Shown here: in pieces, positions 1 to 64,000 of the stretch
How the letters are laid out: the number at the start of each line of letters is the position of its first letter
How positions within the stretch are numbered: the first letter of the stretch is position 1
From: Patescibacteria group bacterium
Lineage (GTDB): Bacteria; Patescibacteriota; Patescibacteriia; Magasanikbacterales; GWA2-37-8
Direction of reading: 5' to 3'
Assembly: GCA_022710645.1 (NCBI GenBank)
Contig: JAKLGL010000001.1
Coordinates: forward strand, 343,296-407,295
Length of the DNA: 64,000 nucleotides
Program-made: the position numbers and the translations under genes
Notes under the pieces: generated by a model
Databases searched by the model: none
The model's input: only the letters and a program-made list of their open reading frames with translations
What the model was told of the DNA's origin: nothing

Positions 1-553
1 ACGTCCCGGAATAATTCATCGTTTGGACAAAGAAGCTTCAGGATTATTGGTAGTGGCACGCAATCAAAAAATGTTTAATTTCCTCAAAAAACAATTTCAG
101 GAAAGAACCGTAGATAAAGAATATTGTGTATTGGTTCATGGAAAAGTTTCGGCCGATACCGGATTTATAGATTTTCCATTGGAAAGATCCAAAAATAACG
201 AACGTATGGCGGCTATTCCCAAAACCGTTCGCGGAATGGAAAACGATGAAGGTAAAAAATCTTTAACTGAATTTTGGGTTGAAAAAAAATTTGTAAATTT
301 TTCACTTCTAACGGTAAAGATTCATACCGGTCGCATGCACCAAATCCGCGCTCACTTTTTGGCTTACGATCACCCGGTAGTCGGCGACCCTCTTTATTTT
401 CAAAAAAAACAAAAAAGGAAATGGGATGACGAACTCGGCCGTCTATTTTTACACTGCTTTAAATTGGAGTTCACAGATTTGCAAGGTAATAGACAAAAAT
501 ATGAAATTCCATTACCCAAAGAGTTGACGGATTTTTTGAAAAAATTAAAATAA
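1..553 (+). CDS. RluA-family pseudouridine synthase, C-terminal part (5' end lies outside the window)
   Basis: Reading frame is open from the window edge; the upstream extension translates to GIIHRLDKEASGLLVVA, matching the HRLDKxTSG catalytic-Asp motif of RluA/RluD; ORF track 23..553. Confidence 0.6.
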   Translation, partial: RPGIIHRLDKEASGLLVVARNQKMFNFLKKQFQERTVDKEYCVLVHGKVSADTGFIDFPLERSKNNERMAAIPKTVRGMENDEGKKSLTEFWVEKKFVNFSLLTVKIHTGRMHQIRAHFLAYDHPVVGDPLYFQKKQKRKWDDELGRLFLHCFKLEFTDLQGNRQKYEIPLPKELTDFLKKLK

Positions 554-610
554 AAAAGTTGTTAATTATTGTTTGTTCGTTAACAAAAACAATACTTAAT
601 AAACAATAAT

Positions 611-1186
611 ATGAATAAACAAGGCTTATTAGTAGTAATTTCAGCGCCATCAGGCAACGGCAAAGACACTGTTATCAACGCTTTACTGAAAATCATTCCT
701 GATTCCGTCCGGCTTATCACCACCACCTCTCGCCCACCGCGACCGGGAAATATCGAAGGGGTTGATTATTATTTTATTTCTAAAGAAGAATTTAAAAATA
801 AAATAGAAAATAATGAATTTTTGGAATATAATTTTTATGCCGAAAATTATTACGGAACTGAAAAATCAGTTTTAGAAAAGAACCTTGCGGAAAATAAAGT
901 TGTTTTTCTCAATATGGATGTTAACGGGAAACATAATTTGGATAAAAGAAGAATAAAAAATCTTTCTATATTTTTATTACCTGAAAGTTTAGAAATATTA
1001 AAAAACAGAATAAAACTTCGTGGCGGAGTCAGTGATGATTTGATAGAAGAAAGAATGAAGATCGCTCAAAAAGAAATGGAAGACTCTATCGATTATGATC
1101 ATAGGATAATCAATTATGATGGTAAAATAGAAGAAACTATTGATAAATTAGCCAAAATAATCAATTTGGCCATAAACAAATCCTAA
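611..1186 (+). CDS. gmk: guanylate kinase
   Basis: P-loop ISAPSGNGKDT and guanylate kinase motif TTTSRPPRPGNIEGVDYYFIS; size 191 aa. Confidence 0.85.
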   Translation: MNKQGLLVVISAPSGNGKDTVINALLKIIPDSVRLITTTSRPPRPGNIEGVDYYFISKEEFKNKIENNEFLEYNFYAENYYGTEKSVLEKNLAENKVVFLNMDVNGKHNLDKRRIKNLSIFLLPESLEILKNRIKLRGGVSDDLIEERMKIAQKEMEDSIDYDHRIINYDGKIEETIDKLAKIINLAINKS

Positions 1187-1252
1187 AATATTGACAAAAA
1201 AAGAAAATTAGGCTAAGATAATAGCACTTTATTAATATTCAACGTTAAACAT

Positions 1253-1594
1253 ATGACCGAAGAAATCAACAAAACGGCCGCTCCGGTAGAATACAAACCG
1301 GGTATGGTTGTCAAAGTACACCAAAAAATCAAAGAAACTAACACTAAAGGCGAAGAAAAAGAACGTATTCAAATTTTTGAAGGCACTATTATCTCCGCCA
1401 AACACGGCAAAGAAATCGGTGCTACTATCACGGTACGTAAAATTTCCGAAGGGGTTGGTGTGGAAAAAATATTTCCTATCAAAGCTCCGGTAGTTGCCAA
1501 AATAGAGGTGGTCAAACAATTGGCAACTCGTCGCGCCAAATTAAATTTCTTACGTGATCCGAAATTCAAAAGAAAAATGAAAGAGGTTAAGTAA
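1253..1594 (+). CDS. rplS: 50S ribosomal protein L19
   Basis: 113 aa; ERIQIFEGTIIS...TVRKISEGVGVEKIFPI...RRAKLNFLRD pattern typical of L19. Confidence 0.85.
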   Translation: MTEEINKTAAPVEYKPGMVVKVHQKIKETNTKGEEKERIQIFEGTIISAKHGKEIGATITVRKISEGVGVEKIFPIKAPVVAKIEVVKQLATRRAKLNFLRDPKFKRKMKEVK

Positions 1595-1640
1595 GTCTAA
1601 AGTCTATAATGTCCATAAAGTCCGTAAAGTTAAAAATTAA

Positions 1641-1668
1641 AAAACTTTCCCTAACAGGAAAGTTTTTT
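1641..1668. terminator. rho-independent terminator hairpin between convergent rplS and uvrA
   Basis: aaaactttcc-ctaaca-ggaaagtttttt; perfect 9-bp stem with flanking A/T runs, so bidirectional. Confidence 0.7.
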
Positions 1669-1719
1669 AATACGCTATAAAAAGACATTAAGGACTTTTG
1701 ACTTTATGGACTTTACAGA

Positions 1720-4539
1720 CTATTTCAAATACTTTCCCGTCCAACTCTTTTTGGACTTTAATATATCCTTAACCGTTCCGGCAGCTACCAATTCCCCGCC
1801 TCGTTTTCCGCCTTCCGGGCCCAATTCTATTACCCAATCGGAGTTTTTAATAACATCCAAATTATGTTCAATTATCAAAATAGTATTACCTTTTTCCACC
1901 AATTGTTTCAAGACTAATAATAATCTTTTTATATCTTCAAAATGCAAGCCTGTAGTCGGTTCATCTAAAATATAAAGAGTTTTCCCTGTGGAAGCGCGCG
2001 CCAATTCGGTTGCCAATTTTATTCTTTGCGCTTCACCGCCCGAGAGTGTGGTGGCCGGCTGACCAAGCTCCAAATAACCCAATCCAACTTGACGTAAAAC
2101 GTTTAATTTATCGGCTATTTGTCTTTGATCCACAAAAAACTTGTAAGCTTCTTCCACGGTCATTTTCAAAACTTCGGCAATATTTTTTCCTTTATAATGA
2201 ATTTCAAGCGCTTCCTGATTATATCGAGAACCGTTACAGTCATTGCAAGTCACAAAAACATCGGCTAAAAATTGCATTGGAATTCGGATATATCCTTCTC
2301 CGGCGCAAGTTTCACAACGTCCTCCGCCTTTGACATTAAAACTAAATTTTCCAGCATCATAACGTCGCATACGGCTTTCCGGCAAAGAAGAATATAAATC
2401 TCTAATCAATGTAAATATCCCGGTATAGGTGGCCGGATTACTGCGCGGGGTTCTACCTATCGGACTTTGATCAATAGCTATAACTTTATCTATATTGTCG
2501 ACTCCTTTGATTTCTTTATGTTTTCCGGGCTCGTCTTTGGCGCGGTAAAAATATTTGGATAAATATTTTCCCAAAATATCCACGACTAACGTTGATTTAC
2601 CGGAACCGGACACACCGGTGACGCAAACCAATTTAGAAAGCGGGATGTCCACGTTTATTTTTTTCAAATTAAAACCTTCAGCACCGATAATACTAATCTT
2701 TTTCTCCGCTGTTTTTTTGGTGTCTTTTTTCTCACGCAAATCATTCTCAAAATCGTCAGAAACACTAGCTCTTCCAAATAAATAATCTGCAGTTAATGAA
2801 TTCTTTGCTTTTTTGATCTCCGGTAAAGTTCCGGCTGCAATTATTTGTCCGCCATAAACTCCGGCTCCCGGACCGACATCTATCAAATAATCAGCTTCTT
2901 TCATGATAGCTGCATCATGTTCCACCACTATAACCGTATTACCAAGATCTCGTAAATATTTCAAAGTGTCTATCAATTTTTGGTTATCTCTGGCGTGTAA
3001 ACCGACAGAAGGTTCATCCAGCACATAAACCACACCGGTTAAACCGGAAGACAACTGCGTAGCCAAACGAACACGTGTCGCTTCTCCACCGGAAAGAGTG
3101 TTCATCGATCTGGTAAGATTCAAATAATTCAAACCTACGCGAGACAAGTTTTCCAAACGCGTCAAAATTTCTTTAACTATCGGCTCTACTATATTTTTTT
3201 TCGGCAATCCGGCTTTCTTCAAAAGATTTTTGAAAAAAATCACACTGTCTTCAATATTCATTTCCGATAAATCAGCGATATTGCGATCTTCAAATTTTAC
3301 CGATAAGGATTCTTTTTTTAATTTTTTACCTTCACACATTGAGCAAACCTGCTCTTTCATGTATTGTTCTATTTCTTTACGAATATAATCGGAATCCGTC
3401 TGAAGATGTCTTTGTCTGAGATCTTCCATGACTCCGGGGAAAACGATTTTTTTACCTTCAACTTCATAAAGTTCTTTACCTGTACCTTTCAAAATCAAAT
3501 TCATTATTTTGTCGGAAAAACCGGAAACCGGAACTTCCAACGAAAAACCATGCCTATCAGCCAAGGCCTTGAGTATCTTTTGGTAATATGTTTGATTTCC
3601 GGTTATACGTGTCCAAGGTTGAATAGCTCCTTCAAGCAAAGAAAGTCGCGGGTTAGGTATCACCAAAGCGGGATCTACTTCCATGGTTATACCAAGACCG
3701 GTACAACGAGGACAAGCCCCAAAAGGACTGTTGAAACTGAAATTACGTATATCAAGATCAGGCATGATTCTTCCGCATTTCATACAAAGTCCGACTGTTG
3801 AAAACATTTTATCCCCTTGATCCGTACCTATATAAATCAAGCCATTGCTTAAATCTAAAGCCGTTTCAACCCATTTTGTAGGATCTTGTCTTTTAATATC
3901 TGTTATCCTTCCGATAAGTAATTCTATTTGGAAATTTTTTTTCGGATCAAAAGCCAATGTCGCCAATTCATTTATTTTCATTACTTTACCGTTAACTCTC
4001 ACATGATCAAAACCCGATTGTTCAACTTTTTCCAATAAAACTCGCGGCTGCTCCACAATATCATTGCGAATCAAAGGAGAAAGAATTAAAATTTCTTTAT
4101 TTTTTCTACCCAACTCGCGTACCATTTCTACGATTTCTCCATATGAATAAGAGATAACTTCTTCTTCACAATCCGGACAATATTGTTTACCTGCGCGAGC
4201 AAACAATAACCTCATAAAATCATAAACCTCAGTAACAGTCCCGACGGTAGAGCGCGGATTTTGGGTATTGATACGTTGATCTATGGCGATAGTCGGTGAA
4301 AGACCTTCTACACCGTCAATATCGGGTTTATCGCGCACTTCCATAAATTGACGCGCATAAGAAGACAAACTTTCCGCATAACGACGTTGTCCTTCGGCAT
4401 AAATGGTATCAAAAGCCAAACTGGATTTTCCCGAACCTGACAAGCCGGTTATTACCACCATTTTATTTTTCGGAATATTTACCGAAATATTTTTGAGATT
4501 GTGTACTCTCGCTCCCCTTATTTTTATCATTTCTTGCAT
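1720..4539 (-). CDS. uvrA: excinuclease ABC subunit A
   Basis: 939 aa; two ABC ATPase modules ([25 protein letters not shown]), zinc-finger Cys clusters, LSGGEAQR signatures. Confidence 0.95.
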
Positions 4540-4545
4540 AAAAAT

Positions 4546-6420
4546 TTATTCTGTTTTAGGACAGGTTATGAATATATCCTCCATATTGACATCGTTAGAT
4601 TTCCAAACCGTTTTAAAATCATTTTTATAATCGTTTATTTTTTCTTTATTTTGTTTTATACAAACACCTTGAATGGAATAATTGTTATCTGTCAAAGACC
4701 ACTCTCCCGTATTTTGGGTGGCAATACTTGATTTTAAAAACACCTGATCTATCATCTTATAATCACAGTCAAAATCCAATTTTCCACTAACCGTATTAAA
4801 AGAAACGGAAGTGAGAGCGGAGGTAAAACAAGCTAAACCAGTATTACATTCATCATTTAAATTGCAAATTTCACCTTCTTTTTTTTCAACACCTCCGGCA
4901 TTAACACAGTAACCATAATTACCACATTGTCCCGATTTACAATCAGAATTTTCCGAACAAGGCGCTGTAAAAGAACCATCTGTACAAGCTTTGATTTCAT
5001 TTCCTCCGATACTTGTAAAATTAACACATTTTGGAGCTTTTTCACTACAATCAGAATCGCCATTACAAAAAGAATTAACTTTACCGGAACTACAAACTCC
5101 TATTTGACTATTACCGCTCCAGCATTGAATTCCTCCCAATCCGGGAAAAGCTATACATTTACCTTCGGCACAAGGATTTTTATCCATATCACAAAGTTCT
5201 CCTTCCTTCAAAGACATCGCTGTGCATTTGCCGGGAATAATTTTTTTACTAGATATGGCTGCATCCACAGCATCAACAACCAAATCTCCAGCATAAACAC
5301 TGGTGCCACCGGCTGCAATCACGGCTGCAGACTTTGCTTTATTTGTCGCAACCCATTTCACACCATCCCAAGTCATTTTCCCTCCTGTCCAAAACCATTT
5401 ACCTCCTGTTTTAAAAGCTTCAACCAAAGCATTGCTTTTTACAGCTTCAGAAACCGATGTTTCCACCACCTCTTTAGCAATTTGTCTTCCGGTTTGTTCG
5501 GCAATAGATTGATTGACCAAATCAAACAACGTCGTCTGAACTGATTTGTTTTCTAACACGCCTTTTACAGAAATCTGCTGCGAAGATATTTTTAAAGCTT
5601 GAGACAAAGATTTTCTTGCTACCACTCCGGCCGCACCCTCAATCACACCACTTCCTCCGGTTGCCAAAAAAGCCACTGTTTCGCCTATTAACTCGGCAGC
5701 TTTAGCGCAAGGACAACTTCTCTCGTCTCCAATACCGCAACTTGCAACACCCATAGCAGTACAGAAAAATTTAACATCACCTTGGCTATTATTTTCACAA
5801 GCTACGGAACTCTCCGAACCTGAAGAGGCATCGCAAAATTCTCCCGGTTCAACGACTATTACAGAAGGTCTTATCATATAAACCTGTGGCAATCGCAAAT
5901 TTATAGTATTGGGATTAATCATGCCTAAAACCGTATATGACATATAAGCCAAAGCCAAACCTATAACAGCTCCTACTATTTTCTTTTTGGCGCTTCCTAT
6001 CATTTCTTGACTTCCGGCTGAACCTACATATTGAATGCCAGCAACGATAATCATTACCGCGGCCAAAATTCCTAAAATTACCAGAGCATAATTATAAATA
6101 GTTTTGATATAATCTCCAATATTGGAAAATTTAATATTTCCGCCAAAAGAAACTTGAGTGGTTGTAATACTTCCGGCTAAACATTTACCAAATTTAGAAT
6201 TTTCATCACCATCTTTTGCATAACCCGGACAATTTTCTTCATCAATAATAAAACCTTCTCCCGGCCAATTATTTTTTTGTCTTTCTTTTATACAGTTTGT
6301 TTTAGTCCAACAAACGGGATTATTCTTTGCATCAGTAATTGAAACAGCCGTATCTGTAAACAAAAAAACTCCCGCCAAAAAAAGAGTTAGAAACGAAAAC
6401 AAAAATATTTTTTTAAACAT
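4546..6420 (-). CDS. secreted/membrane cysteine-rich protein of unknown function
   Basis: 624 aa; N-terminal signal peptide [21 protein letters not shown]; Cys-rich N-domain; two central hydrophobic helices; Gly/Ala/Ser-rich linker; C-terminal tandem Cys-rich modules (CxxGxC / DCxSGQC-like). Confidence 0.6.
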
Positions 6421-6432
6421 AATTACCCGAAA

Positions 6433-7176
6433 TTAAGGGTTTAAAGCTTTGGAAATTATTTCTTCCCAAGTCGACAAAGGTATATTACCCGGAATTTTAT
6501 AACTATTTATAAAAAAAGTTGGCGTTCCGTTAATACCGTATTTATAACCGGTGGCATAATCGCGATTTACTTCCGTTTTAGTTTTATCACCAACCAAACA
6601 AGAATTAAATTTTTTACTATCAAGTCCTATTTCGGAAGCAAAAGCGTTAATGTTTTCTGCGGTTAAATTTTGAGTTAGATTATCTTGTTGCGCAAAAAGA
6701 TAGTCATGAGCCGGCCAATAAAGTCCTTGCTCAAAAGCGCAATAAGCCATTTCTGAAAGTTTGGAAGCGCCGGGATGAGAAGTTTCTATAGGAAAATTTC
6801 TTATTATCAATTTGATGTTTTGACCATTTTTGCCGATAGCTTGGCGAATAATAGTGTCTTGTTCCTTGCAAATCGGACATTTAAAATCTATAAACTCCAC
6901 TATTACCAACGAAGCGTCTTTATTTCCCAAAAAAGGCCTATCAACACCTTCCAGTTCGGCTCGGGCCGCTAAAACCTTCTGATCAACCTGGGTTTCGCCA
7001 TAAATATTTTTTCGCAATTCTTCACCATATCCTTGTTTTATCAAATTATGATATCGCCAAGTTAACAAGCTAAGAGCGATAACAAAAGACAATAAAATGC
7101 AAGAAACTGCTATTAAAGCAACTCCCCACCATTGTTTATACCAGCTTTTTTTGGCTAAAAATTGGAAATTTTCCAT
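6433..7176 (-). CDS. DsbA-like thiol:disulfide oxidoreductase, membrane anchored
   Basis: N-terminal transmembrane segment; thioredoxin-fold CxxC active site FIDFKCPICKEQ; 247 aa. Confidence 0.65.
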   Translation of the reverse strand: MENFQFLAKKSWYKQWWGVALIAVSCILLSFVIALSLLTWRYHNLIKQGYGEELRKNIYGETQVDQKVLAARAELEGVDRPFLGNKDASLVIVEFIDFKCPICKEQDTIIRQAIGKNGQNIKLIIRNFPIETSHPGASKLSEMAYCAFEQGLYWPAHDYLFAQQDNLTQNLTAENINAFASEIGLDSKKFNSCLVGDKTKTEVNRDYATGYKYGINGTPTFFINSYKIPGNIPLSTWEEIISKALNP

Positions 7177-7273
7177 AAAAAATATTATGGTTTTATCCTA
7201 CCACAAAATCCCAAGTTGATCAAGAGGCAAGCCATAACCAATAAAATATACAGACCGAAGAATTACTTACTGA

Positions 7274-7302
7274 TTGACAAAAAAATAAAAACATGCTAAA
7301 AT
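7274..7302 (+). promoter_or_regulatory. sigma70-like promoter TTGACA-17-TAAAAT upstream of secG
   Basis: ttgacaaaaaaataaaaacatgctaaaat, consensus -35 and near-consensus -10 with 17-nt spacer. Confidence 0.5.
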
Positions 7303-7332
7303 CTGTAAAGATACTAATTTTCTTATTCTTCT

Positions 7333-7554
7333 ATGAAAACTCTAATTTTGAACATAATTCAGCTTGTTTTAGCCATAATTTTGATTGTTATCATCCTTTT
7401 GCAACAAAAAGGCACCGGTCTATCCGGAGTTTTTGGCGGATCTTCTAATGTTTACAGTACCAAACGCGGAATTGATAAAATTCTTTTTTACGCTACTATC
7501 GTTATTTCCATACTCTTCTTCGGCATTTCTTTTGCCAGATTATTTTGGGCTTAA
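7333..7554 (+). CDS. secG: preprotein translocase subunit SecG
   Basis: 73 aa, two transmembrane helices with the LLQQKGTGLSGVFGGSS loop characteristic of SecG. Confidence 0.7.
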   Translation: MKTLILNIIQLVLAIILIVIILLQQKGTGLSGVFGGSSNVYSTKRGIDKILFYATIVISILFFGISFARLFWA

Positions 7555-7597
7555 TAATTTTTATTAAACCCGTTTCTCTTTTTTAACAACACCGAAA

Positions 7598-9535
7598 ATG
7601 TCTTTACCGGACTTTTTTAAATTCACCAAAAAGGAGGCTAAGGTTTTGGTAAAAAATTTTGATCAACAGCTGGTCAAAAAACTCAATAAAAAAAGTTTAC
7701 CTTCTTGGTCCCAATTAAGATATCTTTTCCGATTTTTTAACCGTAAAGAAAGGACTGTTTTTTGGTCTTCTCTTCTTTTGGCTTTAATAACCGGTTTAAT
7801 ATGGTTATCTTTTTTCGTTTTTTCACATTTGGCGGTTTTGCCGACTGACGGCGGAGAATACACTGAAGGCTTGATAGGCTCGCCGAAATTAATAAATCCT
7901 ATTTTTGAAAGCGTTAATGATGTGGATGGAGACATCTCTTCCTTGCTCTATGCCAAACTTTTTAAACACGATGAAAATCGTCAGATAAAACCCGACTTAG
8001 TCGAAAGTTATCAAATAAGTGAAGATAAAAAAACTTATACTCTTAAACTGAGAGAAGATATTTACTGGAGCGATGGCGAAAAAATAACCGCCGATGATTT
8101 GGCTTTTACTTTTGACACCATACAAAATCCTGAAGTCGGCAGCCCTTTTTATAATTCTTTTCAAGGAGTTGTTGTTGATAAACTAAACGAAACCAGTGTT
8201 TCCCTAACCTTAAAAGAACCTTTTGCTCCTTTTTTGAACAGTTTGGTTTTAGGGTTGATTCCCGAACATGTTTTCGGACAGATGAATCCGGCCAATATTC
8301 GTTTAGCTAAAGATAATCTGCAACCGATAGTTGCATCCGGACCTTATAAATTTTTTAAATTAATAAAAGACGGAAATACCAATAATATCCAGACATACAT
8401 CATAGAGAAAAATGAAAAATATTTTGGAGAAAAGCCTTATCTGCAAACCATAACTTTCAAATTTTACGATGATTTTGAACAAGCTTTGACAGACTTGCGA
8501 AACCAAACCATTAACGGTCTTGGTTTTATACCAAACACTTCAAGAGAAAAAACCGTTAGTAAAAATATCAACCTTTACGATTTACAATTACCACAATATA
8601 CGGCTTTATTTTTCAATCAAAACAAAGATAAGGTGCTCAAGGATGAGGTTTTGCGTTCTTGTTTGGCTATGAGTATAGATAAAAAATTCATTTTGGAAAA
8701 TATTTTGAAAAACAACGGTCAGATTGTTCACGGTCCGATTTTAAAAAATGAAATCGGCTATTATCCGGATATCAAAAAAACTGTTTTTAACACAGAGGAA
8801 GCCAACAATCTTTTGGATAAAAGTTGGAGCAGAATAGATCAAACAAGATTTTTGGAAATACGAAAAGAACAAATTATCAAAGAATTAAAAGATAAATACC
8901 AAATAAACAGCTCCACTGCCAGCACTTCTCCGGATATTGACTTGGAAAAAGAAACACAAGAACGCCTAACCAAAGAAACAGATTTAAAACAATCTTTTTA
9001 TCGTAAAGATAAAAACGATAATATTCTTTCTTTAACCATTACCACCGCAGACACGCCAGAATATACAGCTGTCGCCAATGCTATAGCCGATTTTTGGAAA
9101 AATATAGGAATTCAAACTTTCGTTGAGTTGATTGATGGCAAACAGTTAGTCAAAGAAAATATTCGCGATAGAAATTATTCCGTTTTACTGTTTGGAGAAG
9201 TACTAGGTAATGATCCTGATCCTTACGCTTTTTGGCACTCCAGTCAAACCCAATTTCCAGGTTTAAATTTATCTCTTTTCGTAGATAAAGATGCCGACAA
9301 ACTGCTTGAAGACGCCCGCGCCAGCGATGATATAACAAAAAGAACGGAAAACTATAAAAAATTTCAAGATGTTTTAGCAAAAAAAATTCCTGCAATTTTC
9401 TTGTATACTCCGGTTTATGCTTATGCTATCGATGCTAACATCAAAGGTGTTTCCGTAGGTTCTATAGCGATACCTTCGGATCGATTTTCTTCTTTGAATA
9501 AATGGTATATAAAGACGGCAAAACAGTGGAAATAA
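7598..9535 (+). CDS. ABC transporter substrate-binding protein, family 5 (oligopeptide/dipeptide type), N-terminally membrane anchored
   Basis: 645 aa; N-terminal transmembrane helix; OppA/DppA-like core (EKPYLQTITFKFYDDFEQALTDLRNQTINGL; C-terminal PAIFLYTPVYAYAIDANIKGV). Confidence 0.55.
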   Translation: MSLPDFFKFTKKEAKVLVKNFDQQLVKKLNKKSLPSWSQLRYLFRFFNRKERTVFWSSLLLALITGLIWLSFFVFSHLAVLPTDGGEYTEGLIGSPKLINPIFESVNDVDGDISSLLYAKLFKHDENRQIKPDLVESYQISEDKKTYTLKLREDIYWSDGEKITADDLAFTFDTIQNPEVGSPFYNSFQGVVVDKLNETSVSLTLKEPFAPFLNSLVLGLIPEHVFGQMNPANIRLAKDNLQPIVASGPYKFFKLIKDGNTNNIQTYIIEKNEKYFGEKPYLQTITFKFYDDFEQALTDLRNQTINGLGFIPNTSREKTVSKNINLYDLQLPQYTALFFNQNKDKVLKDEVLRSCLAMSIDKKFILENILKNNGQIVHGPILKNEIGYYPDIKKTVFNTEEANNLLDKSWSRIDQTRFLEIRKEQIIKELKDKYQINSSTASTSPDIDLEKETQERLTKETDLKQSFYRKDKNDNILSLTITTADTPEYTAVANAIADFWKNIGIQTFVELIDGKQLVKENIRDRNYSVLLFGEVLGNDPDPYAFWHSSQTQFPGLNLSLFVDKDADKLLEDARASDDITKRTENYKKFQDVLAKKIPAIFLYTPVYAYAIDANIKGVSVGSIAIPSDRFSSLNKWYIKTAKQWK

Positions 9536-9593
9536 CCAATTAAACTTTGGACGAGTGGCGGAAAAAGGTATACCTGCCCGCCTAGTGCCTAAT

Positions 9594-9675
9594 GCCGATG
9601 TGGTGAAATTGGTAGACACGCATGCTTCAGAAGCATGTGTTGAAAGACTTGCGGGTTCGAATCCCGCCATCGGCA
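9594..9675 (+). tRNA. tRNA-Leu(CAG), type II with long variable arm
   Basis: Acceptor GCCGATG/CATCGGC, anticodon stem CATGC/GCATG with loop TTCAGAA (U33, CAG, A37), 13-nt variable arm, T arm GCGGG-TTCGAAT-CCCGC; no encoded CCA. Confidence 0.8.
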
Positions 9676-9796
9676 CTAGGCATTAGGCAGGCGGGCGCGT
9701 ACGTCCAAACTTCTTTATCAAAAATTATTACTCAAAACAGACTTCACTAAACTGTTTTGAATGTTTTATTTAATTAATTAAAAAACTTTTTATTTT

Positions 9797-11605
9797 ATGA
9801 TTTTTAACAAAAATCCACAATCAGCGACAAAGCCCGGAACTCCGCAAAATGGCGGCCAAAGGTATTTTCGTCGCAACTCAGCCGGACGAAATCCGCATTA
9901 CAATCAAACGGCTCGTCCTTCTTTTGCGCGTTTTCGCGCAGAAAATCCAAAACTTCGTATTGCCGTACTTGGCGGACTTGAAGAAGTCGGTCGTAACTGC
10001 ACTTTGCTTGAATACGGCGATGATATTATCATCATAGATATGGGGCTACAATTTCCGGAAGAAGACATGCCAGGTATTGATTATATAATTCCCAACATGT
10101 CTTACCTTAAAGGCAAAGAGAAAAAAATCAAAGGCGTGATTATTACACATGCTCACTACGATCATATCGGGGGTATCCCTCATCTTATCCCGTTACTCGG
10201 TTATCCGCCTATTTTCGGTTTACCGCTTACCAATGCCATTATCAAAAAACGTCAAGATGATTATAAAAATCTCAAACCTCTTAATATTCACAATATCAAT
10301 ATTGACGATAAATTACGTTTGGGAAAATTTGAATTGGAATTTTTTCATTTGAATCATAACATTCCCGATACTATGGGTATTGTGATTAAAACTCCGGAAG
10401 GAAATATCGTTCATACTGGCGATTGGAAATTTGATTATCAACCAACAGGAGAAAAACCGGCCGATTTGCAACGTATCGCTCGCATCGGTAGTGAAGGAGT
10501 ATTGGCCTTACTTTCCGATTCTACCAATGCTTCACAACCGGGTCATCAAATGTCCGAATCTGAAATCAGTACCAATCTGGATGAAATAATTTCTAAAGCA
10601 CCAGGCCGTATCATTATCGGAACTTTTGCTTCTTTACTTTCTCGTATCAAACAAATCGTGGAAACTTGCGAACGTCACGGCAAGGTAATAGCGCTTGACG
10701 GTTTTTCTATGAAAAGTAATGTGGAAATCGCCAAACAACTCGGCTACATGAAATTTTCTCCAAAAACTCTCATCGATTTGCGTCATGTAAATAATTATCC
10801 AAATGAAAAAGTGGTGATTATCTGTACCGGAGCGCAAGGAGAAAAAAATGCATCTCTCATGCGTATTGCCAACGGCGAACACATGTCGGTAAAACTTGTT
10901 CCCGGAGATACGGTAGTATTTTCTTCTTCGGTTATTCCAGGTAATGAACGCACTGTCCAACGTCTCAAAGATACACTTTTCCGCAAGGGCGCGGAAGTTA
11001 TCCATTATCAAATGATGGACGTTCACGCCGGTGGCCACGCTAAAGCTGATGATGTAAAATTGATGATTCGTTTACTTAATCCCAAATACTTTGTACCGAT
11101 TGAAGGCAATCATTTCTTGCTTCATTACAACGCTCGCGTAGCCATGTCTATGGGTTTTCCCAAAGAGAACTGCTTTATTGCCGATAACGGACAAGTGATG
11201 GAATTCTCTGCGGGTACTGGAAAACTAACTAAAGAAAAAATCAATGCCGATTATGTATTCGTAGACGGACTCGGAGTATCTGATGAAACCAATATCGTTC
11301 TTCGCGATCGCCAAGTATTGGCCGAGGACGGTATGATAGTAGTCATTGCGACAGTTGATAGTAAAACCGGAAAACTCATTCAAAATCCGGATATTATTTC
11401 TCGCGGTTTTGTCTTTCTCAAAGAAAACAAAGAAATGATTGAGGATCTACGCCATCGCGTAAAAAAGATGGTTATTGATTCCGATCCTCTTTCTTGGGCT
11501 GACACTAATACTATTCGCAATAAGATTCGCGATTATGTAGGGCAGTTTCTGTATTCAAAAACAGAGAAACGACCAATGGTGTTGCCGGTGGTGATTGAAG
11601 TATAA
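9797..11605 (+). CDS. rnj: ribonuclease J (metallo-beta-lactamase / beta-CASP RNase)
   Basis: 602 aa; HAHYDHIGG zinc-binding motif, beta-CASP region, low-complexity N-terminal extension. Confidence 0.85.
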   Translation: MIFNKNPQSATKPGTPQNGGQRYFRRNSAGRNPHYNQTARPSFARFRAENPKLRIAVLGGLEEVGRNCTLLEYGDDIIIIDMGLQFPEEDMPGIDYIIPNMSYLKGKEKKIKGVIITHAHYDHIGGIPHLIPLLGYPPIFGLPLTNAIIKKRQDDYKNLKPLNIHNINIDDKLRLGKFELEFFHLNHNIPDTMGIVIKTPEGNIVHTGDWKFDYQPTGEKPADLQRIARIGSEGVLALLSDSTNASQPGHQMSESEISTNLDEIISKAPGRIIIGTFASLLSRIKQIVETCERHGKVIALDGFSMKSNVEIAKQLGYMKFSPKTLIDLRHVNNYPNEKVVIICTGAQGEKNASLMRIANGEHMSVKLVPGDTVVFSSSVIPGNERTVQRLKDTLFRKGAEVIHYQMMDVHAGGHAKADDVKLMIRLLNPKYFVPIEGNHFLLHYNARVAMSMGFPKENCFIADNGQVMEFSAGTGKLTKEKINADYVFVDGLGVSDETNIVLRDRQVLAEDGMIVVIATVDSKTGKLIQNPDIISRGFVFLKENKEMIEDLRHRVKKMVIDSDPLSWADTNTIRNKIRDYVGQFLYSKTEKRPMVLPVVIEV

Positions 11606-11660
11606 AATTAGCTAATAAGCTTGTAAGCAATAAAGCTGTAAAGCTAAAATAAAACAAACA

Positions 11661-11691
11661 AAAAAATTTCGCTGATTAAGCGAAATTTTTT
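11661..11691. terminator. bidirectional intrinsic terminator (rnj / hypothetical paralog A1)
   Basis: aatttcgc-tgattaa-gcgaaatt flanked by A-run and T-run. Confidence 0.6.
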
Positions 11692-11707
11692 AAATAAACA
11701 ATTCTAT

Positions 11708-12406
11708 TTAATTTTCCACATTTTCTTCTTGTTCTTTAAATTCTTTTTCTGTTAAGATTCTGCCAAGATAATTTACTTTATTTTCTCGTAAATTATTTAT
11801 GAATTTAGAAAATTCTACGCCCTTATCAAAAGCTTCTGCTATATTTATAATATTTCGTTCACTTTCAGCTGTGTAATAATTACCAACCTGAACAAACTCT
11901 TTAGGAGAAAGATACACTTTTAAACTACCGGAATTTTCCATACCATCAAAAATATCTTTCTTTTCCTCGTGCCATTCAATAAAAGGAGTGAAAGTTTTTT
12001 CTTCTTCCTTAGTAATAACTTTCTGCTCTTCAGCTAAAAGAGGTAACCCAGTATTCAAATCTTGTCTACTTGTAAATTCATCTTTAAATTTAATTATATT
12101 ACTGATTATTTCAATAGACTTTTTACTTAAATCTTCATCCTGTACATCTCTAATTCCAGTACGAAAACATGGCAATTCCAACTTTTCTGCTAATTTTGCA
12201 ATTTTAATTAATTTATCTTTGGTATTTTTATCTAATTCACCACTATTTTTAACAAAATTATCTTTTCCTTTATAGAATTCGTCTTCCAAAGGTTCGTCTT
12301 TTTCAAATAAATTTTGCATTTCTTTTGTAAACTGTTTTAATAGTTCTTTTGTAACTTTTTCTTCTACTTGGTTTTGTAATTCTGGATTATGTCCTTTTTC
12401 TCCCAT
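11708..12406 (-). CDS. hypothetical acidic Lys/Glu-rich protein, paralog A1 (no recognisable domain)
   Basis: 232 aa; roughly 60 percent identical to the ORF at 13449..14171 (shared blocks LIKIAKLAEKL.LPCFRTGIRD, SGSLKVY.SPK, EFSKFINNLR..KVNY.GRILT.KEFKEQEE). Confidence 0.6.
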   Translation of the reverse strand: MGEKGHNPELQNQVEEKVTKELLKQFTKEMQNLFEKDEPLEDEFYKGKDNFVKNSGELDKNTKDKLIKIAKLAEKLELPCFRTGIRDVQDEDLSKKSIEIISNIIKFKDEFTSRQDLNTGLPLLAEEQKVITKEEEKTFTPFIEWHEEKKDIFDGMENSGSLKVYLSPKEFVQVGNYYTAESERNIINIAEAFDKGVEFSKFINNLRENKVNYLGRILTEKEFKEQEENVEN

Positions 12407-12440
12407 ATATTTAAAGTTAAATTAATTAATAACACCCTAT

Positions 12441-12471
12441 ATTCTACCCCCCCCCTATAACTTTTTGTCAA
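12441..12471 (-). promoter_or_regulatory. promoter of paralog A1: TTGACA-19-TAGAAT with a C9/G9 homopolymer in the spacer
   Basis: minus strand reads cgatttcgTTTGACAaaaagttataGGGGGGGGGTAGAATatag; -35 lies within the conserved box ctttttgtcaaacgaaatcg. Confidence 0.5.
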
Positions 12472-12562
12472 ACGAAATCGGTCTTCGGACTACAGGTTAC
12501 TGCCATTCCCGCAAATCCGCCGGTTGACGGAAGGAATTCCGTAACCAATAAATTACACTAAC

Positions 12563-12593
12563 AAAAAACTTCGCCGATTAAGCGAAGTTTTTT
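12563..12593 (-). terminator. intrinsic terminator downstream of the membrane protein gene
   Basis: aacttcgc-cgattaa-gcgaagtt + T-run; near-copy of the 11661 terminator. Confidence 0.55.
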
Positions 12594-12608
12594 AATTCAT
12601 AAATTCAA

Positions 12609-13181
12609 TTATATTTTTTCTATATCCAAGAAACATCCCTCCGGTCTAGTCGGTCCATCTTGTGGTGAATACCAAACTACTAAATAATCGTTTTTTAATG
12701 TTAGCTCAATGCTAGGTTTATCTCTAATTTCATCGGCTTCCATTTTATTATAACCATCTACAGAAATAATACCCCAGCTAAACCAGGGTCCACCCCAATC
12801 TTTGTCTCCAGGAACAGATACAGAAAGTTCAAGGTCAAGTTCATCATGATTTTTTGTCTCTTTAACAGAAAAGTACCCTTTCGAACATTTATCTGTTACT
12901 ACAACTCTAAATCCATACTTTGTATTTTCATACAACACTTGAGAATTTTCTTTTGTTGTTGTAGCAATCACTTTTTCTGCAGGTAAATTTATTTTTTCTT
13001 CCAAACTATTTATTTTATTATTAACCGCAGTAATATCATTTTGTTGATTTACCGCCAAAGTTTGCAATCCTAAACTAATTTGCTTTGATAAGCTGTTATT
13101 TTGTATAAATAAAACTCCGGCAATTATAACAAAACATAATATTGCCACGACTGAAAGGATAAAACTTCTATTTTCCTCCAT
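12609..13181 (-). CDS. hypothetical membrane-anchored protein (N-terminal TM, extracytoplasmic domain)
   Basis: 190 aa; TM segment SFILSVVAILCFVIIAGVLFI; sits between the two A paralogs and has its own promoter and terminator. Confidence 0.55.
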   Translation of the reverse strand: MEENRSFILSVVAILCFVIIAGVLFIQNNSLSKQISLGLQTLAVNQQNDITAVNNKINSLEEKINLPAEKVIATTTKENSQVLYENTKYGFRVVVTDKCSKGYFSVKETKNHDELDLELSVSVPGDKDWGGPWFSWGIISVDGYNKMEADEIRDKPSIELTLKNDYLVVWYSPQDGPTRPEGCFLDIEKI

Positions 13182-13218
13182 ATTTTTAATGATTAAAATA
13201 ATTTAAAAACTGTTTATA

Positions 13219-13248
13219 TTTTACAGCTCCCTGTAACTTTTTGTCAAA
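13219..13248 (-). promoter_or_regulatory. promoter TTGACA-18-TAAAAT sharing the conserved upstream box
   Basis: minus strand cgatttcgTTTGACAaaaagttacagggagctgTAAAATat. Confidence 0.45.
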
Positions 13249-13270
13249 CGAAATCGGTCTTCAAGTTACT

Positions 13271-13376
13271 GTCATTCTGATCCGCCTCAGGCGGAGAAAA
13301 ACCTGCCTGCCGGCAGGCAGGTCTGCAATAAGCAATTATTTTACTTGCAGATCCTTCGTCTACGACTCAGGATGAC
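13271..13376. repeat. MITE-like palindromic element copy A (TIR GTCATTCTGA / TCAGGATGAC)
   Basis: 106 bp; terminal inverted repeats; internal palindromes ccgcctcaggcgg and cctgcctgccggcaggcagg; same family at 14264, 44562, 45306. Confidence 0.7.
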
Positions 13377-13395
13377 AAAAACACCTAAAACAAAT

Positions 13396-13433
13396 AAAAA
13401 ACTTCGTCCACCAACTGGCGGACGAAGTTTTTT
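13396..13433 (-). terminator. intrinsic terminator downstream of paralog A2
   Basis: cttcgtcc-(10 nt loop)-ggacgaag + T-run. Confidence 0.5.
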
Positions 13434-13448
13434 AATACACAAATCTTT

Positions 13449-14171
13449 TTAATTTTTTACTTTTTCTTCTTGTTCTTTAAATTCTTTATCTGTTAAAATT
13501 CTGCCAAAATAATTTACTTTAGTTGCTCGTAAATTATTTATAAACTTAGAAAATTCTACATCTTGATTCAACATCTCTGCTATATTTATAGTTTCCTGAT
13601 GACTTTCGGATATGTAATAATCACCAACTTGGATAATATCTTTGGGAGAAAAATACACTTTTAAACTACCTGACTCTTCCATATATCCACCGAGAGCATC
13701 TACGTCTTCTTTGTTCCATTCAATAAAAGGAATAAAAGATCTTTCTTCTTCATTAACAATGACTTCCTGTTCTTTCAATGAAATAGGAAATCCTTCTGAA
13801 TCTTGTCTGTTTGTAAATTCATTTTTAAATTTAATTTTATCATTAATTACTTCAATAGAATTTTTACTTAAATCTTCATCTCGTCTATCTCTGATTCCAG
13901 TACGAAAACATGGCAATCCTAACTTTTCCGCTAATTTTGCAATTTTAATTAATTTATCTTTGGCATTTTTATCTAATTTACCATCATTTTTAACAAGATC
14001 ATTTTCTCCTTGATAAAATTCGTCTGCCAAAGGTTCTTCCTCTTCAAAAAAACTTTGCATTTCTTCTGCAAGCTGTTTTAATAATTCTTTTTTTCTTTCC
14101 TCTTCTCTTTTAGAATCAATTTCTTTTTCCGTAGCTTTCCCTGGCTCAAAACCTGGTTTTCTCTCTACCAT
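13449..14171 (-). CDS. hypothetical acidic Lys/Glu-rich protein, paralog A2
   Basis: 240 aa; paralog of 11708..12406. Confidence 0.6.
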   Translation of the reverse strand: MVERKPGFEPGKATEKEIDSKREEERKKELLKQLAEEMQSFFEEEEPLADEFYQGENDLVKNDGKLDKNAKDKLIKIAKLAEKLGLPCFRTGIRDRRDEDLSKNSIEVINDKIKFKNEFTNRQDSEGFPISLKEQEVIVNEEERSFIPFIEWNKEDVDALGGYMEESGSLKVYFSPKDIIQVGDYYISESHQETINIAEMLNQDVEFSKFINNLRATKVNYFGRILTDKEFKEQEEKVKN

Positions 14172-14209
14172 ATATTTAAAGTTAAATTAGTTATTTAATA
14201 ATATCCTAT

Positions 14210-14240
14210 ATTCTACCCCCCCCCATTTACTTTTTGTCAA
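14210..14240 (-). promoter_or_regulatory. promoter of paralog A2: TTGACA-19-TAGAAT with C9/G9 spacer tract
   Basis: Same architecture as 12441..12471; C-run at 14216..14224. Confidence 0.5.
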
Positions 14241-14263
14241 ACGAAATCGAGCATTTAATTATG

Positions 14264-14352
14264 GTCATCCTGAGTGAAACGAAGGATCTCTTAAACAGTG
14301 CTTTGGAAAATAAGTTTAACTATAAGGGATTCTTCGCTGCGCTCAGAATGAC
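14264..14352. repeat. MITE-like palindromic element copy B
   Basis: 89 bp; gtcatcctgag...gctcagaatgac termini; internal cgaaggatc / gattcttcg blocks shared with other copies. Confidence 0.65.
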
Positions 14353-14375
14353 ACGTGGGCACGCTCTAAAACAAC

Positions 14376-14405
14376 AAAAACACCCATTGTCGGGTGTTTT
14401 TGTTA
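14376..14405 (-). terminator. intrinsic terminator at the 3' end of the putative RNase P RNA
   Basis: minus strand AAAAACACCC-GACAAU-GGGUGUUUUUGUU. Confidence 0.55.
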
Positions 14406-14411
14406 TATTTT

Positions 14412-15210
14412 CATCCAAAGCTATAAGCCGAATTTCGTCTGTCCGTTGTCTAGTAAAAGACACTGGAGAGATGGTCATTTATCTGGTCGGACACATCGCT
14501 GTGCCGATCTTTGCGAGCTAACTTTCTGAATTCCGACAAGTCGGAAAACATTGCTCTTGCGCCAGGCAGGGTTTGGCACGTCTTTGGCATTACTGCCAAT
14601 CGAGTATGATAGCCCATATATAAGACTTTCACACACTTTTCACCTTTGGCGAGGAAAATTTAATTTTCCGAGTCAATCCCGCCCTTCTTTGTTCCTAATG
14701 TATTCCCTAATCTATCTTTAACCTTTCTCCAAGCTCCACCATATTGTTTTAGAGCTTTTTCTCTATCAAGAGCATCTTGTTTATCAGCAAAAGCTTCATA
14801 ATAGATCAATTTCCAAGGTTTATATTGCTTTGTATAATCAGTACTTCCTGAGTTATGCTCATCAAGTCTTTTATCAGGACTGTGCTGAGTAAAGCCAATA
14901 TAAATTTTATTTGAAAATTGTAAACTTTGGAGAATGTAAATGAAATACATAATACTAAGAACAACGAAGGGCGGGATAACTCGCTGCTTGCGCAGCTCGT
15001 TAGTATAGTCTCTGTGCCACTTTCCCTTTTGCATTGTTACCAATGCAACGGCGGGTATTACCCGCTACCCCTTACCTTGCAAGTAAACGAGACCTCTGTT
15101 TACCAAGAAAAACTTGATTTACAGCCTGTCTATAATTGTTTACTTGATAGAGGCGTTCGGACTTTCCTCTCTAGTCGTATTCCGACTGGAGCGACCATCC
15201 GCTTTGAACC
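14412..15210 (-). ncRNA. rnpB: putative RNase P RNA (bacterial type) carrying a roughly 270-nt insertion in a peripheral helix
   Basis: Minus strand. P4 5' strand GAGGAAAGUCCGAAC (rc of 15154..15166) and P4 3' strand ACAGACGAAAUUCGGCUUAU (rc of about 14422..14441) covary as in E. coli (GGG/CCC replaced by GAA/UUC, bulged U kept). P1 is UCAAAGC/GCUUUGG. GNRA hairpins present; AGAUAAAUGAC resembles the P18-region AGAUGAAUGAC. Consensus promoter TTGACA-17-TACACT (15216..15244) puts the TSS at the P1 start. Terminator hairpin at 14376..14405. Confidence 0.55.
14660..14950 (-). CDS. GIY-YIG nuclease superfamily protein (YhbQ/UPF0213-like), nested inside the putative RNase P RNA
   Basis: MYFIYILQS...KIYIGFTQHSPDKRLDEHNSG...WKLIYYEAFADKQDALDREKALKQYGG matches the GIY/YIG/R/E core of the YhbQ family; start chosen at the Met that aligns with family N-termini. 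Longer ORF to 15043 rejected. Confidence 0.6.
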   Translation of the reverse strand: MYFIYILQSLQFSNKIYIGFTQHSPDKRLDEHNSGSTDYTKQYKPWKLIYYEAFADKQDALDREKALKQYGGAWRKVKDRLGNTLGTKKGGIDSEN

Positions 15211-15215
15211 TTACC

Positions 15216-15244
15216 AGTGTAGCACATTTTAAGGATTTTGTCAA
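15216..15244 (-). promoter_or_regulatory. promoter TTGACA-17-TACACT for the putative rnpB
   Basis: minus strand TTGACAaaatccttaaaatgtgcTACACT; TSS predicted about 7 nt downstream, at the P1 start. Confidence 0.5.
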
Positions 15245-15553
15245 GGGTATGACGACATTTTTTGGCTAAAAATAGCATAAAAAACTCAAATCTCAAAACG
15301 CAAAAGTCAAAACTACAGCCTTAAATGTCAGGGCTGGACAAGTTTTAAGGTTTTGAACTGTGGCTTTGAGCTTTGACACTTGAGTTTTGAGATAAGCCCC
15401 TTTTCTCTTTGACTAAAACCCAAATCTATAATAAAATAACAATAATTTCAATTAATCTTTTCCATACTTCTATATATCGCTTGCTTCGCAATGATATAGG
15501 CTCATTCGCTCAAAAATATTTATAAATAAACATTTTATTCACTCATTTAGCTT

Positions 15554-16972
15554 ATGAAACGTTTTGAACTTTTTTTCACTTTTCTTCAACTTCCCCTAGA
15601 TTATCTCATGATTGTTTTGGCCGGATTTTCCGCTTACAGTTTACGCTATACCGAATTTGTCAAAAGTATCCGTCCGATAATGTTTAATTTATCTTGGCAA
15701 AATTATTGGCCCATAGTGCTCTTTGTAGCCGCGGTTTGGGTAGTTATTTTCGCTTTTTCCGGACTTTACAACACTGACCTTAATCGTCGAATATTGAAAG
15801 ATATCAACCGTATCTTTTTCGCTTGCGCCACCGGTTTTGCCGGTATCACGATTTATGTTTTTTTTACTTTGCAAAAATTTGATTCTCGCTTTTTAGTGTT
15901 GATGGGTTGGATTTTAGCGTTCTTTTATGTAGTTTTTATCAGAGCAATAATTCGCGGAATAAAAATTTTTCTCTATAGCAAAGGATTCGGTTTGCGCAAA
16001 ACCATTGTTATAGGTTCACAAAATATAGCTTCACGTATTATAGATAATATCAATAATCGTCCGGCCCTTGGTTATAAAATAGTAGGCAATTTTGACACCT
16101 TCAACGAACAAATCGCCGTGCAAATTAAAAAATTAAAACCCGATGATATTATTTTTGCCGATCCAAAAGCCAATCAAGACGAAGCTCTCTCCGCTATTGA
16201 TTTTGCCAATGAAAACCACTTATCTTTCAAATATTCCGCCGACCTACTTGATACCATCACCACCAATATTTCCGTTAGTACAATAGACGATATTCCGATA
16301 ATAGAGTTAAAACGAACAAAATTATCCGCTTGGGGTAGAATTTTCAAAAGGATAATGGATATTATCGGAAGTTTTATTTTGATAATTTTATCTTCACCTG
16401 TTTATTTACTAGTTTCTTTGATAATTTTGATAGAAACCGGCAGACCGGTAGTTTACAAAAATGAACGTGTCGGGCAAAATGGTAAAAACTTTTTTACATA
16501 TAAGTTTCGTTCCATGTATCAAAAATACTGCACCGGCGCGCAATTTGGGGCTCAAGGTCAAGAAGCTTTGGAAAAAGAAAAAGAATTGATAAAAGAATTG
16601 AGCATAAAAAAAGGTCCGGTTTACAAAATAGCCAATGATCCGCGTGTTACTCCTTTTGGCCGTTTTATTCGCCGCTGGAGCTTGGACGAATTTCCGCAAT
16701 TTTTTAACGTTTTCATCGGCAATATGAGTTTAGTCGGACCACGACCTCATCAACCCCGCGAAGTGGAAAAATACAAAAAACATCACAAAATCGTATTGGC
16801 TATCAAGCCGGGTATCACCGGTTTGGCCCAAATTTCCGGACGCAGTGATTTGAGTTTTGAAGACGAAGTGCGTTTGGATACTTTTTATATTGAAAACTGG
16901 AGATTACTTTTGGACTTGATAATTCTCTTTAAAACACCATTTGTGGTTTTGAGTAGAAAAGGAGCGAAATAA
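15554..16972 (+). CDS. polyprenyl-phosphate sugar phosphotransferase (WbaP/CpsE-like initiating enzyme)
   Basis: 472 aa; N-terminal TM bundle; C-terminal bacterial sugar transferase domain ([16 protein letters not shown]...[24 protein letters not shown]). Confidence 0.8.
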
Positions 16973-16975
16973 AAT

Positions 16976-18094
16976 ATGAAAATTGCATTGGTCCATGATT
17001 ATTTAGCGCAAGACGGAGGGGCGGAAAAAGTATTATGGTCCCTCCACCAAATTTGGCCGGAGGCGCCAATTTTTGTTTTATTTCATGATGAAAAAAAATT
17101 GGACCAATTCAAAAAAGATCAAATAAAAGAAAGTTTTTTGAAAAATTTCCCTTTTGTAAATTCTCGTTATCAATGGTATCTGCCTTTGATGCCTATTGCC
17201 ACGGAAAAACATGACTTGAAAAATTTTGACGTGGTCATTTCTTCCACTTCACTGTTTGCCAAAGGCGTTATCACTTCTCCAAATACTCTGCATATTTCTT
17301 ATTGTCATACTCCCCCGCGTTTTTTATGGTCTGACACGCATAAATATTTGGATGACTTTCGTTATAATTTTTTCATCAAACTTTTTTCACCGAATTTTAT
17401 TCACCGTTTACGTATTTGGGATAAGATGAGCGCCGACAGAGTTGATGATTTTATCGCCAATTCTTTTACCGTTGCCAAACGTATCCAAAAATATTACCGA
17501 CGCGAGGCTGAAATCATCAATCCGCCAGTAGAAACGGAGCAATTTAAAATTTCTCCTATTCTTGGAAATTATTATCTTGCCGGAGGACGATTGGTGCCCT
17601 ATAAAAAATTTGATTTAATTGTTAAAGTTTTTAATCGCCTGGGAACTCCGCTAAAAATTTTTGGTGACGGTCCGGAATTAAAACATCTCAAAAAAATTGC
17701 GAAAACCAATATTGAATTCTTGGGACGTATTAACGAAGAACAAAAAGCGGAATTAATGAGTAAATCTCTGGCTTTTATCCATCCGCAAATGGAAGATTTT
17801 GGTATTACGGCGATAGAAAGCATGGCTGCGGGACGACCGGTTATTGCTTATGGTGTTGGCGGAGCGCAAGAAACCGTTATCGACGGCGAAACCGGAATAC
17901 TCATAAAAAATCAAACTTGGGAAAATCTTTTTGATACTATCTTAAATTTTCATCCTGAGAATTGGGACAGTGGAAAAATTCGCGCGCATGCGGAAAAATT
18001 TGATGAAAAAATATTCAAGGAAAAAATAAAAAAATTCATTGAAGATAAATACGAAGAATTCAAAAAAGGATTGGTTCAAGACAAACTTCTTTAA
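16976..18094 (+). CDS. glycosyltransferase family 4
   Basis: GT-B C-terminal motif FIHPQMEDFGITAIESMAAGRPVIAYGVGGAQETV (E-x7-E type). Confidence 0.75.
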   Translation: MKIALVHDYLAQDGGAEKVLWSLHQIWPEAPIFVLFHDEKKLDQFKKDQIKESFLKNFPFVNSRYQWYLPLMPIATEKHDLKNFDVVISSTSLFAKGVITSPNTLHISYCHTPPRFLWSDTHKYLDDFRYNFFIKLFSPNFIHRLRIWDKMSADRVDDFIANSFTVAKRIQKYYRREAEIINPPVETEQFKISPILGNYYLAGGRLVPYKKFDLIVKVFNRLGTPLKIFGDGPELKHLKKIAKTNIEFLGRINEEQKAELMSKSLAFIHPQMEDFGITAIESMAAGRPVIAYGVGGAQETVIDGETGILIKNQTWENLFDTILNFHPENWDSGKIRAHAEKFDEKIFKEKIKKFIEDKYEEFKKGLVQDKLL

Positions 18095-18096
18095 AT

Positions 18097-19230
18097 ATGA
18101 ACATCGGTATTGATATCCGTCCGTTGATGTCACCTATTCGCACCGGGGTCGGCGAATATACATATGAACTTTTAAACGCGATATTCCAAATTGATAAAGA
18201 AAATCAATATTTTTTGTTTTATAACAATCATAAAAACGTTGAAAACAATATTCCTCGTTGGGATCAACCGAACGTTCACTATGTAGTTAAAAAATATTCC
18301 AACAAACTTTTCAATTTGGCTCAGTTATTTTTAGCATGGCCAAAAATAGACAAAATGATCGCCAAACAAAACCGACTGGATAAGTTGGATTATTTTTTTT
18401 CACCCAACCTTAACTTTACAGCCCTAACCAAAAATGTAAAATATATTTTAACAATTCACGACTTGTCTTTTGAATTATTTCCGGAATTTTTCACTTACAA
18501 GGATTTTTTATGGCATAAAATATTAAATCCGAAAAAACAATGTCAACTCGCTTCTGTTGTTTTGACTCCGTCCAAAAACACTAAACGCGATTTGATAAAT
18601 ATCTATGCGCTTGATAAAAACAAAATAGAAACAATTTACCCCGGACTTTCTTCCGTTTTCCACACTTCAAAATCAAACGATGTCAAAAAATATAACTTGC
18701 CTGATAATTATGTTTTATTTTTGGGCTCAATCGAGCCGAGAAAAAATATTTTGAGTGTGATAGAAGCTTGGGAAAAAGCTTATTCCAAACTTCCACTTCC
18801 CTATCATTTGGTCATGGTCGGAGCCCCGGGATGGAAAAATAGCAAAGTTTTTGAAAAAATAAAAAACTCTCCTTTGCGAGAAAAAATAAATTTTATAGGA
18901 TATATAAAAAACGAAGATAAACCCGAAATATATCGTAAAGCGGCCGCGTTTATCTACCCTTCTTTTTATGAAGGCTTCGGTTTTCCGGTTTTGGAAGCTA
19001 TGCATTGCAAAACACCGGTTATCACCAGTAATAGATCTTCTATTCCGGAAATAACCGACGAAAACGCTTATTTGGTAGATCCGAATCGGCCATTACAAAT
19101 AACTGCCGGATTAATCAAAATATTAAACGACCAAAATTTATCAAATACTTTGAAAGAAACAGGTCAAAAAAGATCGCAAAATTTTTCTTGGGATATCGCG
19201 GCTAAGGAATTTCTAAAAATTTTGAAATAA
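18097..19230 (+). CDS. glycosyltransferase family 4
   Basis: IYPSFYEGFGFPVLEAMHCKTPVITSNRSSIPEI. Confidence 0.75.
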   Translation: MNIGIDIRPLMSPIRTGVGEYTYELLNAIFQIDKENQYFLFYNNHKNVENNIPRWDQPNVHYVVKKYSNKLFNLAQLFLAWPKIDKMIAKQNRLDKLDYFFSPNLNFTALTKNVKYILTIHDLSFELFPEFFTYKDFLWHKILNPKKQCQLASVVLTPSKNTKRDLINIYALDKNKIETIYPGLSSVFHTSKSNDVKKYNLPDNYVLFLGSIEPRKNILSVIEAWEKAYSKLPLPYHLVMVGAPGWKNSKVFEKIKNSPLREKINFIGYIKNEDKPEIYRKAAAFIYPSFYEGFGFPVLEAMHCKTPVITSNRSSIPEITDENAYLVDPNRPLQITAGLIKILNDQNLSNTLKETGQKRSQNFSWDIAAKEFLKILK

Positions 19231-19264
19231 AAAAGGAGGGAAAATCCCTCCTAAAAAAGAAAAT

Positions 19265-19579
19265 CTATTGCACGCAACGGATTTGAAATTTCTCCGCTAC
19301 GCCCTTTTCTTCTTGGGTGCGCAGAGGATTGCGCAAACAAGCCGAACCGCAACCCTTGCATTTTTCATGGTTACCTCGCCTGGTACAAACCAGACATTCA
19401 TAGATAATAGCCAGTTGCATTTCGTAAGAAAGTTTAAAGTCTAAACTCTTTTCTCCGCACGGCGGCGGGTCTTTCGAAAAAGATACAGCTTTTTTGTCCT
19501 CGACAACCCCGTTGGGATTACCGTAAGACCACCCTCTTTTACCTTCAAAAAAGGTTGGTGTGAAAGATGCCGATGCCAT
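19265..19579 (-). CDS. small Cys-rich hypothetical protein (possible metal-binding)
   Basis: 104 aa; CLVCTRRGNHEKCKGCGSAC cluster; strong SD (ggagg) 8 nt before the ATG; antisense-embedded within the plus-strand GT operon. Confidence 0.45.
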   Translation of the reverse strand: MASASFTPTFFEGKRGWSYGNPNGVVEDKKAVSFSKDPPPCGEKSLDFKLSYEMQLAIIYECLVCTRRGNHEKCKGCGSACLRNPLRTQEEKGVAEKFQIRCVQ

Positions 19580-19724
19580 GGATTTCCTCCGGCTGTGAAG
19601 ATTATTAAGAAAAAGATAAGGAGCGAAGACAATATTTTAAAACAGTTTTTTTTCATTGTCAAGCAATCTTTTAAAACCACTCAAAACTTGTCTTTTCTGA
19701 ATCTTAGGAGTTATAATAAAGGCT

Positions 19725-20840
19725 ATGAAAATAGGTATTGACGCTCGTCTTTACGGCCCCAAACAAGGCGGTTTAGGACGATACGTACAACAACTTATAG
19801 CAGGATTGGAAAAAACCGACGAAATAAACGACTACGTTGTTTTTTTGCGTAAAGAAAATTTTGAGCAGTATAACCCCGATAATCCTCGCTTTCAAAAAGT
19901 TTTAGCCGATATCCCTTGGTACGGTTGGAAAGAACAAATTTTACTACCGCAAATTTTAAACAAAGAAAAATGCGATTTTATTCATTTTCCTCACTGGAAT
20001 ATCCCCTTTTTTTATCGTGGAAATTTTATCGTTACAATCCATGATTTAATTCTCCTTCATTATCCGAGCCGCAAAGCCAGTACTCTGGGACCGTTTTCTT
20101 ATTTTTTAAAAAATATAGCTTACAAATTTATTCTGCGCTATGCAGTCAAAAAAGCCAAGCAAATCATAACTCCGAGCGAATTTACCAAACAAGATATCAT
20201 CAAAACATTGAGCGTTCCTGCGGAAAAAGTCATTGTAACCTATTTGGCTCCGACAAAATTAAATACTGACAACGAAAAAGAAATTTCATTGGCAAAATAT
20301 AATATCACTAAACCTTATTTACTTTATGTCGGGGTAGCATATCCGCATAAAAATTTGGAACGACTTGTCCGGGCTTGGAAAATTTTTGAAGAAAAAAACC
20401 AAAATTTTCAATTGGTTTTAGTTGGTAAAAAAAATTATTTTTATGACCGTTTGATAAATTCAAACATTTTTAAAAATTGTAAAAATATTATTTTTACCGA
20501 TTTTATTCCTGATAGCGAGTTATCTTCCTTATATCAAAATGCTATCGCTTACGTTTTTCCATCTTTGTACGAAGGTTTTGGTTTACCGCCGCTTGAAGCC
20601 ATGCAATACAATATCCCTGTTATTTCTTCAAAAAATTCTTGTTTACCGGAAATTTTAGGAAATGCAGCTTTATATTTTGATCCGAAAAACGAACAAGATA
20701 TGTATACGGCAATTTGTCTTGTTTTAACAAACGAACAAAAACGTCACGAACTTATCAACAACATCTCTTCTGTTTTGGCTAAATATAGCCAAGAAAATAC
20801 AACGGAAAAAACTTTATCGGTTTACCAAAAAATGGTATAA
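19725..20840 (+). CDS. glycosyltransferase family 4
   Basis: VFPSLYEGFGLPPLEAMQYNIPVISSKNSCLPEI. Confidence 0.75.
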   Translation: MKIGIDARLYGPKQGGLGRYVQQLIAGLEKTDEINDYVVFLRKENFEQYNPDNPRFQKVLADIPWYGWKEQILLPQILNKEKCDFIHFPHWNIPFFYRGNFIVTIHDLILLHYPSRKASTLGPFSYFLKNIAYKFILRYAVKKAKQIITPSEFTKQDIIKTLSVPAEKVIVTYLAPTKLNTDNEKEISLAKYNITKPYLLYVGVAYPHKNLERLVRAWKIFEEKNQNFQLVLVGKKNYFYDRLINSNIFKNCKNIIFTDFIPDSELSSLYQNAIAYVFPSLYEGFGLPPLEAMQYNIPVISSKNSCLPEILGNAALYFDPKNEQDMYTAICLVLTNEQKRHELINNISSVLAKYSQENTTEKTLSVYQKMV

Positions 20841-20897
20841 TAGTCACGTACGAATTACGAAACGATACGAAATTACGATCGGATTATATTTTTTTCC

Positions 20898-23396
20898 ATG
20901 TTTAAAAAAAGACTTCAACTTCGTCGTTGCAATTTTTGCAATAAACCCGGACACAACAAAGCAACTTGTCCGGAATTTTTGAATTTGCAAAAAGAAAAAT
21001 CTTTGATAAATGACGAAAAGAGAATTCGCGTTTTCTATCATAAACCCGAACAAAAAAACTCCGACACCGTCTCCCCTCACTTGTTAAGTTTAAAAAACAC
21101 TGGAAATTACTGGGAAAATTTGGAAACCGCATCTCCGGAACCGAAAAAAGACGAATGGGAAAAATTTTATGAAGAAATAAAAAAAGATTCGGTAACGCCC
21201 GTTTATAAAACAACGTCTAATTTTATTTTACCCGAAAAAGAAGAGGTTTGCCCGTCTTTTGAAAAAGACGACGACGGTCTTGATTTTGAAAAGATGGTAG
21301 CCTCAATTAAAAGAGAAAATGCAAAAATAAAACAAAATTCTCCAAAAAAACAAATAAATAAAATCCCTAAAAATTGGATTAAATATTCATTTTTGCGACA
21401 AAATAACTGGAGAAAAACTTTGGCCGGCGCCATGATGGCTCTTATTATTTTGGCTTTACCTTTGCAAACTCGAACATTTTACCAAAACATCAAAACCAGT
21501 ACCGGAAAAATAACCGCCAACAGTACCGAAGGATTTATGGCCTTGCAAGATTCCACAGCCGCTATAATTTCAGCCGATTTACCTTCAGCGCAAGGGTCAA
21601 TTACCGAGGCTTTACAAAAATTTAACGAAGCAATAGGAGAAATACAAAATCACAAAATCTTGCAAGCTGTGGTAAAAAGTATTCCTTTGGTAAGTTCAGA
21701 AGTACAGAGCCGACAAAATCTCATCACCGCCGGACAAAAAATCGCTTTGGGTAATACTTATCTAATCAAAGGAATATCCGAAGCCAATAATGTTTCTTCA
21801 ACTCCTTTACAACGACTAAAAGTTATTTCCGATCATTTAAATTTTGCCATTCCCAATTACGAACAAGCGTTTGAAGATTTAAATGAAGTAAAATTGGAAG
21901 TTTTACCTTTTGAATATCAAACTTCTTTCAAGGATTTTAAAACCCTTTTTGGCGGAATGCTAAGCGATCTCAAAAATATTTCCGAACTTGGAAGAAATAT
22001 CGATGAAATTTTCGGCGGACAAGGATTGCGTCGTTATTTATTGGTTTTTCAAAATGAAGCCGAACTTCGCGGTACCGGAGGATTTTTGGGCAGTTTCGCT
22101 ATCTTGGAAATAAAAGACGGAAAAATACAAAACCTGGAAATACCATCCGGAGGTTCTTATGATTTACAAGGTCAACTCAGTGTCTTGGTAGAACCGCCGG
22201 CTCCTTTACTTTTATCCAACAAAAAATGGGAATTTCAAGATGCCAATTGGTTCCCGGATTTTAAAGCTTCCGCGGAAAAAATGCTTTGGTTTTACCGTTA
22301 TAGCAGAAACATAACCTTGGATGGAGCGATAGCAATAAACTCTTCGGTGTTAACCAGATTACTTGCGCTAATCGGACCTGTTTCCGATGAACAAAGAAAT
22401 TTGATTTTGGACAAAAATAACGCTTTGTCTTCTTTGCAAACAGTAGTAGAAGAAGGAGCTGAAAAAGAAATTAATAAACCAAAACAAGTTTTATCCGATC
22501 TCGGACCACAAATACTTTCTTCTTTATTATCTTTAAAACCTGAAAATACTTTGCCTTTACTTTTTAATCTTAACGAAGCTTTGAATCAAAAAGAAATCCA
22601 GGCTTATTTTACCGCTCCAACCACGCAAAAAGCCATAGAATCTCTCGGATGGGGAGGAAGAATCATCAAAACTCCGGATGATCGCGATTATTTGATGGTA
22701 GTCAATAGTAATATTCAAGGACAAAAAAGCGATGCGCAAATAAAACAAAAAATTTATCACCAGGCTCTCGTTGAAGAAGACGGGTCTATTGTCGATAGTG
22801 TAACTATCACTCGAAATCATGAAGGTCAATCCGGTCAAAAATTTTACGGACAAACAAATATTGATTACATCAGAATTTATGTTCCGGAAGGAGCGGAATT
22901 GATCTCTGCTCAAGGTTTTACCTGGCCGGATGAAAAATATTTCCGCGCACCGGCCAAAGGAGCTGTTAAAGATACGGATCTTTTATCCTTGGAACAAGAA
23001 ATAGGTTTTGATCAAATATCCGGAACTCGTATTACCAAAGAATTTAACAAAACGGTTTTCGGTAATTGGATCATAACCGAACCCGGAGCAGTTAACACGA
23101 TTCAATTCATTTATCGATTACCTTTCAAGGCTTTTTCTAAAGAAAAAACCGATGACAAAAAAAGTTTATCCTCTTTGTTAATGCAAAATAAATACATTTC
23201 TCAATACCAACTTTTGGTTCAAAAACAATCAGGTTGTCGCAGCACTTTCGAATCTCAAGTCATCTACCCTGCCGGATGGGAATCGACTTGGAACGACGGA
23301 TTAAACAGCGGGTTAGCTCTTAATGGACATTTTGTAGCGGAGACATCTTTAAAAACCGATGAAATTTGGAGTTTAATAATGGAAAAAAACAATTAA
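20898..23396 (+). CDS. large membrane-anchored extracytoplasmic protein with N-terminal CCHC zinc knuckle; RGTGG region reminiscent of DUF4012-type proteins of polysaccharide loci
   Basis: 832 aa; CNFCNKPGHNKATCPE = C-x2-C-x4-H-x4-C; single TM (LAGAMMALIILALPL); LLVFQNEAELRGTGGFLGSFAILE block. Confidence 0.5.
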   Translation: MFKKRLQLRRCNFCNKPGHNKATCPEFLNLQKEKSLINDEKRIRVFYHKPEQKNSDTVSPHLLSLKNTGNYWENLETASPEPKKDEWEKFYEEIKKDSVTPVYKTTSNFILPEKEEVCPSFEKDDDGLDFEKMVASIKRENAKIKQNSPKKQINKIPKNWIKYSFLRQNNWRKTLAGAMMALIILALPLQTRTFYQNIKTSTGKITANSTEGFMALQDSTAAIISADLPSAQGSITEALQKFNEAIGEIQNHKILQAVVKSIPLVSSEVQSRQNLITAGQKIALGNTYLIKGISEANNVSSTPLQRLKVISDHLNFAIPNYEQAFEDLNEVKLEVLPFEYQTSFKDFKTLFGGMLSDLKNISELGRNIDEIFGGQGLRRYLLVFQNEAELRGTGGFLGSFAILEIKDGKIQNLEIPSGGSYDLQGQLSVLVEPPAPLLLSNKKWEFQDANWFPDFKASAEKMLWFYRYSRNITLDGAIAINSSVLTRLLALIGPVSDEQRNLILDKNNALSSLQTVVEEGAEKEINKPKQVLSDLGPQILSSLLSLKPENTLPLLFNLNEALNQKEIQAYFTAPTTQKAIESLGWGGRIIKTPDDRDYLMVVNSNIQGQKSDAQIKQKIYHQALVEEDGSIVDSVTITRNHEGQSGQKFYGQTNIDYIRIYVPEGAELISAQGFTWPDEKYFRAPAKGAVKDTDLLSLEQEIGFDQISGTRITKEFNKTVFGNWIITEPGAVNTIQFIYRLPFKAFSKEKTDDKKSLSSLLMQNKYISQYQLLVQKQSGCRSTFESQVIYPAGWESTWNDGLNSGLALNGHFVAETSLKTDEIWSLIMEKNN

Positions 23397-25297
23397 CAAA
23401 TTATTTTATGCCGGAGGAAAAAAATATTTTGGCGGCTCGACGTCCAAAAAAACGCCGAACCGATTATTTTGACAAAGAAATTGGCGAGGCTAAACAAAAA
23501 GAAATAGCTGATAAAATCGCTAAAATTTACGAGGATCCGGATGGAAAAATTCCAGACATGAAAGAGATAAAACAACGTCGCAAAAGTCCTCTTTTGCGTT
23601 TTTCCGTTTTTCTCTTGGTTTTGACTTCAATAATGGCCTTTTTTGCTTGGACCGGATTATTTTATTTTCCCAAGGGAGAAAAATTTTCCGAAGAAAAAAT
23701 ATCTCTTATTATCGAAGGTCCTTCGGAAACAGAACTTGGCGGATCCGGGATTTATAAAATAATAGTAAAAAACGAATTGGACGTTCCCTTAAAAAATCTT
23801 ATATTAAACGCTAATTATCCGGACGGATTTGTTTTTGTTAGCAGTACTATTTTAGCGCAAAATTTGGGAAATACGGAATGGACATTGCCGGATATCGGTC
23901 CTTTTGACGTTTTAGAGTTAAGCATCGCGGGAAAAACTTTCGGTTCTCTTAATCAACAGGGTTCTTGGCGTATTTTTCTCAATTATCAACCGGGAAATTT
24001 AAATTCTCAAATGCAAAAAATAACGACATTTAATACCAATCTGTCGTTATCCCCTTTTATTTTAACTTCCAAAGCGCCGGAAAAAGCAGCTTATGGAACC
24101 GACGTGGAATTATCTTATACCTTAGAAAATAAAAACGATTATTTGCCGGAAAAAATGTATTTAACTTTGAAAATACCGGATAATTTTTCTATTATTTCTT
24201 CTTCACCTTCTTTGGACAAGGACAATCGTTTTGTCATAACACCTACCAGTACTTCTTATTTTCCAAAAACTTTCAAAATAATTGGTCGTTTTAACGGTGA
24301 GATAGAAACCGAAGAACAAATTCAAAGTTTGCTTGAATTACCGGTTTTGGCCGCCAGACAAACTTATCAAATAGGAAAAACAGAAAACAAAATAGCTCTT
24401 TCTCGCACCGCTTACCTGATGACTTTAGCCATTAACGGATCCATAAACGATCTTAGTGCCAAACCCGGAGATCCGCTTAATATAACCGTAAATTTTAAAA
24501 ATGTCGGCAAGGCTTCTTTAAAAAACGCTTCTCTGTTTTTGAAACTTGACTCTCCGGCGATCAAAAAACAAAGCATAATGGATTGGCCGGAAATATCCGA
24601 TCCGCTAGACGGAGATATAGTCGGCAAACAAATAAACGACAACTTACGCAACGGCACCATAACTTGGAACAAAAATAAATTGAAAGATTTGACTGAAATA
24701 AAACCTAATCAGGAAATAAATGTAGATATTAAATTACCTATAAAAGACGGATCCAAAATAGAGCTTTCGGATTTGAAAGAATATATGATTTCCGTCGCAA
24801 CAGAGATAACTTTTACAGATGAAAACAAAACTCAAAAAACTATTTCCGGAAACCCTATACAGATCACCCTGAATTCAGATTTCAGTTTTGAAAAAAGAGT
24901 TTTAGTCGGAGAAAACGGTAGCGGCAAGGATCAAAGAAATTTTACCTGGATACTCCATAACACTTTCCATCCTTTAAAAAATATCGAATTATCAGCCGAA
25001 GCTTACGGCGATATTACCTTTGTCTCCTCTTCCTTACCTGCGGGAATTCTAAATTACAACCCTAAAGATAAGGTGATTGTTTGGACCATTGCCGAAATGC
25101 CGGAAAGTGTCGATATTCTGGCTCTACCTTTTTCTCTAATAGTCAACAAAAAAAATCCTTCTCAGCAGGTTCTACTATCAAAAGTCAAAATAAAAGCCGA
25201 AGATGTCGTAACCGGCCAACCAATCACTTTTATGGGTGGAGAAACACTGCTTTTTGAAGAAAACGACGGAACGCAAGAAGAACCTTACGGAGAATAA
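23366..25297 (+). CDS. hypothetical membrane-anchored extracytoplasmic protein
   Basis: 643 aa; basic N-terminus, one TM (LLRFSVFLLVLTSIMAFFAWTGLFYF), long beta-rich ectodomain; 31-nt overlap with the upstream gene; SD ggag before the ATG. Confidence 0.55.
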   Translation: MEFNNGKKQLTNYFMPEEKNILAARRPKKRRTDYFDKEIGEAKQKEIADKIAKIYEDPDGKIPDMKEIKQRRKSPLLRFSVFLLVLTSIMAFFAWTGLFYFPKGEKFSEEKISLIIEGPSETELGGSGIYKIIVKNELDVPLKNLILNANYPDGFVFVSSTILAQNLGNTEWTLPDIGPFDVLELSIAGKTFGSLNQQGSWRIFLNYQPGNLNSQMQKITTFNTNLSLSPFILTSKAPEKAAYGTDVELSYTLENKNDYLPEKMYLTLKIPDNFSIISSSPSLDKDNRFVITPTSTSYFPKTFKIIGRFNGEIETEEQIQSLLELPVLAARQTYQIGKTENKIALSRTAYLMTLAINGSINDLSAKPGDPLNITVNFKNVGKASLKNASLFLKLDSPAIKKQSIMDWPEISDPLDGDIVGKQINDNLRNGTITWNKNKLKDLTEIKPNQEINVDIKLPIKDGSKIELSDLKEYMISVATEITFTDENKTQKTISGNPIQITLNSDFSFEKRVLVGENGSGKDQRNFTWILHNTFHPLKNIELSAEAYGDITFVSSSLPAGILNYNPKDKVIVWTIAEMPESVDILALPFSLIVNKKNPSQQVLLSKVKIKAEDVVTGQPITFMGGETLLFEENDGTQEEPYGE

Positions 25298-25310
25298 TAA
25301 AGCCCATTTA

Positions 25311-25338
25311 AAATACCGCCTTTTGGCGGTATTTTTTT
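25311..25338 (+). terminator. intrinsic terminator
   Basis: ataccgcc-tttt-ggcggtat + ttttttt. Confidence 0.6.
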
Positions 25339-25370
25339 GACACAAACATCTAAATGACTTAAAATTAAAG

Positions 25371-26870
25371 GTGTTATTGGCCTCTTTGCTTCTCAATATT
25401 TTTATGTTCTCACGTTATCAAAAAATCTTGCTTTTTGTCAGTTTGGCGGCTATTTTTTTATTGGTTTATCAACCTCACAAAAGTTATCCGTATCCTTTTC
25501 ATGTTGATGAATGGCACCACATCACCGAAGCTATTCGTTTGGCAAATCCGACAAATTACTATCATTATTTAACCCTGGAACCAAACAGGCCCAACAGCGG
25601 TTTGGAAGTCGGATTCCATTTTTTTCTTTATTTGATTTCACTGGTTACGGATCTGGTTTTAAGTTATAAATTTTTACCGGCAATCTGGGCCTCTTTTACC
25701 GGCGCCACTCTCTTTTATATTGTTTATAAAAAAACTGAAAATAATTACTGGTTGGCTTGGTTAGCTCTTTTTTTCTTCGGTTCCATAAAAACCAATGCGA
25801 ATTTAATGGGGCTCTGGTTTTTCACGCCGATGACTTTTTCTTTACCTTTTATTTTGTGGTATTTTTATTTTTTTGACAAAGGAATACAAACACAAACCAA
25901 AAAAAACTTGCTTCTGGGATTGTTAATTTTGATTTTATTGATACCGTTTCACCCTCTTTCCGTGCTTTTTGCCCTACCAATTTTATCAATCTATTTTTTA
26001 ATCAATTATAAATTCTTAATCAAGGAATATAAATTCTTTGCAATTTTTCTTCTACCGGCGATTGTCGGCTTCGTTTTTTATAAACTAACGCATAATTTAT
26101 CTATTTTACAAACATTTAAAAATATTTTTGGACAATTGATTTTTAGTCATGGATGGGGAGTGTTGGAACTAAAGAACTCCCCTTTTGAACTTTACAACTT
26201 CATTGTTTATTTATTTGCTTTCTTGGGAATTTACTTTATTTTTCAACAAAAAAAACAAAAAGAGTTTTCTTTGTTTCTCATTTGGTCTCTATATCTCATA
26301 CTTCTTATTCTCATATACCGTTTTACCGGTTTTTCTCTTTTTAGCCCATATCAACGAAATTGGTATTATTTGGGGTTAAGCTTGCCGATTCTTAGCGCAA
26401 TCGGTTTTTATTATACGTTAATAAAAATAAAAAACTTTAACGAACATCCTCAATGGGCCAATCTGAGTAATTTTTTTATTTTGATCATAAGTTTGATTAC
26501 TCCGTTTTTTCTCTATGGAAATTATTACAAACTACCCCAAAACACCGACTTATATCGAGTTATTAGCCGAACCGATTACAAAGTTTTGGAATATTTGAAA
26601 GATTTACCTCGAGGCACGGTTATGGCTAACCCTCTGATTTCTACAGCTATTTTCCCTGTTTCAGGACAAGAAACCGTCGGAACTATAGCTTTTTATGGCA
26701 ACAGAAAAGACGCAGAAAATTTTTATCTTTCCAAAAGCTGTGCGGAAAAAAGAAGAATAGTTAAAAAACATCGAGTTTACTATGTTCTTACCAAAAACAA
26801 TCTTGGTTGTGTTTTTGGAACCTTACTTAAAGAAATCGGCGGAACCAAAATTTATAAGACAAATATATGA
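25371..26870 (+). CDS. polytopic membrane protein, putative GT-C fold glycosyltransferase (ArnT/PMT-like)
   Basis: 499 aa, more than 10 predicted TM helices; immediately followed by, and overlapping, a GT2 polyprenyl-phosphate glycosyltransferase gene (classic GT2 + GT-C pairing); function is inference. Confidence 0.4.
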   Translation: MLLASLLLNIFMFSRYQKILLFVSLAAIFLLVYQPHKSYPYPFHVDEWHHITEAIRLANPTNYYHYLTLEPNRPNSGLEVGFHFFLYLISLVTDLVLSYKFLPAIWASFTGATLFYIVYKKTENNYWLAWLALFFFGSIKTNANLMGLWFFTPMTFSLPFILWYFYFFDKGIQTQTKKNLLLGLLILILLIPFHPLSVLFALPILSIYFLINYKFLIKEYKFFAIFLLPAIVGFVFYKLTHNLSILQTFKNIFGQLIFSHGWGVLELKNSPFELYNFIVYLFAFLGIYFIFQQKKQKEFSLFLIWSLYLILLILIYRFTGFSLFSPYQRNWYYLGLSLPILSAIGFYYTLIKIKNFNEHPQWANLSNFFILIISLITPFFLYGNYYKLPQNTDLYRVISRTDYKVLEYLKDLPRGTVMANPLISTAIFPVSGQETVGTIAFYGNRKDAENFYLSKSCAEKRRIVKKHRVYYVLTKNNLGCVFGTLLKEIGGTKIYKTNI

Positions 26871-27997
26871 GCAATAAACTTATAAGCGTGATTCTACCGT
26901 GTCGTAACGAAGAAGAGGCTTTGCCGAAATGTCTACAAACGATACAAAAAATCATAGCTGAACAAAAATTAAACGCTGAAATAATTGTCTCCGATTCTTC
27001 CGTGGATTCTTCTCCGAAAATAGCTTTGGATTTTGGCGTAATTTTGGTCAAACATGATCAAGAAGGATACGGCCGAGCTTATTTAGAAGGTTTCCAAGCC
27101 GCCAAAGGTGATTTTTTCTTTATCGCCGATTGTGACGGTACTTATGATTTTGCCGAAATACCAAATTTTATAAAATTTTTACAAGAAGGATATGATTTTG
27201 TCATTGGAAATCGTTTGAAAGGCAAAATAGATAAAGGAGCCATGCCCTGGCTCCATCGATATGTAGGCAGTCCGGTTTTAAATTTTATCTTCAGACTTTT
27301 TTTTAGACGTAAAATCGGCGATATAAATTGCGGGATGCGCGCTTTTACCAAAGAATCTCTGCAAAAAATGAAACTGAAAACCGCCGGCATGGAGTTCGCT
27401 TCGGAGATGATTATCAAAGCTGTAAAAAAAGATTTACATATCAAAGAAGTCATTATCGATTATCACACTCGTTTGGGAAAATCAAAATTAAAAACTTTCG
27501 CCGACGGCTGGAGACATCTACGTTTTATGCTCTTATACAGCCCCGGTTTTCTCTTTTTGGTTCCGGGTCTATTTCTATTTTTTTTCGGCGCAGGATTAAT
27601 GTCGCTTTCTTATTTTAACAAATTGTCTTTTGCCGGTTTAAATTTTTATTATCACCCGATGTTTTTTGCCTGTTTATTTTTGATAGTCGGTTATCAGCTT
27701 CTTATTTTCGCCGTTTTTGCCAAAACTTACGCCATAACCCATTTAGGAGAACAGAGCAAAACTTTGGATAAAATACATAAAATTTTTACTATTGAAAAAG
27801 CCGGTTTGATAGGTTTATTTTTGGCAATAACTGGTTTATTGGTGTTTGTTTCCATATTTTATAAATGGTGGAGCGGAGGTTTTACTCAATTACAGGAAGT
27901 TAAAAATCTTTTGATCGCTTTAACTTTGGCTTCGCTGGGTTTTCAAACAATTTTTTCTTCATTCATGCTCAGTATTTTGGGTATTAAAGAACGCTAA
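26867..27997 (+). CDS. glycosyltransferase family 2 with C-terminal TM domain (polyprenyl-phosphate sugar synthase, GtrB/ArnC/DPM1-like)
   Basis: ISVILPCRNEEEAL, VSDSSVDSS, FIADCDGTYD (DxD) motifs followed by 4 TM helices. Confidence 0.7.
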   Translation: MSNKLISVILPCRNEEEALPKCLQTIQKIIAEQKLNAEIIVSDSSVDSSPKIALDFGVILVKHDQEGYGRAYLEGFQAAKGDFFFIADCDGTYDFAEIPNFIKFLQEGYDFVIGNRLKGKIDKGAMPWLHRYVGSPVLNFIFRLFFRRKIGDINCGMRAFTKESLQKMKLKTAGMEFASEMIIKAVKKDLHIKEVIIDYHTRLGKSKLKTFADGWRHLRFMLLYSPGFLFLVPGLFLFFFGAGLMSLSYFNKLSFAGLNFYYHPMFFACLFLIVGYQLLIFAVFAKTYAITHLGEQSKTLDKIHKIFTIEKAGLIGLFLAITGLLVFVSIFYKWWSGGFTQLQEVKNLLIALTLASLGFQTIFSSFMLSILGIKER

Positions 27998-29079
27998 TGA
28001 AAATCGCCATCTTCCACAATTTTTTGGATAATATAGGCGGAGCCGAAATGGTTACGCTTATTTTGGCCAAAGAATTAAAAGCTGATATTTATACCACAAA
28101 TATTGACAGAGAAAAAATCAAAAAAATGGGTTTTGATGACATTCACATTATTTCCATAGGCAAAGTTCCACTTAATGCTCCATTCCGACAACAATTTGCT
28201 TTTTGGCGTTTTCGATTTTTAAATTTAAAACAAAAATACGATTATTACTTAATTTGCGGCGATTGGGCAATGTCCGGAGCGGTTAAAAATAAACCTAATT
28301 TATGGTATGTCCACTCCCCTATCAGAGAAATTTGGGATTTGTACGAATACACCAGAAAAAATACCGTTCCTTTTCTGCTGCGTCCTTTTTTTGATTTATG
28401 GGTCTTTTTTAATCGTTATTACAACAAAAAATATGTTGCTCATGCGGAAAAAATAGTCTGCAATTCCGAAAATACGCGCCATCGCGTAAAAAAATTTCTC
28501 AATCGCGAAGCTGAAGTTATCAATCCGCCGATTGAAACGCAAAAATTCAAATATTCAGAAAACGGACATTTTTGGTTAAGCGTCAATCGACTAATCAACC
28601 ACAAAAGAATAGAAATGCAATTAGCCGCTTTTGCCAAAATGCCAGATAAACGTCTGATAATCGTCGGCAGTTACGAAGATTCAAAACATTTTAGACAATA
28701 TGCGAATTTTATCTTGAAAAACAAGCCTGACAACGTAGAGATAAAAAGTTGGACAACCAGAGAAGAGTTGATTGAACTTTATGCTCGTTGCCGAGGTTTT
28801 ATCGCCACTGCCAGAGATGAAGATTTCGGTATGACCGTATTGGAAGCCATGGCCGCCGGAAAACCGGTCATAGCCGCAAACGAAGGCGGATACAAAGAAA
28901 CGGTAATCAACGACATTACCGGAAAACTCATAGATGATATCAATGAAGAAAAAATAATTTTTGCCGTCAATGAGGTGGAAAAAGACCCTTCAAAATACAA
29001 AGATGCTTGCTTGGCGCAAGCATCCAAATTTGATACTGCTGTTTTTGTAAAAAAAATCAAACAAAAACTGCAAGATTGA
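27997..29079 (+). CDS. glycosyltransferase family 4
   Basis: FIATARDEDFGMTVLEAMAAGKPVIAANEGGYKETV. Confidence 0.75.
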   Translation: MKIAIFHNFLDNIGGAEMVTLILAKELKADIYTTNIDREKIKKMGFDDIHIISIGKVPLNAPFRQQFAFWRFRFLNLKQKYDYYLICGDWAMSGAVKNKPNLWYVHSPIREIWDLYEYTRKNTVPFLLRPFFDLWVFFNRYYNKKYVAHAEKIVCNSENTRHRVKKFLNREAEVINPPIETQKFKYSENGHFWLSVNRLINHKRIEMQLAAFAKMPDKRLIIVGSYEDSKHFRQYANFILKNKPDNVEIKSWTTREELIELYARCRGFIATARDEDFGMTVLEAMAAGKPVIAANEGGYKETVINDITGKLIDDINEEKIIFAVNEVEKDPSKYKDACLAQASKFDTAVFVKKIKQKLQD

Positions 29080-30195
29080 TCACCTTTTAAATAGACCTCT
29101 CAATCTCAAAATCAAACCTCGATATCCCGCCAAAAAACCGGGGTATTTTTTAAACATTCTTTTTAAAAACAAATCCCATTTTTCCAAAATTCTGAAAACA
29201 ATACCGCTTTTGATTTCGGCGATCTGTTTTTCTTTTTCAAAAATAATCTTATCTTTATTGTCGGATTCTTTTTTTTGTCTTGCGAGCATTTTTTCCCCAA
29301 CAATTATTTCTTTGTCTTTTTTTGAAATTATTTCGTTTTGTCTGATTATTTCTTCATTTTTTCGAGCGATAACATTATCTTTTTCTTCTAAAGCGGCTTC
29401 TTTTTCAATAATCATCTTTTCTCTTTCAACAACCAAAGAATTCAAATCAATATTTTTTTGTTCTTTTTCCAAATTTTTTTCAATTAACGAAATCAAACGA
29501 TCAACGGTTCGTACTCTGTAGTGTTTGAGGTCTTTTTCCAAAAAATCAATTACCTTATTTTTGCAATCTTCATAAGAACCGGAAATTTCCGGGATTTTTT
29601 TCTTTATTTTGAAAATAATCGTTTCCGGATCGTTCAATAATTCATCGAAATTTACAGTTATTTTTTCTTTATTCGAAATATTTTTTTCCAAAATATCCCA
29701 ATATTTTCGACAAAGTTTGATAGATTTTTCAAAATCAAAACTATCTCTTTTTTGGAGAGATTCCGCTATTTCAACTTCATTGCGCCAAACAGTTATTGTT
29801 TTTATTTCGCAACCAAAATCTTTCAAAACCTCTTCATACAAAGGAAGAAGCAGGCATAATCTGGGGTCTTTGATGCCGAATATTTTTTTATCCGCTAACT
29901 CCTTTTTTATGACTTCTTTCAACTCTTTTCTTATTTGTTCCAATTCCGGATTTTTCAAAAAGTCAGACGGAAATTCTCCGATATCGTCCCAAGTCGTACC
30001 TAAAATTTTCAATATTTTTTCGTTGATAAAATACAGATTTTGATTTTCAAAATAACCTTTTGAATTATCCTTTGTCGGCGGCATTAACTTGTCACCAAAA
30101 TCCAGACCCAGGATATTCAAAACCCCCGACAAAGCCGAGGTCCCGCTACGGTGCATCCCTAAAATCAAAATCACTATTCTGGAAAAATCTTTCAT
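29080..30195 (-). CDS. sulfotransferase-family protein with long C-terminal coiled coil
   Basis: N-terminal ILGMHRSGTSALSGVL (PAPS 5'-phosphosulfate-binding loop type) and IKDPRLCLLLPLY (3'-phosphate-binding RDPRD-like); C-terminal 110 aa are K/E-rich heptad coiled coil; 4-nt overlap with upstream wzt. Confidence 0.6.
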   Translation of the reverse strand: MKDFSRIVILILGMHRSGTSALSGVLNILGLDFGDKLMPPTKDNSKGYFENQNLYFINEKILKILGTTWDDIGEFPSDFLKNPELEQIRKELKEVIKKELADKKIFGIKDPRLCLLLPLYEEVLKDFGCEIKTITVWRNEVEIAESLQKRDSFDFEKSIKLCRKYWDILEKNISNKEKITVNFDELLNDPETIIFKIKKKIPEISGSYEDCKNKVIDFLEKDLKHYRVRTVDRLISLIEKNLEKEQKNIDLNSLVVEREKMIIEKEAALEEKDNVIARKNEEIIRQNEIISKKDKEIIVGEKMLARQKKESDNKDKIIFEKEKQIAEIKSGIVFRILEKWDLFLKRMFKKYPGFLAGYRGLILRLRGLFKR

Positions 30196-30959
30196 ATGGC
30201 GTTTTTAATATAAGCGTTTATCACTTCTTCCGGGTCGCCTGTCTTTTTCACAACTCCTTTGTCCATCCAAACCGCCTTATGGCAATATTTTTTTATAAAT
30301 TCCAAATTATGACTGACTATCACTATGTTCGCTCCTCCGGCCAACAGTTCTTCTATTTTGGAAGTCGCTTTATTGCGAAAAGTCAGATCAGCTCCGGCTT
30401 CCAAAGCTTCATCAATCAGAATTATTTCCGGTTGACGATGAGTAATACTGAAGATAGTGGCGGAAAAACTCAATCGTGAGGTCATACCGGAAGAAAATTT
30501 GAAAACTTGCGTATCTAAATAATCTCTCAGTTCGGAAAAATCGACGATTTCATCAAATCTTTCTTTTATTTCTTTATTGTTCAAACCCAACAACGAACAA
30601 ATAAGATAGATATTTTCTCGCATGGTTAATTTGGGCATTAAACCGCGACTGAAACCGGCCAAATATAACACTTGTCCGTTTATTTCCAATTTACCTTCAT
30701 CGGGTAAATAAATCCCGGCCAAAAGTCGTAAAAGGGTGGATTTTCCCGATCCGTTCCTGCCGACAATACCCAAAATTTTACCGTTTTCAAAATCCAAAGT
30801 TACGTTTTTGAGAGCCCAAAATTCTTTTTTTTCGACTTTACGGTTCAAAATTCCAAACAAACTGCCGAGCAAGCCGTCTTTTTTTTGTTTTCCCAAATCA
30901 AACTTTTTACCGATATTTTCAACAACGATTCTTTTTTTATCATCATTCTGGATAATCAT
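30192..30959 (-). CDS. ABC transporter ATP-binding protein, polysaccharide export type (Wzt/TagH/KpsT-like)
   Basis: Walker A GIVGRNGSGKSTLL, signature FSSGMTSRL, Walker B IILIDEAL. Confidence 0.8.
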   Translation of the reverse strand: MIIQNDDKKRIVVENIGKKFDLGKQKKDGLLGSLFGILNRKVEKKEFWALKNVTLDFENGKILGIVGRNGSGKSTLLRLLAGIYLPDEGKLEINGQVLYLAGFSRGLMPKLTMRENIYLICSLLGLNNKEIKERFDEIVDFSELRDYLDTQVFKFSSGMTSRLSFSATIFSITHRQPEIILIDEALEAGADLTFRNKATSKIEELLAGGANIVIVSHNLEFIKKYCHKAVWMDKGVVKKTGDPEEVINAYIKNAI

Positions 30960-31717
30960 ATATTTTCGGCAAATTTAGTTTTAAATTTTTCAAACAAAAA
31001 CAATCCGACCACAAAAGCGATAATTGCGTAAATAAAAGCCAAAAAAATAAAAATCGGTTCGGGAAAATGATGATAAATAACAAGATTGCGACTAATTTCC
31101 AAAAAAACCACTAACGGATTGGCTAAAAATAAAATTTTATTCGGAACAATATAAAAAATCGGCGTGGCAAAAAACAATATCCTGGAAATTATCGCCCAAA
31201 CATTGCTCAGGTCTGTTATATAAACTCCCAATGTCGCCAAAATAAAAGAAGTACCCAAAATAAAAATAAAAAACAACAAAAAAACCGGTAAATAAAACAC
31301 CATGCTTAAAGCAAAGATTTTAAAAGTAATAAGAAATAAAGCAAAAATCAATAATTCAAAAAAATGAGAAAAAGCCGTCTGTAATAAAACAGCTAAAACC
31401 AAAGATTCCGAAGTTATTTTCATGGATTTGATAAAAGGACCGTTTCCGGAAACAGCTTTTACCGCCTGAGTAGTGGCAAAAGAGAAAAAGTTAAATATTA
31501 TCAAGCCCCAGATAAGATACAGCGGGAAATACTCTATAGTAGAACCGAGATTTTTACGAAAAACAAAAAACAAAATCAGAAACATCAATAACGGATCGAG
31601 TAAATACCATAAAACTCCGAGGAATTTACCCTCGGTTCTCAATTTAAAATTGGCTCTAGCCAAAGAAAAACCCAAAAAAACAATGTCTTGAATTTTCTTT
31701 TTATCAAAAAATTTCAT
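30956..31717 (-). CDS. ABC-2 type transporter permease (Wzm/TagG-like)
   Basis: 253 aa, 6 TM helices, overlaps wzt by 4 nt. Confidence 0.7.
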   Translation of the reverse strand: MKFFDKKKIQDIVFLGFSLARANFKLRTEGKFLGVLWYLLDPLLMFLILFFVFRKNLGSTIEYFPLYLIWGLIIFNFFSFATTQAVKAVSGNGPFIKSMKITSESLVLAVLLQTAFSHFFELLIFALFLITFKIFALSMVFYLPVFLLFFIFILGTSFILATLGVYITDLSNVWAIISRILFFATPIFYIVPNKILFLANPLVVFLEISRNLVIYHHFPEPIFIFLAFIYAIIAFVVGLFLFEKFKTKFAENI

Positions 31718-32649
31718 TTTAAAAATTCGGTTAATATTTTTTCCGCTTGTTTTTCATTTTCCACCCAATGAATATTTTCATCTTTTTTAAACCATGTCAT
31801 TTGACGCTTGGCATAATGTCGAGTATCTTGTTTCAACCAATCCAAAGCTTCGTCTAAACTCATTTTTCCTTCGATATAGTCTCTCATCTGACGATAACCT
31901 ATTCCGCTCATCGACGGTAAATCCCAAGAATATTTTTGTGCCAATTTTTTGGCCTCTTGAACCAAACCTGTTTCAATCATCCTTTCGCAACGGCTATTTA
32001 TCCTATCGTAAAGCGATTCTCTGTCTATTTTAATTCCAAGCTGTAAAGCGTTAAATAATGATTTACCTTTTTTTTGTTGGCTCAAAAAAGATTCCCCTGT
32101 GGAAAGCACCACTTCCAAAGCGCGAATAACCCGTCGCGGATTTTGTAAATCTATTTTTTCGTAAGTTTCCGGATCATTTTCTTTGAGTAGTAACAATCTT
32201 TCTTCCGGAGTTTTATTTTCCAATTCGCGACGTAAAGCTAAATTCGGTTCGACTTTGGGAATATCCAAATTATCAACAATAGCTTTGATATAGAGGCCGG
32301 TTCCGCCGACCAAAAAAGGAGTTTTATCCTTTTTAATTATTTCTTTTATTGCCTTGAAAGCTTGTTCTTTATAATCACTAAGCGTAAAACTTTCATCCGG
32401 CTTTATTATATCCAACAAATAATGATTAATACCATCAACTACATATTCATTAAAACTTTCAGCTTTCAACTTTTGACTTTCAACTCGTAACGGCTTAGCC
32501 GTGGCAATACTCATTTCTTTGTAAATTTGTCGGGAATCGGCATTTATAATTTCTCCGTTAAATTTTTTGGCTAAATCTATAGCCAAATCGGTTTTCCCCG
32601 AAGCGGTTGGTCCGCAAATAACCACTAATTTTGGAAGTTTGTTTTTCAT
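31714..32649 (-). CDS. miaA: tRNA dimethylallyltransferase
   Basis: VVICGPTASGKTDLAIDLAKKFNGEIINADSRQIYKEMSIATAKP. Confidence 0.85.
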   Translation of the reverse strand: MKNKLPKLVVICGPTASGKTDLAIDLAKKFNGEIINADSRQIYKEMSIATAKPLRVESQKLKAESFNEYVVDGINHYLLDIIKPDESFTLSDYKEQAFKAIKEIIKKDKTPFLVGGTGLYIKAIVDNLDIPKVEPNLALRRELENKTPEERLLLLKENDPETYEKIDLQNPRRVIRALEVVLSTGESFLSQQKKGKSLFNALQLGIKIDRESLYDRINSRCERMIETGLVQEAKKLAQKYSWDLPSMSGIGYRQMRDYIEGKMSLDEALDWLKQDTRHYAKRQMTWFKKDENIHWVENEKQAEKILTEFLK

Positions 32650-32726
32650 ATTATTTTCATTATATCAAGTTTGTTTTTTTAGTCAAAAAAAAAGCTCCTT
32701 AATAAGGAGCTTTGAACAGAGTTTGG

Positions 32727-32984
32727 CTACACATAATCCCGGGTGAATTCTTCACGAAGCTCACGAAGGATTTCCGATAAAGGTCGCTTACCCGGTTTAG
32801 CGGGCTGATCAATAACATTGCCAAGCTCGCACTCATTGATAAGGTCTTTGACCAAATCAATGTTTGGCGAATCATACCAGACTTCCACCAACGCGGAAAG
32901 CGTGGTAGGATCGAATTTTTCCCCGAATCTTTTGATCTCTCTGATAAGACCGACAATTTTCTTTCTGCGACTGGCCATAGCCAC
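32727..32984 (-). CDS. hypothetical small protein (GC-rich relative to surroundings)
   Basis: 85 aa; strong SD cggaggtgg before the ATG; local GC clearly above window average. Confidence 0.45.
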   Translation of the reverse strand: MAMASRRKKIVGLIREIKRFGEKFDPTTLSALVEVWYDSPNIDLVKDLINECELGNVIDQPAKPGKRPLSEILRELREEFTRDYV

Positions 32985-33091
32985 CTCCGTTTAAAAGGAC
33001 TGCTATTCGTTATTTTGAAATTATTCCGAATTTTTGTCAAGAAAGTGTAAAAGGGCTATAATAAAAATATTATTAATTTAATAACTTTCTT

Positions 33092-33727
33092 ATGCAAAAA
33101 ATCTTTTTTTATTCGTTAATCGTTTCTTTGTTTTTTCTAACCGGTTGTTTTAATTCAGGCAACAAAACGCCTACACCGGCAACACCAATAACAAACCAAC
33201 AGTATTATGAAACTGCGGATCTGAAAATACCTTTGCCGGCAAATATGTTTGTAAAAGATGAAAACGGTGCAATTACGCTTTTTCATGCCGTAGAAACTTT
33301 TTCTCATACTGATTTTTGCGATTTCAAAGGCGATTCTCTACCAACTACCACTTTTCACGATTTTACGGCTAAATTTTCTTTTACCACCCTGACTATGGAT
33401 AAAACGATTTTGAAATTTGGCGGAGAATATCTCAAAGAATATATAGATGCCGATGGAATTATCAAAGAAAGTGAAGGGTTTTTGGAAAAAACAAAAATCG
33501 GAGATTATGCGGGATATAAACTCACCCAAGGTGTTGAGGGTTGTGGTTACGATCAATATTTTTTGACCGCACCTAATGGAATTTTGGTGGTGAAAAAAGA
33601 TTTTGTTCCCGAACTGACCGATCTTAATATGCAAAAAGAAAAATACCAAACTATCCCAAATGTCATTTTACCCGAAAAATCCGAACAAATTTTTGAAGAA
33701 GTGGTGAAAAATATTGTTGTAAAATAA
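33092..33727 (+). CDS. hypothetical lipoprotein
   Basis: Signal peptide with lipobox FLTGC; promoter TTGTCA-17-TATAAT at 33034..33062. Confidence 0.6.
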   Translation: MQKIFFYSLIVSLFFLTGCFNSGNKTPTPATPITNQQYYETADLKIPLPANMFVKDENGAITLFHAVETFSHTDFCDFKGDSLPTTTFHDFTAKFSFTTLTMDKTILKFGGEYLKEYIDADGIIKESEGFLEKTKIGDYAGYKLTQGVEGCGYDQYFLTAPNGILVVKKDFVPELTDLNMQKEKYQTIPNVILPEKSEQIFEEVVKNIVVK

Positions 33728-33750
33728 AAAATCCCCGCAGGTGCGGGGCT
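33722..33750 (-). terminator. intrinsic terminator (ccccgc-aggt-gcgggg) mainly serving the minus-strand gene
   Basis: GC hairpin followed by U-run on the minus strand. Confidence 0.5.
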
Positions 33751-34153
33751 ATAAATCTTCTCCTATCAACTTTTCCCCTACAATATCTTTTACGATTTGT
33801 AAGGTTTTGTTTTCGAAAAAGAACAATTCTATGGGAAGATCCTCTCTCAAAATTTCTACCAAAAATCTGATATTTCTGGTAGCTTTCAAAGAATTATGGA
33901 CTTCAATGACCACTCCGGCCACTTCCGCCAATTCTTTTTTATCAAGAAAAAACTTTCCCACTACGGTAGCCTGGGAATTGGATTCATCCGAGGATATGTA
34001 CTTCACTATAAAGTCCACATCCTCGTTGATTCCAAACCTTTCTTTCACTTTTCCCAAAAAATACCGGATGAATTTTTCCCATCGGAAATTTCTCCAGGTA
34101 TCTTTTGGATCGGAAAAGGTAATGAGAATTACCCTTTTCATTTCCTCCTCCAT
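33749..34153 (-). CDS. hypothetical protein
   Basis: 134 aa ORF, no motif recognised. Confidence 0.4.
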   Translation of the reverse strand: MEEEMKRVILITFSDPKDTWRNFRWEKFIRYFLGKVKERFGINEDVDFIVKYISSDESNSQATVVGKFFLDKKELAEVAGVVIEVHNSLKATRNIRFLVEILREDLPIELFFFENKTLQIVKDIVGEKLIGEDL

Positions 34154-34288
34154 TTATTTTATTATTAATGTACTATAATTAAATTACATCATAATATAGC
34201 AAAAAAAGCGAGTTTTGTCAACCCGACGCTAAGCGTGACCCCGACTATATAAATAAAAAACCGCGGGTTTTAACCGCGGATAAACTTC

Positions 34289-34687
34289 CTATTTTTTTGA
34301 AGGAAAAATAAGCTCTTCTCCTTCAAAATATATTTTTTTGAATCCTTCTACCTTGAAAAAGCCTTCTTCTGTCCCATAAACCATAAGAACATTTTTAGGG
34401 AAATTTTTGGACCATTCCAAAATAGATTCGTCTTTCCCTCTGTCTCCGGTAGATACAATTATAATCTGGTCAGGATCTGTCTTTTTGGAATTGTCAGTTA
34501 ACATCCTAAAAAAACCAAGCAAACCCGCTTCAACTCCCATATCGGAATCACAATCTTCAAACAATACAATTTCAGCCTTATCAACTGAAAATTTTTCCTT
34601 CAACTTTTCCAAGGCGTTTTTATAATTTTCTTCATAAAGTGCCTTGTTCAACAGACTGCCAAAAACAACTAAAATAACTTTTTTCAT
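34289..34687 (-). CDS. hypothetical protein
   Basis: 132 aa ORF; N-terminus KKVILVVFGS resembles that of the neighbouring 33749 ORF (VILITFS). Confidence 0.4.
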   Translation of the reverse strand: MKKVILVVFGSLLNKALYEENYKNALEKLKEKFSVDKAEIVLFEDCDSDMGVEAGLLGFFRMLTDNSKKTDPDQIIIVSTGDRGKDESILEWSKNFPKNVLMVYGTEEGFFKVEGFKKIYFEGEELIFPSKK

Positions 34688-34788
34688 CTTTATCTCCTTT
34701 TAAATAAATTGGTAACGAACTGCTTAAAAATTAACATGGTCAAACAAAAAAGTCAATAATAAAACCCCGCCAAAACAGGGTTATTGGT

Positions 34789-34859
34789 GTCATTCCCGCG
34801 AAGGCGGGAATCCAGTGGCTATCTTAATTTTCCTGGATCCCCGCCTTCGCGGGGATGAC
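34789..34859. repeat. palindromic element with 20-bp terminal inverted repeats gtcattcccgcgaaggcggg / cccgccttcgcggggatgac (variant of the GTCATYC family)
   Basis: perfect 20-bp TIRs seen directly; followed by a partial copy gtcattctaaaatcatcaatctaaaatc also present at 45412..45440. Confidence 0.65.
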
Positions 34860-34887
34860 AGTTGGAGGTTTTGTCATTCTAAAATCA

Positions 34888-36288
34888 TCAATCTAAAATC
34901 CTTTCGCCCTTCAATATCCATTTCTCTGCAAAGTTTATTTTCACTTTTACAAACTGTCCGATCATTTTTTTATTTCCCAAAAACTGTACCATTTTCATTT
35001 CATTGCTATTACCAGTACAAACCCCATCTTTGAATTCATCCACCAACACCTCCACTGTTTGTCCCAAATACTTTTGATTTTTACGCAAAACTATTTCTTC
35101 CATCAAATCCTGCAAGACGCGCCAACGGCGTTTTTTTTCAGTAATTTCCACATCATCTTTATAAATTTTCGCCGCTACCGTTCCACTGCGCTGACTATAC
35201 ATCGCCAAATAAGCGATATCAAAATCGCATTGTTTGTACAAATCCACTGTTTGTTCAAATTGTTTTTTATTTTCACTACAAAATCCAACGATGATATCCG
35301 TACCAATGGCGATACCCGGAACTTCCGCGCGAATTTTTTTCACCAAATTTATAAATTCTTCGCGTGTATATTTACGATTCATTTTTTTGAGGATCTCATC
35401 GTCTCCCGCTTGCACCGGTAAATGAAGGTAGTTAACCATTTTAGGCAAGCTTAGAGCTTTGATTTGATAATCATCAAAATATTGCGGATCGGGAGCGGTA
35501 TAAAAAATACGAAAATCTCCGGGTATATTATTTATTTCCCAAAGTAAAGCACCAAAATCAGAATACTTTAATTTTTCAGTTTTTGAAAGCGGCGGATAGA
35601 AAGGATTTTTCTTATTATAATTTTCCGGATCAGGCGCGCGATAATTATTTACCACTTGACCGAGCAAAGTGATTTCTTTGGTGCCATTTTTTACCGCTTT
35701 TTTAATTTCTACCAAAATTTCTTTTATCGGTCTGTTTTTTTCTCTACCGCGGGCGTAAGGCACCACGCAATATGAACAAAAATTATTACAACCGATTTGA
35801 ATAGTGATAGAAGCTTTATAATCCAAATCTCTTTTGGGATCTATATTCCAATATTCCCCCACTTCTTCAAAATTTATCTTGAACCAACCAGGTCGAAGTT
35901 CACGCAACCAAACTGGCAATCTTGGTAAATCAATAATCGGAAAAAATAAATCCGCGCTGGGAATTTTTTTTCGCAAACGTCCATCTTGGTCTCGTCCGGG
36001 CATACAACCGGTCACAGCAAAAACCAGTTCCGGTTTTTGATTTTTCAATTTCAAAATTTTTCTGTTTATCCCGCTGGTTCTGTCTTCCGCCATTTGACGC
36101 ACACTACAAGTATTTACCAACACCAAATCCGCTTTTTCCAGAACAGTTGTTTCTTTCATCCCCAAAGACGTCAAAAGCGCCCCAGCGCGTTCTGAGTCGT
36201 TTTTATTCATCTGACAGCCGAAAGTGACTATGTGATACTTCTTAGTCATATTTAAGGCCATTTTAAACGTTTTGAGCGGGTTTAGCAA
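34888..36288 (-). CDS. miaB: tRNA-i6A37 methylthiotransferase
   Basis: UPF0004 N-domain YHIVTFGCQMN, radical-SAM CNNFCSYCVVPYARG, TRAM C-terminus. Confidence 0.85.
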   Translation of the reverse strand: MLNPLKTFKMALNMTKKYHIVTFGCQMNKNDSERAGALLTSLGMKETTVLEKADLVLVNTCSVRQMAEDRTSGINRKILKLKNQKPELVFAVTGCMPGRDQDGRLRKKIPSADLFFPIIDLPRLPVWLRELRPGWFKINFEEVGEYWNIDPKRDLDYKASITIQIGCNNFCSYCVVPYARGREKNRPIKEILVEIKKAVKNGTKEITLLGQVVNNYRAPDPENYNKKNPFYPPLSKTEKLKYSDFGALLWEINNIPGDFRIFYTAPDPQYFDDYQIKALSLPKMVNYLHLPVQAGDDEILKKMNRKYTREEFINLVKKIRAEVPGIAIGTDIIVGFCSENKKQFEQTVDLYKQCDFDIAYLAMYSQRSGTVAAKIYKDDVEITEKKRRWRVLQDLMEEIVLRKNQKYLGQTVEVLVDEFKDGVCTGNSNEMKMVQFLGNKKMIGQFVKVKINFAEKWILKGERILD

Positions 36289-36337
36289 GGGTTAAAGTCT
36301 CTAAAAGCCTTTTATCTAATAAAAACAAAGAAATGGA

Positions 36338-36427
36338 TTGACTTAATAGTCCAAACAATATATTTTAAAATTAGTATATTAATTTCTCAGACTTCCTTCC
36401 TAAGTCCGCCAAAAGCGGACTTTTTTA
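36338..36427 (+). promoter_or_regulatory. tiny transcription unit: promoter TTGACT-17-TATTTT followed about 35 nt later by intrinsic terminator gtccgc-caaaa-gcggac-tttttt (candidate sRNA of about 55 nt)
   Basis: promoter-like and terminator elements in plus orientation with no plus-strand ORF between them; transcript would contain CUUCCUUCC. Confidence 0.3.
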
Positions 36428-36442
36428 TACACATAAAACTAT

Positions 36443-36471
36443 TTGACAGTTATTTTACATAGTTGTAAAAT
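36443..36471 (+). promoter_or_regulatory. consensus promoter TTGACA-17-TAAAAT
   Basis: ttgacagttattttacatagttgtaaaat. Confidence 0.5.
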
Positions 36472-36761
36472 TCCTTTTGGTCCTTTTATTAAAAAATCAT
36501 GGAAAATGCAATCATGCCTAACGAAAACAATAGGAAGTTCGGTCCCAGACCAGAAGAACATTCGTGTTCTTGCGGTTATCCGGAAAAAAATTGCAAGAAT
36601 TGCAAAGAAACAACTGTCCAAAAAAAACTCTTTATTGGGGTGGCTCTGAAAAAACTTTTACTACAAAAACAGAATGTAGTCATTGCGGACACATAGAAGA
36701 GGAAACAATTACAAAAGAGGAGGCTGCAAAATTCACACCTCTTGTGAATAATGAATCTTGA

Positions 36762-36786
36762 TTTTTTACGATCCTGACCTAGTCAG
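36762..36786 (+). terminator. intrinsic terminator tcctgac-cta-gtcagga-cttttttat
   Basis: perfect 7-bp stem plus T-run, closes the 36478..36790 unit. Confidence 0.55.
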
Positions 36787-36881
36787 GACTTTTTTATTTC
36801 CAAACCCTTGACATTTTATAATAAAAAAGGCAAGATACAAACGTTCTTTAAAAACTAACAATTTCCTAGGAGGAATAAAAA

Positions 36882-37388
36882 ATGAATGAAAGAAAAGAAC
36901 AAGATCTTCGTTATATCGAAGATACAAACAGATGGAAAAATGATTTGATTTTGTCAGCTGAAAAACTAACTGACAAAACAAAATTGAGCGTAATGGGTAT
37001 GGATATGCTTGTTGATCACAAAACAGTTTTTACTTCTAAATTACAAACATCACACAGAACAGTCTTTGAAATCATGACTGATGAAGAAAAAGAAAAAATT
37101 TGGGAAATCATCAAAGATGATATTCCGTGTTTATTCAAATTAGTAGAAACCAATCGCAGTGATGTTTTTCCGGAAAAAGCATTCAATTACACCACTCTTG
37201 GAGAAATTTTTTCTAAGGGCACAAAAGGAATCGTTGAAAAATTTATCCATTCTCAGTTTTACCGGGAAGGGTTGAAACAATTTTTGTATTCAAAAAAGTA
37301 TCGCCGACTGATTAAGGATAAAATCGGCGAAAAACTTTATGCGGAGATTGTTATGAAAATTTATACGGAGACTATCACGCAAATATAA
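36882..37388 (+). CDS. hypothetical protein
   Basis: 168 aa; excellent SD (ctaggaggaataaaaaATG). Confidence 0.55.
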   Translation: MNERKEQDLRYIEDTNRWKNDLILSAEKLTDKTKLSVMGMDMLVDHKTVFTSKLQTSHRTVFEIMTDEEKEKIWEIIKDDIPCLFKLVETNRSDVFPEKAFNYTTLGEIFSKGTKGIVEKFIHSQFYREGLKQFLYSKKYRRLIKDKIGEKLYAEIVMKIYTETITQI

Positions 37389-37463
37389 TCTCCCAATCTA
37401 TCCCAACTTTACGTTGGGATTTTTTTATATAAAAACCCGCCACTTTTGTGGACGGGTCTTTTT

Positions 37464-39299
37464 TTAAACTCTTTCTTTTACTTCTTTCAAAATCTTCTCA
37501 ATAAATTTTTCTTTACTCATTTTTTCTTGTTTTTCCACCCCCCTGATTCTGATCATCCAATCTTCCCCTGCCAATTCTTTATCTCCCACTACGATGATAT
37601 ATGGAATTTTTTGTTTTGCAGCTTTACGAACTTTGTTGCCGAGAGTTTCATCCGCTTCATCGCTATCCACACGCAATCCGAGTTCAAACAATTCTTCTCT
37701 TATTTTTCTCGCGCCTTCCACATGTTTTTCACTCACTGGCACGAGCATGATTTGAGTTGGCGCAAACCAAACCGGAAAAGCTCCAGCATAGTGTTCTATC
37801 AACAAACCAATAAATCTTTCAAACGAACCAAACAGCGCGCGATGCAACATATACGGTCTTTCTTGTTCACCTTTATTATTAACGAAATTCAAATCAAATC
37901 TTTCCGGTAAATTAAAATCAAATTGCAAAGTGGAACATTGCCATAAACGACCCAAACAATCTTTGATTTTGAAATCCAACTTCGGGCCGTAAAAAGCAGC
38001 TTCACCTTCTTCTTCTTTGAAATTCAATTTTTTATCTATCGCCACTTTACGCAAAACACTTTCCGTCAGTTCCCAACCTTCGTCACTACCAACATATTTT
38101 TCTTTATCTTTGGGGTCACGTAAAGAAAGAAATACTTGTACATCATCAATATTAAAACCAAAAGATTTATAAATAAACAAAATGAAGTCAATTACTCTTT
38201 TGAGTTCGTCTTCTACCTGTTCTTTGGCGCAAATAATATGCGCATCATCTTGAGTAAAACCGCGCACGCGAGTCAAACCCGAAAGCTGACCTTTTTTCTC
38301 ATGACGATAAACCGTACCGCACTCGGCCCAACGAAGCGGGAGTTCACGATAGGAATAAGGACGATTTTTGAAAATCTGTACGTGGAAAGGACAGTTCATC
38401 GGTTTGAGCAAATAAGTTTCAGGCTCTTTTACTTCTTGATTTGTCTGACTTTCTTTGAGAGTTTGTCCGACCTCTAGTGGCGGATACATACTGTCATTAT
38501 AAAATCCCCAATGACCACTGGTTTCCCAAAGAGCTTTATTGCCGATATGCGGAGTGCGAACCAATTCATATCCGCCAAGCAAATGATATTTATACCAAAA
38601 ATCTTCAATGACTCGCCACATTATGGCGCCCTTTGGATGCCAAAGCGGTAAACCCAAACCAACCATATCATCAATATGGTATAGATCCAATTCTTTACCG
38701 AGTTTTCGATGGTCTCTTTTTTCCGCTTCTTCAAGCAATGTCAAATAGTCGTCCAATTCTTTTTGTTTGGCAAAACAAACTCCGTAAACGCGAGTCAATT
38801 GCGGATTTTCACTTTTACCGCGCCAATAAGCGCCGGCTAATTTGGTTAATTTGAAAACACCTATTTCAGAAGAATCTTTGACATGGGGACCACGACATAA
38901 ATCAATAAACTCTCCGGTTTTATACAAACTAACTTTATCAATATTTTCGCCTATTTCAGCCAATTCTTCATCATTAACTTTGGTAGTTCCTTTGGTTTTC
39001 AAATCTTTGAGAAGTTCCACTTTATAAACTTGATCGTTTTTTTCAAAAAGGCCTATCGCCTTGTCAAGGGATACCTCTTGACGGGAAAACTCAACTTTTT
39101 GTTTTTGCATTTCTTTGGCCTTGTCCTCAATTTTTTGCAAATCTTCTTCATTGATAGAAGTACCAAAATCTATATCATAATAAAAACCGTTTTCGACCGT
39201 CGGACCAACACCAAATTTAGCTTTTGGATAAAGCTCGGCTACAGCTGCAGCCACCAAGTGCGCGCAACTGTGACGCATCATCTCAATATCTGTTTTCAT
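37464..39299 (-). CDS. thrS: threonyl-tRNA synthetase
   Basis: 611 aa; TGS/editing N-terminal region (HSCAHLVAAAV), class II core motifs, anticodon-binding C-terminus. Confidence 0.9.
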   Translation of the reverse strand: MKTDIEMMRHSCAHLVAAAVAELYPKAKFGVGPTVENGFYYDIDFGTSINEEDLQKIEDKAKEMQKQKVEFSRQEVSLDKAIGLFEKNDQVYKVELLKDLKTKGTTKVNDEELAEIGENIDKVSLYKTGEFIDLCRGPHVKDSSEIGVFKLTKLAGAYWRGKSENPQLTRVYGVCFAKQKELDDYLTLLEEAEKRDHRKLGKELDLYHIDDMVGLGLPLWHPKGAIMWRVIEDFWYKYHLLGGYELVRTPHIGNKALWETSGHWGFYNDSMYPPLEVGQTLKESQTNQEVKEPETYLLKPMNCPFHVQIFKNRPYSYRELPLRWAECGTVYRHEKKGQLSGLTRVRGFTQDDAHIICAKEQVEDELKRVIDFILFIYKSFGFNIDDVQVFLSLRDPKDKEKYVGSDEGWELTESVLRKVAIDKKLNFKEEEGEAAFYGPKLDFKIKDCLGRLWQCSTLQFDFNLPERFDLNFVNNKGEQERPYMLHRALFGSFERFIGLLIEHYAGAFPVWFAPTQIMLVPVSEKHVEGARKIREELFELGLRVDSDEADETLGNKVRKAAKQKIPYIIVVGDKELAGEDWMIRIRGVEKQEKMSKEKFIEKILKEVKERV

Positions 39300-39360
39300 A
39301 ATAAAATTATTAAATTATTATTTATTAATTATTTTTTATTTTGCAATCTTTCAATCTTAC

Positions 39361-39400
39361 AATTAAAATACCCCGACACCTCAAAATAGAGATATCGGGG
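39361..39400 (-). terminator. terminator-like hairpin inside the thrS leader (possible attenuator), about 60 nt before the start codon
   Basis: minus strand CCCCGAUAUCUC-UAUUUU-GAGGUGUCGGGG followed by UAUUUUAAUU. Confidence 0.45.
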
Positions 39401-39598
39401 TCCTAATTTTAAACGAAATCCGACTTAAGACATCCTCTGATTGATTGTCAGATGGACGGCTTGCCGGTCCGAAGCCCCGAAGGGGCGAAGGACGGTTCCA
39501 CCCGTTGTTTAGCTTTTGGTAATAAATTGTCAGATCTCCAAAGAGTGGTACCATGATGGTTTGCGCCATCTGGGCTGGTTCTTTTGACTAGTAATCAA

Positions 39599-39627
39599 TT
39601 TATATCAATTAAAAGTAAAATTGTCAA
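39599..39627 (-). promoter_or_regulatory. consensus promoter TTGACA-17-TATAAA driving a roughly 290-nt thrS leader
   Basis: minus strand TTGACAattttacttttaattgaTATAAA; overlaps the terminator of the upstream minus-strand gene. Confidence 0.5.
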
Positions 39628-39628
39628 A

Positions 39629-39655
39629 TAAAAAACCGCCTTTTTAGGGGCGGTT
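39629..39655 (-). terminator. intrinsic terminator of ORF 39673..40326
   Basis: minus strand AACCGCC-CCUAAAAA-GGCGGUU-UUUUU. Confidence 0.55.
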
Positions 39656-39672
39656 GGAAAAAAGAACGGTAT

Positions 39673-40326
39673 TTATTTCTGGAATGAAAGACGTTCTTTC
39701 ATCCAGTTCTCAATAGCGCTGACAACAGGCTTTCTGAAATCCTCCCGATAGTATCTTACAAGTTCCTTCAGTGTAGGCTTATAGATGTTTATATCCACCC
39801 CTAAAGCGAACGCAATACATCTGAAAGATTCCAGAGCTGATACCGTATTCTCGGTATTCCTGATAAGGTCATCAATGAAAGAACTCCACAGGAACATATG
39901 GAGGAGTTCCACAGCTTCGCAGGAACCCGGTTTAATGTTGAGGCTTCCCTTGCTGAATGTTTTCAAAAAATCCAAAACTTCTTCAGGGCTTTCGAAATCT
40001 CCTTTGCACAAAACGACGACCGCCGCTCGGTTGATAAAACAATCAGGCAGATCTTTTTCGAAAACCTTGAGAAACTGCAATGCTTTGGGAAACTTTTTCT
40101 GTCTGAGGAGCCTTTCCAGATTGAAACTCAATAGCTCCTGAATTTCCGATAAGTTCAACTTTTCCTCTTTGAGGAACTCACTGAGAATTTTTCCCCTGTT
40201 AAAAAACCTCCTTACCGAAAGGTCCGGCAACAGGTCAAAATCTGACCTTTCGAAAATTTCCAACGGTTCAAAAAAACCACTGATTGTTGAAAGAAGCGCA
40301 GGCTTGGCGGGCTGTTTTAACGGCAT
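39673..40326 (-). CDS. hypothetical protein, compositionally atypical (higher GC)
   Basis: 217 aa; clearly more GC-rich than neighbours; no motif recognised. Confidence 0.45.
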   Translation of the reverse strand: MPLKQPAKPALLSTISGFFEPLEIFERSDFDLLPDLSVRRFFNRGKILSEFLKEEKLNLSEIQELLSFNLERLLRQKKFPKALQFLKVFEKDLPDCFINRAAVVVLCKGDFESPEEVLDFLKTFSKGSLNIKPGSCEAVELLHMFLWSSFIDDLIRNTENTVSALESFRCIAFALGVDINIYKPTLKELVRYYREDFRKPVVSAIENWMKERLSFQK

Positions 40327-40578
40327 GGTGTTTCCTCCAAAAAAGATGATAACTAACGTTTATTTGAAAAAGAACATCAAATCTACAGCTGCAGAATTGA
40401 CTGCTTATCTTAATAAAAAAACGGTCTTTTGTCAAGTATTTTCATATATTGACAATGAGACAATGATATTTTCCTATTTTAGCCAAAATATGCTATAATA
40501 TCTTTGTTCCAAAAAAATACGATTTTTGTATTTTTGGACTTTATAAACTTTATAACTTTACAAACTTTATAAACTTTT

Positions 40579-41547
40579 ATGACTTACGAACCGAGTTATC
40601 GCGAGGCTTTAAAACATGCCTTTTCTCTCGTTTGGAAAAATAAATCTCTTTGGGTATTTGGCATTCTGGCCGCGCTTTTTGTCAGTCCTTTCGGTCTGGG
40701 CGGATTTTGGGGGCAATTTTTGCTGGTAGGCAAAGAATCTCTCAGTATTAGCTATTTTCCTTGGTCCGGAATTTTCAATTGGTTAGCAAATAGCGATCCG
40801 GCCAATTTCGTTTCTTTGGTTTGGTTTTTGGAAATAATATTGGCAATTTTTGCCATCGTAATTTTCATTTCAGTTTGTTCGCAAACTTCTCTTATTATCA
40901 ATACTTGCGAATATTACAAAAAGAAAACTCATTCCAAACTGAGCGACACTTGGCATAAAAGTTATAAATATTTTTGGAAAATACTCGGTATTGATGTGAT
41001 GCGCAAATTGATTTTAACTTTAGCAATAGCTTTTACCGCCGGACTTTGGTTTATAACATCAACCAATGATTTTTGGACATCATTATTCCTCATTTTATCC
41101 TTTATAATTGTGCTTTTCTTGGTCTTGGCGGTTTCTTCGATAACTATCTATGCTTCCGGTTACGCGGTTATTGATAATGAAAATTTTTGGGGAAGTTTAA
41201 AAAAAGGATTTTTACTTTTCAAAGACCACTTTTTGGTTTCTTTTGAAATAAGCCTGTTGATGTTGATGATGGATTTGATCTTGGCATCTTTCATGTCTAC
41301 CGTTATTATCCTCTCTTTTGTTCCTGCAACTATTTTATGGTTCTTGGCTGCTTTGTTTAACAGCTTGTTTTTATTGAATTTTTCCATTATTTTGAGTATT
41401 TTGACCATTACCGTTTTGATAGTGCTCGCGGGCGGATTTTATAACGCTTTTAACACCGGAACTTGGATGTATCTTTTTATGAAGATGCATCATAAAGGAA
41501 TTTTTTCTCGCATCGGTCACCTTTTTATTAAAATTTTCCAAAAATAA
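40579..41547 (+). CDS. hypothetical polytopic membrane protein
   Basis: 322 aa, about 7 TM helices; preceded by tandem ACTTTATAA repeats; ends 4 nt before the pilB-like gene. Confidence 0.5.
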   Translation: MTYEPSYREALKHAFSLVWKNKSLWVFGILAALFVSPFGLGGFWGQFLLVGKESLSISYFPWSGIFNWLANSDPANFVSLVWFLEIILAIFAIVIFISVCSQTSLIINTCEYYKKKTHSKLSDTWHKSYKYFWKILGIDVMRKLILTLAIAFTAGLWFITSTNDFWTSLFLILSFIIVLFLVLAVSSITIYASGYAVIDNENFWGSLKKGFLLFKDHFLVSFEISLLMLMMDLILASFMSTVIILSFVPATILWFLAALFNSLFLLNFSIILSILTITVLIVLAGGFYNAFNTGTWMYLFMKMHHKGIFSRIGHLFIKIFQK

Positions 41548-41550
41548 ATT

Positions 41551-43254
41551 ATGTCCGATTTTCAATCTATCAATGATTTGATGAAAAAAGGAGGGGCTAA
41601 AAAAAAGACGGATGACGTCCAAGATTTGTTGAATCAAAAAATAAAAACCATTCGTCAAAAAGGCAGAGAAGAAGATGTGGAAAAAAAAGCCAAAGAATTG
41701 GGCGTTTCTTATATAAATCTTTACGGCTTTCCGGTTTCCGCCGAATCTCTGCGTGTGATTCCCGAAACACAAGCGCGAGAAAAAAAACTTGTTTGTTTTT
41801 ACGCCACTCCGGATAAAATAAAAATCGCCGGTACAGACATAAACGATGAGATCAAAGAATTGACTTATCAACTTGGCGAAAAAAATCATGCTGATACCGA
41901 ACTTTATCTGATTTCTCAAAACAGTTTGGAATATGTTTTCAAAATGTATGCCAATTTGCCGGTAATAAAACCCATTACCAAAGATATCAACATCACTCAA
42001 GAAGAACTTGACAGATATCAAGTAGAAATGAGCAATATCCAATCTCTGGAAGAGAAATTCAAAAATATCAACATCACCGATATCTTAACTTTGATTATTG
42101 CCTCGGCTTTGAAATTAAACAGTTCCGATATCCATGTGGAAGCCGAAGAAAAAGGTATTGCCGTTCGTTACCGCATTGACGGGGTTTTGCATGATGTTGC
42201 CAATCTGCCTATCGATCAATGGAAAAGATTTGTTTCGCGTATCAAACTGCTGGCCGCTCTCAAAATTAACATTACCGATAAACCTCAAGACGGTCGGGTT
42301 ACTTTGAAATTACCTTCCGGCAATATAGATGTTCGCGTCTCCACTATGCCGACAACTTATGGTGAAAGCGTAGTAATGAGAATTTTATTCTCCGGCAGTA
42401 AAGGAGTCACTTTTGATGATTTGGGTTTTTATGGGGATTCCTATGATCGCTTAAAACGCGAAATTGAAAGACCCAACGGCATGATCATCACTACCGGTCC
42501 GACCGGTTCCGGTAAAACAACCACTCTTTACGCTATTTTACGCACCCTCAATAAACCGGGAGTAAAGATTATCACTTTGGAAGATCCGGTAGAAATCAAA
42601 ATGGAAGGAGTTAATCAAAGTCAAGTTGACCCAACTCGCGATTATACTTTTGCCAAAGGTTTACGCAGTATTTTACGTCAGGATCCCGATATTTGTATGG
42701 TCGGCGAAATCCGTGATTTGGAAACTGCGGAAATTGCTATTCAATCCGCGCTTACCGGTCACTTGATGCTTTCTACCATCCATACCAACAGCGCTTCCGG
42801 AGCTCTACCACGTTTTCTTTCCATGGGTGTAAAACCTTTTTTATTGGCTCCGTCTCTCAACGCCATCATCGGTCAACGCTTGGTGCGTCGCATTTGTCCA
42901 AAATGTATTATTGAAGACAAAATAGACGAAGAGAAAATGAAAAGAGTAAAAGAACAATTTGAAAAATTACCGGAAAATGAAAAAAATAAAATTGATTTTA
43001 ATAATCTGAAATTTTATAAAGGACAAGGTTGCGAATTTTGTTCCGGATTAGGCTATAAAGGACGTATCGGTATTTATGAAATTTTTACCATGAACAAAGA
43101 AATAGAAGAGATCATCCTCACCGGACAAACCAGTGAATACGCCATTCAAGAAATTGCGGTGAAAAACGGCATGGTTACCATGGTGCAAGACGGATTGCTT
43201 AAGGCTTTAAATAAAGTAACTACAGTAGAAGAAGTATTCAGGGTGACGGAATAG
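41551..43254 (+). CDS. pilB: type II/IV secretion ATPase, PilB/GspE family
   Basis: Walker A TGPTGSGKTTTL, Asp box, His box LSTIHTNSA, tetracysteine CPKC...CEFC zinc motif. Confidence 0.8.
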   Translation: MSDFQSINDLMKKGGAKKKTDDVQDLLNQKIKTIRQKGREEDVEKKAKELGVSYINLYGFPVSAESLRVIPETQAREKKLVCFYATPDKIKIAGTDINDEIKELTYQLGEKNHADTELYLISQNSLEYVFKMYANLPVIKPITKDINITQEELDRYQVEMSNIQSLEEKFKNINITDILTLIIASALKLNSSDIHVEAEEKGIAVRYRIDGVLHDVANLPIDQWKRFVSRIKLLAALKINITDKPQDGRVTLKLPSGNIDVRVSTMPTTYGESVVMRILFSGSKGVTFDDLGFYGDSYDRLKREIERPNGMIITTGPTGSGKTTTLYAILRTLNKPGVKIITLEDPVEIKMEGVNQSQVDPTRDYTFAKGLRSILRQDPDICMVGEIRDLETAEIAIQSALTGHLMLSTIHTNSASGALPRFLSMGVKPFLLAPSLNAIIGQRLVRRICPKCIIEDKIDEEKMKRVKEQFEKLPENEKNKIDFNNLKFYKGQGCEFCSGLGYKGRIGIYEIFTMNKEIEEIILTGQTSEYAIQEIAVKNGMVTMVQDGLLKALNKVTTVEEVFRVTE

Positions 43255-43389
43255 CGCTGTTTTAAAAAAAATGGTATACTATAATTAAGAAATTTTCAAT
43301 TTACAATTTTCATTGAATTTTTAATAAACTAATTTTCAATGTCTTACTTTATAACTTTATAACTTTAAGAACTTTATAAACTAAACACT

Positions 43390-44538
43390 ATGTACGCTCA
43401 TCGTCTCTCTACCAAACCGGCTCATGAACCGCCGGTAAAGACTTATCGCGTCATTGCCTTCTCTTTTCTGGCTTTGACCGTAGTGTTGTTAACTATCGTG
43501 ATTTTTTCCGCTTTGAAAAAGACCGAAATTACCGTTATTGCCAAAGAAGATAAAAAAACTATCAATCTCGCGGTTAGTGCAGCCAAAGAAAAAGCCGGCG
43601 AAAAATCTTTATCCGCGATAGTTACTACTACCAAATTTTACTTTAGTGAAAATTATTCTCCGACCGGAGCCAAAACCGTAGAGGGGCTATCCAAAGGCGA
43701 AGTAACCGTTTATAACAAAACCAACGAATTGGTGACACTGGTGAAAACCACCAGGTTATTATCCCCCAATAATGTTTTATTTCGCTTGAGCGATCGTATC
43801 AACATCCCGGCTCAAGGGAAAATAACAGCCAAAGTTTATGCTGATCAAGGCGGAGCAAGTAGTGATATCGGTCCGACTTCTTTCACGATTCCCGGTTTAT
43901 CAACTGAAAAACAAAAATCGGTTTATGCGGAAAGCGCACAGCCGATGGCTGGCGGCTCTGGTAAAATAGGCATTGTTTCCGAAAGCGATATTTCTTCCGC
44001 CAAAAATGATTTTAAAGAAAAAGTTAGACAAGCATATCTCAAACAAATCAAAGAAACCGAAATTTGGGCTGATTTAAAAATAGTCAGTATTTCAGATAGT
44101 GAATCTGTTTCTTCTCATAAAGTCGGCGATGAAGCCGGAAATTTCTCTTTAACCGGCACTTCTACGGTTGTCGCGGTATTTTTGGCCAAAAAAGATCTTG
44201 AAGAATTATTAAACAAAGAAATAGGAAAAACAGTTGATAATAACTCGGAAAAAATATTATCCTTTTCCGGAGAACCTGTTATCAGCATAGCTTCAACCGA
44301 TCTTACAAAACAATCCGCAGAATTAAACGTTTCTCAAGAAACTTTGGTAACTCTAAACGTTGACGCTCAAAGTTTGGCAAAAACAAACTTTGCCGGCAAA
44401 GATAAAAGTGAAATAGAAAGATATGTCGTGAGTTTACCACACGTCACCGGAGTCAATGTAAAGTTCTCCCCTTCTTGGAGTGATACTGCGCCAAGTTCTC
44501 CGGATAAGATTAAGGTTGTGGTGAAGAATGTGAAATAA
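43390..44538 (+). CDS. hypothetical membrane-anchored extracytoplasmic protein
   Basis: 382 aa; one N-terminal TM (VIAFSFLALTVVLLTIVIF) then beta-rich domain. Confidence 0.5.
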   Translation: MYAHRLSTKPAHEPPVKTYRVIAFSFLALTVVLLTIVIFSALKKTEITVIAKEDKKTINLAVSAAKEKAGEKSLSAIVTTTKFYFSENYSPTGAKTVEGLSKGEVTVYNKTNELVTLVKTTRLLSPNNVLFRLSDRINIPAQGKITAKVYADQGGASSDIGPTSFTIPGLSTEKQKSVYAESAQPMAGGSGKIGIVSESDISSAKNDFKEKVRQAYLKQIKETEIWADLKIVSISDSESVSSHKVGDEAGNFSLTGTSTVVAVFLAKKDLEELLNKEIGKTVDNNSEKILSFSGEPVISIASTDLTKQSAELNVSQETLVTLNVDAQSLAKTNFAGKDKSEIERYVVSLPHVTGVNVKFSPSWSDTAPSSPDKIKVVVKNVK

Positions 44539-44561
44539 AAATTTTAAAATTTACTTCAACT

Positions 44562-44644
44562 GTCATCCTGAATGTAATGAAGGATCTGCAAAAAAGATTA
44601 TTGCTTATTACAGATTCTTCTCCGCCTAGGCGGATCAGAATGAC
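44562..44644. repeat. MITE-like palindromic element copy C (inverted orientation, lacks the internal 20-bp palindrome)
   Basis: gtcatcctgaatg...ccgcctaggcggatcagaatgac; reverse complement aligns with copy A end to end except for the CCTGCC...GGCAGG core. Confidence 0.65.
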
Positions 44645-44728
44645 AAATAAAAAACTCGATCGTAATTGATCGAGTTTTTGTTTAAAAAAACGACGGACCC
44701 GCAGGTCCGCCTATAGCTTTGACGAAAT

Positions 44729-45157
44729 TTATTCTTCAAAAAGGAAATCGCATTTTTTTACCGCCCATCTACATTCCATTTCACCATTTTTATCCTTTTT
44801 GAAAGTATTAAGTCTTAAAGGAAAAGAAATATTTTTGGGAATAGTATTAGCACATTTAGTGCTAACTTTATAATGCTTATCATCTTTGACGAATTCTTTG
44901 GAGAATTCATTGTAAATTCCCTCAGTAAACACTGTGGTCACCATCACTATTTTGTCACTCTCTAAATCAAAACCTTCGTGTAAAGCCCAAACTTGATAAA
45001 TTTGATCTTCTTGTAAAAAACCTTCCGATTTTTTGAAATTATAAATTGCTAATTTCATTATTAAAAGAATTAACAATGTTATTCCTATCAAAATTCCTGA
45101 ACTAAAAAGGAAATCTCGAATATACCTTTTTACTTTTTTCATCTCATTCTCCTTCAA
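44729..45157 (-). CDS. hypothetical small membrane-anchored protein
   Basis: 142 aa, one TM (FLFSSGILIGITLLILLIM). Confidence 0.45.
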   Translation of the reverse strand: MKENEMKKVKRYIRDFLFSSGILIGITLLILLIMKLAIYNFKKSEGFLQEDQIYQVWALHEGFDLESDKIVMVTTVFTEGIYNEFSKEFVKDDKHYKVSTKCANTIPKNISFPLRLNTFKKDKNGEMECRWAVKKCDFLFEE

Positions 45158-45305
45158 AAAAATTATTAAAATTTAAAGAACTGTAACTAACTAACAGCAA
45201 ATTATAGCACATTTTCGCACTTTTGTCAAGGGGTAAATTTGGCTATTATGAGGCAAAGTATAAAATAAAAAACCGCCCTTGCGAGCGATTTTAGTTATTT
45301 TATTT

Positions 45306-45407
45306 GTCATTCTGAGGAGCTTAGCGACGAAGAACCTGCCTGCCGGCAGGCAGGTCTGTAAAAAGCAATAATTCTGTTTACAGATCCTTCACTGCGTTCA
45401 GGATGAC
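45306..45407. repeat. MITE-like palindromic element copy D (contains the cctgcctgccggcaggcagg core)
   Basis: gtcattctgagg...aacctgcctgccggcaggcaggtctg...gttcaggatgac, 102 bp. Confidence 0.7.
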
Positions 45408-45432
45408 AAATTGTTTCGTCATTCTAAAATCT

Positions 45433-47310
45433 TCAATCTAAAATACTTTTTATTTCCTCTTGTTCAATCGTTTCTTTCTCCATCAAAACCGCTACCATCT
45501 TTTCTAAACTTTCTTTTTTACTTTCCAAAATATCTTTGGCTCTTTTTTCCGCTTCAGTCAAAAGTTTGGAAACTTCTTCATCTATTCTTTCCGCGGTTTT
45601 ATCGCTGTAATCTTGTTGTTCATGAATTTCTTTACCCAAGAAAATCATTTCTTCATGTTCACCGAAAGTACGAGGTCCTAGTGGACTCATACCATAACGC
45701 ACCACCATATCACGAGCTACTCTAGTGGCATTTTTGAGATCAGACGAAGGACCGGTGGAAACATTATTTTCTCCATAAATCATTTTTTCCACTACATAAC
45801 CGCCGAGCATCATCGCTAATTCGTCTTTGAATTGAGAAAGAGTGTAATAGTGTTTATCTTCAGACGGCATCTTGAGAGTATAACCTCCGGCTTGACCGCG
45901 AGAAATGATAGATACTTTGCGAACTTGATCGCAATCAGGTAAAACATGTCCGACTATGGCGTGTCCGGCTTCATGATAAGCAGTCATCTTTTTTTCTTTT
46001 TCACTGATAACTCTGCTTTTACGTTCCGGTCCGAGCATGACTTTTTCAATACTTTCCAGAATTTCCGTTTCATTAATTTTTTTCAAATTACGACGCACAG
46101 TCAAAATAGCGGCTTCGTTGAGTAAGCTTTCCAAATCCGCGCCGGAAAATCCCGGGGTGCGTTCCGCAATTTTACGAAGCGAAACTTCTTTGGTAATCGG
46201 TTTATTCTTGGCGTGAATCTTGAGAATTTCTTCACGGTCTTTGATGTCCGGCATTGTCAAAACAACTCGACGGTCAAAACGTCCGGGACGAAGAAGAGCT
46301 GGATCCAAAACATCGGGACGATTGGTAGCAGCCATCACTATAACCCCGCTATTTGGTTCAAAACCATCCATTTCCACCAAAATTTGATTGAGGGTTTGTT
46401 CACGTTCATCATGACCTCCGCCAAGCCCTGTCCCGCGTCTACGACCCACAGCATCAATCTCATCGATAAATACGATGGCTGGAGCGGATTTCTTGGCTTT
46501 GGAAAACAAATCACGCACACGGGAAGCACCAACACCCACAAACATCTCTACAAATTCCGATCCGGACATGTGAAAAAACGGAACATTAGCTTCACCGGCC
46601 ACGGATTTGGCCAATAATGTTTTACCAGTTCCGGGAGACCCCATGAGTAATACGCCTTTGGGAATTTTGGCGCCCATATCGGAAAACTTTTTCGGACTTT
46701 TGAGAAATTCCACGATTTCTTGCAATTCTTCTTTGGCTTCATTGGCACCGGCCACATCGGAAAATGTTTTACGGTTTTTATCTTTTGGATTAACCATACG
46801 GGCACTACTTTGACCGAAACCCATCGCTTTGTTATTTGCCCCTTGGACTCCACGAGTCATAAAATAGAAGAAAGCTATAATTATCAAAAGTGGCAATAAA
46901 ATCGGCATGATAAAATTGATAAACCAAAATTTAGCAGAGCTTTCATCTCCTATTTCAACAGCTAAATTTTTTCTGGCTTCCTCGTTAACACCATAATTTT
47001 TCAAAATATCACCAAATGATTCTCCTGATTCTTTCTTGACTTCTTGCGGTTTGGCGTTGGTGTCATTTAACTCTATTTTCAACAAATCGCCTTGCACTGT
47101 CACTTTTTTCACAGCTCCGGCGTTGATTTCTTCTACCAAGCGACCGATTCCCACAGTCTCGGGTTTTTTATCTTCGCTTTGTTGAAAATAACTCAAAATC
47201 CCGGCTGCAAAAAGCAAACAGATAAAAATTATAATAAAATTTTTTGCAAAATCTTTCATAAATATACTTTTAAAATTAATATTCAAGTAAAGTAATTTTA
47301 CAATAAACAA
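45433..47310 (-). CDS. ftsH: ATP-dependent zinc metalloprotease FtsH
   Basis: N-terminal TMs, AAA Walker [14 protein letters not shown], zinc motif HEAGHA. Confidence 0.9.
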
Positions 47311-47362
47311 TCGAAAAAATCAATAAAGAAAACCCTCCGCTTGAGGCGGAGGGTTTTTGTTT

Positions 47363-48550
47363 TTATTCTTCTTTCTTTTCTTCCTTGGTCTCTTCTTTTT
47401 CTTCTTTTGTCTTTTTGTGTTTCTTTTCCGCTTTTTCTTCTTTTTCTCCAGTCTCTTTTTCGGCTTTCTTAGATTTACCTTTGACTCCGGCCACACGTAA
47501 ACCTAAGCGATGTTCAGTAGGTTCCAGAGAAACAACGGTGAAATCAACTTCTTGACCAATTTTGAATTTATTATGAATATTGGCGATAGGTTCGTCGGAA
47601 AGCTCGGAAATATGAGCCAAGCCGTGGATATCTTTGTCCAATCCGATCATCAAACCAAACGGTTCGATTTTCAAAATTTTACCTTTAACAGTGTCGCCAA
47701 TTTTATATTTTTCTTTTACCATTTTCCATGGATCATCAACTAAACGTTTCATGGAAAGATAAATTTTGGAATGATCAAGTTGAATAATCTGGGCATGTAC
47801 TCTATCTCCGACTTTGAGTAAATCTTTCGGATGATCGATACGTTGCCAAGCAATTTCAGAGATATGAATAAGACCTTCTAAACCATTGCCAAATTTGACG
47901 AAAGCGCCAAAAGAAGTAAGAGCAGAAACTTCTCCATCAACAGCATCGCCGACTTTATAAGCTTCCAAAACCGCTTTTTGAGCATCTTCCCAAACACTTT
48001 TTTCAGAAACTATAAGCTTTTCTTCGTTTTCATCAGCATCAATAACTTTTACTTCCAAATCTTTGCCGATAAGTTCTTGAAGTTTTTCCAAAATTCTATT
48101 TTTGTCTCCACCCATAACTCTCGGATAATGATCCGGATTAAGTTGAGAAACAGGCATAAAACCGGCAATAGCCCCGACTTGCATCATAATACCGCCTTTA
48201 TTAGCGGCCAAAACTTTAGCTTTGATAGTCAAGCCGTCTTTCATCCATTTACGTAAATTATCCCAAACACGTTGCATACCGGCAACTTTGAAAGAAAGTT
48301 CCATTTCGCCGTTTTCGTTTTCCAAATCAATGACAGTGCCTTCTACTTCATCTCCGGGTTTTAAATTGGCATATTCATGAGATTCGGTAAACATCTCAGC
48401 ACCACGCACGATAGCGGTAGTTACACCTTCAATATCGATACGCACTTCACCTTTATCAACGGAAATAACTTTTCCTTTGACAATATCCCCCACTTTGGGA
48501 AAATTAACCACATTTTCCGCCAAAAGTGTTTTAAAATCTTTGTTAGACAT
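47363..48550 (-). CDS. rpsA: 30S ribosomal protein S1 (four S1 domains, K/E-rich tail)
   Basis: repeated S1 OB-fold modules (GDIVKGKVISV..., VGDAVDGEVSALTSFGAFVKF..., IGDTVKGKILKIEPFGLMIGL...). Confidence 0.8.
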   Translation of the reverse strand: MSNKDFKTLLAENVVNFPKVGDIVKGKVISVDKGEVRIDIEGVTTAIVRGAEMFTESHEYANLKPGDEVEGTVIDLENENGEMELSFKVAGMQRVWDNLRKWMKDGLTIKAKVLAANKGGIMMQVGAIAGFMPVSQLNPDHYPRVMGGDKNRILEKLQELIGKDLEVKVIDADENEEKLIVSEKSVWEDAQKAVLEAYKVGDAVDGEVSALTSFGAFVKFGNGLEGLIHISEIAWQRIDHPKDLLKVGDRVHAQIIQLDHSKIYLSMKRLVDDPWKMVKEKYKIGDTVKGKILKIEPFGLMIGLDKDIHGLAHISELSDEPIANIHNKFKIGQEVDFTVVSLEPTEHRLGLRVAGVKGKSKKAEKETGEKEEKAEKKHKKTKEEKEETKEEKKEE

Positions 48551-48773
48551 ATATTAAAACAAAAAAATTCGCTTATCCCTTCCGCTTTTTTCTTCACGGA
48601 TAGAGTGTTAATCTCTAAATCGGATTAACTTATTTAAATGAATTTTAAAGTATTATACACAGTTTAACTAAACTTGTCAAGAGTTGGCTAATATTAGCCA
48701 ATTTTTATATACTTTTTGCCCTTGCGGACATTTAAAAATCATGATAAAATAATGACGAATAAATTCGTCTAGT

Positions 48774-48850
48774 TTAAAGTCCATAAAGTTCATAAAGTCC
48801 ATCAAGCCGTGACTTTATAGACTTTCGACTTTACAGACTTTTAACTTTTA
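48774..48850. repeat. inverted array of 9-bp repeats (ATAAAGTCC x3, then inverted GACTTTAYA x3) in the rpsA / 48855 divergent promoter region
   Basis: taaagtccataaagttcataaagtccatcaag...gtgactttatagactttcgactttacagactttta. Confidence 0.6.
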
Positions 48851-48854
48851 TATT

Positions 48855-49475
48855 ATGCACATAAACTGGCTCGGACAAACTTGCGTCAAATTGCAAACTA
48901 AAAATCTCAAAGATGAAGATATCGTTATTTTGATTAATCCTTACAAGCCCGACAGCGGTGATTTTCCTCGTAATTTTTCTCCGGATGTGGCTCTTTACAG
49001 TCATTCATCCAAGGATTCCGTCACTGTTTCCGATTCAGCTTTTATGGTAGAAACTCTCGGCGAATACGAAATCAAAGACAACATGATTTATGCTATCGCG
49101 GCCAATGAAAAAGAAATGATTTTCAAAATTTCAGCCGAAGGCATGAATATCGTTCACTTGGGAAGTATTAAAGAAAAAATTTCCGAACATATTATAGAGA
49201 AACTCGGCACTCCGGATATTCTTTTTGTGCCGGTCGGAGATGCGGGAAAAACCTTGGACCCGAAAGCGGCACGCGAAGTTGTGTCTATGCTTGAGCCGCG
49301 TGTAGTTATTCCCATCGCCTATCAATGCGATACCGATCCGAAAGCTCTGCCTATAGAAAATTTCATCAAAGAAAGTGGCTTAAAATCGGAAACAACCGAA
49401 AAGAAAATTATTTTAAAGAAAAAAGATTTGCCTCAAGAAGAAACAAAAATGTTTATTCTGGAGAAAAACTACTAA
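48855..49475 (+). CDS. MBL-fold metal-dependent hydrolase-like protein (UPF0173-like; His motif degenerate)
   Basis: MHINWLGQTCVKLQTK...ILINPY...IVHLGSIKEKI...LFVPVGDAGKTLDPKAAREVVSMLEPRVVIPIAYQ matches the UPF0173 layout. Confidence 0.45.
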   Translation: MHINWLGQTCVKLQTKNLKDEDIVILINPYKPDSGDFPRNFSPDVALYSHSSKDSVTVSDSAFMVETLGEYEIKDNMIYAIAANEKEMIFKISAEGMNIVHLGSIKEKISEHIIEKLGTPDILFVPVGDAGKTLDPKAAREVVSMLEPRVVIPIAYQCDTDPKALPIENFIKESGLKSETTEKKIILKKKDLPQEETKMFILEKNY

Positions 49476-49478
49476 ATT

Positions 49479-49916
49479 ATGAACAAAAAGAAAAACACGG
49501 AAAAAAACCAAGACAATTTGGAAAAATTCGCCGTTTTTTTCGAACAACAAAATTCCAAAGCTCCGGCCAAAAAACTGATGTGGGTCGGCGTTCTGATAGT
49601 CGCCGCGGGGATTTTTTCTTTTGTTGTTTACGCAACCAAATTACAGATCAACGCTTTTGCTTGGGATAAAACAACGCTTGAAATAAAAAACACTTTGGAA
49701 AATCAATGGTCTGAAAGTTTTGATAAAAAAGAAAAAGAACAAAATTTGGTTGAAATCAAAAAACAAATGGGAGAAATAGTTTCTCAGATAGTCAGTTCTA
49801 CCGCGAATGCTAATACAAATACTAACGCTCTGATTTCAACTACTACCGTTTCCACAACAACTTTATTATCAACCGGCACTATTCAAAATACTACCACTAT
49901 AAAAAATAAAAAATAA
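49479..49916 (+). CDS. hypothetical membrane-anchored protein with Thr/Asn-rich tail
   Basis: 145 aa; TM LMWVGVLIVAAGIFSFVVYA. Confidence 0.45.
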   Translation: MNKKKNTEKNQDNLEKFAVFFEQQNSKAPAKKLMWVGVLIVAAGIFSFVVYATKLQINAFAWDKTTLEIKNTLENQWSESFDKKEKEQNLVEIKKQMGEIVSQIVSSTANANTNTNALISTTTVSTTTLLSTGTIQNTTTIKNKK

Positions 49917-49923
49917 TTATTCT

Positions 49924-52413
49924 ATGGCTCAAGAAAAAATGAAATTGGTCAAAGGAGATATCGGTAGAATTACCGACGCTTCCCTTTCCGAGGAGGTAAA
50001 ACAGTCTTATTTGGAATACGCAATGAGTGTCATAGTTTCTCGCGCATTGCCAGACGTTCGTGACGGACTCAAACCCGTACATCGCCGTATTCTTTATGCT
50101 ATGTGGGATATCGGATTAAAACACACTTCTAAATTTCGCAAATCCGCTCATGTGGTCGGTGAGGTAATGGCTAAATATCACCCTCATGGAGACGCCGCTA
50201 TCTACGACTCTATGGTACGTATGGCTCAAGATTTTTCCATGCGTCATCAATTAGTCGACGGTCAAGGTAACTTCGGTTCCATGGATGGAGACGGTGCTGC
50301 TGCTATGCGTTATACCGAAGCGAAACTTAAAGCCCTAGCCGAAGAAATGCTCACTGACATAGAAAAAAGCACAGTCAATTTCGCTCCAACTTACGACGGA
50401 TCTCATAACGAACCAATGGTTTTACCTACCAAAGTCCCTAATTTACTTTTGAACGGCACTATGGGTATCGCGGTCGGTATGGCCACTTCTATCGCCCCTC
50501 ACAATTTGGGAGAATTATGTGACGGTATTATAAAACTTATAGAGGAACCTGAAACTTCTATTGAAGATTTATGTGAATTGATAAAAGGACCGGATTTTCC
50601 AACCGGTGGTATTATTTATAATAAAAAAGATATTTTTGCTTCTTTTGCCACAGGTAGAGGTGGTGTGGTTTTGCGAGCTAAAGCCGAAATAGAAGAAACA
50701 AAAGCCGGACAATTTCGTATAATCGTATCCGAAGTTCCTTATCAAATAAACAAAGCCGTACTGTTGGAAAAAATAGCGACTTTGGTTCAAGAAAAAAAGA
50801 TAGAAGGTATCAAAGATTTGCGTGATGAAAGTAATAAAGACGGAGTTCGCGTAGTCATTGAATTGAAAAAAGACGCTTATCCGAAAAAAATTCTCAATCA
50901 ATTATATAATCTTACCGAACTTCAAACTACATTTCATACCAACATGTTGGCGTTGGTTGATGGTATTCAACCTCGCGTACTCAATCTCAAAAGCGTTTTG
51001 GAAGAATTTATCAAACACCGTCAAGAAGTTGTCCGACGTCGCACTGAATTTGATTTGGATAAAGCCAAAGAACGTGCTCATATATTGGAAGGTCTCAAAA
51101 TGGCGCTTGATAAGATAGATTTGATAATAAAAACTATCAAAGCCAGTAAAGACAAAGAAGAAGCCAAAGCCAATTTGATGGAAAAATTCAAATTTACCGA
51201 ACGACAAGCTACCGCAATCTTGGAAATGAAACTTCAACAACTTGCCAATTTAGAAGCAAAGAAAATAGAAGATGAATTAAAAGAAAAGAAAGAGTTAATC
51301 AAAGAATTGGAGAGTATTTTGGCTTCTAAAACTAAAATATTCAAAATAATCAAGGATGAAACCGTGGAAATCAAAGAAAAATTCGCCGAACCACGCCGGA
51401 CACAGATAGTCGCTCACGGTATCAAAGATTTTACCGTGGAAGATTTGATTCCGAACGAACCGACTATGATCCTTATCACTACCGACGGTTATATCAAACG
51501 TATGCCGCCGGATACATTCCGCCAGCAAAGCCGTGGGGGTAAGGGTGTCATCGGTGTAACCACCAAAGAAGAAGAAGCAGTAGAACAACTTCAATCCACC
51601 AATACTCATGATAATATCTTATTTTTTACCAATCGCGGTCGTTGTTTTCAACTCATGGCTTATGATATTCCTCAAGCCTCTCGCACTGCCAAAGGACAAG
51701 CTTTGGTAAATTTCTTACAATTGGCGCCTAATGAAAAGGTCACCGCATTCCTCGCTATGTCTGATTTGGAAAAAATAAAATATTTGGTCATGGTAACTAC
51801 CAAAGGCACGATAAAGAAAACTCCGCTCGCTGATTTTTCCAATGTTCGCAAAAGCGGATTAATTGCTCTCAAAATAAAACCTGAGGACAATTTGGAATGG
51901 GTTAAACCAAGCACGGGAAAAGACGAAATAATGATTGCCACAAAGGAAGGACAATCTATACGCTTTGAAGAAAGCGATGTTCGTTCTATGGGCCGCACAG
52001 CTTCCGGGGTAAAAGGTGTACGATTACATGAAGGAGACGAAGTTGTCGGTATGGATATTATTAACCCGGAAAATAAAGAGTTAAAATTCCTGACAGTTGG
52101 CGAAAACGGATTAGGTAAACTTACCCCGCTTGACGAATATAAAGTTCAGGGACGCGCCGGTTCCGGGATAAAAACCGCTAAAGTCACGGAAAAAACCGGA
52201 CATATTATTCATGCCAGTGTTATTAATCCGACATTATCCGAAAACCAAGATATTATTCTCATGTCTGCAAAAGGGCAAGTTATTCGCATGCCTTTCAAAA
52301 CTATTCCGACAACCGGTCGAGCCACACAAGGTGTTCGTTTGATGCGTTTCAAAGAAGAAGGTGACAGGGTAGTTTCCGTAACCATGGTATTACAAGACAA
52401 AGAAGCTGAATAA
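49924..52413 (+). CDS. gyrA: DNA gyrase subunit A
   Basis: 829 aa; HRRILYAMWD, active-site Tyr region AAMRYTEAKL, GyrA box RQQSRGGKGVIGV in the CTD. Confidence 0.9.
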   Translation: MAQEKMKLVKGDIGRITDASLSEEVKQSYLEYAMSVIVSRALPDVRDGLKPVHRRILYAMWDIGLKHTSKFRKSAHVVGEVMAKYHPHGDAAIYDSMVRMAQDFSMRHQLVDGQGNFGSMDGDGAAAMRYTEAKLKALAEEMLTDIEKSTVNFAPTYDGSHNEPMVLPTKVPNLLLNGTMGIAVGMATSIAPHNLGELCDGIIKLIEEPETSIEDLCELIKGPDFPTGGIIYNKKDIFASFATGRGGVVLRAKAEIEETKAGQFRIIVSEVPYQINKAVLLEKIATLVQEKKIEGIKDLRDESNKDGVRVVIELKKDAYPKKILNQLYNLTELQTTFHTNMLALVDGIQPRVLNLKSVLEEFIKHRQEVVRRRTEFDLDKAKERAHILEGLKMALDKIDLIIKTIKASKDKEEAKANLMEKFKFTERQATAILEMKLQQLANLEAKKIEDELKEKKELIKELESILASKTKIFKIIKDETVEIKEKFAEPRRTQIVAHGIKDFTVEDLIPNEPTMILITTDGYIKRMPPDTFRQQSRGGKGVIGVTTKEEEAVEQLQSTNTHDNILFFTNRGRCFQLMAYDIPQASRTAKGQALVNFLQLAPNEKVTAFLAMSDLEKIKYLVMVTTKGTIKKTPLADFSNVRKSGLIALKIKPEDNLEWVKPSTGKDEIMIATKEGQSIRFEESDVRSMGRTASGVKGVRLHEGDEVVGMDIINPENKELKFLTVGENGLGKLTPLDEYKVQGRAGSGIKTAKVTEKTGHIIHASVINPTLSENQDIILMSAKGQVIRMPFKTIPTTGRATQGVRLMRFKEEGDRVVSVTMVLQDKEAE

Positions 52414-52419
52414 AAAAAT

Positions 52420-52466
52420 AAAATAAAAAATCTCTCGTCTAAATAAGACGAGAGATTTTTTATTTT
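52420..52466. terminator. bidirectional intrinsic terminator between gyrA and the FemAB gene
   Basis: tctctcgtc-taaataa-gacgagaga flanked by A- and T-runs. Confidence 0.65.
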
Positions 52467-52477
52467 ATACAGTGCTA

Positions 52478-53539
52478 TTATTTTTTTAACAACATCCTCA
52501 AAAACTTTATAAACCTGCCTACCGGTAGGCAGGCTTTTATAATTTTATAAACTCTATATTTTAAAGGTATTTCAAAAGTTCCGGGAGCTTTAAAATATTC
52601 TCCACCAAAACCAAGTTTAAATCTGGTCACGCCCGCATACTGATGTTTTTCGTCGTAAACCCATTCGTCGTCCGTACCTTTTACAACAGGTGCAATTCCA
52701 AAAAAATCATAATTTGCACAACCTTCTTTTTTGGCTTTATTTAAGCCAAAATCCTGTACCAAATATGGCGCCATTAAGCTACGATATTCATGGTCGGAAG
52801 CACCGTAAAGATAAGTAAATGTTTGACCAAAGCGGACAAACACGCCAGTGGCAATAGGTTTATTTTCAAAATAAATTATTACTTGTGAAACCATCTCGGA
52901 ATTTAAAACTTTTTCATAATGTTTTTTTTCATGAAGACGAAAAGCATCGCGCTCCCCTGTTCTTTTCATCAAATCCCAAAATATTTCCAAATCTTTTTTC
53001 TCTTCTACGCGTAAATCTTTTTTCTTGCTCAGTCCGATATTATATCTGGTTTTGGAATGCATGGCAGAAAGTATTTCTTCATAGCTCTTATCTAATTTTA
53101 AAATAAGAGTGTTGGAAGGGTTTACGTCTTTAACTTGAACCAATTTATGATTTTTGAATTCAGATTTTTGAATGATATTTGGTTCTATTCGCCAGAAGAC
53201 ACATTTTTTATCTTTTAAATACTGTGAAATAACATCCACGACATTGGTCATTGGGAACCTGCCTGCCGGTAGGCAAGGTTGGTCATTGGTCATTTTAATA
53301 ACCGGCCCTTTCGGACTAAAGGCGTATTTAAAACCAAACGGCAATTTTTCATAAACGACTAAAGCTACAGCTACATGTTCATTGCCTTCAAATAAAGCCA
53401 ATTTTTCCACTTCTTTTCCTTCTGTTAATAAAATATCGCCCCAAGCAAAAGACTGTTCAAAAGGGTTAAATTCAGAAAATTGAGATAAAAAACTATCCCA
53501 TTGTTCTTTGTTTAAATTTTGTTTAATTTCTAGAGCCAT
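52478..53539 (-). CDS. FemAB-family peptidyl/aminoacyl transferase (FemX/MurM-like)
   Basis: about 353 aa from MALEIKQNL (SD aaggaaatt); FemAB-like blocks (FAWGDIL, FSPKGPV, YLYGASDHEYRSLMAPYLVQ); contains two in-frame copies of the CCTGCCTRCCGGYAGGCAGG palindrome. Confidence 0.6.
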   Translation of the reverse strand: MALEIKQNLNKEQWDSFLSQFSEFNPFEQSFAWGDILLTEGKEVEKLALFEGNEHVAVALVVYEKLPFGFKYAFSPKGPVIKMTNDQPCLPAGRFPMTNVVDVISQYLKDKKCVFWRIEPNIIQKSEFKNHKLVQVKDVNPSNTLILKLDKSYEEILSAMHSKTRYNIGLSKKKDLRVEEKKDLEIFWDLMKRTGERDAFRLHEKKHYEKVLNSEMVSQVIIYFENKPIATGVFVRFGQTFTYLYGASDHEYRSLMAPYLVQDFGLNKAKKEGCANYDFFGIAPVVKGTDDEWVYDEKHQYAGVTRFKLGFGGEYFKAPGTFEIPLKYRVYKIIKACLPVGRFIKFLRMLLKK

Positions 53540-53676
53540 AATTTCCTTTATCTTACTCAAAAATTTAAAAAAAAGCAAATCCAGACATACCACTTGCCAA
53601 AACCTGACTTTTGATATATAATTGAAGCAAATCGCTTCCAAACGCGAAAATTTTAATGTTATTTAACTAAAAATAT

Positions 53677-53874
53677 ATGGGTTTACCTGGTCATCGTCGA
53701 ACTTCTTCGGACAAACGAAAGAGATCGGCTCATTTTGCTCTAAAAGCCACAACTATGAACGCTTGCCCGAAATGCGGGAAAGCTACTCGTCCGCATCGCG
53801 CTTGCGCTTTTTGCGGTACTTACAAAGGAAGACAAATCACCAAAGTCGGTAAAAAATTAAACAAGAAAAAATAA
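53677..53874 (+). CDS. rpmF: 50S ribosomal protein L32
   Basis: 65 aa; [18 protein letters not shown]...[25 protein letters not shown] zinc-ribbon L32. Confidence 0.8.
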
Positions 53875-53885
53875 TTCTTTATATT

Positions 53886-54422
53886 ATGTCCAATCGCCAC
53901 TTAGCCCGCAGTATTGCGATGCAAGTTTTGTTTGAATGGGATTTCCGTGGAAAAGAACAAAAATCACTCGGTCATATAGTAGAACACGATTTGACCGAAT
54001 TTGGCGCAGGATTAAACGAAAAAGATTTTACTCTTTCTTTGGTAAACGGAGTTATCGACAATCTGGAACAAATAGATGCTTTGATTTCTCAATATGCTCC
54101 TTCCTGGCCGATAGAGCAAATCACCAATATCGACAGAAATGTCTTGCGTTTGGGTATTTATGAATTAAAATTTGCCGAAGAAGTTCCTCCAAAAGTAGCT
54201 ATAAACGAAGCTATTGAATTGGCCAAAAGTTATGGCGGTCCTTCTTCTGGAAAATTCGTCAACGGAGTATTGGGCTCTATTTACAAAGATATTCCCGAAG
54301 ATGAAAAAATAGCCTTGGAAGAAAAAACTAAAAAGAAGGCGGATCCCCTCACCGAACAAAGTTCTGGCGATAAAGCTAAAGACGAAACTCTTGATGAAGA
54401 AACTCCAAATATTGAAAAATAA
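53886..54422 (+). CDS. nusB: transcription antitermination factor NusB (with acidic C-terminal extension)
   Basis: [18 protein letters not shown]-terminus typical of NusB. Confidence 0.75.
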
Positions 54423-54433
54423 TTTTACCCTTT

Positions 54434-55237
54434 ATGCCGATCAAGAAAAATATTATTAAAATCAAAAAGCAAAATTTACGAGAACTTCCTGAAATAGCGG
54501 AGCGTAATTTTGAAATTTTAGAAGAAAAAATCGGTATTAAATTCAAAAATTTTGAATATCTAGTTCAAGCGTTTGTCCATCGTTCTTATCTCAACGAACA
54601 TCATGATTTTCCTCTTTCTCACAATGAACGACTGGAGTTTTTGGGTGATGCGGTGGTTGAACTCATTGTAACCGAACATCTTTTCAATGAATACGGTAAC
54701 CCCGAGGGCGAGCTAACCAATTGGCGCGCAGCTTTGGTAAACGCCAAAATCCTCTCCTCTATCGCCTATGAGATAGGCACTGAACCATTTCTCTTTTTGA
54801 GTCACGGCGAATCCAAAGACGCCGGCACCAAAGCTCGCGATTATATCATGGCCAATTTGTTTGAAGCGCTGGTCGGGGCGATTTATCTAGATCAAGGATA
54901 TGAAGCTACTACTAAATTTTTACAAACCTGGGTATTGCCAAAATTACCCTATATTTTAGAAAATGGCTTATATTTGGACCCTAAAAGCAGGTTCCAAGAA
55001 AGCGCTCAGGAGCTGGTTGGAGTAACGCCGACTTACAAAGTTATCAGTGAAGAAGGTCCGGATCATGCCAAAAATTTCAAAGTCGGAGTTTATCTGGACA
55101 AAGAATTGGTGGCCGAAGGAAACGGCACCAGCAAACAAGAGGCTCAAACAGAAGCTGCAGAAATAGCACTCAAAACCAAAGGATGGAAAGGCCCGAAGAT
55201 AGATATTATTAAGAGAAAATCTGGTGATCCTATTTAA
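54434..55237 (+). CDS. rnc: ribonuclease III
   Basis: RNase III signature ERLEFLGDAVVELIVTEHLF plus C-terminal dsRBD. Confidence 0.85.
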   Translation: MPIKKNIIKIKKQNLRELPEIAERNFEILEEKIGIKFKNFEYLVQAFVHRSYLNEHHDFPLSHNERLEFLGDAVVELIVTEHLFNEYGNPEGELTNWRAALVNAKILSSIAYEIGTEPFLFLSHGESKDAGTKARDYIMANLFEALVGAIYLDQGYEATTKFLQTWVLPKLPYILENGLYLDPKSRFQESAQELVGVTPTYKVISEEGPDHAKNFKVGVYLDKELVAEGNGTSKQEAQTEAAEIALKTKGWKGPKIDIIKRKSGDPI

Positions 55238-55291
55238 CCGAGCTTAGCCCCTCACCAATGAATTTTATAAAAAATAAAATTTATTGGTGAG

Positions 55292-55364
55292 GGGTCGCTA
55301 GCTCAGCTGGTAGAGCAGGTCCCTCTTAAGGACAAGGTCCGGAGTTCGAATCTCCGGCGACCCA
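55292..55364 (+). tRNA. tRNA-Lys(CUU)
   Basis: Acceptor GGGTCGC/GCGACCC, D stem GCTC/GAGC, anticodon loop CTCTTAA (U33, CUU, A37), 5-nt variable loop, T arm CGGAG-TTCGAAT-CTCCG, discriminator A; no CCA. Confidence 0.85.
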
Positions 55365-55410
55365 CTAAAAAATAACTTCTCATTTATGAGGAGTTATTTT
55401 TTATTATGTT

Positions 55411-55547
55411 GAGCCGGAGATTCGAACAAAGGGGTGGTGGGGAAAGTATTTCCCCACATTACCGAGGAGGAGCTGTTGAGGAACCCGAAGGTTCCTCAAG
55501 GAGGAGGCCAAAGGCCGACGACGTTCGATTCCTCCGGCGACCCACTA
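55411..55547. repeat. tRNA-Lys-derived fragments: inverted T-arm copy (55411..55427) and direct 16-nt 3'-end copy ctccggcgacccacta (55532..55547) bracketing GC-rich hairpins
   Basis: exact 16-nt identity with 55352..55367, extending 3 nt past the tRNA end; rc of 55411..55427 equals gttcgaatctccggctc. Confidence 0.6.
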
Positions 55548-55582
55548 TCCCACCCCTGTACACAGGGGCGGGATTTATTTAA

Positions 55583-55620
55583 TCAAAAACCGCTCCTATT
55601 TATTAGGAACGGTTTTTATT
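55583..55620. terminator. intrinsic terminator at the 3' end of the giant gene (works on both strands)
   Basis: aaccgctccta-tttat-taggaacggtt with A-run before and T-run after. Confidence 0.6.
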
Positions 55621-55626
55621 ATTTTT

Positions 55627-58600
55627 TTATTCCACAGGAACATCTACCGGCGTTTCAACTGGATCTACAGGATCTTCAACCGGCGGTTCTTCCGGAGCTG
55701 GTGCCGGTTCTTCTACCGGCGGTGTCTCTATCACAGGTTCTGTCGGAGTTTCCACCGGAGGCGTTTCTTCTACCGGAGGTGTTGATGTCCCTGACGGCAT
55801 AGCCGGAGTAGATTCACCACTACTTCCGCTTTGCGGGATATTTATCAACGGATTAAAGTCCAAATAAAAATCTTTTAATAGTTGTATACTACCGTCAGAA
55901 CTGTGTATTTTCGTATCATCCTCCACCACATAGGCTTGCCAATTGAATAACACGTTATCTATTGCCTGCTCAACAAGCGAGATTTCAAATCCGCGAGTCG
56001 TCACATTTTGTAATTTCCATCGTCCGTCAAAACCAAGAGGGGTAACACCCATCATCGGCGGTACGGCATATTCACCGTCAAAATCCACTTGTACCAAACT
56101 GTCGCCCGCTTTTATTTGCGCCATACCAAAAATATTTTTCTCAATATATTCCGGAATTTCTTCCACAATTTCTTCAATAACTGTTTCCGCCGAATCATCT
56201 TGCCATACGCGATAATAATCAATATCAATCTGTTGCGCCCCGCCTCCGGCTACGGTGTTATTCATAATCATAGAAGTCAATCCGACAGTCGGAATATTGG
56301 TCGTTGCTTGACCGCAATAAAACCAATCCACTCCGTCAGTTGCATCGTTATCAATATAAAAATTTATCTCTCCCGTCCCGTCACCATTACTGGAAACTAC
56401 TTCTATTTTTGCCACCCCAAATACAGCAGTGTTGATAGCTTGTCCCGCACAATCAACAACAGTGGAAGCTCCGGCGCGACGCGAAACACCCTGCCACTCT
56501 CCGTTGGTGGTGTTATTGGTAAAATAAACACCGTTTAGAGGGTCTGCAGTTTGAGCTTGAGACAGATTACTCAAACCAATTCTAAATCGGATATTGGCAG
56601 TAACAGCGGACGGAGAAGCTTTGAAAGTTATGACAGGTAAATTGGCGGTATTAAAGACAAGATTGGCGGTTCCGGCAGTTGTAATCCCATGATATGCCAA
56701 ACAAGAGTTGGCGCCATTTGCCGCTTGCTGTCTGCCGATACCGTTTACTCCGTTTGCCACTGAACTCCAAGTACAAGCCTTATTTTCATCAACTGTGAAT
56801 TGTTGAAAATCACCCCAAGCATACAAAGTATCTGCAGTCACATTTCCTCTACCGCGCATAAATTCTTCGCCAAAATAAGAATTTTTTGCAATCAAAGCTC
56901 CTGTTTCCAAACTCATCCCAAAATTTTGCGATAAATATTTACCTTCCAGTAATATATATCCCGTGGAACTGTTGGTTATCAAAAGCACTCCTTCGTTGTT
57001 TGAGGATAAGGTAAGTAAATGAGACGGTGTTGATGTGCCTATACCAACTGTTCCTCCGTTTAAAATAGTAAACAAATTATCTCCTCCGCCATTAATGGCA
57101 TTATATATTGCTAATCCAGCATCAACAGGAGAATTAACTGCTGTTACTTCCAGACTATAATCACCTGTTTCACCAGCCCCCCAGCTAGTTACAACGATAT
57201 TATAAGTAGAGCTGGCATCATAAATAAACTCTAAATAAGAGTTTGTTCCTGTGCCTCCGTCATCATCAAAATAAGTTACTGATCCGGTGTCGGATGTTAT
57301 TTGCAAATAAGTATCAAAATTTCCCGAGGTTATAGAAACCGTCATATTTGAACCATTTGGAATCCCTGGAAATAAAGTAGCAATATTATAAGTGTCCATA
57401 TATCTACCGGTCCTATTGGGATTGTCCGGATCAGTAATTGCCAAAGCTCCGTTTATATTTGTTGAGGTCGGACCATAACTACCCGTAGATTCAATAGCTC
57501 CTATAGAATTTTGATTATTAATATTTATAGTTTTTGCCCATAAACGTAACCAGTTATGATCAAAATTACCCAAATTATAAGAACCGTTGGCCGGTATGAT
57601 ATTTCTGGCTGTCGTGGTTCCGCTGATTGTTAATAAGCTTGTTGGTGATTTGGTACCAATACCTACATATCCATTTTCAGCAGAATAAATTGACGGTTGC
57701 GAAGAGCTGGTCTGTACATAAAACAAAGGATAAGTGGAAGTTCCTTTTATACCAAGCATGGCTTCCGGGTTTTCATTATTAATGCCGATAGTTCCGGTTG
57801 ATCCAAGTGTCAAAATATTGGTAAATAAACCGGCGTCATTTACAAAATAAAATATAAATTTATCATCTTGATTATCGTCTCTTTTGGAAAGTTGCCAATA
57901 TTTATTATTTTGAGTTACAAAATTTAAATTAGTCGCTCCGGCTATAGTTTTTTGTAAAATTGTCATCGCTGGGCCAGAATTATCAGTTACAACGTGCAAC
58001 GGCGCCCCTGGTGTAGTAGTGCCAATACCCAGTCGACCATTACTATTATCCCAAAATAAATTTGAAGTGGCACTAAAAACACCATTACCATCGTTAAACT
58101 GAATCGCGCCAGCAATACCTTGGGCCAAACCAAGAGACGAAGTACTAACCCATTGACCGCGGCCAATACTATCAGATGACCATAATTGCCCAGCTGTCCC
58201 AGCACTATCTATAAAAAACTGACCATAATCAACTCCATTCATGCGATAAGTATCATTAGTGTCAAAACCGTTCCCTGCATACATATTGCCAGTGGTAGAC
58301 ACCCCGCCAGTTATAGACAAACCATTTGATAGTTCAAATTGTGTCGCGGAATTATTCCAACGCAAATAATTGTTTGTATTATTATTAAAATATAAATTAT
58401 TGTTTCCGACAGTGGAAAATTGAACATAATCTCCAAATAAAACCGGACCAGTTAATGTAGACGTGCCTGTAACATTATTTTTTCCGGTTATCAACACATC
58501 TCCTCCAAGCTTGGTATTGCCCAATACTTCAAATTTTACATTACTGCTGGTTGCGCTATTTCCTATCACTACCGCATAATTTCCAGCTAAATCCGGATAA

Positions 58601-61600
58601 GCTACATTTTCCGTGGTAGTTGTCCAAACACTATCTCCTCCACCTCCGGTCGGCCAAGTATTACGTGTAACTCCGCCCAAAGTTATAGAATCAGCAACCA
58701 AAATATCGGTTGTGCTAACCGTACCTAAAACATTTATATTATTCACAGTTAAATCGGAAATCGTAGTGGTGGCCAAAGTAGAATTCCCTAAAACATTCAA
58801 AGTCCCATCAACATACAGAGACGAACTGGCATAAATAATATCTTTGAACCAAACCGGCAAAGTCGTAGAAGTAGTCAAAACATTTCCACCATTGTGTGAA
58901 GTTAATAACCAATTGGCAGTCGCACCGCCAGCGCTAGCGAGCAAATTTCCGTTCCAATATAAATCTCCGCCAATGTTATAAATAGAATTGGTAGTAGTGG
59001 CTGAAGCCGTATCTCCGATATAGATTCCTCCATCAACATGTAATTTATTCAACGGGTCATACAATGCTTGACCTATACCGACATATCCCGTCCCGGCTTG
59101 TATTGTCAAAACATCATCGCCTTCAGCTCCGACAGAATCATCCCACAAGCGAAAATCCAAAGAGCTGGTAGGCATATACCAAGACCAACCATTGTCGTAA
59201 CTTCCGCTATTTACGCGGCGAACATAATGCCCGGCTTCTCCATTACCGTTGGCTACTATGGTAATATAATTGCGCGATGAAGAAGCGGTTGAACTTAAAT
59301 CACTACCCCAAACTTCCAAAAGATCATAAGGTGTGGAAGTGCCTATACCAAAGGAACCTTCGTAAGTAGAAAAAGATAAATTTTGTAAATCTCCATGACC
59401 GTTACTAATAAAATATTCCACTGTTCCGGAAACTCCGTCCGCCGTATACCTAACCGGGAAAATATCAGTGTCTGTTTTAAATTGATTGGAAGTTAAAACT
59501 ATATGATCATTGATTGTGTTTGCCGAACTGAGATAAACATCGTTTTCACTAATACCAGGCCCAGCCCAAGCAAAAGAGGAATTGGTTATTTGTACTCCGG
59601 ATAAAACCGTGGAACTGTTAACATAAGCCGGCATCAATTCAACCGAACCAGGAGAGACGGTCAAAGCCGTAACAAAAGCCGCATCAACATAAGTATTGAA
59701 ACGAGCATTTTCATGATTAAACATTTTTATTTTATTGCTTGGAAAAGAAGCGTAGATAGGAAAAGTGACAATCGCATCTTTTATTGTCGCTATACTACGA
59801 AAACTTTTATTATCTGTATAGAGCACAGACAATTCATCGTCACTATCATAAGTATTTACAAAAATTTCCGGATTATAAACATAGGCATTAGCAATGGTAG
59901 AGCTGGTAATATAAAAAATCGTATTTATCTTTGTTCCCGCTGTGCTGGTGGTCTGAGTGAAATTATATTTATTGGCGGTAAAACTTTCCAAGGTTCCGTT
60001 TTCTTGATAAATCACAGCTTGGATATTTTTACTATCATCTGTATATTCCGCTCCGACTTCCACGTTTTTCAAAACCGACTTACCGGCACTTTTTATCTCC
60101 ACTGCATAATCATCATAATTTTTGAGATTAACCATTGACAACACACTACCATAGGTCATGGCAAAAGTAACTTTACCGACAACAAAGGTATTGCAACCGG
60201 CACCTTTGACTACTACAAAATCTTTCATATCTAAATCTTCGGTAAATGTCCCGGCAGAAACAGAAACCGTGTAAGGATTAGTGGAAGATGATAATAGAGC
60301 GGCGGCATCTATAGCATTTTGAATAGTTTTTTTAGCTCTGGCTGGACTTTTTCCATCAAAACCATCTTTACCGCTTACTGCATTAACATAAATAATATTA
60401 CCCTCGATAAGCGCGTCGTTAATCACGATTTCCGACCAAATATTATGATTATTATTTATATTGCGAAGCTCCATGATACCGTTATTATCACGAAAACCAT
60501 ATCCTGCCGCCCCAGTCGTAGTACCAAAATTAATATATCTATTTTCTCCTTCTATAAATATATTTCCATTTACCGATAAAGGAGCCAAAGGAGTTGAAGT
60601 GGCAATACCCACATAGCCGTTCGTACCATTGATAATTAGGCTTCTTTGCTCATCTGTCGGGTCAATATCAAAAATAATATCTCCACCTGACGCCATAGTA
60701 GAGAAAAATAAATCACTAACTGAATAAAGAGCCATCACCCCGGAAATTCCCGGTAAACCATCATTCCAATTGGAAGAAAGAGCTGTCAAACCACCGAGTT
60801 TGCCTAAATCATTATACAAGCTGAACTCCGCCGTGGAAGAAACTCCGGAATTATTGTTGTGAATAGCCAAATTAAATTCGTTATTTGTATCACCATATAC
60901 ATAAAATGCTTTTCCATTCTCCGTAGTGGTATTTATAGCAATCAAACCGTTTTCATCTATAACTATTCTTTCTATTCCGGCTGTTTGAAAATGAATTCTG
61001 TTTTCATTTGGCGAAGCTTCGGTTTCTACTTTGGTGTCTCTATCCGAATCTTGGATATAAGTACTGGTGTTTCCTCCGATAACCGGTGAACCGTTCCAAT
61101 AAAGTTGTCCACCGAGATTATAAAGTGTATAAGCAGTCACCGCAGGAGAAGTACTACAAATGGATAATCCGCCAATCAAAGTTAAAGCATTTTTCGGAGT
61201 AGTTGTTCCAATACCTATAAAACCGCTACTGGAAACAAAAATATTACTGGTCGGTGCCCAAGAATCTCCATCCCAATACGCAATCTGACCTTGAGTAATG
61301 CCGGGATCAACCGGAGTTAACGGGGTTCCATTCATTAAATAACTACCAGTTATATTAATATCTCCGTCTACTGTCAATTGTGAATCCGGAGTGGAAGTGC
61401 CAATACCAACATTATCGCTACTACCTTGAACAAATAAAGTGTAATCATTGTCCGGAGTTTTAACTTGAAAATCATAATTTCCGCTACTAGTGTTGAAAAC
61501 AGCACCGCCTCGAAGAAATAACTGTGAATTAAACCCATCTAAAGTCATCATTTTATCATCAATCAAACTTTTTGCATCACCGGAATCATTGTTATAAAAA

Positions 61601-64000
61601 CCGAAAAGCAAATTGGAATTTTCACCGGTTTTACCAACTAACCAACCTCGCATACTGGAGGTGGAACCAAAACCATCCGTATCTGAATACAAATATAAAC
61701 CGGCGATTGCGTTTCTGTCTCCACTTATAGCCGACAATTTCGCTTCGCTACTGGTAGCTTGTACCCCAAGCATCGTTCTTTCTCCGGGATTATCATTAAC
61801 AAAAATTAATCCATTATTTCTGTAATAATCGGCCTGATAAGATAATTTTGGCAAAATAGCCATACCCGTATCAATTTTGATAATATCTTGGTTGATATTT
61901 GAATGTCTACCAAATAAAACGACGCCCTCTTCTTCGGCTAAAGCATAAAAATAAACATTGGTCGGATCATTAATATTGATATCTGAGCTGGAAAAAGCTC
62001 CATCACTGGAAGAAATGTTTATTGCCGAACTGTCTTTTTGATCGATATTCAAGGTGGCTGCTTTTTGTAAATAACTGGCGGTAACCTTGGTATGAGAATT
62101 ATTATTAGTTATTATATTATAGTCCAAACCCCACATATTGGAGTAACGAATCTCCGCGTAAGAATTATCATCTTCGATAAAAAGACCTGTTCCCAAACCA
62201 TTGTTTGATCCAAATTCACTACCAGCCATATAAAAAGAGGAGGAACCAGTGGTACTTTTTAAATGAACAAACCTATTTTCTACATCTTCCATATAAACAT
62301 TTTCTACTTGAGCTGAAGCGCCATTATCCAAATTTACACCTATATTACCAATACGATAAAAATCTGTTTTAAAGATATTTAACAAATTGGCTACCTGCAT
62401 ATCTATACCGATTTCAGTTTCGATAAATATCAATTCGGAAAAATCCATCCAGACACTACCCGTACTATTAATTTTGATAGCATCACATCCTACAGTATTT
62501 TGAAAACCGGCTGTTTGCGAACCGTCAATAGTTAACAAACGAATAGAAAAATCATTTTCTTCTGGAAAATCTATTTCAAAAACCGGACCAGGAGAGGTTA
62601 CCATGTCTGATGTCGGACGAATTATAACCGCTTCTCTACTCATACCGCGGATACTTTTGATATGTGTACTGGTAACTAACAAGGTTGAAGATACTTCATA
62701 AACCCCGGGGTAAATATTTATTATTGTGTCATAATCTACGCTATTAGCGAAAGCCACAGCATCCTCCAAATTATCAAAATCTCCGCCACTTTTTGCAACA
62801 TTGACAATGTGATTAATTTTGGTAGAAAAATTATTCCATTGTCCGCTTGCGTTTTTCCATTGCATCACTCCACTATTGTCACGAATACCATAACCGTCAG
62901 TCCCAGTGGCTGAACCGAAATTAACATATCTATTTAAACCAGTGATAGAGAGATTACCATAAACATCTAAAGCGGAAAGAGGCGAAGATGTTCCAATACC
63001 GACTTTACCGCCAAAATAGTTTACCGAAGTAGAACCGTCAGAATAGATATTGAAATTGGAAGTATCGGCAAAATCTTGCTGTTCAATATAAAGACCATAA
63101 AGATTATTTATCGTTCCCGAAGCAGAGCCCGTAGGATTATATATTTTCATACCGTGGGCTGTCCCGATATTGCCGTTTTCAACACTAAAGTTTGATTGGA
63201 AAGCTGAGGCATAACCTATAGTGCCTCCTCCCATACCATTTTCTATATTACCGCTTACACCGACGGCACTACCTATAATCCCGTTGTAAGAAACATCATC
63301 AATTCCATTACTTACCGCCCCTTGAATACCTACCGCTAAACCAATACTACCGGTTGGTGTTTCCAAATCCACCCCAAATAATTGTCCGAACAATATCCCC
63401 ACATTACCGGAACCATAATGTTGAACTTGATTTAAAACACCGGCCAAAACATCAAAATTTTTATCATTGTTTGCATTGGTAGTGACATTAAACAAAGTAT
63501 TGATAGTTGTAGAAGCATCTTCATCCGGGTTTAACTCTATGCCTAAAATATTCCCCACTTCAAAACCATCTCCGGTATTATTTAAGTGGTTATAATTTTT
63601 ATAAGAAGCAAAATTAAAATTTAAATCACTTGGAATATCTGCCGGCAAACCATTACCAACCATAAGTCGCGAAATAGTTGAAGTGGCTAAAGTAGAAGTA
63701 CCGGTTACACTCAAATTATTATTAATTATCAAAGCCCCGGACATAGTATCACCTGTAATATCCACCCAATTATCCGTACTGGAAGACATAAAGCTGGAAC
63801 TGGTAAAACCACTGCCTACTAAGCTGGCGCCATTAAACCAAATAAATTCATTGTTTGTAAAAGAATTGGCGTTAGTACCGCCGTTGGCAATTGGTAAAAT
63901 TCCCGCAATATCGGAAGTTAAATTTACAGTTGAAGTTGACCAAACACCGTTGTTGATTTTTACAAAACCAGTCCAATCACTAGTGTTTTGTCCCGTCCCG
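55627..64000 (-). CDS. giant repetitive cell-surface protein (over 2790 aa; N-terminus lies beyond the window)
   Basis: Frame stays open from the first Met (63789) to the window edge, so the true start is outside; Thr/Ser/Asn/Gly-rich beta-type sequence with at least 9 recurrences of VGIGT(S/T)TP...L.V.G.I.I.G; Pro/Glu/Val-rich C-terminal tail. Confidence 0.8.
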   Translation of the reverse strand, partial: GTGQNTSDWTGFVKINNGVWSTSTVNLTSDIAGILPIANGGTNANSFTNNEFIWFNGASLVGSGFTSSSFMSSSTDNWVDITGDTMSGALIINNNLSVTGTSTLATSTISRLMVGNGLPADIPSDLNFNFASYKNYNHLNNTGDGFEVGNILGIELNPDEDASTTINTLFNVTTNANNDKNFDVLAGVLNQVQHYGSGNVGILFGQLFGVDLETPTGSIGLAVGIQGAVSNGIDDVSYNGIIGSAVGVSGNIENGMGGGTIGYASAFQSNFSVENGNIGTAHGMKIYNPTGSASGTINNLYGLYIEQQDFADTSNFNIYSDGSTSVNYFGGKVGIGTSSPLSALDVYGNLSITGLNRYVNFGSATGTDGYGIRDNSGVMQWKNASGQWNNFSTKINHIVNVAKSGGDFDNLEDAVAFANSVDYDTIINIYPGVYEVSSTLLVTSTHIKSIRGMSREAVIIRPTSDMVTSPGPVFEIDFPEENDFSIRLLTIDGSQTAGFQNTVGCDAIKINSTGSVWMDFSELIFIETEIGIDMQVANLLNIFKTDFYRIGNIGVNLDNGASAQVENVYMEDVENRFVHLKSTTGSSSFYMAGSEFGSNNGLGTGLFIEDDNSYAEIRYSNMWGLDYNIITNNNSHTKVTASYLQKAATLNIDQKDSSAINISSSDGAFSSSDININDPTNVYFYALAEEEGVVLFGRHSNINQDIIKIDTGMAILPKLSYQADYYRNNGLIFVNDNPGERTMLGVQATSSEAKLSAISGDRNAIAGLYLYSDTDGFGSTSSMRGWLVGKTGENSNLLFGFYNNDSGDAKSLIDDKMMTLDGFNSQLFLRGGAVFNTSSGNYDFQVKTPDNDYTLFVQGSSDNVGIGTSTPDSQLTVDGDINITGSYLMNGTPLTPVDPGITQGQIAYWDGDSWAPTSNIFVSSSGFIGIGTTTPKNALTLIGGLSICSTSPAVTAYTLYNLGGQLYWNGSPVIGGNTSTYIQDSDRDTKVETEASPNENRIHFQTAGIERIVIDENGLIAINTTTENGKAFYVYGDTNNEFNLAIHNNNSGVSSTAEFSLYNDLGKLGGLTALSSNWNDGLPGISGVMALYSVSDLFFSTMASGGDIIFDIDPTDEQRSLIINGTNGYVGIATSTPLAPLSVNGNIFIEGENRYINFGTTTGAAGYGFRDNNGIMELRNINNNHNIWSEIVINDALIEGNIIYVNAVSGKDGFDGKSPARAKKTIQNAIDAAALLSSSTNPYTVSVSAGTFTEDLDMKDFVVVKGAGCNTFVVGKVTFAMTYGSVLSMVNLKNYDDYAVEIKSAGKSVLKNVEVGAEYTDDSKNIQAVIYQENGTLESFTANKYNFTQTTSTAGTKINTIFYITSSTIANAYVYNPEIFVNTYDSDDELSVLYTDNKSFRSIATIKDAIVTFPIYASFPSNKIKMFNHENARFNTYVDAAFVTALTVSPGSVELMPAYVNSSTVLSGVQITNSSFAWAGPGISENDVYLSSANTINDHIVLTSNQFKTDTDIFPVRYTADGVSGTVEYFISNGHGDLQNLSFSTYEGSFGIGTSTPYDLLEVWGSDLSSTASSSRNYITIVANGNGEAGHYVRRVNSGSYDNGWSWYMPTSSLDFRLWDDSVGAEGDDVLTIQAGTGYVGIGQALYDPLNKLHVDGGIYIGDTASATTTNSIYNIGGDLYWNGNLLASAGGATANWLLTSHNGGNVLTTSTTLPVWFKDIIYASSSLYVDGTLNVLGNSTLATTTISDLTVNNINVLGTVSTTDILVADSITLGGVTRNTWPTGGGGDSVWTTTTENVAYPDLAGNYAVVIGNSATSSNVKFEVLGNTKLGGDVLITGKNNVTGTSTLTGPVLFGDYVQFSTVGNNNLYFNNNTNNYLRWNNSATQFELSNGLSITGGVSTTGNMYAGNGFDTNDTYRMNGVDYGQFFIDSAGTAGQLWSSDSIGRGQWVSTSSLGLAQGIAGAIQFNDGNGVFSATSNLFWDNSNGRLGIGTTTPGAPLHVVTDNSGPAMTILQKTIAGATNLNFVTQNNKYWQLSKRDDNQDDKFIFYFVNDAGLFTNILTLGSTGTIGINNENPEAMLGIKGTSTYPLFYVQTSSSQPSIYSAENGYVGIGTKSPTSLLTISGTTTARNIIPANGSYNLGNFDHNWLRLWAKTININNQNSIGAIESTGSYGPTSTNINGALAITDPDNPNRTGRYMDTYNIATLFPGIPNGSNMTVSITSGNFDTYLQITSDTGSVTYFDDDGGTGTNSYLEFIYDASSTYNIVVTSWGAGETGDYSLEVTAVNSPVDAGLAIYNAINGGGDNLFTILNGGTVGIGTSTPSHLLTLSSNNEGVLLITNSSTGYILLEGKYLSQNFGMSLETGALIAKNSYFGEEFMRGRGNVTADTLYAWGDFQQFTVDENKACTWSSVANGVNGIGRQQAANGANSCLAYHGITTAGTANLVFNTANLPVITFKASPSAVTANIRFRIGLSNLSQAQTADPLNGVYFTNNTTNGEWQGVSRRAGASTVVDCAGQAINTAVFGVAKIEVVSSNGDGTGEINFYIDNDATDGVDWFYCGQATTNIPTVGLTSMIMNNTVAGGGAQQIDIDYYRVWQDDSAETVIEEIVEEIPEYIEKNIFGMAQIKAGDSLVQVDFDGEYAVPPMMGVTPLGFDGRWKLQNVTTRGFEISLVEQAIDNVLFNWQAYVVEDDTKIHSSDGSIQLLKDFYLDFNPLINIPQSGSSGESTPAMPSGTSTPPVEETPPVETPTEPVIETPPVEEPAPAPEEPPVEDPVDPVETPVDVPVE

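Follow-up and report, generated by a model that had tools for sequence, protein, structure and literature searches.

Candidate slippage-tuned poly-G promoter spacers on two paralogous orphan genes of a Candidatus Magasanikbacteria genome

The window analyzed here, a stretch of 64,000 nucleotides (64 kb, GC 36.5%) to which all positions refer unless another contig is named, contains a three-gene array, A2-B-A1, flanked by an RNase J gene (9797-11605, + strand) on one side and by rnpB on the other (Table 1). The annotation of a Candidatus Magasanikbacteria MAG (CPR) lists A1 and A2 as hypothetical proteins. The two proteins are 65% identical and their genes 79% identical at the nucleotide level, which corresponds to a coding divergence of 21% and bears out their description as paralogues in an earlier note on this DNA. 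Each gene of the array is cut off from the one upstream of it by that gene's hairpin terminator, and A1, A2 and B therefore each need a promoter of their own.

Direct reading of the sequence between 11400 and 14600 places the A1 and A2 promoters about 35 nt 5' of the ATG. In both, the 3' half of a 19-nt spacer is taken up by nine consecutive G (G9; C9 on the + strand), and the two tracts occupy exactly the positions that the earlier note had assigned to them within the -35/-10 spacers of two paralogous promoters (12447..12455 and 14216..14224). Outside the run, 7 of 10 spacer positions are identical between A1 and A2, and the G run is pure in both. The G at -14 of the A promoters amounts to a partial extended -10. 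For the third promoter of the array, that of B, the earlier note was right about the 18-nt spacer and the lack of a tract, although the interval it gave (13219..13248) is one base off (13218..13247). The array contains tandem paralogues with their own 5' regions and a spacer homopolymer, the run being found in two of the three promoters. A 21-nt block, CGATTTCGTTTGACAAAAAGT, is common to all three and has no other copies in the 64-kb window. Scans of metagenome, genome and viral collections for exact 20-mers of this shared promoter block gave nothing beyond chance matches to unrelated coding sequence; the genome collection is one of species representatives, the source organism not being among them.

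Table 1. Features of the A2-B-A1 array and the B-type promoters compared with it; positions are those of the 64-kb window.
Feature	Position	Strand	Description
A1 hairpin terminator	11661..11691	-	AAAAAATTTCGC...GCGAAATTTTTT
Gene A1	11708..12406	-	232-aa acidic orphan protein
A1 promoter	12441..12471	-	-35 TTGACA 12471..12466; 19-nt spacer 12465..12447; -10 TAGAAT 12446..12441
A1 spacer sequence	12465..12447	-	AAAAGTTATA then G9
A1 G9 tract (C9 on +)	12447..12455	-	3' half of A1 spacer
B hairpin terminator	12563..12593	-	
Gene B	12609..13181	-	190 aa; N-terminal membrane anchor; between A1 and A2
B promoter	13218..13247	-	TTGACA-18 nt-TAAAAT; homologue of the A promoters; GGGAGCTG replaces G9
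A2 hairpin terminator	13395..13434	-	
Gene A2	13449..14171	-	240-aa A1 paralogue
A2 promoter	14210..14240	-	-35 TTGACA 14240..14235; 19-nt spacer 14234..14216; -10 TAGAAT 14215..14210
A2 spacer sequence	14234..14216	-	AAAAGTAAAT then G9
A2 G9 tract (C9 on +)	14216..14224	-	within A2 spacer, 3' half
21-nt block CGATTTCGTTTGACAAAAAGT	12460..12480, 13236..13256, 14229..14249	-	common to A1, B and A2 promoters
L022 promoter (B-type)			AGGGTGT; 16-nt spacer
L023 promoter (B-type)			GGAATGG, then GAAAAT; 17-nt spacer
L025 promoter (B-type)			TTGACG-17-TATAAT; 17-nt spacer

Long G/C homopolymers are rare in this DNA. The A1 and A2 tracts are the only G/C runs of at least 7 in the window, the next longest being two C6. 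For runs of at least 9, an iid model predicts about 0.03 in the window and a first-order Markov model about 0.15, and since their promoters are paralogous the two tracts do not constitute independent events. A G/C repeat is long enough to slip when it is uninterrupted over about 7-8 units or more, a length that the G9 tracts exceed, and at both A loci the tract falls inside the spacer between the putative -35 and -10. The spacer length is likewise unusual for the organism. Among the promoter-like sites of the window, defined as at least 11 of 12 hexamer positions matched upstream of genes in a crude gene map (n = 10), five have a 17-nt spacer, including both perfect 12/12 matches, and 19-nt spacers occur at the A1 and A2 promoters only. 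The earlier view that a 19-nt spacer is suboptimal holds against the organism's own promoter-like sites, the best of which are spaced at 17 nt. A G-quadruplex was discarded on the reasoning that one G9 run cannot form an intramolecular quadruplex.

It is very unlikely, in our judgment, that the hexamers are not active promoters and that the run has some other role or none, as would be the case with transcription starting elsewhere. Consensus matches are admittedly common in AT-rich DNA, 40 having been found in 9 kb where 27.5 were expected. When seven homologous upstream regions drawn from at least four genomes are aligned, however, TTGA in the -35 and A.AAT in the -10 never change amid variable surroundings, which supports the hexamers as real promoter elements. 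Strong terminators also lie directly upstream of each promoter, and no better -35 exists at 17-nt spacing, where the alternative GACAAA was rejected with matches at 2 of 6 positions.

The A proteins are acidic and charged, and their sequences contain no evident signal peptide, transmembrane segment, lipobox or internal repeats; they look cytoplasmic on these grounds. The conserved signal peptide and repetitive variable regions of a surface lipoprotein are not found in them, and little in their sequences recalls the usual phase-variable surface or restriction-modification genes. No matches were obtained in Pfam, PADLOC, PHROGs or the sequences of the PDB, and AlphaFold2 models from two runs were unusable (pLDDT 40 and 42). 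A word-indexed search of 5.8 billion proteins returned A1 and A2 themselves as the only A homologues. One further member, P0003 (227 aa, E 9.5e-10, 27% amino acid identity), came from an exhaustive HMMER profile search over 1.84 billion representatives, and a three-sequence HMMER profile built from A1, A2 and P0003 found no additional family members. The family is thus very fast-evolving, with 27% amino acid identity behind a conserved promoter, and A1 and A2 lie in a variable island.

P0003 is encoded on a 6.2-kb contig (L021) of a different assembly, GCA_964459625.1, in a setting unlike that of the A array, its neighbors being secE-nusG-rplK, queA and a TPR gene. The promoter upstream of it nonetheless has the A design: TTGACA-AAAATTCAAT-GGGGGGGG-TAGAAT, with G8 and an 18-nt spacer, followed beyond GGGGGGGG by TAGAATATA...ATG. 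Between A1 and P0003 the coding DNA is 55% identical, which is essentially saturated, and the stretch from promoter to ATG is 79% identical. Of the spacer positions outside the run, 6 of 10 are identical between A1 and L021, and the run is pure in both; the L021 promoter does not conserve the portion of CGATTTCGTTTGACAAAAAGT that precedes the -35. A pure G run appears to have been kept through very deep divergence of the A genes, its length differing by one unit between lineages. The G8 is seen in one contig only, of unspecified sequencing technology, and could be a homopolymer error. With the divergence seen in the promoter, 8-9 run positions would be retained by chance with a probability of about 0.02-0.1, depending on the rate assumed per site, and the statistical support for selective retention of the run is moderate, not strong.

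The B-type genes provide a contrast. The upstream regions of the B homologues P0005, P0006 and P0007 belong to the same promoter/5'UTR family as those of the A genes, and in four genomes the corresponding G-rich stretches are interrupted (GGGAGCTG, AGGGTGT, GGAATGG and AGAAGGA, in spacers of 18, 16, 17 and 17 nt, respectively). The 3' half of the spacer, where the historical length changes of the A/B promoter family are concentrated, is variable in both sequence and length on the B genes, whereas it is uninterrupted G on all three A genes. This contrast would fit selection for run purity, and hence for mutability, on the A genes. The occurrence of a pure run on A-type genes only, with a length that differs between lineages, favors a slippage-tuned promoter of the kind described for porA and opc.

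The run might instead be a neutral relic of an ancestral A promoter, passed on through speciation and tandem duplication, perhaps homogenized by gene conversion between A1 and A2, and without any regulatory role. We regard this as rather improbable. The A1 and A2 tracts are paralogous and hence not independent, only three A-family members are available, and chance retention of the run positions at the probability given above is not negligible, all of which would suit a relic. In DNA of 36.5% GC that holds no other G/C run longer than 6, however, substitution and slippage should wear down an unselected G9, and decay of this kind is seen in the homologous promoters of B-type genes. Moreover, the spacer bases next to the run have diverged and the run has not, which speaks against recent gene conversion of the whole promoter.

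The similarity between A-type and B-type genes extends beyond the hexamers. Although otherwise unrelated, they share not only promoter and 5'UTR but also the initial ~7 codons (MGE[KN]R.F). Such shared 5' modules are present in the window at 12404-12471, 13179-13247 and 14169-14240, at 3937-4020 of L021, and in L022, L023 and L025. The terminators of A- and B-type genes are also alike across several genomes (AAAAACTTCGC...GCGAAGTTTTT). Taken as sequence patterns, these features suggest a 5'/3' expression cassette that has been reused around divergent coding bodies.

The lengths of the tracts were compared across assemblies from ENA (ERZ795054, ERZ27257455 and ERZ761563), JGI (3300010429, 3300009776 and 3300025715) and Logan (SRR5007146), which were separated by retrieving the loci with flanks of at most 200 nt; longer flanks collapsed them into one locus. 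The assemblies are from different samples, and their contig names (NODE_, k141_, JGI, Logan) suggest different assemblers. The A1 tract is G9 in 7/7 assemblies and the A2 tract G9 in 5/5. Over each stretch compared (0.85-1.0 kb; window 11700-14260 against L010-L020 and L030-L036) all assemblies are 100% identical, and they therefore represent one clone seen repeatedly across several metagenomes. This concordance effectively refutes a sequencing or assembly artefact, such as two-color poly-G or a homopolymer miscall, to which we assign a negligible probability. Nothing specific favors an artefact beyond the coverage of an ENA contig, which is 7x only; identical G9 tracts at both loci recur in contigs of different samples and apparently different assemblers, and the runs lie within conserved unique sequence, away from contig ends.

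As a test of switching the comparison is a weak one, because consensus sequences hide minority alleles and because the assemblies are mutually identical. A calibration is offered by porA, in which altered tracts were found in 4 of 2,358 epidemic meningococcal isolates (PMC3639595). Given so low a rate of variation, the invariance of G9 lowers confidence in frequent switching without refuting it. Two short low-coverage contigs, one of them from Logan, also cross the A1 tract unbroken, which likewise speaks against switching. The difference between G8 and G9 is one between distant lineages only, there being none among the seven clonal consensus assemblies. The earlier note had recognized the architecture of a phase-variable promoter here, with the proviso that an invariant tract would speak against it. 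The architecture itself stands, in that the layout occurs twice on duplicated genes, but the length heterogeneity that goes with it does not appear among the assemblies; the invariance named in the proviso is found in the available assemblies and is broken among related lineages.

The same data bear on the possibility that the G run is a fixed promoter element rather than a switch. A rigid GC block next to the -10 and the over-long spacer could keep expression of the A genes low or conditional, the condition being, for example, DNA supercoiling or some activator, and changes in length would then occur rarely, on an evolutionary scale, and would not make up a switch within populations. This is a sizeable possibility, though clearly less likely than not. 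It accords with the invariant tract length in all assemblies of the organism, with both paralogues standing at exactly nine despite a coding divergence of 21%, and with conservation of the run across very divergent orthologues; in addition, the partial extended -10 provided by the G at -14 could lessen the dependence on spacing. What weighs against it is that no dyad-symmetric operator is found in or around the spacer, that conservation with the orthologue does not extend to the block 5' of the -35 (CGATTTCG), and that lineages differ between G8 and G9, so that the exact length is not required. A G9 run is, furthermore, inherently unstable whatever its purpose. To our knowledge, no factor recognizes poly-G in a promoter spacer.

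The surroundings of the array differ between related genomes. In a close relative (L025, 1-3484), whose RNase J C-terminus is ~95% identical at the amino acid level, rnpB/GIY-YIG, a B homologue and RNase J are present, and between these same flanks there is the B homologue only, the A genes being absent. The interval between RNase J and rnpB is therefore a variable island. Contingency genes are commonly located in such islands. The B homologue of L025 has kept the N-terminal anchor and a coiled coil, and its C-terminal domain is different and Cys-rich.

Two GC-rich inverted-repeat elements (13256-13385 and 14250-14365; termini GTCATCCTGAG...CTCAGGATGAC) separate the upstream terminators from the B and A2 promoters. 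Both fold much more strongly than shuffled sequences do (z -4.3 and -6.0), and similar termini occur at 44562-44574 and 45395-45407, where they flank a gene at 44729-45157. By their sequence, these elements look like the MITE/REP type. They also give rise to spurious + strand ORFs at 13241-13375 and 14234-14521: a role on the + strand was considered for the ORFs that start from TTGTCAAACGAAATC (13241.. and 14234..), and as these cross the inverted-repeat elements and are unsupported, they were set aside.

Beyond the A2 promoter, 14408-15210 (- strand) matches RNase P RNA class A (RF00010) over model positions 1-367 with 84.7 bits and an E-value of ~5e-26. The score is below the gathering threshold because ~400 nt are inserted at the tip of the presumed P12 helix. 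This insertion holds a complete GIY-YIG endonuclease ORF (14660-15043, - strand; Pfam E 5e-16), so that the 'GIY-YIG gene' next to the A2 promoter lies inside rnpB. L025 has the same rnpB/GIY-YIG arrangement, and a literature search for GIY-YIG together with RNase P RNA returned organellar cases only. Elsewhere in the window, a 2,720-aa ORF (55627-63789, - strand) has no Pfam match at E <=1e-5, and a neighboring 624-aa ORF (4546-6420) contains a T4SS-pilin domain; large proteins without annotation are a usual feature of CPR genomes. No MutS or MutL was found among nine large ORFs scanned, in a window that is too small to judge the genome.

We propose, tentatively and with a little less than an even chance of being right, that the G9 runs are slippage-tuned, selection-maintained parts of the sigma-70-type A1 and A2 promoters, of the porA/opc kind. 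G9 would set the distance between -35 and -10 to 19 nt, two above the organism's usual 17, and both A genes would probably be weakly transcribed in the assembled G9 state. A run of 8-9 G is expected to be prone to slipped-strand mispairing during replication. The loss of one G would bring the spacer to 18 nt, the state seen in the other lineage, and the loss of two to 17 nt, so that the promoter might become stepwise stronger; a gain, to G10 or more, would weaken the A promoters still further. The A1 and A2 tracts could vary independently, and they might serve as contingency loci, 'volume knobs' that are heritable yet reversible, for a fast-evolving family of orphan genes within a variable island. 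What the sequences show directly is the layout of the loci, how rare such tracts are, the unusual spacing, the keeping of a pure run by A-type genes only and the one-unit difference between lineages; we infer that the promoters are active, that their expression depends on tract length and that switching proceeds at a meaningful rate. A1 and A2 are a plausible new case of a known kind, with switching unproven.

In Neisseria, Haemophilus, Bordetella and Mycoplasma, promoters tuned by homopolymers are textbook examples of bet-hedging. The biology and regulation of CPR/Patescibacteria are almost wholly inferred from genomes. It is possible, if less likely than not, that with the A tracts simple-sequence contingency loci are described for the first time in the Candidate Phyla Radiation, as a poly-G switch that is conserved across divergent Magasanikbacteria-like lineages and acts on a fast-evolving orphan family in a variable island beside rnpB. 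Full-text literature searches returned no report of repeat-mediated promoter phase variation in CPR/Patescibacteria, the nearest CPR report being that of a hypervariable coding repeat in a Gracilibacterium (PMC6851277). If this reading is true, ultra-small and presumably host-dependent bacteria use stochastic, heritable promoter tuning as a form of bet-hedging, in the manner of host-adapted pathogens and mycoplasmas. Variation of the tracts would imply that the A genes are under fluctuating selection, whether from the host, phage or competitors, thereby providing a handle on an opaque orphan family, and would carry phase variation into a large, uncultured section of bacterial diversity. Should they prove invariant, what is left is an unusual but conserved promoter spacer.

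Several known systems invite comparison. MerR-family-dependent promoters have 19-20-bp spacers with a dyad-symmetric operator. The A promoters are like them in that the -35 and -10 hexamers are good and the 19-nt spacer separating them is too long. In contrast, the A spacer bears a homopolymer in place of a dyad operator, and no MerR-type regulator gene was seen adjacent to it; a MerR-type promoter was rejected given that the 19-nt spacer AAAAGTTATAGGGGGGGGG contains neither a dyad nor an inverted repeat.

The vlp genes of Mycoplasma hyorhinis reportedly form a paralogous cluster with conserved 5' regions and a homopolymer in the promoter spacer (Yogev et al. 1991; Citti and Wise 1995). The A array resembles them as a cluster of paralogues with conserved 5' promoter regions carrying a spacer homopolymer, in which each gene could switch independently. 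Further likenesses are a genome-reduced, possibly host-associated organism and coding bodies that diverge fast behind a conserved 5' module. Unlike vlp, whose tract is poly-A, the A tract is poly-G, and the A products are not lipoproteins; the run is present in only two of the three genes of the array, and switching of the A genes is hypothetical. The Vlp system is among those cited in PMC11868660. The same source also cites the TA repeats in the overlapping divergent promoters of Haemophilus influenzae hifA/hifB (van Ham et al. 1993, cited in PMC11868660). There, as proposed for the A genes, repeat number in the promoter spacer sets the -35/-10 spacing and the expression level. The hif repeat is a dinucleotide shared by a divergent pair, whereas the A promoters carry a mononucleotide run and are unidirectional.

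In Neisseria meningitidis, the porA promoter has a poly-G run between -35 and -10, with high expression at 11G, 2-fold lower expression at 10G and 13-fold lower expression at 9G (PMC3639595). The opc promoter of the same species has a poly-C run (Sarkari et al. 1994, as cited in PMC5084427). The host of the A genes belongs to CPR/Patescibacteria and is not a host-adapted proteobacterial pathogen; the A genes encode cytoplasmic-looking orphans as opposed to outer-membrane proteins, and their tract length is uniform in clonal consensus assemblies. The longest common porA allele, moreover, gives optimal spacing, while the assembled A allele is longer than optimal. With porA and opc the A promoters share a mononucleotide G/C run in the -35/-10 spacer, the length of which sets that of the spacer, and what is to be expected is a graded change in promoter strength instead of a frameshift. 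The run lengths are also in the same range, those of porA being 9G-11G. The mechanism is already known; what is new is the phylum, the orphan, cytoplasmic-looking family and the conservation across divergent lineages.

Follow-up and report, generated by a model that had tools for sequence, protein, structure and literature searches.

The closest described counterparts of the repeats reported here are the NTS hairpins of Neisseria, which Chenal et al. (2025) defined as CGTCATTCCCGCGMAVGCGGGAATCYRG, accompanied by a degenerate search pattern (the SRM pattern) for Ssn-related motifs (PMC11893778). The corresponding proteins form the Ssn family (94-aa GIY-YIG proteins, CDD cd10448), whose members recognize and bind the hairpin in single-stranded DNA alone and cleave a few nucleotides upstream of it. 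The cleavage has been demonstrated for Neisseria SsnA on NTS; NTS made of RNA is not bound by this enzyme (PMC11893778). The key determinants of recognition are the three nucleotides located 5′ of the stem and a C following the palindrome; the loop is dispensable (PMC11893778). Membership of the family has been defined by gene arrangement, i.e. a small GIY-YIG gene flanked by NTS hairpins, and an Ssn homologue is the rule mainly in genomes containing more than 200 motifs (81% of such genomes). The same paper also compares its motifs with REP/REPIN-type elements (PMC11893778).

We analyzed a stretch of 64,000 nucleotides (hereafter the window; G+C content of 36.5%) originating from a MAG of Candidatus Magasanikbacteria, a member of the candidate phyla radiation (CPR). 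It contains a family of short repeats, most of them with GTCATYCTGA termini (CTGA-type). The best overall explanation of these repeats is that they are probably gene-less inverted doublets of the Ssn-related hairpin motif (NTS/SRM class). Their ends resemble those of the Neisseria system in being hairpins of 24–32 nt with (i) a 5′ (C/T)GTC, (ii) a stem base of the ATTC../..GAAT type, (iii) a C after the stem and (iv) a tolerant loop. In addition, the repeats are intergenic, are present in multiple copies and, in other genomes, cluster around a gene for a single-domain GIY-YIG protein of 90–105 aa. They differ in that four of the five doublets have T-GA / GA-A tandem mismatches and a GNA mini-hairpin at the place where NTS has its GC stem. 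Moreover, the copies in the window are discrete doublets with defined boundaries, their host is a CPR bacterium, and the window lacks the nuclease gene.

There is also a likeness to the intergenic mosaics of Neisseria (dRS3/RS), in which variable inner modules are bounded by inverted repeats of the ATTCCC-N8-GGGAAT type. The left end of one of the doublets described below (doublet E) is an exact dRS3. The window copies, however, are isolated small doublets, mostly of the CTGA type, whereas the Neisseria elements form long mosaics.

Inverted doublets and their location in the window

The sequence GTCATYCTGA occurs eight times in the window, in four inverted pairs, compared with 0.09 expected from shuffled sequences. 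The positions of these pairs agree exactly with those given in the initial annotation, which had described four palindromic copies with 10-bp terminal inverted repeats. Such repeats are present, but the ends in fact reach one base further outwards, to TGTCAT...ATGACA, and extend inwards to approximately 25 nt each. In total, the window contains five inverted doublets (A–E), one decayed solo hairpin and two copies of a "head" module, as listed below (T-type and C-type refer to the base at the Y position).

Approximately 12502–12545, plus strand: decayed solo hairpin, GCCATTCCCGC...GGAATTC; no significant fold
13270–13377, no strand: doublet A, 108 bp; single-stranded DNA fold of −25.5 kcal/mol, z −5.45
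Left end of doublet A: T-type, GTCATTCTGA plus a TCCGCCTCAGGCGGA hairpin plus GAAAAACC; 3′ arm broken by the palindrome
Interior of doublet A: 20-bp palindrome at 13302–13321, then an AT-rich hairpin at 13322–13351
13350–13376, minus strand: right end of doublet A, C-type
14264–14352, no strand: doublet B, 89 bp; ends GTCATCCTGAGTGAAACGAAGGATC (plus strand) and GTCATTCTGAGCGCAGCGAAGAATC (minus strand)
34788–34860, no strand: doublet E, 73 bp, canonical NTS type; ends TGTCATTCCCGCGAAGGCGGGAATCCAG (plus strand) and TGTCATCCCCGCGAAGGCGGGGATCCAG (minus strand)
34873–34899, plus strand: "head" module, GTCATTCTAAAATCATCAATCTAAAAT; read on the minus strand, it ends a miaB-like gene (last codons I-L-D, then the stop)
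44561–44645, inverted relative to A: doublet C, 85 bp; collinear with A minus the 20-bp palindrome
45305–45408, no strand: doublet D, 104 bp; T-type end with the inner variant GGAGCTTAGCGAC, followed by the palindrome at 45335–45354
45418–45444, plus strand: second copy of the "head" module; provides I-L-D and the stop codon of ftsH

Doublets A and D and the reverse complement of C can be aligned end to end, and C lacks exactly the 20-bp palindrome CCTGCCTGCCGGCAGGCAGG, in agreement with the earlier observation that the inverted copy C equals A without its core. The interchangeable inner modules proposed at that time were confirmed. The interior of B is unrelated to A, C and D, and B has only its two ends in common with them. 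The inner variant GGAGCTTAGCGAC of doublet D was found again in loci outside the window. Doublet E had been listed as a variant (34789–34859) with 20-bp inverted repeats; the variant is real, but its arms are longer (28 nt) and are 93% complementary. A scan of the window for generic hairpins consisting of GTC, a stem and C recovered the eight intact ends, with the remainder at chance level (14 found vs. 4.3 in shuffles), and it revealed no further copies above chance.

The "head" module (27 nt), which starts with GTCATTCT, is a true two-copy repeat (0 expected by chance). Its first copy had been located correctly at 34873, but the second GTCATTCT starts at 45418 and not, as annotated, at 45412. 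No copy of the module was found in any other locus examined. Two relatives, selected by their FtsH, were used for orthologous comparisons (L375, with 89% FtsH identity, and L376, with 87%); in both of them FtsH ends with I-L-G, which is followed by a different 3′ region. In the window, the two copies of the module terminate two unrelated genes, and each is situated 9–12 nt from a doublet (E and D, respectively).

The perfect 20-bp palindrome CCTGCCTGCCGGCAGGCAGG behaves as an insertion module in its own right. In the window it is located at 13302–13321, 45335–45354, 52514–52533 and 53258–53277. In A and D it separates GAAGAA from TC within one hairpin arm, and it is absent from the collinear doublet C. 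A FemAB-family gene carries more copies, at its 3′ end and, in frame, in its interior, the in-frame copy being flanked by the direct repeat TTGGTCATTGG. Three copies were also identified in another CPR contig (L393; positions 2494, 2725 and 3036).

The earlier statement that the copies occupy 3′ intergenic spaces, often beside intrinsic terminators, was confirmed. Doublets C, D and E are each placed between a stop codon and an intrinsic terminator: (i) C between the stop codon at 44538 of a 382-aa gene (43390–44538) and the terminator at 44650–44679, (ii) D between the stop codon (45433) and the terminator (45292–45269, minus strand) of ftsH, and (iii) E between the stop codon of the miaB-like gene (34888) and the terminator at 34782–34763. 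Doublets A and B are situated 17–20 nt past a terminator, upstream of the next promoter. The distance to a terminator hairpin is 4–20 nt in all five cases.

A 95-aa ORF (14234–14521, plus strand) runs straight through doublet B (..VILSETKDL....FAALRMT..). An AAGC-rich repeat, GCTAATAAGCTTGTAAGCAATAAAGCTGTAAAGC, is found directly after the stop codons and before the terminators of several genes of this lineage, at 11607–11645 in the window and just after ftsH in L375 and L376. Several intergenic spacers contain arrays of the short units GACTTTAYA / GTAGTCT (1594–1724, 40521–40575, 43353–43382 and 48771–48842 in the window, and approximately 2900–3000 in L376), and in L376 these arrays surround a solo hairpin.

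The spacers that harbour doublets A and B and the decayed copy are paralogous and belong to a tandem gene duplication. The decayed copy is situated in a terminator-promoter spacer that has been duplicated in tandem, where it follows the GGTTACT junction that also precedes A. This location would be expected if the copies had arisen when one intergenic spacer was locally duplicated in tandem, a possibility that had been raised in the initial annotation. The inner sequences of these copies nevertheless differ, doublets C, D and E are found at unrelated loci and are not explained by the duplication, and the same hairpin has a pan-bacterial distribution (see below). The probability of such an origin is negligible. 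The duplication itself (11684–12480 / 13425–14249; spacing of 1741 bp, 72–90% identity) comprises a gene without known function (232 and 240 aa) and the promoter box TTGACA..TAGAAT. In a related genome (L004) the corresponding interval contains only an 86-aa ORF.

Structure of the ends and their relation to NTS

The ends are built according to a common plan: (T)GTC, AT(T/C)C, T, GA, a variable inner hairpin, GA, A, G(A/G)AT and C. GTC is conserved in 10/10 ends in the window, and a C directly follows the stem in 8/8 intact ends. The Y and R positions pair within their own end in all eight intact ends, and the two ends of each doublet differ at the Y position, one being T-type and the other C-type (5/5 doublets). 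Among 147 matches in genomes, the free Y/R positions pair in 142 (79 C-G and 63 T-A) and the unconstrained inner positions in 143 and 144, with double changes from G-C to A-T included; compensatory changes inside the ends were also present in a set of contigs classed as viral. Since compensation occurs within the ends, and the ends of a doublet are mismatched with each other at Y, selection maintains the hairpin of each individual end and not end-to-end pairing. The functional unit is each self-folding end, not the terminal inverted repeat. The combination of one T-type with one C-type end, which holds for all five doublets of the window, was also considered as a general rule and was rejected, because it occurs at chance frequency elsewhere (40 mixed, 21 CC and 14 TT).

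The inner part of the hairpin is freely replaceable among ends. It is flanked by T-GA-G / C-GA-A, which suits the pyrimidine-GA-purine context in which tandem sheared G·A pairs form in DNA. Five of the inner segments are short (GTCGTAGAC, GTGAAAC, GCGCAGC, ATGTAAT and ACGCAGT); they all conform to N1 N2 G N A N2′ N1′ and include compensatory double changes. The other ends contain a longer GC stem (TCCGCCTCAGGCGGA) or GGAGCTTAGCGAC. GCGNAGC is an extraordinarily stable DNA mini-hairpin, which is poorly bound by SSB and whose RNA counterpart is much weaker (PMC13037366). Nearest-neighbour DNA folding assigns no significant stability to the short ends alone, and the argument for their stability is based on the published chemistry of GA motifs rather than on such folding. 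The ends of doublet E fold at −8.9 and −9.7 kcal/mol (z −4.6), and the whole elements fold strongly (z −2.9 to −8.7).

At the RNA level, the only Rfam matches at threshold in the window were two tRNAs; those obtained at the elements were far below threshold, even with permissive E-values. A likeness to the hammerhead ribozyme core or to a kink-turn, noticed by eye, was dropped since the conserved core positions do not fit. The doublets might nevertheless act in RNA, as REP-like 3′-UTR stem-loops stabilizing mRNA or aiding termination, with the connection to a nuclease being secondary. Although C, D and E are transcribed as 3′ UTRs and every doublet combines a strong whole-element fold with close proximity to a terminator hairpin, A and B are placed past terminators and both orientations occur. 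Moreover, the conserved inner motif is stable as DNA and much less so as RNA (PMC13037366), no Rfam family is matched, and SsnA does not bind NTS in its RNA form (PMC11893778). Such a role, which would leave both the conserved unpaired GTC and C and the linkage to nuclease genes unexplained, seems unlikely to us.

Returning to the Ssn-related reading, the left end of doublet E was found to be an NTS with one mismatch and its other end an NTS with three mismatches; both match the SRM pattern. None of the CTGA-type ends (0/8) matches this pattern, but they retain GTC, the ATYC/GRAT stem base and the 3′ C. In a full-text literature search, the NTS string led to the Ssn paper (PMC11893778), and no paper was found for the CTGA-type strings. 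Judging by these sequence features, four of the doublets can be assigned to a CTGA-type subtype that falls outside the published search pattern, and E to canonical NTS.

The family is not peculiar to one small genome: the same 25-nt hairpin occurs in more than 15 phyla. Scans of sequence collections, which give lower bounds for non-random samples, yielded at least 120 loci with the CTGA hairpin in species-representative genomes (pattern with a free inner stem) and at least 120 stretches in contigs labelled as viral by the collection itself (strict 25-nt pattern, with a chance expectation that we estimate to be essentially zero). The genomes represent Paceibacterota, Saccharibacteria, Gracilibacteria, Chloroflexota, Acidobacteriota, Bacteroidota, Clostridia, Nitrospirota, Planctomycetota, Omnitrophota, Gemmatimonadota, Verrucomicrobiota, several Proteobacteria and others. 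Among the close arrangements in the genome loci listed, convergent doublets (54, with sizes of 54–260 bp) predominate over divergent (13) and tandem (10) ones. Solo hairpins are also common, both in these loci and in the viral-classed ones. Many of the viral-classed matches (L013–L132) are related phage-like contigs, with a G+C content of approximately 58% and with large structural genes in common.

GIY-YIG genes and the hairpins

Of 120 hairpin-selected genome loci, four were found to contain a small GIY-YIG gene with hairpins at a distance of 100 bp or less on both sides:

L138 (Saccharibacteria): hairpin-flanked GIY-YIG gene
L163 (Gracilibacteria): hairpin-flanked GIY-YIG gene
L148 (Cyclobacteriaceae): hairpin-flanked GIY-YIG gene
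L238: hairpin-flanked GIY-YIG gene

The flanked proteins have the common pattern YVYI..LYIGVTNN..EH..GFTAKY..REKxIKGWxRxKKxxLIxxxNPxWxDL. At least 1896 relatives of the L138 protein were found; the best 120 listed are 67–100% identical to it, and those with a named source come from several phyla. Three homologues were chosen only for their long contigs, and all three are bracketed by hairpin doublets, in 8-kb loci in which hairpins are otherwise rare. A scan for canonical NTS revealed, in five of 120 NTS-selected loci, NTS directly flanking GIY-YIG genes, whose products score 90–100 bits against the profile derived from the CTGA-flanked proteins. The statistics of gene association are based on small numbers of loci (4/120, 3/3 and 5/120). 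Being homologous, the NTS-flanked and CTGA-flanked GIY-YIG proteins constitute one family by the operational definition of PMC11893778. The CTGA-flanked proteins are predicted to be of the Ssn type, on the strength of their homology to the products of NTS-flanked genes. NCBIfam and PDB searches with the GIY-YIG proteins were of no help in this respect, as they gave only weak UPF0213/SLX1 matches and did not discriminate between clades.

Many copies of the hairpin are placed far from any nuclease gene, since none of the 120 viral-classed loci carrying CTGA hairpins contains an Ssn-type gene. No nuclease gene recurs near the hairpin in these contigs, which have in common only the structural genes of related phages. 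No strong match to the profile of flanked GIY-YIG proteins was obtained in 676 kb of FtsH-selected CPR loci, and the 64-kb window also lacks an Ssn-type gene. The copies in the window must therefore either depend on a nuclease gene located in another part of the genome or be orphans. The cognate transposase suggested in the initial annotation (IS200/IS605 TnpA or an IS630-type enzyme) was not encountered either; the Pfam hits of the genes called in window positions 1–54538 include no transposase of these or other types.

There is a single nuclease candidate in the window:

14660–14950, minus strand: GIY-YIG ORF, 96 aa, 300 bp from doublet B

This ORF was rejected as the cognate nuclease, because it belongs to another clade, has relatives that are free of hairpins and is nested in an RNase P RNA. 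It scores 39 bits against the profile of flanked proteins, compared with 90–160 bits for true members, lacks the tail IKxWxRxxKxxLIxxxNPxWxDL and carries the pattern EHNSG...KPWKLIYYE. Its relatives follow tRNA genes, and no hairpins adjoin them in the seven loci inspected (L008, L011, L403, L422, L436, L440 and L441), the last five of which were taken in as GIY-YIG matches with similarly low profile scores. The ORF is contained in an insertion of approximately 390 nt in the P12 loop of a class A RNase P RNA (14408–15210, minus strand), detected as a full-length match to Rfam RF00010 with a score (84.7 bits, E 6e-26) below the gathering score. The insertion is closed by a stem of approximately 20 bp, the 3′ arm of which is the C-terminal coding sequence of the ORF itself. 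The arrangement of RNase P RNA and ORF is conserved, with 92% identity, in a second genome (L004, 5792–6601). A paper on RNase P RNAs of CPR bacteria mentions long helix extensions and no ORF (PMC8172020).

Mobility of the doublets and a possible mechanism

The initial annotation had proposed a search for empty sites in related genomes. Comparison of the window with L375 and L376 revealed orthologous sites that are empty, filled or differently filled. The spacer between the stop codon and the terminator of ftsH is empty in L375, contains a doublet of a third subtype in L376 (TGTCATTGCGAG...CTCGCAATGACA) and is occupied by doublet D and the "head" module in the window. Just past the ftsH terminator, L375 and L376 have an NTS-type doublet in common, and this site is empty in the window. 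In L376, the orthologue of the 382-aa gene is followed by a different, solo hairpin at the position that doublet C occupies in the window. A copy of doublet E is present in L375 at a non-orthologous site, between the S1 gene and ftsH, which corresponds to a 52-bp spacer in the window. The two copies are 98.6% identical over 74 bp, the limits of the identity coinciding exactly with TGTCAT and ATGACA, whereas orthologous genes of L375 and the window are only 83–85% identical at the DNA level. A near-identical copy with exact boundaries at a non-orthologous site indicates that the doublets move as units extending from TGTCAT to ATGACA. Together with the differences between orthologous sites, it identifies the doublets as discrete units that have moved recently.

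No target-site duplication accompanies these units. Direct repeats of 2–8 nt flanking 89 non-redundant doublets were not found above the level of shuffled sequences, and none of the five doublets of the window (5/5) is flanked by a duplication. No parent IS with a transposase and the same termini was identified (Pfam hits, window 1–54538); the genes found among these termini encode GIY-YIG proteins.

The elements had been termed MITE-like, and as classical MITEs they would be deletion derivatives of an IS, moved by a DDE transposase acting on the terminal inverted repeats. They do share several features with prokaryotic MITEs: terminal inverted repeats (10–25 bp), a small size (70–110 bp), the presence of several copies, a non-coding character and insertion polymorphism. 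They are distinguished from them by the absence of target-site duplications, both in the window and in the 89 doublets from elsewhere, and of a DDE parent. In addition, their ends are separate hairpins, which are abundant in solo form and show covariation within and not between ends, and no transposase was detected (window 1–54538). We consider a MITE origin highly improbable. The earlier view of an active or recently active non-autonomous family holds insofar as the elements are multi-copy, non-coding units with inverted ends that have moved, but not as regards a MITE-like mechanism, given the independent hairpin ends.

Inverted hairpin doublets, a lack of target-site duplications and terminator-side sites are typical of REP/REPIN and IS200/IS605 biology. 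The doublets could accordingly be of the REPIN-like kind, with mobility provided by a tyrosine HUH transposase (RAYT or IS200/IS605 TnpA) that recognizes hairpins in single-stranded DNA. The parallel with REP/REPIN-RAYT systems includes, besides the non-autonomous inverted doublets of short hairpins, their clustering around the gene of a protein thought to act on the repeats. The protein in question is, however, a GIY-YIG hydrolase and not a Y1 HUH enzyme; GIY-YIG genes are the only ones repeatedly embedded among the hairpins, and no HUH gene was detected among the Pfam hits (window 1–54538). The 5′ motif is GTC and not the GTAG of REP, and the same hairpin sequence is found across phyla, whereas REP sequences are species-specific. 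The involvement of an HUH transposase is, in our opinion, improbable.

With regard to their present state, the Ssn-related doublets may be orphan relics that are idle in this host, the nuclease being absent from the genome, and that arrived by recombination or past activity and have persisted in neutral spacers beside terminators. We regard this as possible but somewhat doubtful. While the window lacks an Ssn-type ORF, contains only about 10 ends in 64 kb (a nuclease homologue being usual mainly in genomes with more than 200 motifs; PMC11893778) and includes one decayed copy as well as one end each of A and D damaged by insertion of the palindrome, eight of the ten ends are intact, with compensated stems. 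Furthermore, the near-identity of doublet E to a copy in a diverged relative indicates recent movement, and with it a system that is active somewhere in the lineage.

Ssn-type GIY-YIG nucleases and hairpin doublets may together constitute an unrecognized class of mobile element that exploits single-stranded DNA, of which the doublets in the window would be the non-autonomous form. Such a class, which we put forward only tentatively, would be defined by TGTCAT...ATGACA boundaries, the absence of target-site duplications and a preference for terminator-adjacent spacers, and it would be active across phyla, CPR bacteria and phages included. In the reading of the elements as Ssn-related doublets, which we favour, each end would fold into a compact, GA-rich DNA hairpin whenever the DNA becomes single-stranded (during replication, uptake or conjugation, or in a single-stranded DNA phage). 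A nuclease of the Ssn family would then bind the folded end and nick the DNA a few nucleotides 5′ of it, as Neisseria SsnA does on NTS. In a convergent doublet, either strand, once exposed, would carry one hairpin that can be cleaved, and the two cuts would fall just outside the element. The doublets might spread as passengers of units consisting of an ssn gene placed among such hairpins, by way of single-stranded DNA or recombination rather than through a DDE transposase. Strand transfer is not supplied by a GIY-YIG hydrolase alone, and cutting by itself leaves reinsertion unexplained.

The first description of Ssn nucleases, which concerned Neisseria and a few relatives, dates only from 2025. 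The assignments made here would extend the Ssn hairpin system to CPR bacteria and to viral-classed contigs, and would add to it a second, very widespread type of hairpin (GTCATYCTGA-GCGNAGC-GAAGRATC), which has been overlooked by the published pattern. The hairpins travel as discrete doublets, which close relatives have gained, lost or exchanged at the same spacers, and they account for a class of spurious small ORFs in automatic annotation, such as that at 14234–14521. Concrete substrates (e.g. GTCATYCTGAGCGNAGCGAAGRATC) and proteins are now at hand for studies of Ssn specificity, and these bear directly on the idea that transposon-like elements may be driven by a GIY-YIG nuclease.

Follow-up and report, generated by a model that had tools for sequence, protein, structure and literature searches.

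The minus strand of the window (the whole 64-kb stretch of DNA that was analysed, from the MAG of an ultra-small bacterium, a Candidatus Magasanikbacteria (CPR/Patescibacteria) member) carries the gene for a bacterial type A RNase P RNA, rnpB, at full length. A cassette of about 315 nt lies within helix P12 of this gene and consists of a stem of about 28 bp around an ORF for a 96-aa predicted GIY-YIG nuclease, and a gene for RNase III (rnc) is encoded elsewhere in the window (Table 1). A preliminary description of the locus had proposed a GIY-YIG ORF inside a peripheral helix of an RNase P RNA; the helix concerned is P12.

Table 1. Positions of rnpB, its signals and core elements, the P12 cassette and rnc in the window
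Feature	Coordinates	Strand	Details
rnpB, bacterial type A	14408..15210	-	803 nt with insertions; RF00010 match
rnpB promoter	15216..15244	-	-35 TTGACA 15244-15239, 17-nt spacer, extended -10 TG-TACACT 15221-15216
P4 5' strand GAGGAAAGUCCGAAC	15155..15169	-	RF00010 alignment
Extra lineage-specific hairpin after P5, about 66 nt (CAAGUAAAC...GUUUACUUG)	15080..15146	-	outside cassette
P12 base strand CGAG (14999-14996) and 5' side hairpin A, CUGC-GCAA-GCAG (14995-14984)	14984..15000	-	fold
Cassette 5' arm	14956..14983	-	core inverted repeat ATCCCGCCCTTCGTTGTTC, 14977-14959
GIY-YIG nuclease ORF (activity predicted), 96 aa + stop	14660..14950	-	Pfam PF01541, E 2.6e-16
Cassette 3' arm	14669..14697	-	core inverted repeat GAACAAAGAAGGGCGGGAT, 14694-14676
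3' side hairpin B, GGAAAAU-UAA-AUUUUCC (TAA stop inside), and P12 base strand CUCG	14650..14669	-	fold
J12/13 module AAAGGUGAAAAG	14636..14647	-	marks P12 3' end; aligned to model positions 148-160
P4 3' strand ACGAAAUUCGGCUUA	14424..14438	-	RF00010 alignment
Intrinsic terminator hairpin, then T-run	14373..14404	-	hairpin from terminator scan
RNase III gene (rnc)	54434..55237	+	Ribonuclease_3 E 7e-26, Ribonucleas_3_3 E 7e-35, dsrm E 3e-14 (Pfam)

A covariance-model search of the intact sequence (cmscan, E-value mode) returned one collinear full-length match to positions 1-367 of RF00010 (RNaseP_bact_a), at 84.7 bits and E 5.3e-26, which confirms the gene as first proposed while correcting its 3' end to 14408. 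At the Rfam gathering threshold (100 bits) rnpB goes undetected in the window, its score lying below that curated cut-off, probably because of insertions of about 330 nt and 84 nt relative to the model. Orthologues with the same insert (L003-L008 and L246) reach 92.3-92.8 bits to RF00010, while L090, the closest relative found without an ORF in P12, reaches 139.6 bits and the more distant L271, also without an ORF in P12, 119.7 bits. The universal core is intact, comprising both P4 strands, J11/12 (ACAGAGA), J12/13 (GGUGAAA), J18/2 (AGAUAAAUG) and the P1/P2 closure. The structural details of the preliminary description were borne out by the alignment and the sequence, namely the P4 pair with its GGG/CCC to GAA/UUC change, the P1 closure, the GNRA-type loops (GUAA) and a P18-like motif, which is J18/2 (AGAUAAAUGAC). 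The P4 variant of the window is found in at least 120 species, and a contig scan with the P4 motif GAGGAAAGTCCGAAC was unspecific, with at least 120 matches in many phyla; its yield was the relative L090 and a length distribution.

The promoter previously read as TTGACA-17-TACACT was recovered by a consensus scan with 10 of 12 consensus matches and the upstream TG. Its hexamers are conserved in the relatives L001 and L003 (alignment A1), and the covariance-model match begins at 15210, which is 6 nt past the -10 hexamer. The intrinsic terminator described after the gene was also retrieved by scan. The terminator hairpin was scored on the plus strand, its stem being palindromic, and the minus-strand sequence shows the T-run. 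The extra hairpin after P5 aligns to RF00010 as a 94-nt insert against 10 model positions, is present in the minimum-free-energy fold, and shows compensatory changes among the window, L001 and L003 (alignment A1). The fold of the whole rnpB RNA has z = -9.6.

A score under the Rfam gathering threshold, together with a view limited to 64 kb of the genome, is what might be seen if this copy were a pseudogene inactivated by the insertion, with RNase P function residing elsewhere in the genome in a second rnpB or a protein-only RNase P. We find this very improbable, since the gene keeps all of its universal core motifs and has a conserved promoter and terminator, the helices beside the insert covary, lineages at dS up to 0.64 share the arrangement, and cassettes occur in several unrelated CPR lineages at positions peripheral to the ribozyme. 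Moreover, CPR RNase P RNAs often fall below the Rfam threshold, and their helices can be greatly extended or missing (Lui, Nielsen and Arkin 2021, PMC8172020).

The helix around the ORF, initially taken to be 17 bp long, is real and longer, extending to about 28 bp interrupted by a single bulge and a single mismatch. As an inverted repeat it scores 16, the highest score among 200 shuffles being 10. The start ATG of the ORF lies 5 nt past the 5' arm, and codons 85-93 lie within the 3' arm. The core repeat, from TATCCCGCCC inward, is invariant in 5 of 5 aligned sequences. The 3' arm does not vary among lineages either, and not one substitution occurs in the last 13 codons of the ORF. Further out, the GT at 14980-14979 is changed to AC in L003 and L006, producing a mismatch against the unchanged 3' arm, and the stem of L003 has two mismatches in its outer 7 bp. 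Where the arms are imperfect, G.U pairs give the sense strand the more stable helix, at -46.9 vs -35.5 kcal/mol for the window, -46.5 vs -33.0 kcal/mol for L191, and -33.2 vs -23.7 kcal/mol for L266. Since most of the imperfections are G.U on the sense strand, the arms behave as an RNA helix. The flanks of the cassette likewise behave as folded RNA, in that pairing is kept in hairpins A and B and at the P12 base while their sequences change. Side hairpin A has another sequence in L001 and L003 and is still a hairpin, a P12 base pair changes from C-G to U-A, and side hairpin B reads GUCUCGC-UAG-GCGAGAC in L003, with the same shape and a different sequence. No further copies of the cassette or its arms were found within the 64-kb window.

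Covariation of hairpins A and B beside the stem would also be expected of a stable folded junction that is never excised. On such a reading the mature RNA would be about 800 nt long with a P12 extension of about 350 nt, and it, or its nascent form, would double as the nuclease mRNA. The P12 of relatives tolerates non-coding expansions of 105-170 nt, and P12 is structurally free, since it is missing from some CPR RNase P RNAs (PMC8172020). Against permanent retention, duplexes of 20-28 bp that are nearly perfect are typical substrates of RNase III, an enzyme encoded in the window, and ribosomes on the last 9-10 codons must melt the helix that closes P12. We therefore treat a retained, dual-function RNA as possible, though we would not call it likely.

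The ORF is a real coding gene under purifying selection. Its protein, 96 aa long rather than the 97 aa first given, matches PF01541 with 60.1 bits (cut-off 22.6) over residues 1-72, and the catalytic residues Y5, Y18-I-G, R28, H32 and R63-E64 are aligned and invariant among homologues. The dN/dS of the ORF is 0.07-0.15 at dS 0.25-0.64, and this together with the Pfam match rules out a chance ORF. An identical protein is deposited as HRY36586.1 ('GIY-YIG nuclease family protein'), while no NCBIfam model matches the ORF protein. In agreement with the UPF0213/YhbQ-type assignment of the preliminary description, the nearest solved structures by sequence are the UPF0213 proteins EF2693 (PDB 1ywl, E 2e-4) and BH0048 (1zg2, E 1e-3), these being weak matches. 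UPF0213/YhbQ-type proteins such as these share their size and fold class with the window protein; they are ordinary chromosomal genes and are not known to lie within RNA genes, whereas the gene for the window protein is located inside rnpB.

The wider family is very large, with 2579 proteins found at E<=1e-8 and 5287 clusters at E<=1e-3. Its members are nearly all single-domain proteins of about 85 aa from Patescibacteria, and many related mini GIY-YIG genes adjoin tRNA genes. A single clade of rnpB-resident proteins was rejected for the window protein, whose sublineage is not that of the other P12 residents; this implies that colonisation took place repeatedly. The size of this single-domain family, its frequent position beside tRNA genes, and the low dN/dS over substantial divergence at a fixed position could all be accommodated if the cassette were immobile and its protein served the host, for example in DNA repair, with rnpB and tRNA units as sites of strong constitutive expression. 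A protein of use to the host would likewise account for the strong purifying selection in three vertically related lineages. Nevertheless, we judge such domestication unlikely, since pseudogenised and internally deleted copies with intact arms occur in L191, L266, L271 and L224, several copies are possible per gene, and the separate sublineage of the window protein implies that rnpB was colonised more than once. Taken together, decayed copies, multiple copies and the separate sublineage argue for a cycle of gain, decay and loss rather than a fixed host gene.

GIY-YIG ORFs are classic cargo of group I introns, which raises the question of a group I or II intron that carries a homing endonuclease gene and is spliced from the RNase P RNA. 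In line with the earlier remark that the flanking helix lacks a group I intron core, no intron model was found at E<=10 with cmscan, and 291 of the approximately 315 nt of the insert are ORF, so that only about 24 nt are non-coding and there is no room for a ribozyme core. In addition, the flanks form a simple long duplex, and the GIY-YIG ORFs of CPR rRNA genes are likewise all in non-intron insertions (PMC11270868). An intron, whether of group I or II, is accordingly rejected, and we give it next to no credence.

The arrangement in the window is shared by three diverged lineages with conserved synteny. Beyond these, at least five other CPR lineages have rnpB genes in which P12, P3, the J2/4 position or the terminator houses a stem-closed GIY-YIG cassette or a derivative that keeps the same arms and lacks the ORF. 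P12 regions were compared by motif anchoring, as MAFFT misaligned insert-bearing against insert-free rnpB; P12 is usually 14-38 nt long in 119 related rnpB genes and is occupied in a few. Stem-closed GIY-YIG ORFs lie within P12 in L224, L266, L272 and L273, and within P3 in L229, L266 and L272, with a pseudogene in L191; the P1/P2 pairing across the P3 cassette was checked directly. L271 has a complete cassette at the terminator position, and ORF-less hairpins with the same arms are found at other sites in the same genes in L191, L224, L266 and L271. Six GIY-YIG matches were found in 239 rnpB loci, and four of them fall inside rnpB, whose share of the sequence is 6.9% (P = 3e-4).

From these comparisons the arms appear to belong to the element rather than to the site. 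One gene has near-identical arms at three sites, the window arm CCCGCCCTT matches the P3 arm of L266, and a homologue in L012, outside any RNA gene, is bracketed by a 20-nt inverted repeat, its copies likewise 256 nt apart. Not every homologue has inverted repeats; there are none in L009, L256, L262 and the second L012 gene, and L264 is marginal. As is seen for homing endonuclease genes, the insert is present or absent at the same site among related rnpB genes, and degenerate copies exist. Like transposons and MITEs, the elements also have terminal inverted repeats, with arms of 16-25 nt that are common to different copies. No target-site duplication was seen at the junctions examined, the sole ORF encodes a GIY-YIG nuclease and no transposase, no flanking sequence is common to different insertion sites, and no empty-site allele was found within the same species. 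Without target-site duplications or common flanks, neither classical homing nor transposition is demonstrated.

Several known systems resemble the cassette in part. The closest is found in CPR 16S and 23S rRNA genes, which carry non-intron insertions that encode GIY-YIG proteins (Tsurumaki et al. 2024, PMC11270868), an observation that this survey credits first to Brown et al. 2015; it counts 30 GIY-YIG ORFs in CPR rRNA genes, none of them in introns. Like the cassette, these insertions belong to the same phylum-level group and encode the same protein family, are not introns, and are scattered sparsely over several sites, each at the top or base of a stem-loop in a structured RNA that is essential. 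The term 'inverted repeat' is never used in the main text of PMC11270868, and the likeness is drawn from descriptions rather than from a comparison of sequences. The host gene differs, being rnpB for the cassette, a gene that lies outside the rRNA survey. The kind of element is thus already known from CPR rRNA genes (PMC11270868), and what appears to be new is rnpB as its host. ORF-less derivatives, multiple copies per gene and the reuse of host nucleotides as a stop codon are features of the cassettes described here.

Intervening sequences (IVS) of 23S rRNA, in helices 25 and 45, are a second parallel. Like the cassette, they are selfish elements at a helix tip of a stable RNA, with complementary ends that form a long stem and with a small ORF, and they are tolerated since the host RNA works in pieces or extended. 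The cassette sits correspondingly at the tip of P12, with its stem of about 28 bp formed from complementary ends, while the host of an IVS is 23S rRNA and that of the cassette is RNase P RNA. The Coxiella burnetii 23S rRNA IVS is 428 nt long, contains an S23p ORF and is excised by RNase III; its ORF is decaying and apparently untranslated (PMC4990558), whereas the cassette ORF encodes a nuclease under strong purifying selection.

GIY-YIG homing endonucleases are either encoded by group I introns or free-standing, as with I-TevI and the Seg proteins of T4, among which SegB lies in the T4 tRNA gene cluster. The cassettes share with them the GIY-YIG catalytic domain, an association with stable-RNA genes, a patchy distribution and degenerate copies, the last two of which suggest a cycle of gain, decay and loss. 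Unlike I-TevI and the Seg proteins, the cassettes have no intron and encode a catalytic domain of 85-98 aa only, with no linker or DNA-binding domain; they are bracketed by inverted repeats, and their insertion sites have no common flanking homology. A general review of homing endonucleases is given in PMC3943268.

P12 itself is known to vary in length and to receive repeat insertions, and the cassette likewise lies in P12. Vioque reportedly described repeat insertions in P12 of cyanobacterial RNase P RNA in 1997. Those insertions are non-coding, and the parts of PMC8172020 that treat CPR helices describe non-coding extensions and losses with no mention of a protein gene inside the RNA, whereas the P12 cassette is coding. 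Our literature search found no report of a protein gene nested in a bacterial RNase P RNA; the related literature consisted of work on fungal mitochondrial genomes and general reviews, and the fungal mitochondrial genome paper PMC4894602 contains nothing on an insert in rnpB.

Among an intervening sequence, a homing-type insertion and a dual-function RNA, the options left by the preliminary description, we favour a mobile, stem-closed cassette that resembles an intervening sequence. Specifically, we consider it probable that this is a selfish element whose own stem supplies or extends a host helix, that is expressed from the rnpB promoter, and that is possibly excised by RNase III. The rnpB promoter would transcribe the nuclease gene within the ribozyme precursor, and the arms would pair in the RNA to form a long helix that closes the coding loop and extends P12, leaving the ribozyme core able to fold. 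P12 is a solvent-exposed, dispensable helix. The nuclease would be translated from the rnpB transcript; a Shine-Dalgarno motif is present in only 3 of 31 genes, and since the genome hardly uses it, no special ribosome-binding site is needed. The long stem would most likely also be a substrate of RNase III, for which the rnc product is the candidate trans-acting enzyme; by analogy with the intervening sequences of 23S rRNA, cutting would free the mRNA and leave a nicked, still base-paired, two-piece RNase P RNA. At the DNA level the nuclease may promote spread or retention of the cassette in a homing-like manner. Site-specific homing is not assured, as the 96-aa protein is a catalytic domain only, with no DNA-binding domain.

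More broadly, and only tentatively, we suggest that stem-closed mini GIY-YIG cassettes could form a class of mobile element of their own, one that specialises in the hairpins of stable-RNA transcription units, in rnpB (P3, P12, J2/4 and terminator), in tRNA clusters and probably in rRNA. The helix that each brings along would replace or extend the helix of the host RNA and so make the insertion phenotypically silent with no need of a splicing ribozyme. If this is true, the cassette would be a functional alternative to an intron, and some of the unusual helix expansions in CPR RNase P RNA, and perhaps in CPR rRNA too, would stem from the ORF-less hairpins that it leaves.

RNase P RNA is among the few universal ribozymes and is essential in tRNA processing. 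Besides introns and rRNA intervening sequences, the cassette would represent a third way for a selfish nuclease gene to reside inside an essential structured RNA, namely with a self-closing stem that supplies a host helix. It would also explain why standard annotation misses rnpB in some CPR genomes, and whether rnpB is missing is used in judging how complete a genome is. Such cassettes may also be where the puzzling helix expansions of CPR RNase P RNA come from. Finally, at about 315 nt the cassette offers a compact natural system in which a ribozyme and an mRNA would share one transcript, and in which it could be asked whether a two-piece RNase P RNA exists in nature.

The preliminary description had read the minus strand as an RNase P RNA gene (rnpB) with a GIY-YIG ORF inside a peripheral helix, and that observation is confirmed. 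Run with default settings on the entire window, Rfam reported two tRNAs only and not rnpB; an E-value-mode scan restricted to 14300-15300 gave, with the insert in place, a single collinear, full-length match to class A RNase P RNA (RF00010, model 1-367; 15210..14408, minus strand; 84.7 bits, below the curated 100-bit cut-off; E 5.3e-26), which bears out the gene's identity. To align, the model skips approximately 330 nt in the P12 tip plus approximately 84 extra nt that follow P5; the alignment includes the P4 pair with its compensatory change, the P1 closure, and the J18/2 motif that had been picked out by eye, while promoter and terminator scans recovered both predicted signals. The whole RNA folds with z = -9.6 relative to shuffled versions. 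An extra hairpin of about 66 nt after P5 (15080-15146, minus strand) has no counterpart in the Rfam consensus, and compensatory changes among the window and two comparison loci (L001 and L003) show it to be a conserved lineage-specific helix. At that position another locus, L271, carries a cassette-type hairpin that lacks an ORF.

Features of the window and of comparison loci (L handles; other genomes and metagenomes).
Feature	Locus	Position	Detail
P4, both strands	window		RF00010 alignment; GGG/CCC to GAA/UUC covariation
P1/P2 closure	window		RF00010 alignment
J11/12; J12/13	window		RF00010 alignment; ACAGAGA; GGUGAAAAG
J18/2	window		RF00010 alignment; AGAUAAAUGAC
rnpB promoter	window	15244-15216	TTGACA-17-TACACT with TG extension; promoter scan
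rnpB terminator hairpin	window	14404-14373	terminator scan
P12	window	15000 to 14648	four-way junction; fold
P12 base stem	window		CGAG/CUCG, short; fold
P12 5' side hairpin	window	14995-14984	GCAA loop; fold
P12 long stem	window	14983-14956 pairing 14697-14669	~28 bp, 1 bulge, 1 mismatch; fold
P12 3' side hairpin	window	14669-14653	fold
GIY-YIG ORF	window	14950..14660	96 aa; fills loop of long stem
RNase III gene	window	54434-55237 (+)	Ribonuclease_3 and dsrm
Bac_transf gene beside rnpB	window	15554-16972	
Bac_transf gene beside rnpB	L191	from about 5016	
Bac_transf gene beside rnpB	L266	2633-3256	
Bac_transf gene beside rnpB	L271	from about 2313	
Stem-loop 1	L191	P3	decayed GIY-YIG pseudogene
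Stem-loop 2	L191	P12	no ORF
Stem-loop 3	L191	between P2-3' and P4-3'	short ORF remnant
Free-standing GIY-YIG gene	L256	1317-1761	with tRNA; same family
Free-standing GIY-YIG gene	L262	1382-2023	within cluster of four tRNAs
Free-standing GIY-YIG gene	L264	1356-1752	with tRNA; same family
Free-standing GIY-YIG gene	L012	876-1233	with tRNA; same family

The core of the long P12 stem is a 19-nt DNA inverted repeat (ATCCCGCCCTTCGTTGTTC / GAACAAAGAAGGGCGGGAT) with a score of 16; none of 200 shuffles exceeded 10. The helix originally proposed around the ORF is real, but it was put at 17 bp and is longer in the predicted fold; the ORF does fill the loop and does run its last codons through the 3' stem strand, but its product is one residue shorter than the 97 aa first given. 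The ATG lies 5 nt past the 5' arm, codons 85-93 lie within the 3' arm, and the stop codon is inside the 3' side hairpin. Because no group I or group II intron family was matched at E<=10 in the Rfam scan of 14300-15300, and all but about 24 nt of the insert is coding, such an intron is ruled out, in line with the initial remark that a group I core was lacking. The side hairpins and P12 base change in sequence among lineages and keep their pairing, and thus the flanks of the insert evolve as folded RNA. Within the ORF, a promoter-like TTTACA-16-TATATT (14897-14924, minus strand; 10/12 matches) would, if active, yield a transcript of the ORF's 3' part and the rnpB 3' half.

The ORF is a real gene, and a conserved ribozyme gene here houses a selected coding nuclease gene. 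The protein matches Pfam GIY-YIG (60.1 bits, E 2.6e-16), and among solved structures it comes closest to the UPF0213 proteins EF2693 and BH0048; both results agree with the assignment made from sequence. The residues expected for catalysis (Tyr, Tyr-Ile-Gly, Arg, His, and Glu) are conserved, and the exact sequence is deposited from a Candidatus Magasanikbacteria MAG as a GIY-YIG nuclease family protein (HRY36586.1). Relatives with 93% and 89% amino acid identity occupy the same position, adjoining the same sugar-transferase gene, and their rnpB genes carry the same insert (complete copies 92.3-92.8 bits). Across the three lineages, dN/dS is 0.07-0.15 (dS 0.25-0.64), with zero substitutions in the last 13 codons, which are also stem strand. 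In the 93% lineage, two metagenome contigs of independent origin, L001 (ends 3060) and L002 (ends 1475), break 22-45 nt past the ORF, within the rnpB 3' half; strain variation or a problem in assembling the locus could explain this.

The P4 strands lie 731 nt apart in the window, versus 228-534 nt in 120 rnpB genes from many phyla chosen by sharing the window's P4 variant. The closest GTDB relative found (L090) has a 499-nt rnpB (139.6 bits) with an unbranched 100-nt P12 and no ORF in it. Among 119 metagenomic rnpB genes selected by a common J11/12 motif, P12 is usually 14-38 nt long; in about ten the P12 helix reaches 105-170 nt and is non-coding, and two exceed 300 nt, namely an orthologue of the window's gene (L246) and an unrelated gene (L224) with a different 96-aa GIY-YIG ORF within a perfect 20-bp stem. 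In L229, a GIY-YIG ORF sits in P3 within a perfect 19-bp stem abutting GAGGAAAGUCC, and P1/P2 pairing across this insert reaches -33.0 kcal/mol (shuffles -17.6 +/- 3.2). The nuclease gene is bracketed by an RNA-level helix at peripheral RNase P RNA positions, and copies of this cassette have evidently been duplicated, have decayed, and have lost internal segments: in L191 the arms of three stem-loops are nearly identical, L266 has intact ORFs in P3 and P12 plus a J2/4 hairpin with the P12 arms and no ORF, and L271 has a complete cassette 35 nt past the 3' end of rnpB with a T-run behind it (the terminator position), as well as two ORF-less hairpins with related arms in the rnpB interior. The L266 protein is identical to one of Parcubacteria bacterium GW2011_GWA2_39_18. 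One protein clade terminates in ...KTGEGER, which predicts that the UGA within the universal J12/13 GGUGAAA serves as its stop codon; this was confirmed in L272, which has a P3 cassette in addition, and in L273. Over 239 rnpB loci, rnpB itself accounts for 6.9% of the sequence and contains four of the six GIY-YIG hits (binomial P = 3e-4).

Long ORF-less P12 hairpins were also seen in other CPR rnpB genes (L152, about 2460-3400, motif-oriented, with long hairpins at two further sites; L225; L241), built of short degenerate tandem repeats (GGAATTTCCAATTTCC..., GAAATCCGAAATCC...). The L185 rnpB (920 nt around the J11/12 motif) has three to four ORF-less hairpins with common arms (CCCGTTCCAAATT...), some nested, and a P4-5' to J11/12 distance of 549 nt (median 80). 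In L140 (motif at 5217, oriented), rnpB sense is lost soon after the P12 5' strand, a 181-aa methyltransferase-like ORF follows, and the rnpB 3' half was not found within 1 kb; a larger insertion, truncation of the gene, or a chimeric assembly could each account for this.

The arms are part of the element itself and act in RNA. The same arms occur at several sites of one gene (L191, L266, L224, L271) and in different genomes, the window's CCCGCCCTT arm resembling the L266 P3 arm. The L012 homologue, between dprA and topA, has a 20-nt inverted repeat at the same 256-nt spacing, and the translated arm residues NPTHNL... and ...CKLCGG are conserved throughout a clade; in the inverted-repeat comparison some homologues had no arms, so these are not universal. 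In imperfect arms, most defects read as G.U pairs on the sense strand, which makes the sense fold the more stable one; sense versus antisense folds give -46.9 versus -35.5 kcal/mol for the window, -46.5 versus -33.0 for L191 J2/4, and -33.2 versus -23.7 for L266 J2/4. The family comprises 5287 clusters at E<=1e-3 (2579 proteins at E<=1e-8), nearly all of about 85 aa, and its named members are all Patescibacteria. Free-standing homologues of 83-88 aa have tRNA genes as close neighbours, no more than about 120 nt away (roughly 20-115 nt), in L256, L262, L264, and L012. The window protein is 47-52% identical to these versus 32-41% to other rnpB residents, which implies that P12 was colonised more than once.

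Several features of the neighbourhood were recorded. A palindromic GTCATTCTGAGCGCAGCGAAGAATC, occurring once in the window, lies just 3' of the rnpB terminator (14328-14352, minus strand), and L137 and L185 have similar motifs (TTCTGAGTGAGCAAAGCGAATCGAAGAAT, GTCATCCCGAGCGGAGC...) within rnpB helices that are expanded. RNase J is encoded at 9797-11605 (plus strand), alongside RNase III in the window, and is likewise a near neighbour of rnpB in L003, where the interval between the two genes has only an 86-aa ORF. The window's interval (11708-14171, minus strand) has three hypothetical genes (232, 190, and 240 aa); those tested had no Pfam match, and an identical 18-nt TAATTTAACTTTAAATAT before the ATG in two of the three marks this as a variable or duplicated region. 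A Bac_transf sugar-transferase gene directly adjoins rnpB in distant CPR lineages, in varying relative orientation. A very large ORF (2720 aa) occupies 55627-63789 (minus strand).

We propose that the rnpB promoter would drive transcription of the cassette, whose arms would pair and supply or extend a host helix, so that the ribozyme could still fold. The ORF may be translated without a Shine-Dalgarno site (such a motif precedes 3 of 31 window genes, taken as long ORFs), and the nuclease may drive spread or retention of the cassette at the DNA level. Window start codons have A/T-rich sequence upstream in place of a Shine-Dalgarno. RNase III could plausibly act on the long duplex; putative excision, to which we give at best an even chance, would split the RNase P RNA into two pieces that P12 holds together, and the main alternative is that the insert is retained in the RNA. 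Tsurumaki et al. (2024, PMC11270868) raised the possibility that CPR bacteria have intervening sequences of the RNase III type. The Coxiella 23S intervening sequence is a 428-nt helix-tip insert with an ORF, excised by RNase III (PMC4990558).

Tsurumaki et al. also reported 30 GIY-YIG ORFs in insertions of CPR 16S/23S rRNA genes, all outside group I/II introns and at the tops or bases of stem-loops (PMC11270868). Set beside these and the Coxiella case, the rnpB insert is an element of that same kind, housed in a new host gene. The interpretation in the preliminary description is supported. Beyond those cases, the present elements carry their own self-closing stem, occupy several sites per gene, have ORF-less derivatives, and use conserved nucleotides of the ribozyme as a stop codon. 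CPR RNase P RNAs are described in the available text of Lui et al. (2021, PMC8172020) as below Rfam thresholds, with helices extended or missing; that text mentions no coding insert. Our incomplete coverage of the literature found no bacterial precedent for a GIY-YIG gene, homing endonuclease, or intervening sequence in rnpB. A protein gene within a universal ribozyme would surprise RNase P specialists, and the recurrence of the cassettes suggests that selfish nuclease genes have a general way of inhabiting structured RNAs without an intron.

Follow-up and report, generated by a model that had tools for sequence, protein, structure and literature searches.

A stalked sulfotransferase encoded with Wzm/Wzt in a Candidatus Magasanikbacteria glycan locus: a possible chain-terminating enzyme

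It is generally accepted that surface glycans which depend on ABC transporters are "made to measure" by chain termination with the participation of a coiled-coil ruler. WbdD of Escherichia coli O9a and of Klebsiella pneumoniae O3 and O5 is a chain-terminating kinase-methyltransferase with such a coiled-coil molecular ruler. It consists of an N-terminal catalytic head at the distal end, an extended heptad stalk and a C-terminal amphipathic helix; in all terminated systems known to date the Wzt protein bears a carbohydrate-binding module, and the known chain-terminating caps are methyl, methyl-phosphate and Kdo only (PMC11231755). In the O-antigen locus of Aeromonas salmonicida A450 a gene for a 216-aa "hypothetical protein with sulfotransferase domain" lies between wzt (438 aa) and wbbB, and was noted by the authors and left unexplained (PMC4483657). 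A sulfotransferase acting as a chain terminator was not described in the literature that we found, which covered papers readable without a subscription.

The gene studied here, termed ST for stalked sulfotransferase, occupies positions 29080..30195 of the minus strand of the window, i.e., of the whole 64-kb stretch of DNA that was analysed. Its 371-aa product, composed of a head, a heptad stalk and an amphipathic C-terminus, is identical to HRY36597.1, a "hypothetical protein" of a Candidatus Magasanikbacteria MAG. On the same strand, ST is preceded by miaA for tRNA dimethylallyltransferase (31714..32649; Pfam IPPT 4.6e-75; TIGR00174 292.7 bits, above the cutoff), by a gene for a wzm-like ABC-2 permease (30956..31717; PF01061 31.9 bits, above the gathering threshold), which matched the wzm of family locus L004 in tblastn at 2.6e-14, and by a gene for a wzt/tagH-like ABC ATPase of 255 aa (30192..30959). 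In the latter Pfam recognised PF00005 only, and its top NCBIfam matches, TagH and galactan Wzt at about 1e-49, were under their cutoffs. The first-pass annotation had claimed that these genes overlap pairwise by 4 nt, and this proved correct: reading of the minus strand showed ATGA start/stop overlaps between miaA and wzm (31714-31717), wzm and wzt (30956-30959), and wzt and ST (30192-30195), and all three, as well as the synteny, are kept in the ortholog P0002 (67% identical). The overlapping run of four genes is opened by miaA. Just upstream of the miaA start, a consensus scan only revealed a promoter-like site, TTGACT-16-TG-TATAAT with 11/12 matches (32659..32686, minus strand), from which miaA, wzm, wzt and ST are probably transcribed as one unit. 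The three overlaps together with this one upstream site support the earlier view that ST is co-operonic with the genes of Wzm and Wzt.

At its other end ST faces a convergent GT4 glycosyltransferase gene (27997..29079, plus strand; PF00534 2e-29). The two stop codons, TGA at 29077-29079 and tca at 29080-29082, abut with 0 nt between them, instead of the 1-nt gap reported before, and abutting convergent stops are also conserved at the ortholog locus L001. A terminator-like hairpin of 10 pairs with a T-rich tail (29001..29025, minus strand; pattern scan only) lies 55-80 nt beyond the ST stop, within the 3' end of the GT4 gene. The orthologous group of ST is rare, with P0001 and P0002 as its only members, and when the target was used as the sole query in a metagenome scan, one distant relative was retrieved.

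The N-terminal part of the ST protein (aa 1-228; 29512..30195, minus strand) was assigned to the sulfotransferase fold on the grounds of a structural model and of homologs. The AlphaFold model of the protein had a pLDDT of 91.5, with 95-98 over the catalytic domain, and the top 14 matches in a Foldseek comparison with the PDB were all PAPS sulfotransferases, namely TPST, CurM-ST, OLS-ST, Stf1 and Stf9 (E 4e-5 to 3e-4). The predicted 5'-phosphosulfate-binding loop, G13-M-H-R-S-G-T-S20 (30136..30159, minus strand), is invariant in 114 aligned sequences. The motif K109-D-P-R112 (29860..29871, minus strand), invariant or nearly so in the alignments, ends the beta strand 105-109. The probable 3'-phosphate-binding motif is R138-N-E-V-E-I-A-E-S146 (29758..29784, minus strand), of which R138 and S146 are invariant; the corresponding family segment, RnplEVakSL, aligned with RNPKDTAVS of PDB 5x2b in a profile search of the PDB. 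This search, in which sulfotransferases appeared at E 0.005-1 mixed with low-complexity matches to tail columns, was used for motif alignment only, and when PDB sequences were searched with the single protein sequence, the K/E-rich tail produced noise, e.g., fatty-acid-binding proteins. Thus, of the two PAPS-binding-like motifs named in the first-pass annotation, HRSGTS belongs to the invariant loop, and KDPR of KDPRL is a real motif but probably not the 3'-phosphate-binding one. KDPRL was dropped in that role in favour of R138..S146, which aligns with the motif of solved sulfotransferases; KDPR may instead lie on the active-site or acceptor side. Altogether, 13/13 family-invariant residues are kept in the target, including the HRSGTS loop and R138/S146.

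The family of ST is barely reached by Pfam models. The target itself scored 17 bits against PF13469 (Sulfotransfer_3; gathering threshold 27) over residues 9-27 only, the binding loop being the sole stretch matched; it did not match PF00685 (Sulfotransfer_1), and an NCBIfam scan of the protein found nothing. However, its homolog P0006, which matches it at E 1.6e-47, as well as P0010 and P0009, passed the PF00685 threshold of 22 bits (32.4, 23.7 and 23.3 bits, respectively). Superfamily membership is therefore founded on transitive homology and fold, so that the proposed check against the Sulfotransfer families was answered by the homologs and not by the target. Taken together, the motifs, the Pfam-passing homologs and the AlphaFold/Foldseek results make the assignment of the ST product as a sulfotransferase-fold enzyme well supported, in agreement with its original identification, and the protein would use PAPS. 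Compared with solved PAPS sulfotransferases (TPST1/2, CurM, OLS, Stf1/Stf9 and heparan sulfate 3-OST), it has the P-loop sulfotransferase fold in its model, a 5'-PSB loop of the [PH]RSG[ST][ST] type and an R...S 3'-PB motif; in contrast to the likeness of fold and motifs, identity is 12-16%, TM scores normalised to the target structures are 0.32-0.49, and the ST family has invariant motifs of its own, N-x-K-G-[YF]-[FY]-E and K-D-P-R.

Alternatively, the head might be a P-loop kinase and add phosphate to the end of the chain as the WbdD kinase does, given that P-loop kinases (gluconate, adenylate and dephospho-CoA) appeared in the Foldseek results from rank 15 onwards (E 7e-4 to 7e-3). That seems extremely improbable, as the loop has Thr19 at the position where Walker-A requires Lys, the R...S 3'-phosphate motif is present, the first 14 structural matches are all sulfotransferases with homologs above the PF00685 threshold, and PAPS-synthesis cassettes occur in related loci. 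The lack of a Walker lysine and the order of the structural matches led us to reject a kinase identity of the head.

Behind the head, the protein was previously described as having a 110-aa K/E heptad coiled-coil tail. The heptads and the richness in K and E (K 18%, E 17%, I 17% in the stalk) were borne out, whereas the tail is 143-146 aa long and its heptads are not of the canonical a/d kind: hydrophobic residues occupy three neighbouring positions of the repeat x-K-[DN]-x-x-[IL]-[IA], and the 3.5-residue harmonic is weak. The periodicity of 7.0 residues is strong, its power being 232.8 as compared to 12.2 +/- 12.1 in shuffles, of which 0/2000 reached the observed value. The stalk comprises 12 heptads (aa 249-332; 29200..29451, minus strand), and was modelled by AlphaFold as a single unbroken helix over aa 251-330, which would be about 12 nm long if straight. 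It is followed by two predicted basic amphipathic helices, aa 332-350 and 354-370 (29086..29202, minus strand), each with a net charge of +4, which may be a membrane- or partner-binding end; the first of them aligns with a post-stalk junction motif of the family, S-x-S-W-[KR]-x-T-R. The only indel between the target and P0002 is of exactly 7 aa, i.e., one heptad, and is located in the stalk. Across the family the tails span 0-394 aa and are often made of tandem repeats. This variation and the one-heptad indel are consistent with the stalk working as a ruler.

The likeness to WbdD suggested earlier holds at the level of predicted architecture: like WbdD, the model of ST has a catalytic head, a heptad stalk and a C-terminal region with amphipathic helices, and ST is a stand-alone protein encoded next to wzm-wzt whose head would be at the N-terminal, distal end of the stalk. 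However, the head of ST has a sulfotransferase fold and is devoid of kinase or methyltransferase domains and of sequence homology to WbdD, and Pfam and NCBIfam scans for the terminator heads (WbdD kinase/methyltransferase, GT99 and GT137) matched no such family. The stalk of ST is also shorter (about 80 residues), with its non-canonical heptads, the partner Wzt has no carbohydrate-binding module, and LPS is absent from the host, which belongs to the CPR. ST is thus an analogue of WbdD from outside the WbdD protein family. A second resemblance is to WbbB of K. pneumoniae O12 and to ORF6-O7, as many relatives of ST are composed of the head, the stalk, the junction motif and GT2/GT4 modules and are encoded directly after wzm-wzt. 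The order of modules, terminator, coiled coil and polymerase, is the same in WbbB, ORF6-O7 and these fused relatives (PMC11231755). The differences are that a sulfotransferase would take the place of the GT99 Kdo transferase or of the methyltransferase-kinase pair as the terminator, and that the protein encoded in the window is unfused. Judged by its description, the A. salmonicida A450 cluster, which is ABC-dependent, is similar in having a sulfotransferase-domain gene directly after a long wzt, but differs in that the 216-aa protein is stalk-less and neighbours WbbB, which bears its own terminator.

The family to which ST belongs is very large (13,010 cluster representatives at E<=1e-10). 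Among 120 representatives examined, the sulfotransferase domain was N-terminal in 113 (94%) and the protein was at least 700 aa long in 45; a heptad signal behind the head was present in 23 of the 42 representatives of at least 700 aa with an N-terminal sulfotransferase domain. Domain maps revealed sulfotransferase-stalk-GT2/GT4 fusions, other members being stand-alone. One fusion, of a CPR bacterium (locus L009), follows a short Wzt and is 34% identical to ST over the head, stalk and junction. In the 71 GTDB loci whose sulfotransferase ORF was complete, a Wzt-type ATPase was encoded within 10 kb in 31 and directly upstream on the same strand in 14, and about 40 had no Wzt found within 10 kb. 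With L004, L005 and L008 added to these 14, there are 17 independent loci in which a distant relative of ST directly follows wzm-wzt. When only the C-terminal halves of their Wzt proteins were scored by phmmer, the carbohydrate-binding module was found in 13/17. The remaining four have Wzt proteins of 247-293 aa that gave no match to the module (L009, CPR; L018, Omnitrophota; L063, Saprospiraceae; L072, a Pseudomonas MAG). Stalk-less homologs of 210-218 aa exist as well.

Genes for PAPS synthesis accompany the sulfotransferase in a number of these loci. An APS kinase is encoded within 10 kb in 9/71 GTDB loci. L004, a MAG locus, contains cysN, an APS kinase gene and cysQ, L006 contains cysD and cysNC, L014 has an APS kinase-cysN-cysQ set and cysD, and L008 (Sulfurovum sp. 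MAG) has cysD, cysN, two APS kinase genes and cysQ. The recurrent adjacency to wzm-wzt, the Wzt modules, the PAPS genes and the polymerase fusions support, at the level of the family, the reading of the stalked sulfotransferases as chain terminators with rulers.

These family data also bear on whether ST has anything to do with glycans. It could act on a protein tyrosine or serine, or on a lipid, its position after wzt being incidental in a compact genome: tyrosylprotein sulfotransferases are among the best structural matches, and the presence of an unrelated tRNA gene, miaA, in the same run makes operon membership weak evidence in CPR genomes. We regard this as improbable, since the adjacency to wzm-wzt recurs in 17 independent and distantly related loci and since fusion to glycosyltransferase modules is seen in 45/120 representatives (the proteins of at least 700 aa). 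Moreover, ST has no signal peptide, which would place it at the cytoplasmic face, the site where lipid-linked glycans are built.

If the substrate is a lipid-linked glycan, ST could still sulfate its internal residues, with the stalk serving only to oligomerise or tether the enzyme and having no effect on chain length. We judge such a decorating role rather unlikely, although several observations would fit it. The Wzt of the window has no cap-reading module, and about 40/71 loci show no Wzt nearby. Additional, stalk-less sulfotransferases occur in several family loci, some of which hold two or three sulfotransferases in total, suggesting heavily sulfated polymers; sulfate may thus be distributed over the length of those glycans, with the stalked enzyme possibly just another decorator. 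A rigid coiled coil of two or three strands would not typically show such a heptad pattern. On the other hand, the stalk nearly always sets the head apart from the polymerase modules or the junction motif, which lie at its opposite end, while a decorator should need to be close to the polymerase, and the stalk-less sulfotransferases of the same loci are better suited to internal decoration. Also against a decorating role are the facts that 13/17 adjacent Wzt proteins carry a binding module, that a Pfam survey of L005 gave no alternative terminator candidate, and that the sole stalk indel between the orthologs is a whole heptad.

The activity of ST in its host would depend on a supply of PAPS. 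A search of the 64-kb window with CysD, CysN, APS kinase, CysQ and sulfate-permease seeds gave nothing below E 0.04, Pfam surveys of its other ORFs detected no sulfate-activation domain, and the subscription-free literature that we found held nothing on PAPS synthesis in CPR bacteria or Magasanikbacteria, nor a demonstration of PAPS-dependent sulfuryl transfer by any member of the ST family. In a reduced genome without PAPS, the head would be idle and the protein would be only a structural scaffold of an assembly complex; the minimal biosynthetic capacity of CPR bacteria (PMC9698310) would agree with that. This appears very improbable in view of the retention of all family-invariant residues, with heads 67% identical between the orthologs and motifs intact in both, which argues for selection on catalysis. 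Besides, the window covers only about 11% of the 563-kb contig.

The window contains a glycan locus on the plus strand, with an initiating transferase and five glycosyltransferases, of which the convergent GT4 is one. It starts with the gene for the initiating phosphoglycosyl transferase (15554..16972; TIGR03025 384 bits, above the cutoff), followed by three GT4 genes identified in the Pfam survey (16976-18094, 18097-19230 and 19725-20840) and a gene for a DUF4012 protein (20898-23396), this part spanning 15554..23396. The next gene encodes a DUF11/CLIPPER-like repeat protein of 643 aa (23366..25297), which was recognised by sub-threshold matches to PF01345 and TIGR01451 and by the annotation of its ortholog, and is a candidate surface protein. 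Between it and the convergent GT4 gene are genes for a 499-aa polytopic protein (25371..26870) and for a GT2 with a membrane C-terminus (26867..27997; PF00535 5e-26; TIGR04182 AglJ 5.4e-41, below the cutoff). The latter is AglJ/Dpm1-like, its ortholog carries GT2_TM_C, and from its sequence it resembles polyprenyl-phosphate hexose synthases.

The 499-aa protein belongs to a family restricted to CPR, DPANN and Omnitrophota, and was modelled with high confidence as a GT-C fold (pLDDT 92.4, pTM 0.91). Its Foldseek matches at ranks 1-19 are all STT3, AglB or PglB (E 3.5e-8 to 6.6e-6; TMq 0.53-0.63). The residues H44-x-D46-E47, which probably lie in the loop EL1, are invariant in its family. Regarding the WWDxG motif, no WWD was found in its sequence or among the conserved columns of its family. 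Thus, the protein is oligosaccharyltransferase-like by its predicted fold only, and we do not class it as an oligosaccharyltransferase. Its presence hints that the locus might produce a sulfated, protein-linked glycan.

Glycans made in this manner have precedents. The S-layer glycan pathway of Geobacillus stearothermophilus NRS 2004/3a includes WsaP, the methyl cap made by WsaE, Wzm/Wzt and the transferase WsaB, and Halobacterium has sulfated lipid-linked N-glycans. In both cases a surface-protein glycan, of the Gram-positive type or archaeal, is assembled in the cytoplasm on a lipid carrier, capped or sulfated there, exported and then transferred onto a surface protein. The window resembles these pathways, as they are generally described, in encoding an initiating transferase, GT4 enzymes, Wzm/Wzt, an OST-like GT-C protein and a DUF11 protein of surface type. 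The differences are that the cap would be sulfate and not methyl as in Geobacillus, and that the transferase candidate, although STT3/AglB-like in fold, lacks WWDxG.

The explanation that we consider best in full is that ST is a terminator associated with a polymerase, of the WbdD or WbbB kind, to which we assign a probability of about 0.5. The protein would be made together with the Wzm/Wzt ABC-2 exporter through translational coupling. Its two basic amphipathic helices would hold it at the membrane and/or at the glycan-polymerising glycosyltransferases, and its PAPS-type head (aa 1-228) would be kept in the cytoplasm at the far end of the helical stalk of about 80 residues. The enzyme would act before export on a polyprenol-linked glycan, its likely acceptor, for whose synthesis the phosphoglycosyl transferase and the GT4 enzymes encoded nearby would be responsible. 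Only chains that reach the head would be sulfated, presumably at the terminal position on the growing, non-reducing end, and the sulfate would stop further extension, so that the length of the stalk would help to set that of the chain. The Wzt of the window shows ABC_tran only and aligns only to residues 7-241 of module-bearing Wzt proteins of 441-454 aa, their nucleotide-binding half; as the exporter has no cap-reading module, the cap would not gate export in the CPR host. Once completed, the sulfated glycan would probably end on a cell-surface acceptor, possibly a protein, with the participation of the adjacent OST-like GT-C enzyme. The O-antigen systems to which the first-pass annotation likened the locus are not the setting here, as the host, Candidatus Magasanikbacteria, is a CPR bacterium and the glycan is not an O-antigen.

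Several results were weighed against termination: the sub-threshold Pfam score of the target and its empty NCBIfam scan, the absence of sulfate-activation genes from the 64-kb window, with CPR genomes being metabolically reduced, the non-canonical heptads, and the roughly 40/71 loci without Wzt in 10 kb. Additionally, the Wzt of the window is moduleless, whereas known terminated systems carry the module. The original proposal of a terminator with a ruler thus stands for the family, on the basis of the 17 loci, the 13 Wzt modules and the polymerase fusions, but not on that of the gene's own Wzt, and we infer this role for the Magasanikbacteria gene itself.

A wider proposal, which we put forward tentatively and as somewhat less than an even bet, is that sulfate constitutes a new class of chain-terminating cap, added by stand-alone or fused stalked sulfotransferases in many phyla. 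In Proteobacteria and Campylobacterota the cap would be read by Wzt, and in CPR bacteria it would be combined with a moduleless exporter and an OST-like enzyme of the CPR/DPANN type decorating a surface protein. If this is true, sulfate would be a new terminating chemistry beside methyl, methyl-phosphate and Kdo, and the Wzt binding modules encoded beside the sulfotransferases would define a new class of ligand. The envelopes of CPR bacteria are almost unknown, and from the locus described here their surface glycan would be expected to be sulfated, hence negatively charged, and possibly linked to protein. Such a glycan has a bearing on how the cells attach to their hosts, and its sulfation on how a minimal genome comes by PAPS. 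The sulfate-cap hypothesis is directly testable in cultured relatives with complete cassettes: that of Ectopseudomonas chengduensis (L005) consists of rml genes, wzm, wzt with a binding module, a stalked sulfotransferase gene and a gene for a rhamnan-type polymerase, and the cultured Dyella jejuensis (L073) carries the fused form of the cassette.

The gene of the 371-aa sulfotransferase-fold protein (ST; 29080..30195, minus strand) closes a run of four minus-strand genes that overlap at ATGA start/stop junctions. The pairwise overlaps that the first-pass annotation had described for miaA, wzm, wzt and ST were confirmed: all three junctions were read directly (31714-31717 for miaA/wzm, 30956-30959 for wzm/wzt, and 30192-30195 for wzt/ST), and all are conserved in P0002, an ortholog with 67% identity. 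An identical protein, HRY36597.1, is annotated as 'hypothetical protein' on a 563-kb contig of a Candidatus Magasanikbacteria MAG. By pattern match only, a single strong promoter-like site was found directly upstream of miaA (32686..32659, minus strand), and a hairpin with a T-rich tail was found 55-80 nt beyond the ST stop (29025..29001, minus strand), within the 3' end of the convergent GT4 gene. The stops of ST and GT4, previously described as separated by 1 nt, in fact abut with zero bases between them (TGA at 29077-29079, tca at 29080-29082), and this arrangement is kept in the ortholog locus L001 (5228-5233), where TAA precedes TCA in place of the TGA of the window. As the stops abut and the terminator-like hairpin lies within the GT4 coding region, the transcripts must overlap at their 3' ends. 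The miaA gene (31714-32649, minus strand) is translationally coupled to the exporter genes, also in the ortholog; this coupling of a tRNA-modification gene to envelope genes may be mere genome compaction. A MiaB-like radical-SAM/TRAM methylthiotransferase is encoded on the same strand 2 kb upstream of miaA (34888-36288).

Profile and sequence searches with ST itself were of little help: Pfam gave Sulfotransfer_3 at 17 bits, below the threshold of 27 and with the match confined to residues 9-27, the NCBIfam scan gave no match, and a single-sequence search of PDB sequences returned noise from the tail only. ST is below the thresholds of the Sulfotransfer families, but its homologs P0006, P0010 and P0009, which match it at E-values of 1e-44 to 1e-47, exceed the Sulfotransfer_1 threshold of 22 bits (32.4, 23.7 and 23.3 bits, respectively). 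The head (aa 1-228) had 928 matches in a word-indexed search, and 13,010 at E<=1e-10 when the representatives of clusters at 50% identity were searched exhaustively. The residues invariant in a 114-sequence alignment (H15-R-S-G-T-S20, N44, G47, E50, K109, P111, R138 and S146) are all retained in ST. Of the two PAPS-binding-like motifs proposed earlier, HRSGTS was borne out, as GMHRSGTS is a sulfotransferase-type 5'-phosphosulfate loop with Thr in place of the kinase Walker-A Lys. KDPRL, though conserved, is unlikely to be the 3'-phosphate motif; a profile search aligned R138-N-E-V-E-I-A-E-S146 to that motif of solved sulfotransferases ('RNPKDTAVS'). The best 14 PDB matches of the AlphaFold model of ST (mean pLDDT 91.5) were PAPS-dependent sulfotransferases only (TPST, the sulfotransferase domains of CurM and OLS, Stf1 and Stf9). 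P-loop kinases ranked below them with weaker E-values, and we regard a kinase function of the head as a minor alternative. Based on the family invariants, the above-threshold homologs and the best structural matches, we conclude that ST is a sulfotransferase-fold enzyme, as first proposed, of a family hardly covered by Pfam.

Past a short linker, the modeled tail of ST is a continuous helix (residues 251-330, ~12 nm if straight), followed by helices 332-350 and 354-370, which are amphipathic and basic (+4 each), and not transmembrane-like. The stalk (aa 249-332; 29200-29451, minus strand) comprises twelve heptads x-K-[DN]-x-x-[IL]-[IA], with 18% K, 17% E and 17% I. Over residues 246-332, the hydrophobicity repeats every 7.0 residues, with a power of 232.8 versus 12.2 +/- 12.1 in shuffled sequences, which was reached by 0 of 2000 shuffles; the 3.5-residue harmonic is weak (reached by 63/2000). 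The tail had been described as a K/E heptad coiled coil, and the heptad period and the K/E richness agree with this, but the pattern departs from the canonical a/d one: the hydrophobic residues fall on three neighboring positions of the heptad (occupancy 0.58, 0.92 and 0.75). The stalk is likely an oligomeric coiled coil. The sole indel between ST and its ortholog is of exactly seven residues and lies within the stalk. The same heptad recurs in the tails of the distant homologs P0005 and P0008.

The tails of 106 stand-alone homologs span 0-394 aa, with a median of 160, and the heptad power exceeds the 95th percentile of shuffles in half of those of at least 80 aa (43/86). The conserved motif S-x-S-W-[KR]-x-T-R-P-L-R-[RK] is present at the stalk end, near the C-terminus, in 36 of the 106 (e.g., P0010, P0028, P0041 and P0052). 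Of 42 long fusion proteins, 18 have it directly before the polymerase modules (aa 317-333 in that of the locus L009). The ST version is divergent ('SGIVFRILEKW'). The motif could act as a hinge at the membrane or as a site where the polymerase docks. In a further set of 120 representatives at 50% identity, 113 have the sulfotransferase at the N-terminus, and 45 have a length of at least 700 aa. Pfam maps of seven large members place the sulfotransferase first, then a spacer, and then GT2 and GT4 modules, with a methyltransferase in some. Among species-representative genomes, the nearest relative is encoded at the CPR (Paceibacterota) locus L009. This 1878-aa protein (34% identity) aligns with ST from the head through the stalk to the junction ('IKSSLTWRMQKVVDRW' versus 'IKSGIVFRILEKW'), past which it continues with a methyltransferase and four glycosyltransferase modules. 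The alignment and the Pfam maps thus indicate that the head-stalk-junction cassette occurs both alone and fused to polymerases.

We surveyed by script 71 loci from species-representative genomes in which the sulfotransferase ORF is complete. A Wzt-type ATPase was encoded within 10 kb in 31 loci, immediately upstream and on the same strand in 14, and an APS kinase within 10 kb in 9. Together with L004, L005 and L008, this gave 17 independent Wzt-adjacent cases, in 13 of which Wzt is of 420-630 aa and matches the carbohydrate-binding half; the other four (CPR L009, Omnitrophota L018, Saprospiraceae L063 and the Pseudomonas MAG L072) have a Wzt of 247-293 aa without such a match. The gene order in Ectopseudomonas chengduensis (L005) is rmlBDAC, wzm, wzt (452 aa, Wzt_C), the stalked sulfotransferase and a 1022-aa GT4+RgpF enzyme, with no methyltransferase, kinase or Kdo transferase annotated at this locus. 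PAPS genes precede the wzm-wzt-stalked sulfotransferase cassette in a Sulfurovum MAG (L008; cysD, cysN, two APS kinases and cysQ) and in L004 (cysN, a sulfate symporter, APS kinase and a cysQ-like phosphatase), and in one further locus a family member occurs with cysD, cysNC and additional sulfotransferases. No sulfate-activation genes were found within the 64 kb window, and an idle ST head in a PAPS-less genome is a minor alternative. L090 (JGI 3300017977) and L091 (GCA_030614535.1) encode a stalked sulfotransferase and further stalk-less ones (Sulfotransfer_1, _2 and _3), and L090 also encodes multi-glycosyltransferase proteins of 1705 and 2053 aa; this gene content suggests that there are uncultured bacteria whose polymers are heavily sulfated.

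In the reading that we favor, with a probability of about 0.5, ST would be a cytoplasmic PAPS-type sulfotransferase held by its stalk at the site of glycan assembly and produced jointly with the exporter. It would act on the lipid-linked glycan prior to export, most probably capping the non-reducing end, and the stalk length would contribute to chain length. The main alternative, that ST is a decorating sulfotransferase acting internally and the stalk merely a tether, would fit the window Wzt, which has 255 aa and only the nucleotide-binding domain, without a binding module, as well as the multiple sulfotransferases, stalk-less ones included, in several relatives' loci. However, the head is constantly placed away from polymerase modules, and we consider internal decoration less likely. 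A paper linking a sulfotransferase to chain termination was not found in a search that covered literature outside subscription-only sources; in Aeromonas salmonicida, an unexplained sulfotransferase-domain gene lies between wzt and wbbB (PMC4483657). Systems of this type have been described before; the novelty would lie in the chemistry of the cap and in the CPR setting.

The plus strand opposite the ST run encodes an initiating phosphoglycosyl transferase (TIGR03025, above cutoff) and four GT4 enzymes; neither Wzx nor Wzy was seen at this glycan locus. A DUF4012 protein (832 aa; 20898-23396, plus strand) and a DUF11/CLIPPER-like repeat protein (643 aa; 23366-25297, plus strand), whose genes overlap by 31 nt and are kept in the ortholog locus, are candidate surface proteins or glycan acceptors. 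Action of ST on a non-glycan acceptor is a minor alternative. An AglJ/Dpm1-like GT2 gene on the plus strand overlaps by 4 nt with the gene of a 499-aa polytopic membrane protein (25371-26870, plus strand) of a well-conserved family, which has no match in Pfam or NCBIfam. Its 227 homologs (40-52% identity) come, with few exceptions, from CPR bacteria, DPANN archaea and Omnitrophota. Foldseek ranks 1-19 for its AlphaFold model (pLDDT 92.4, pTM 0.91) were oligosaccharyltransferase catalytic subunits only (STT3, AglB and PglB), with weaker matches to other GT-C enzymes; the WWDxG motif is absent. Possibly, the protein is a glycan transferase of ultra-small prokaryotes that has so far gone unrecognised. 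Taken with the AglJ-like GT2 and the DUF11 protein, it is a hint that a surface protein may receive the glycan after export.

Elsewhere in the window, a 624-aa protein with a T4SS-pilin-like segment (4546-6420, minus strand), a type II/IV secretion ATPase (41551-43254, plus strand) and a FemAB-family peptidyl transferase (52478-53641, minus strand) fit the Gram-positive-type piliated envelope expected of CPR bacteria. A giant ORF of 2720 aa, without a Pfam match at E<=0.001, occupies 55627-63789 (minus strand).
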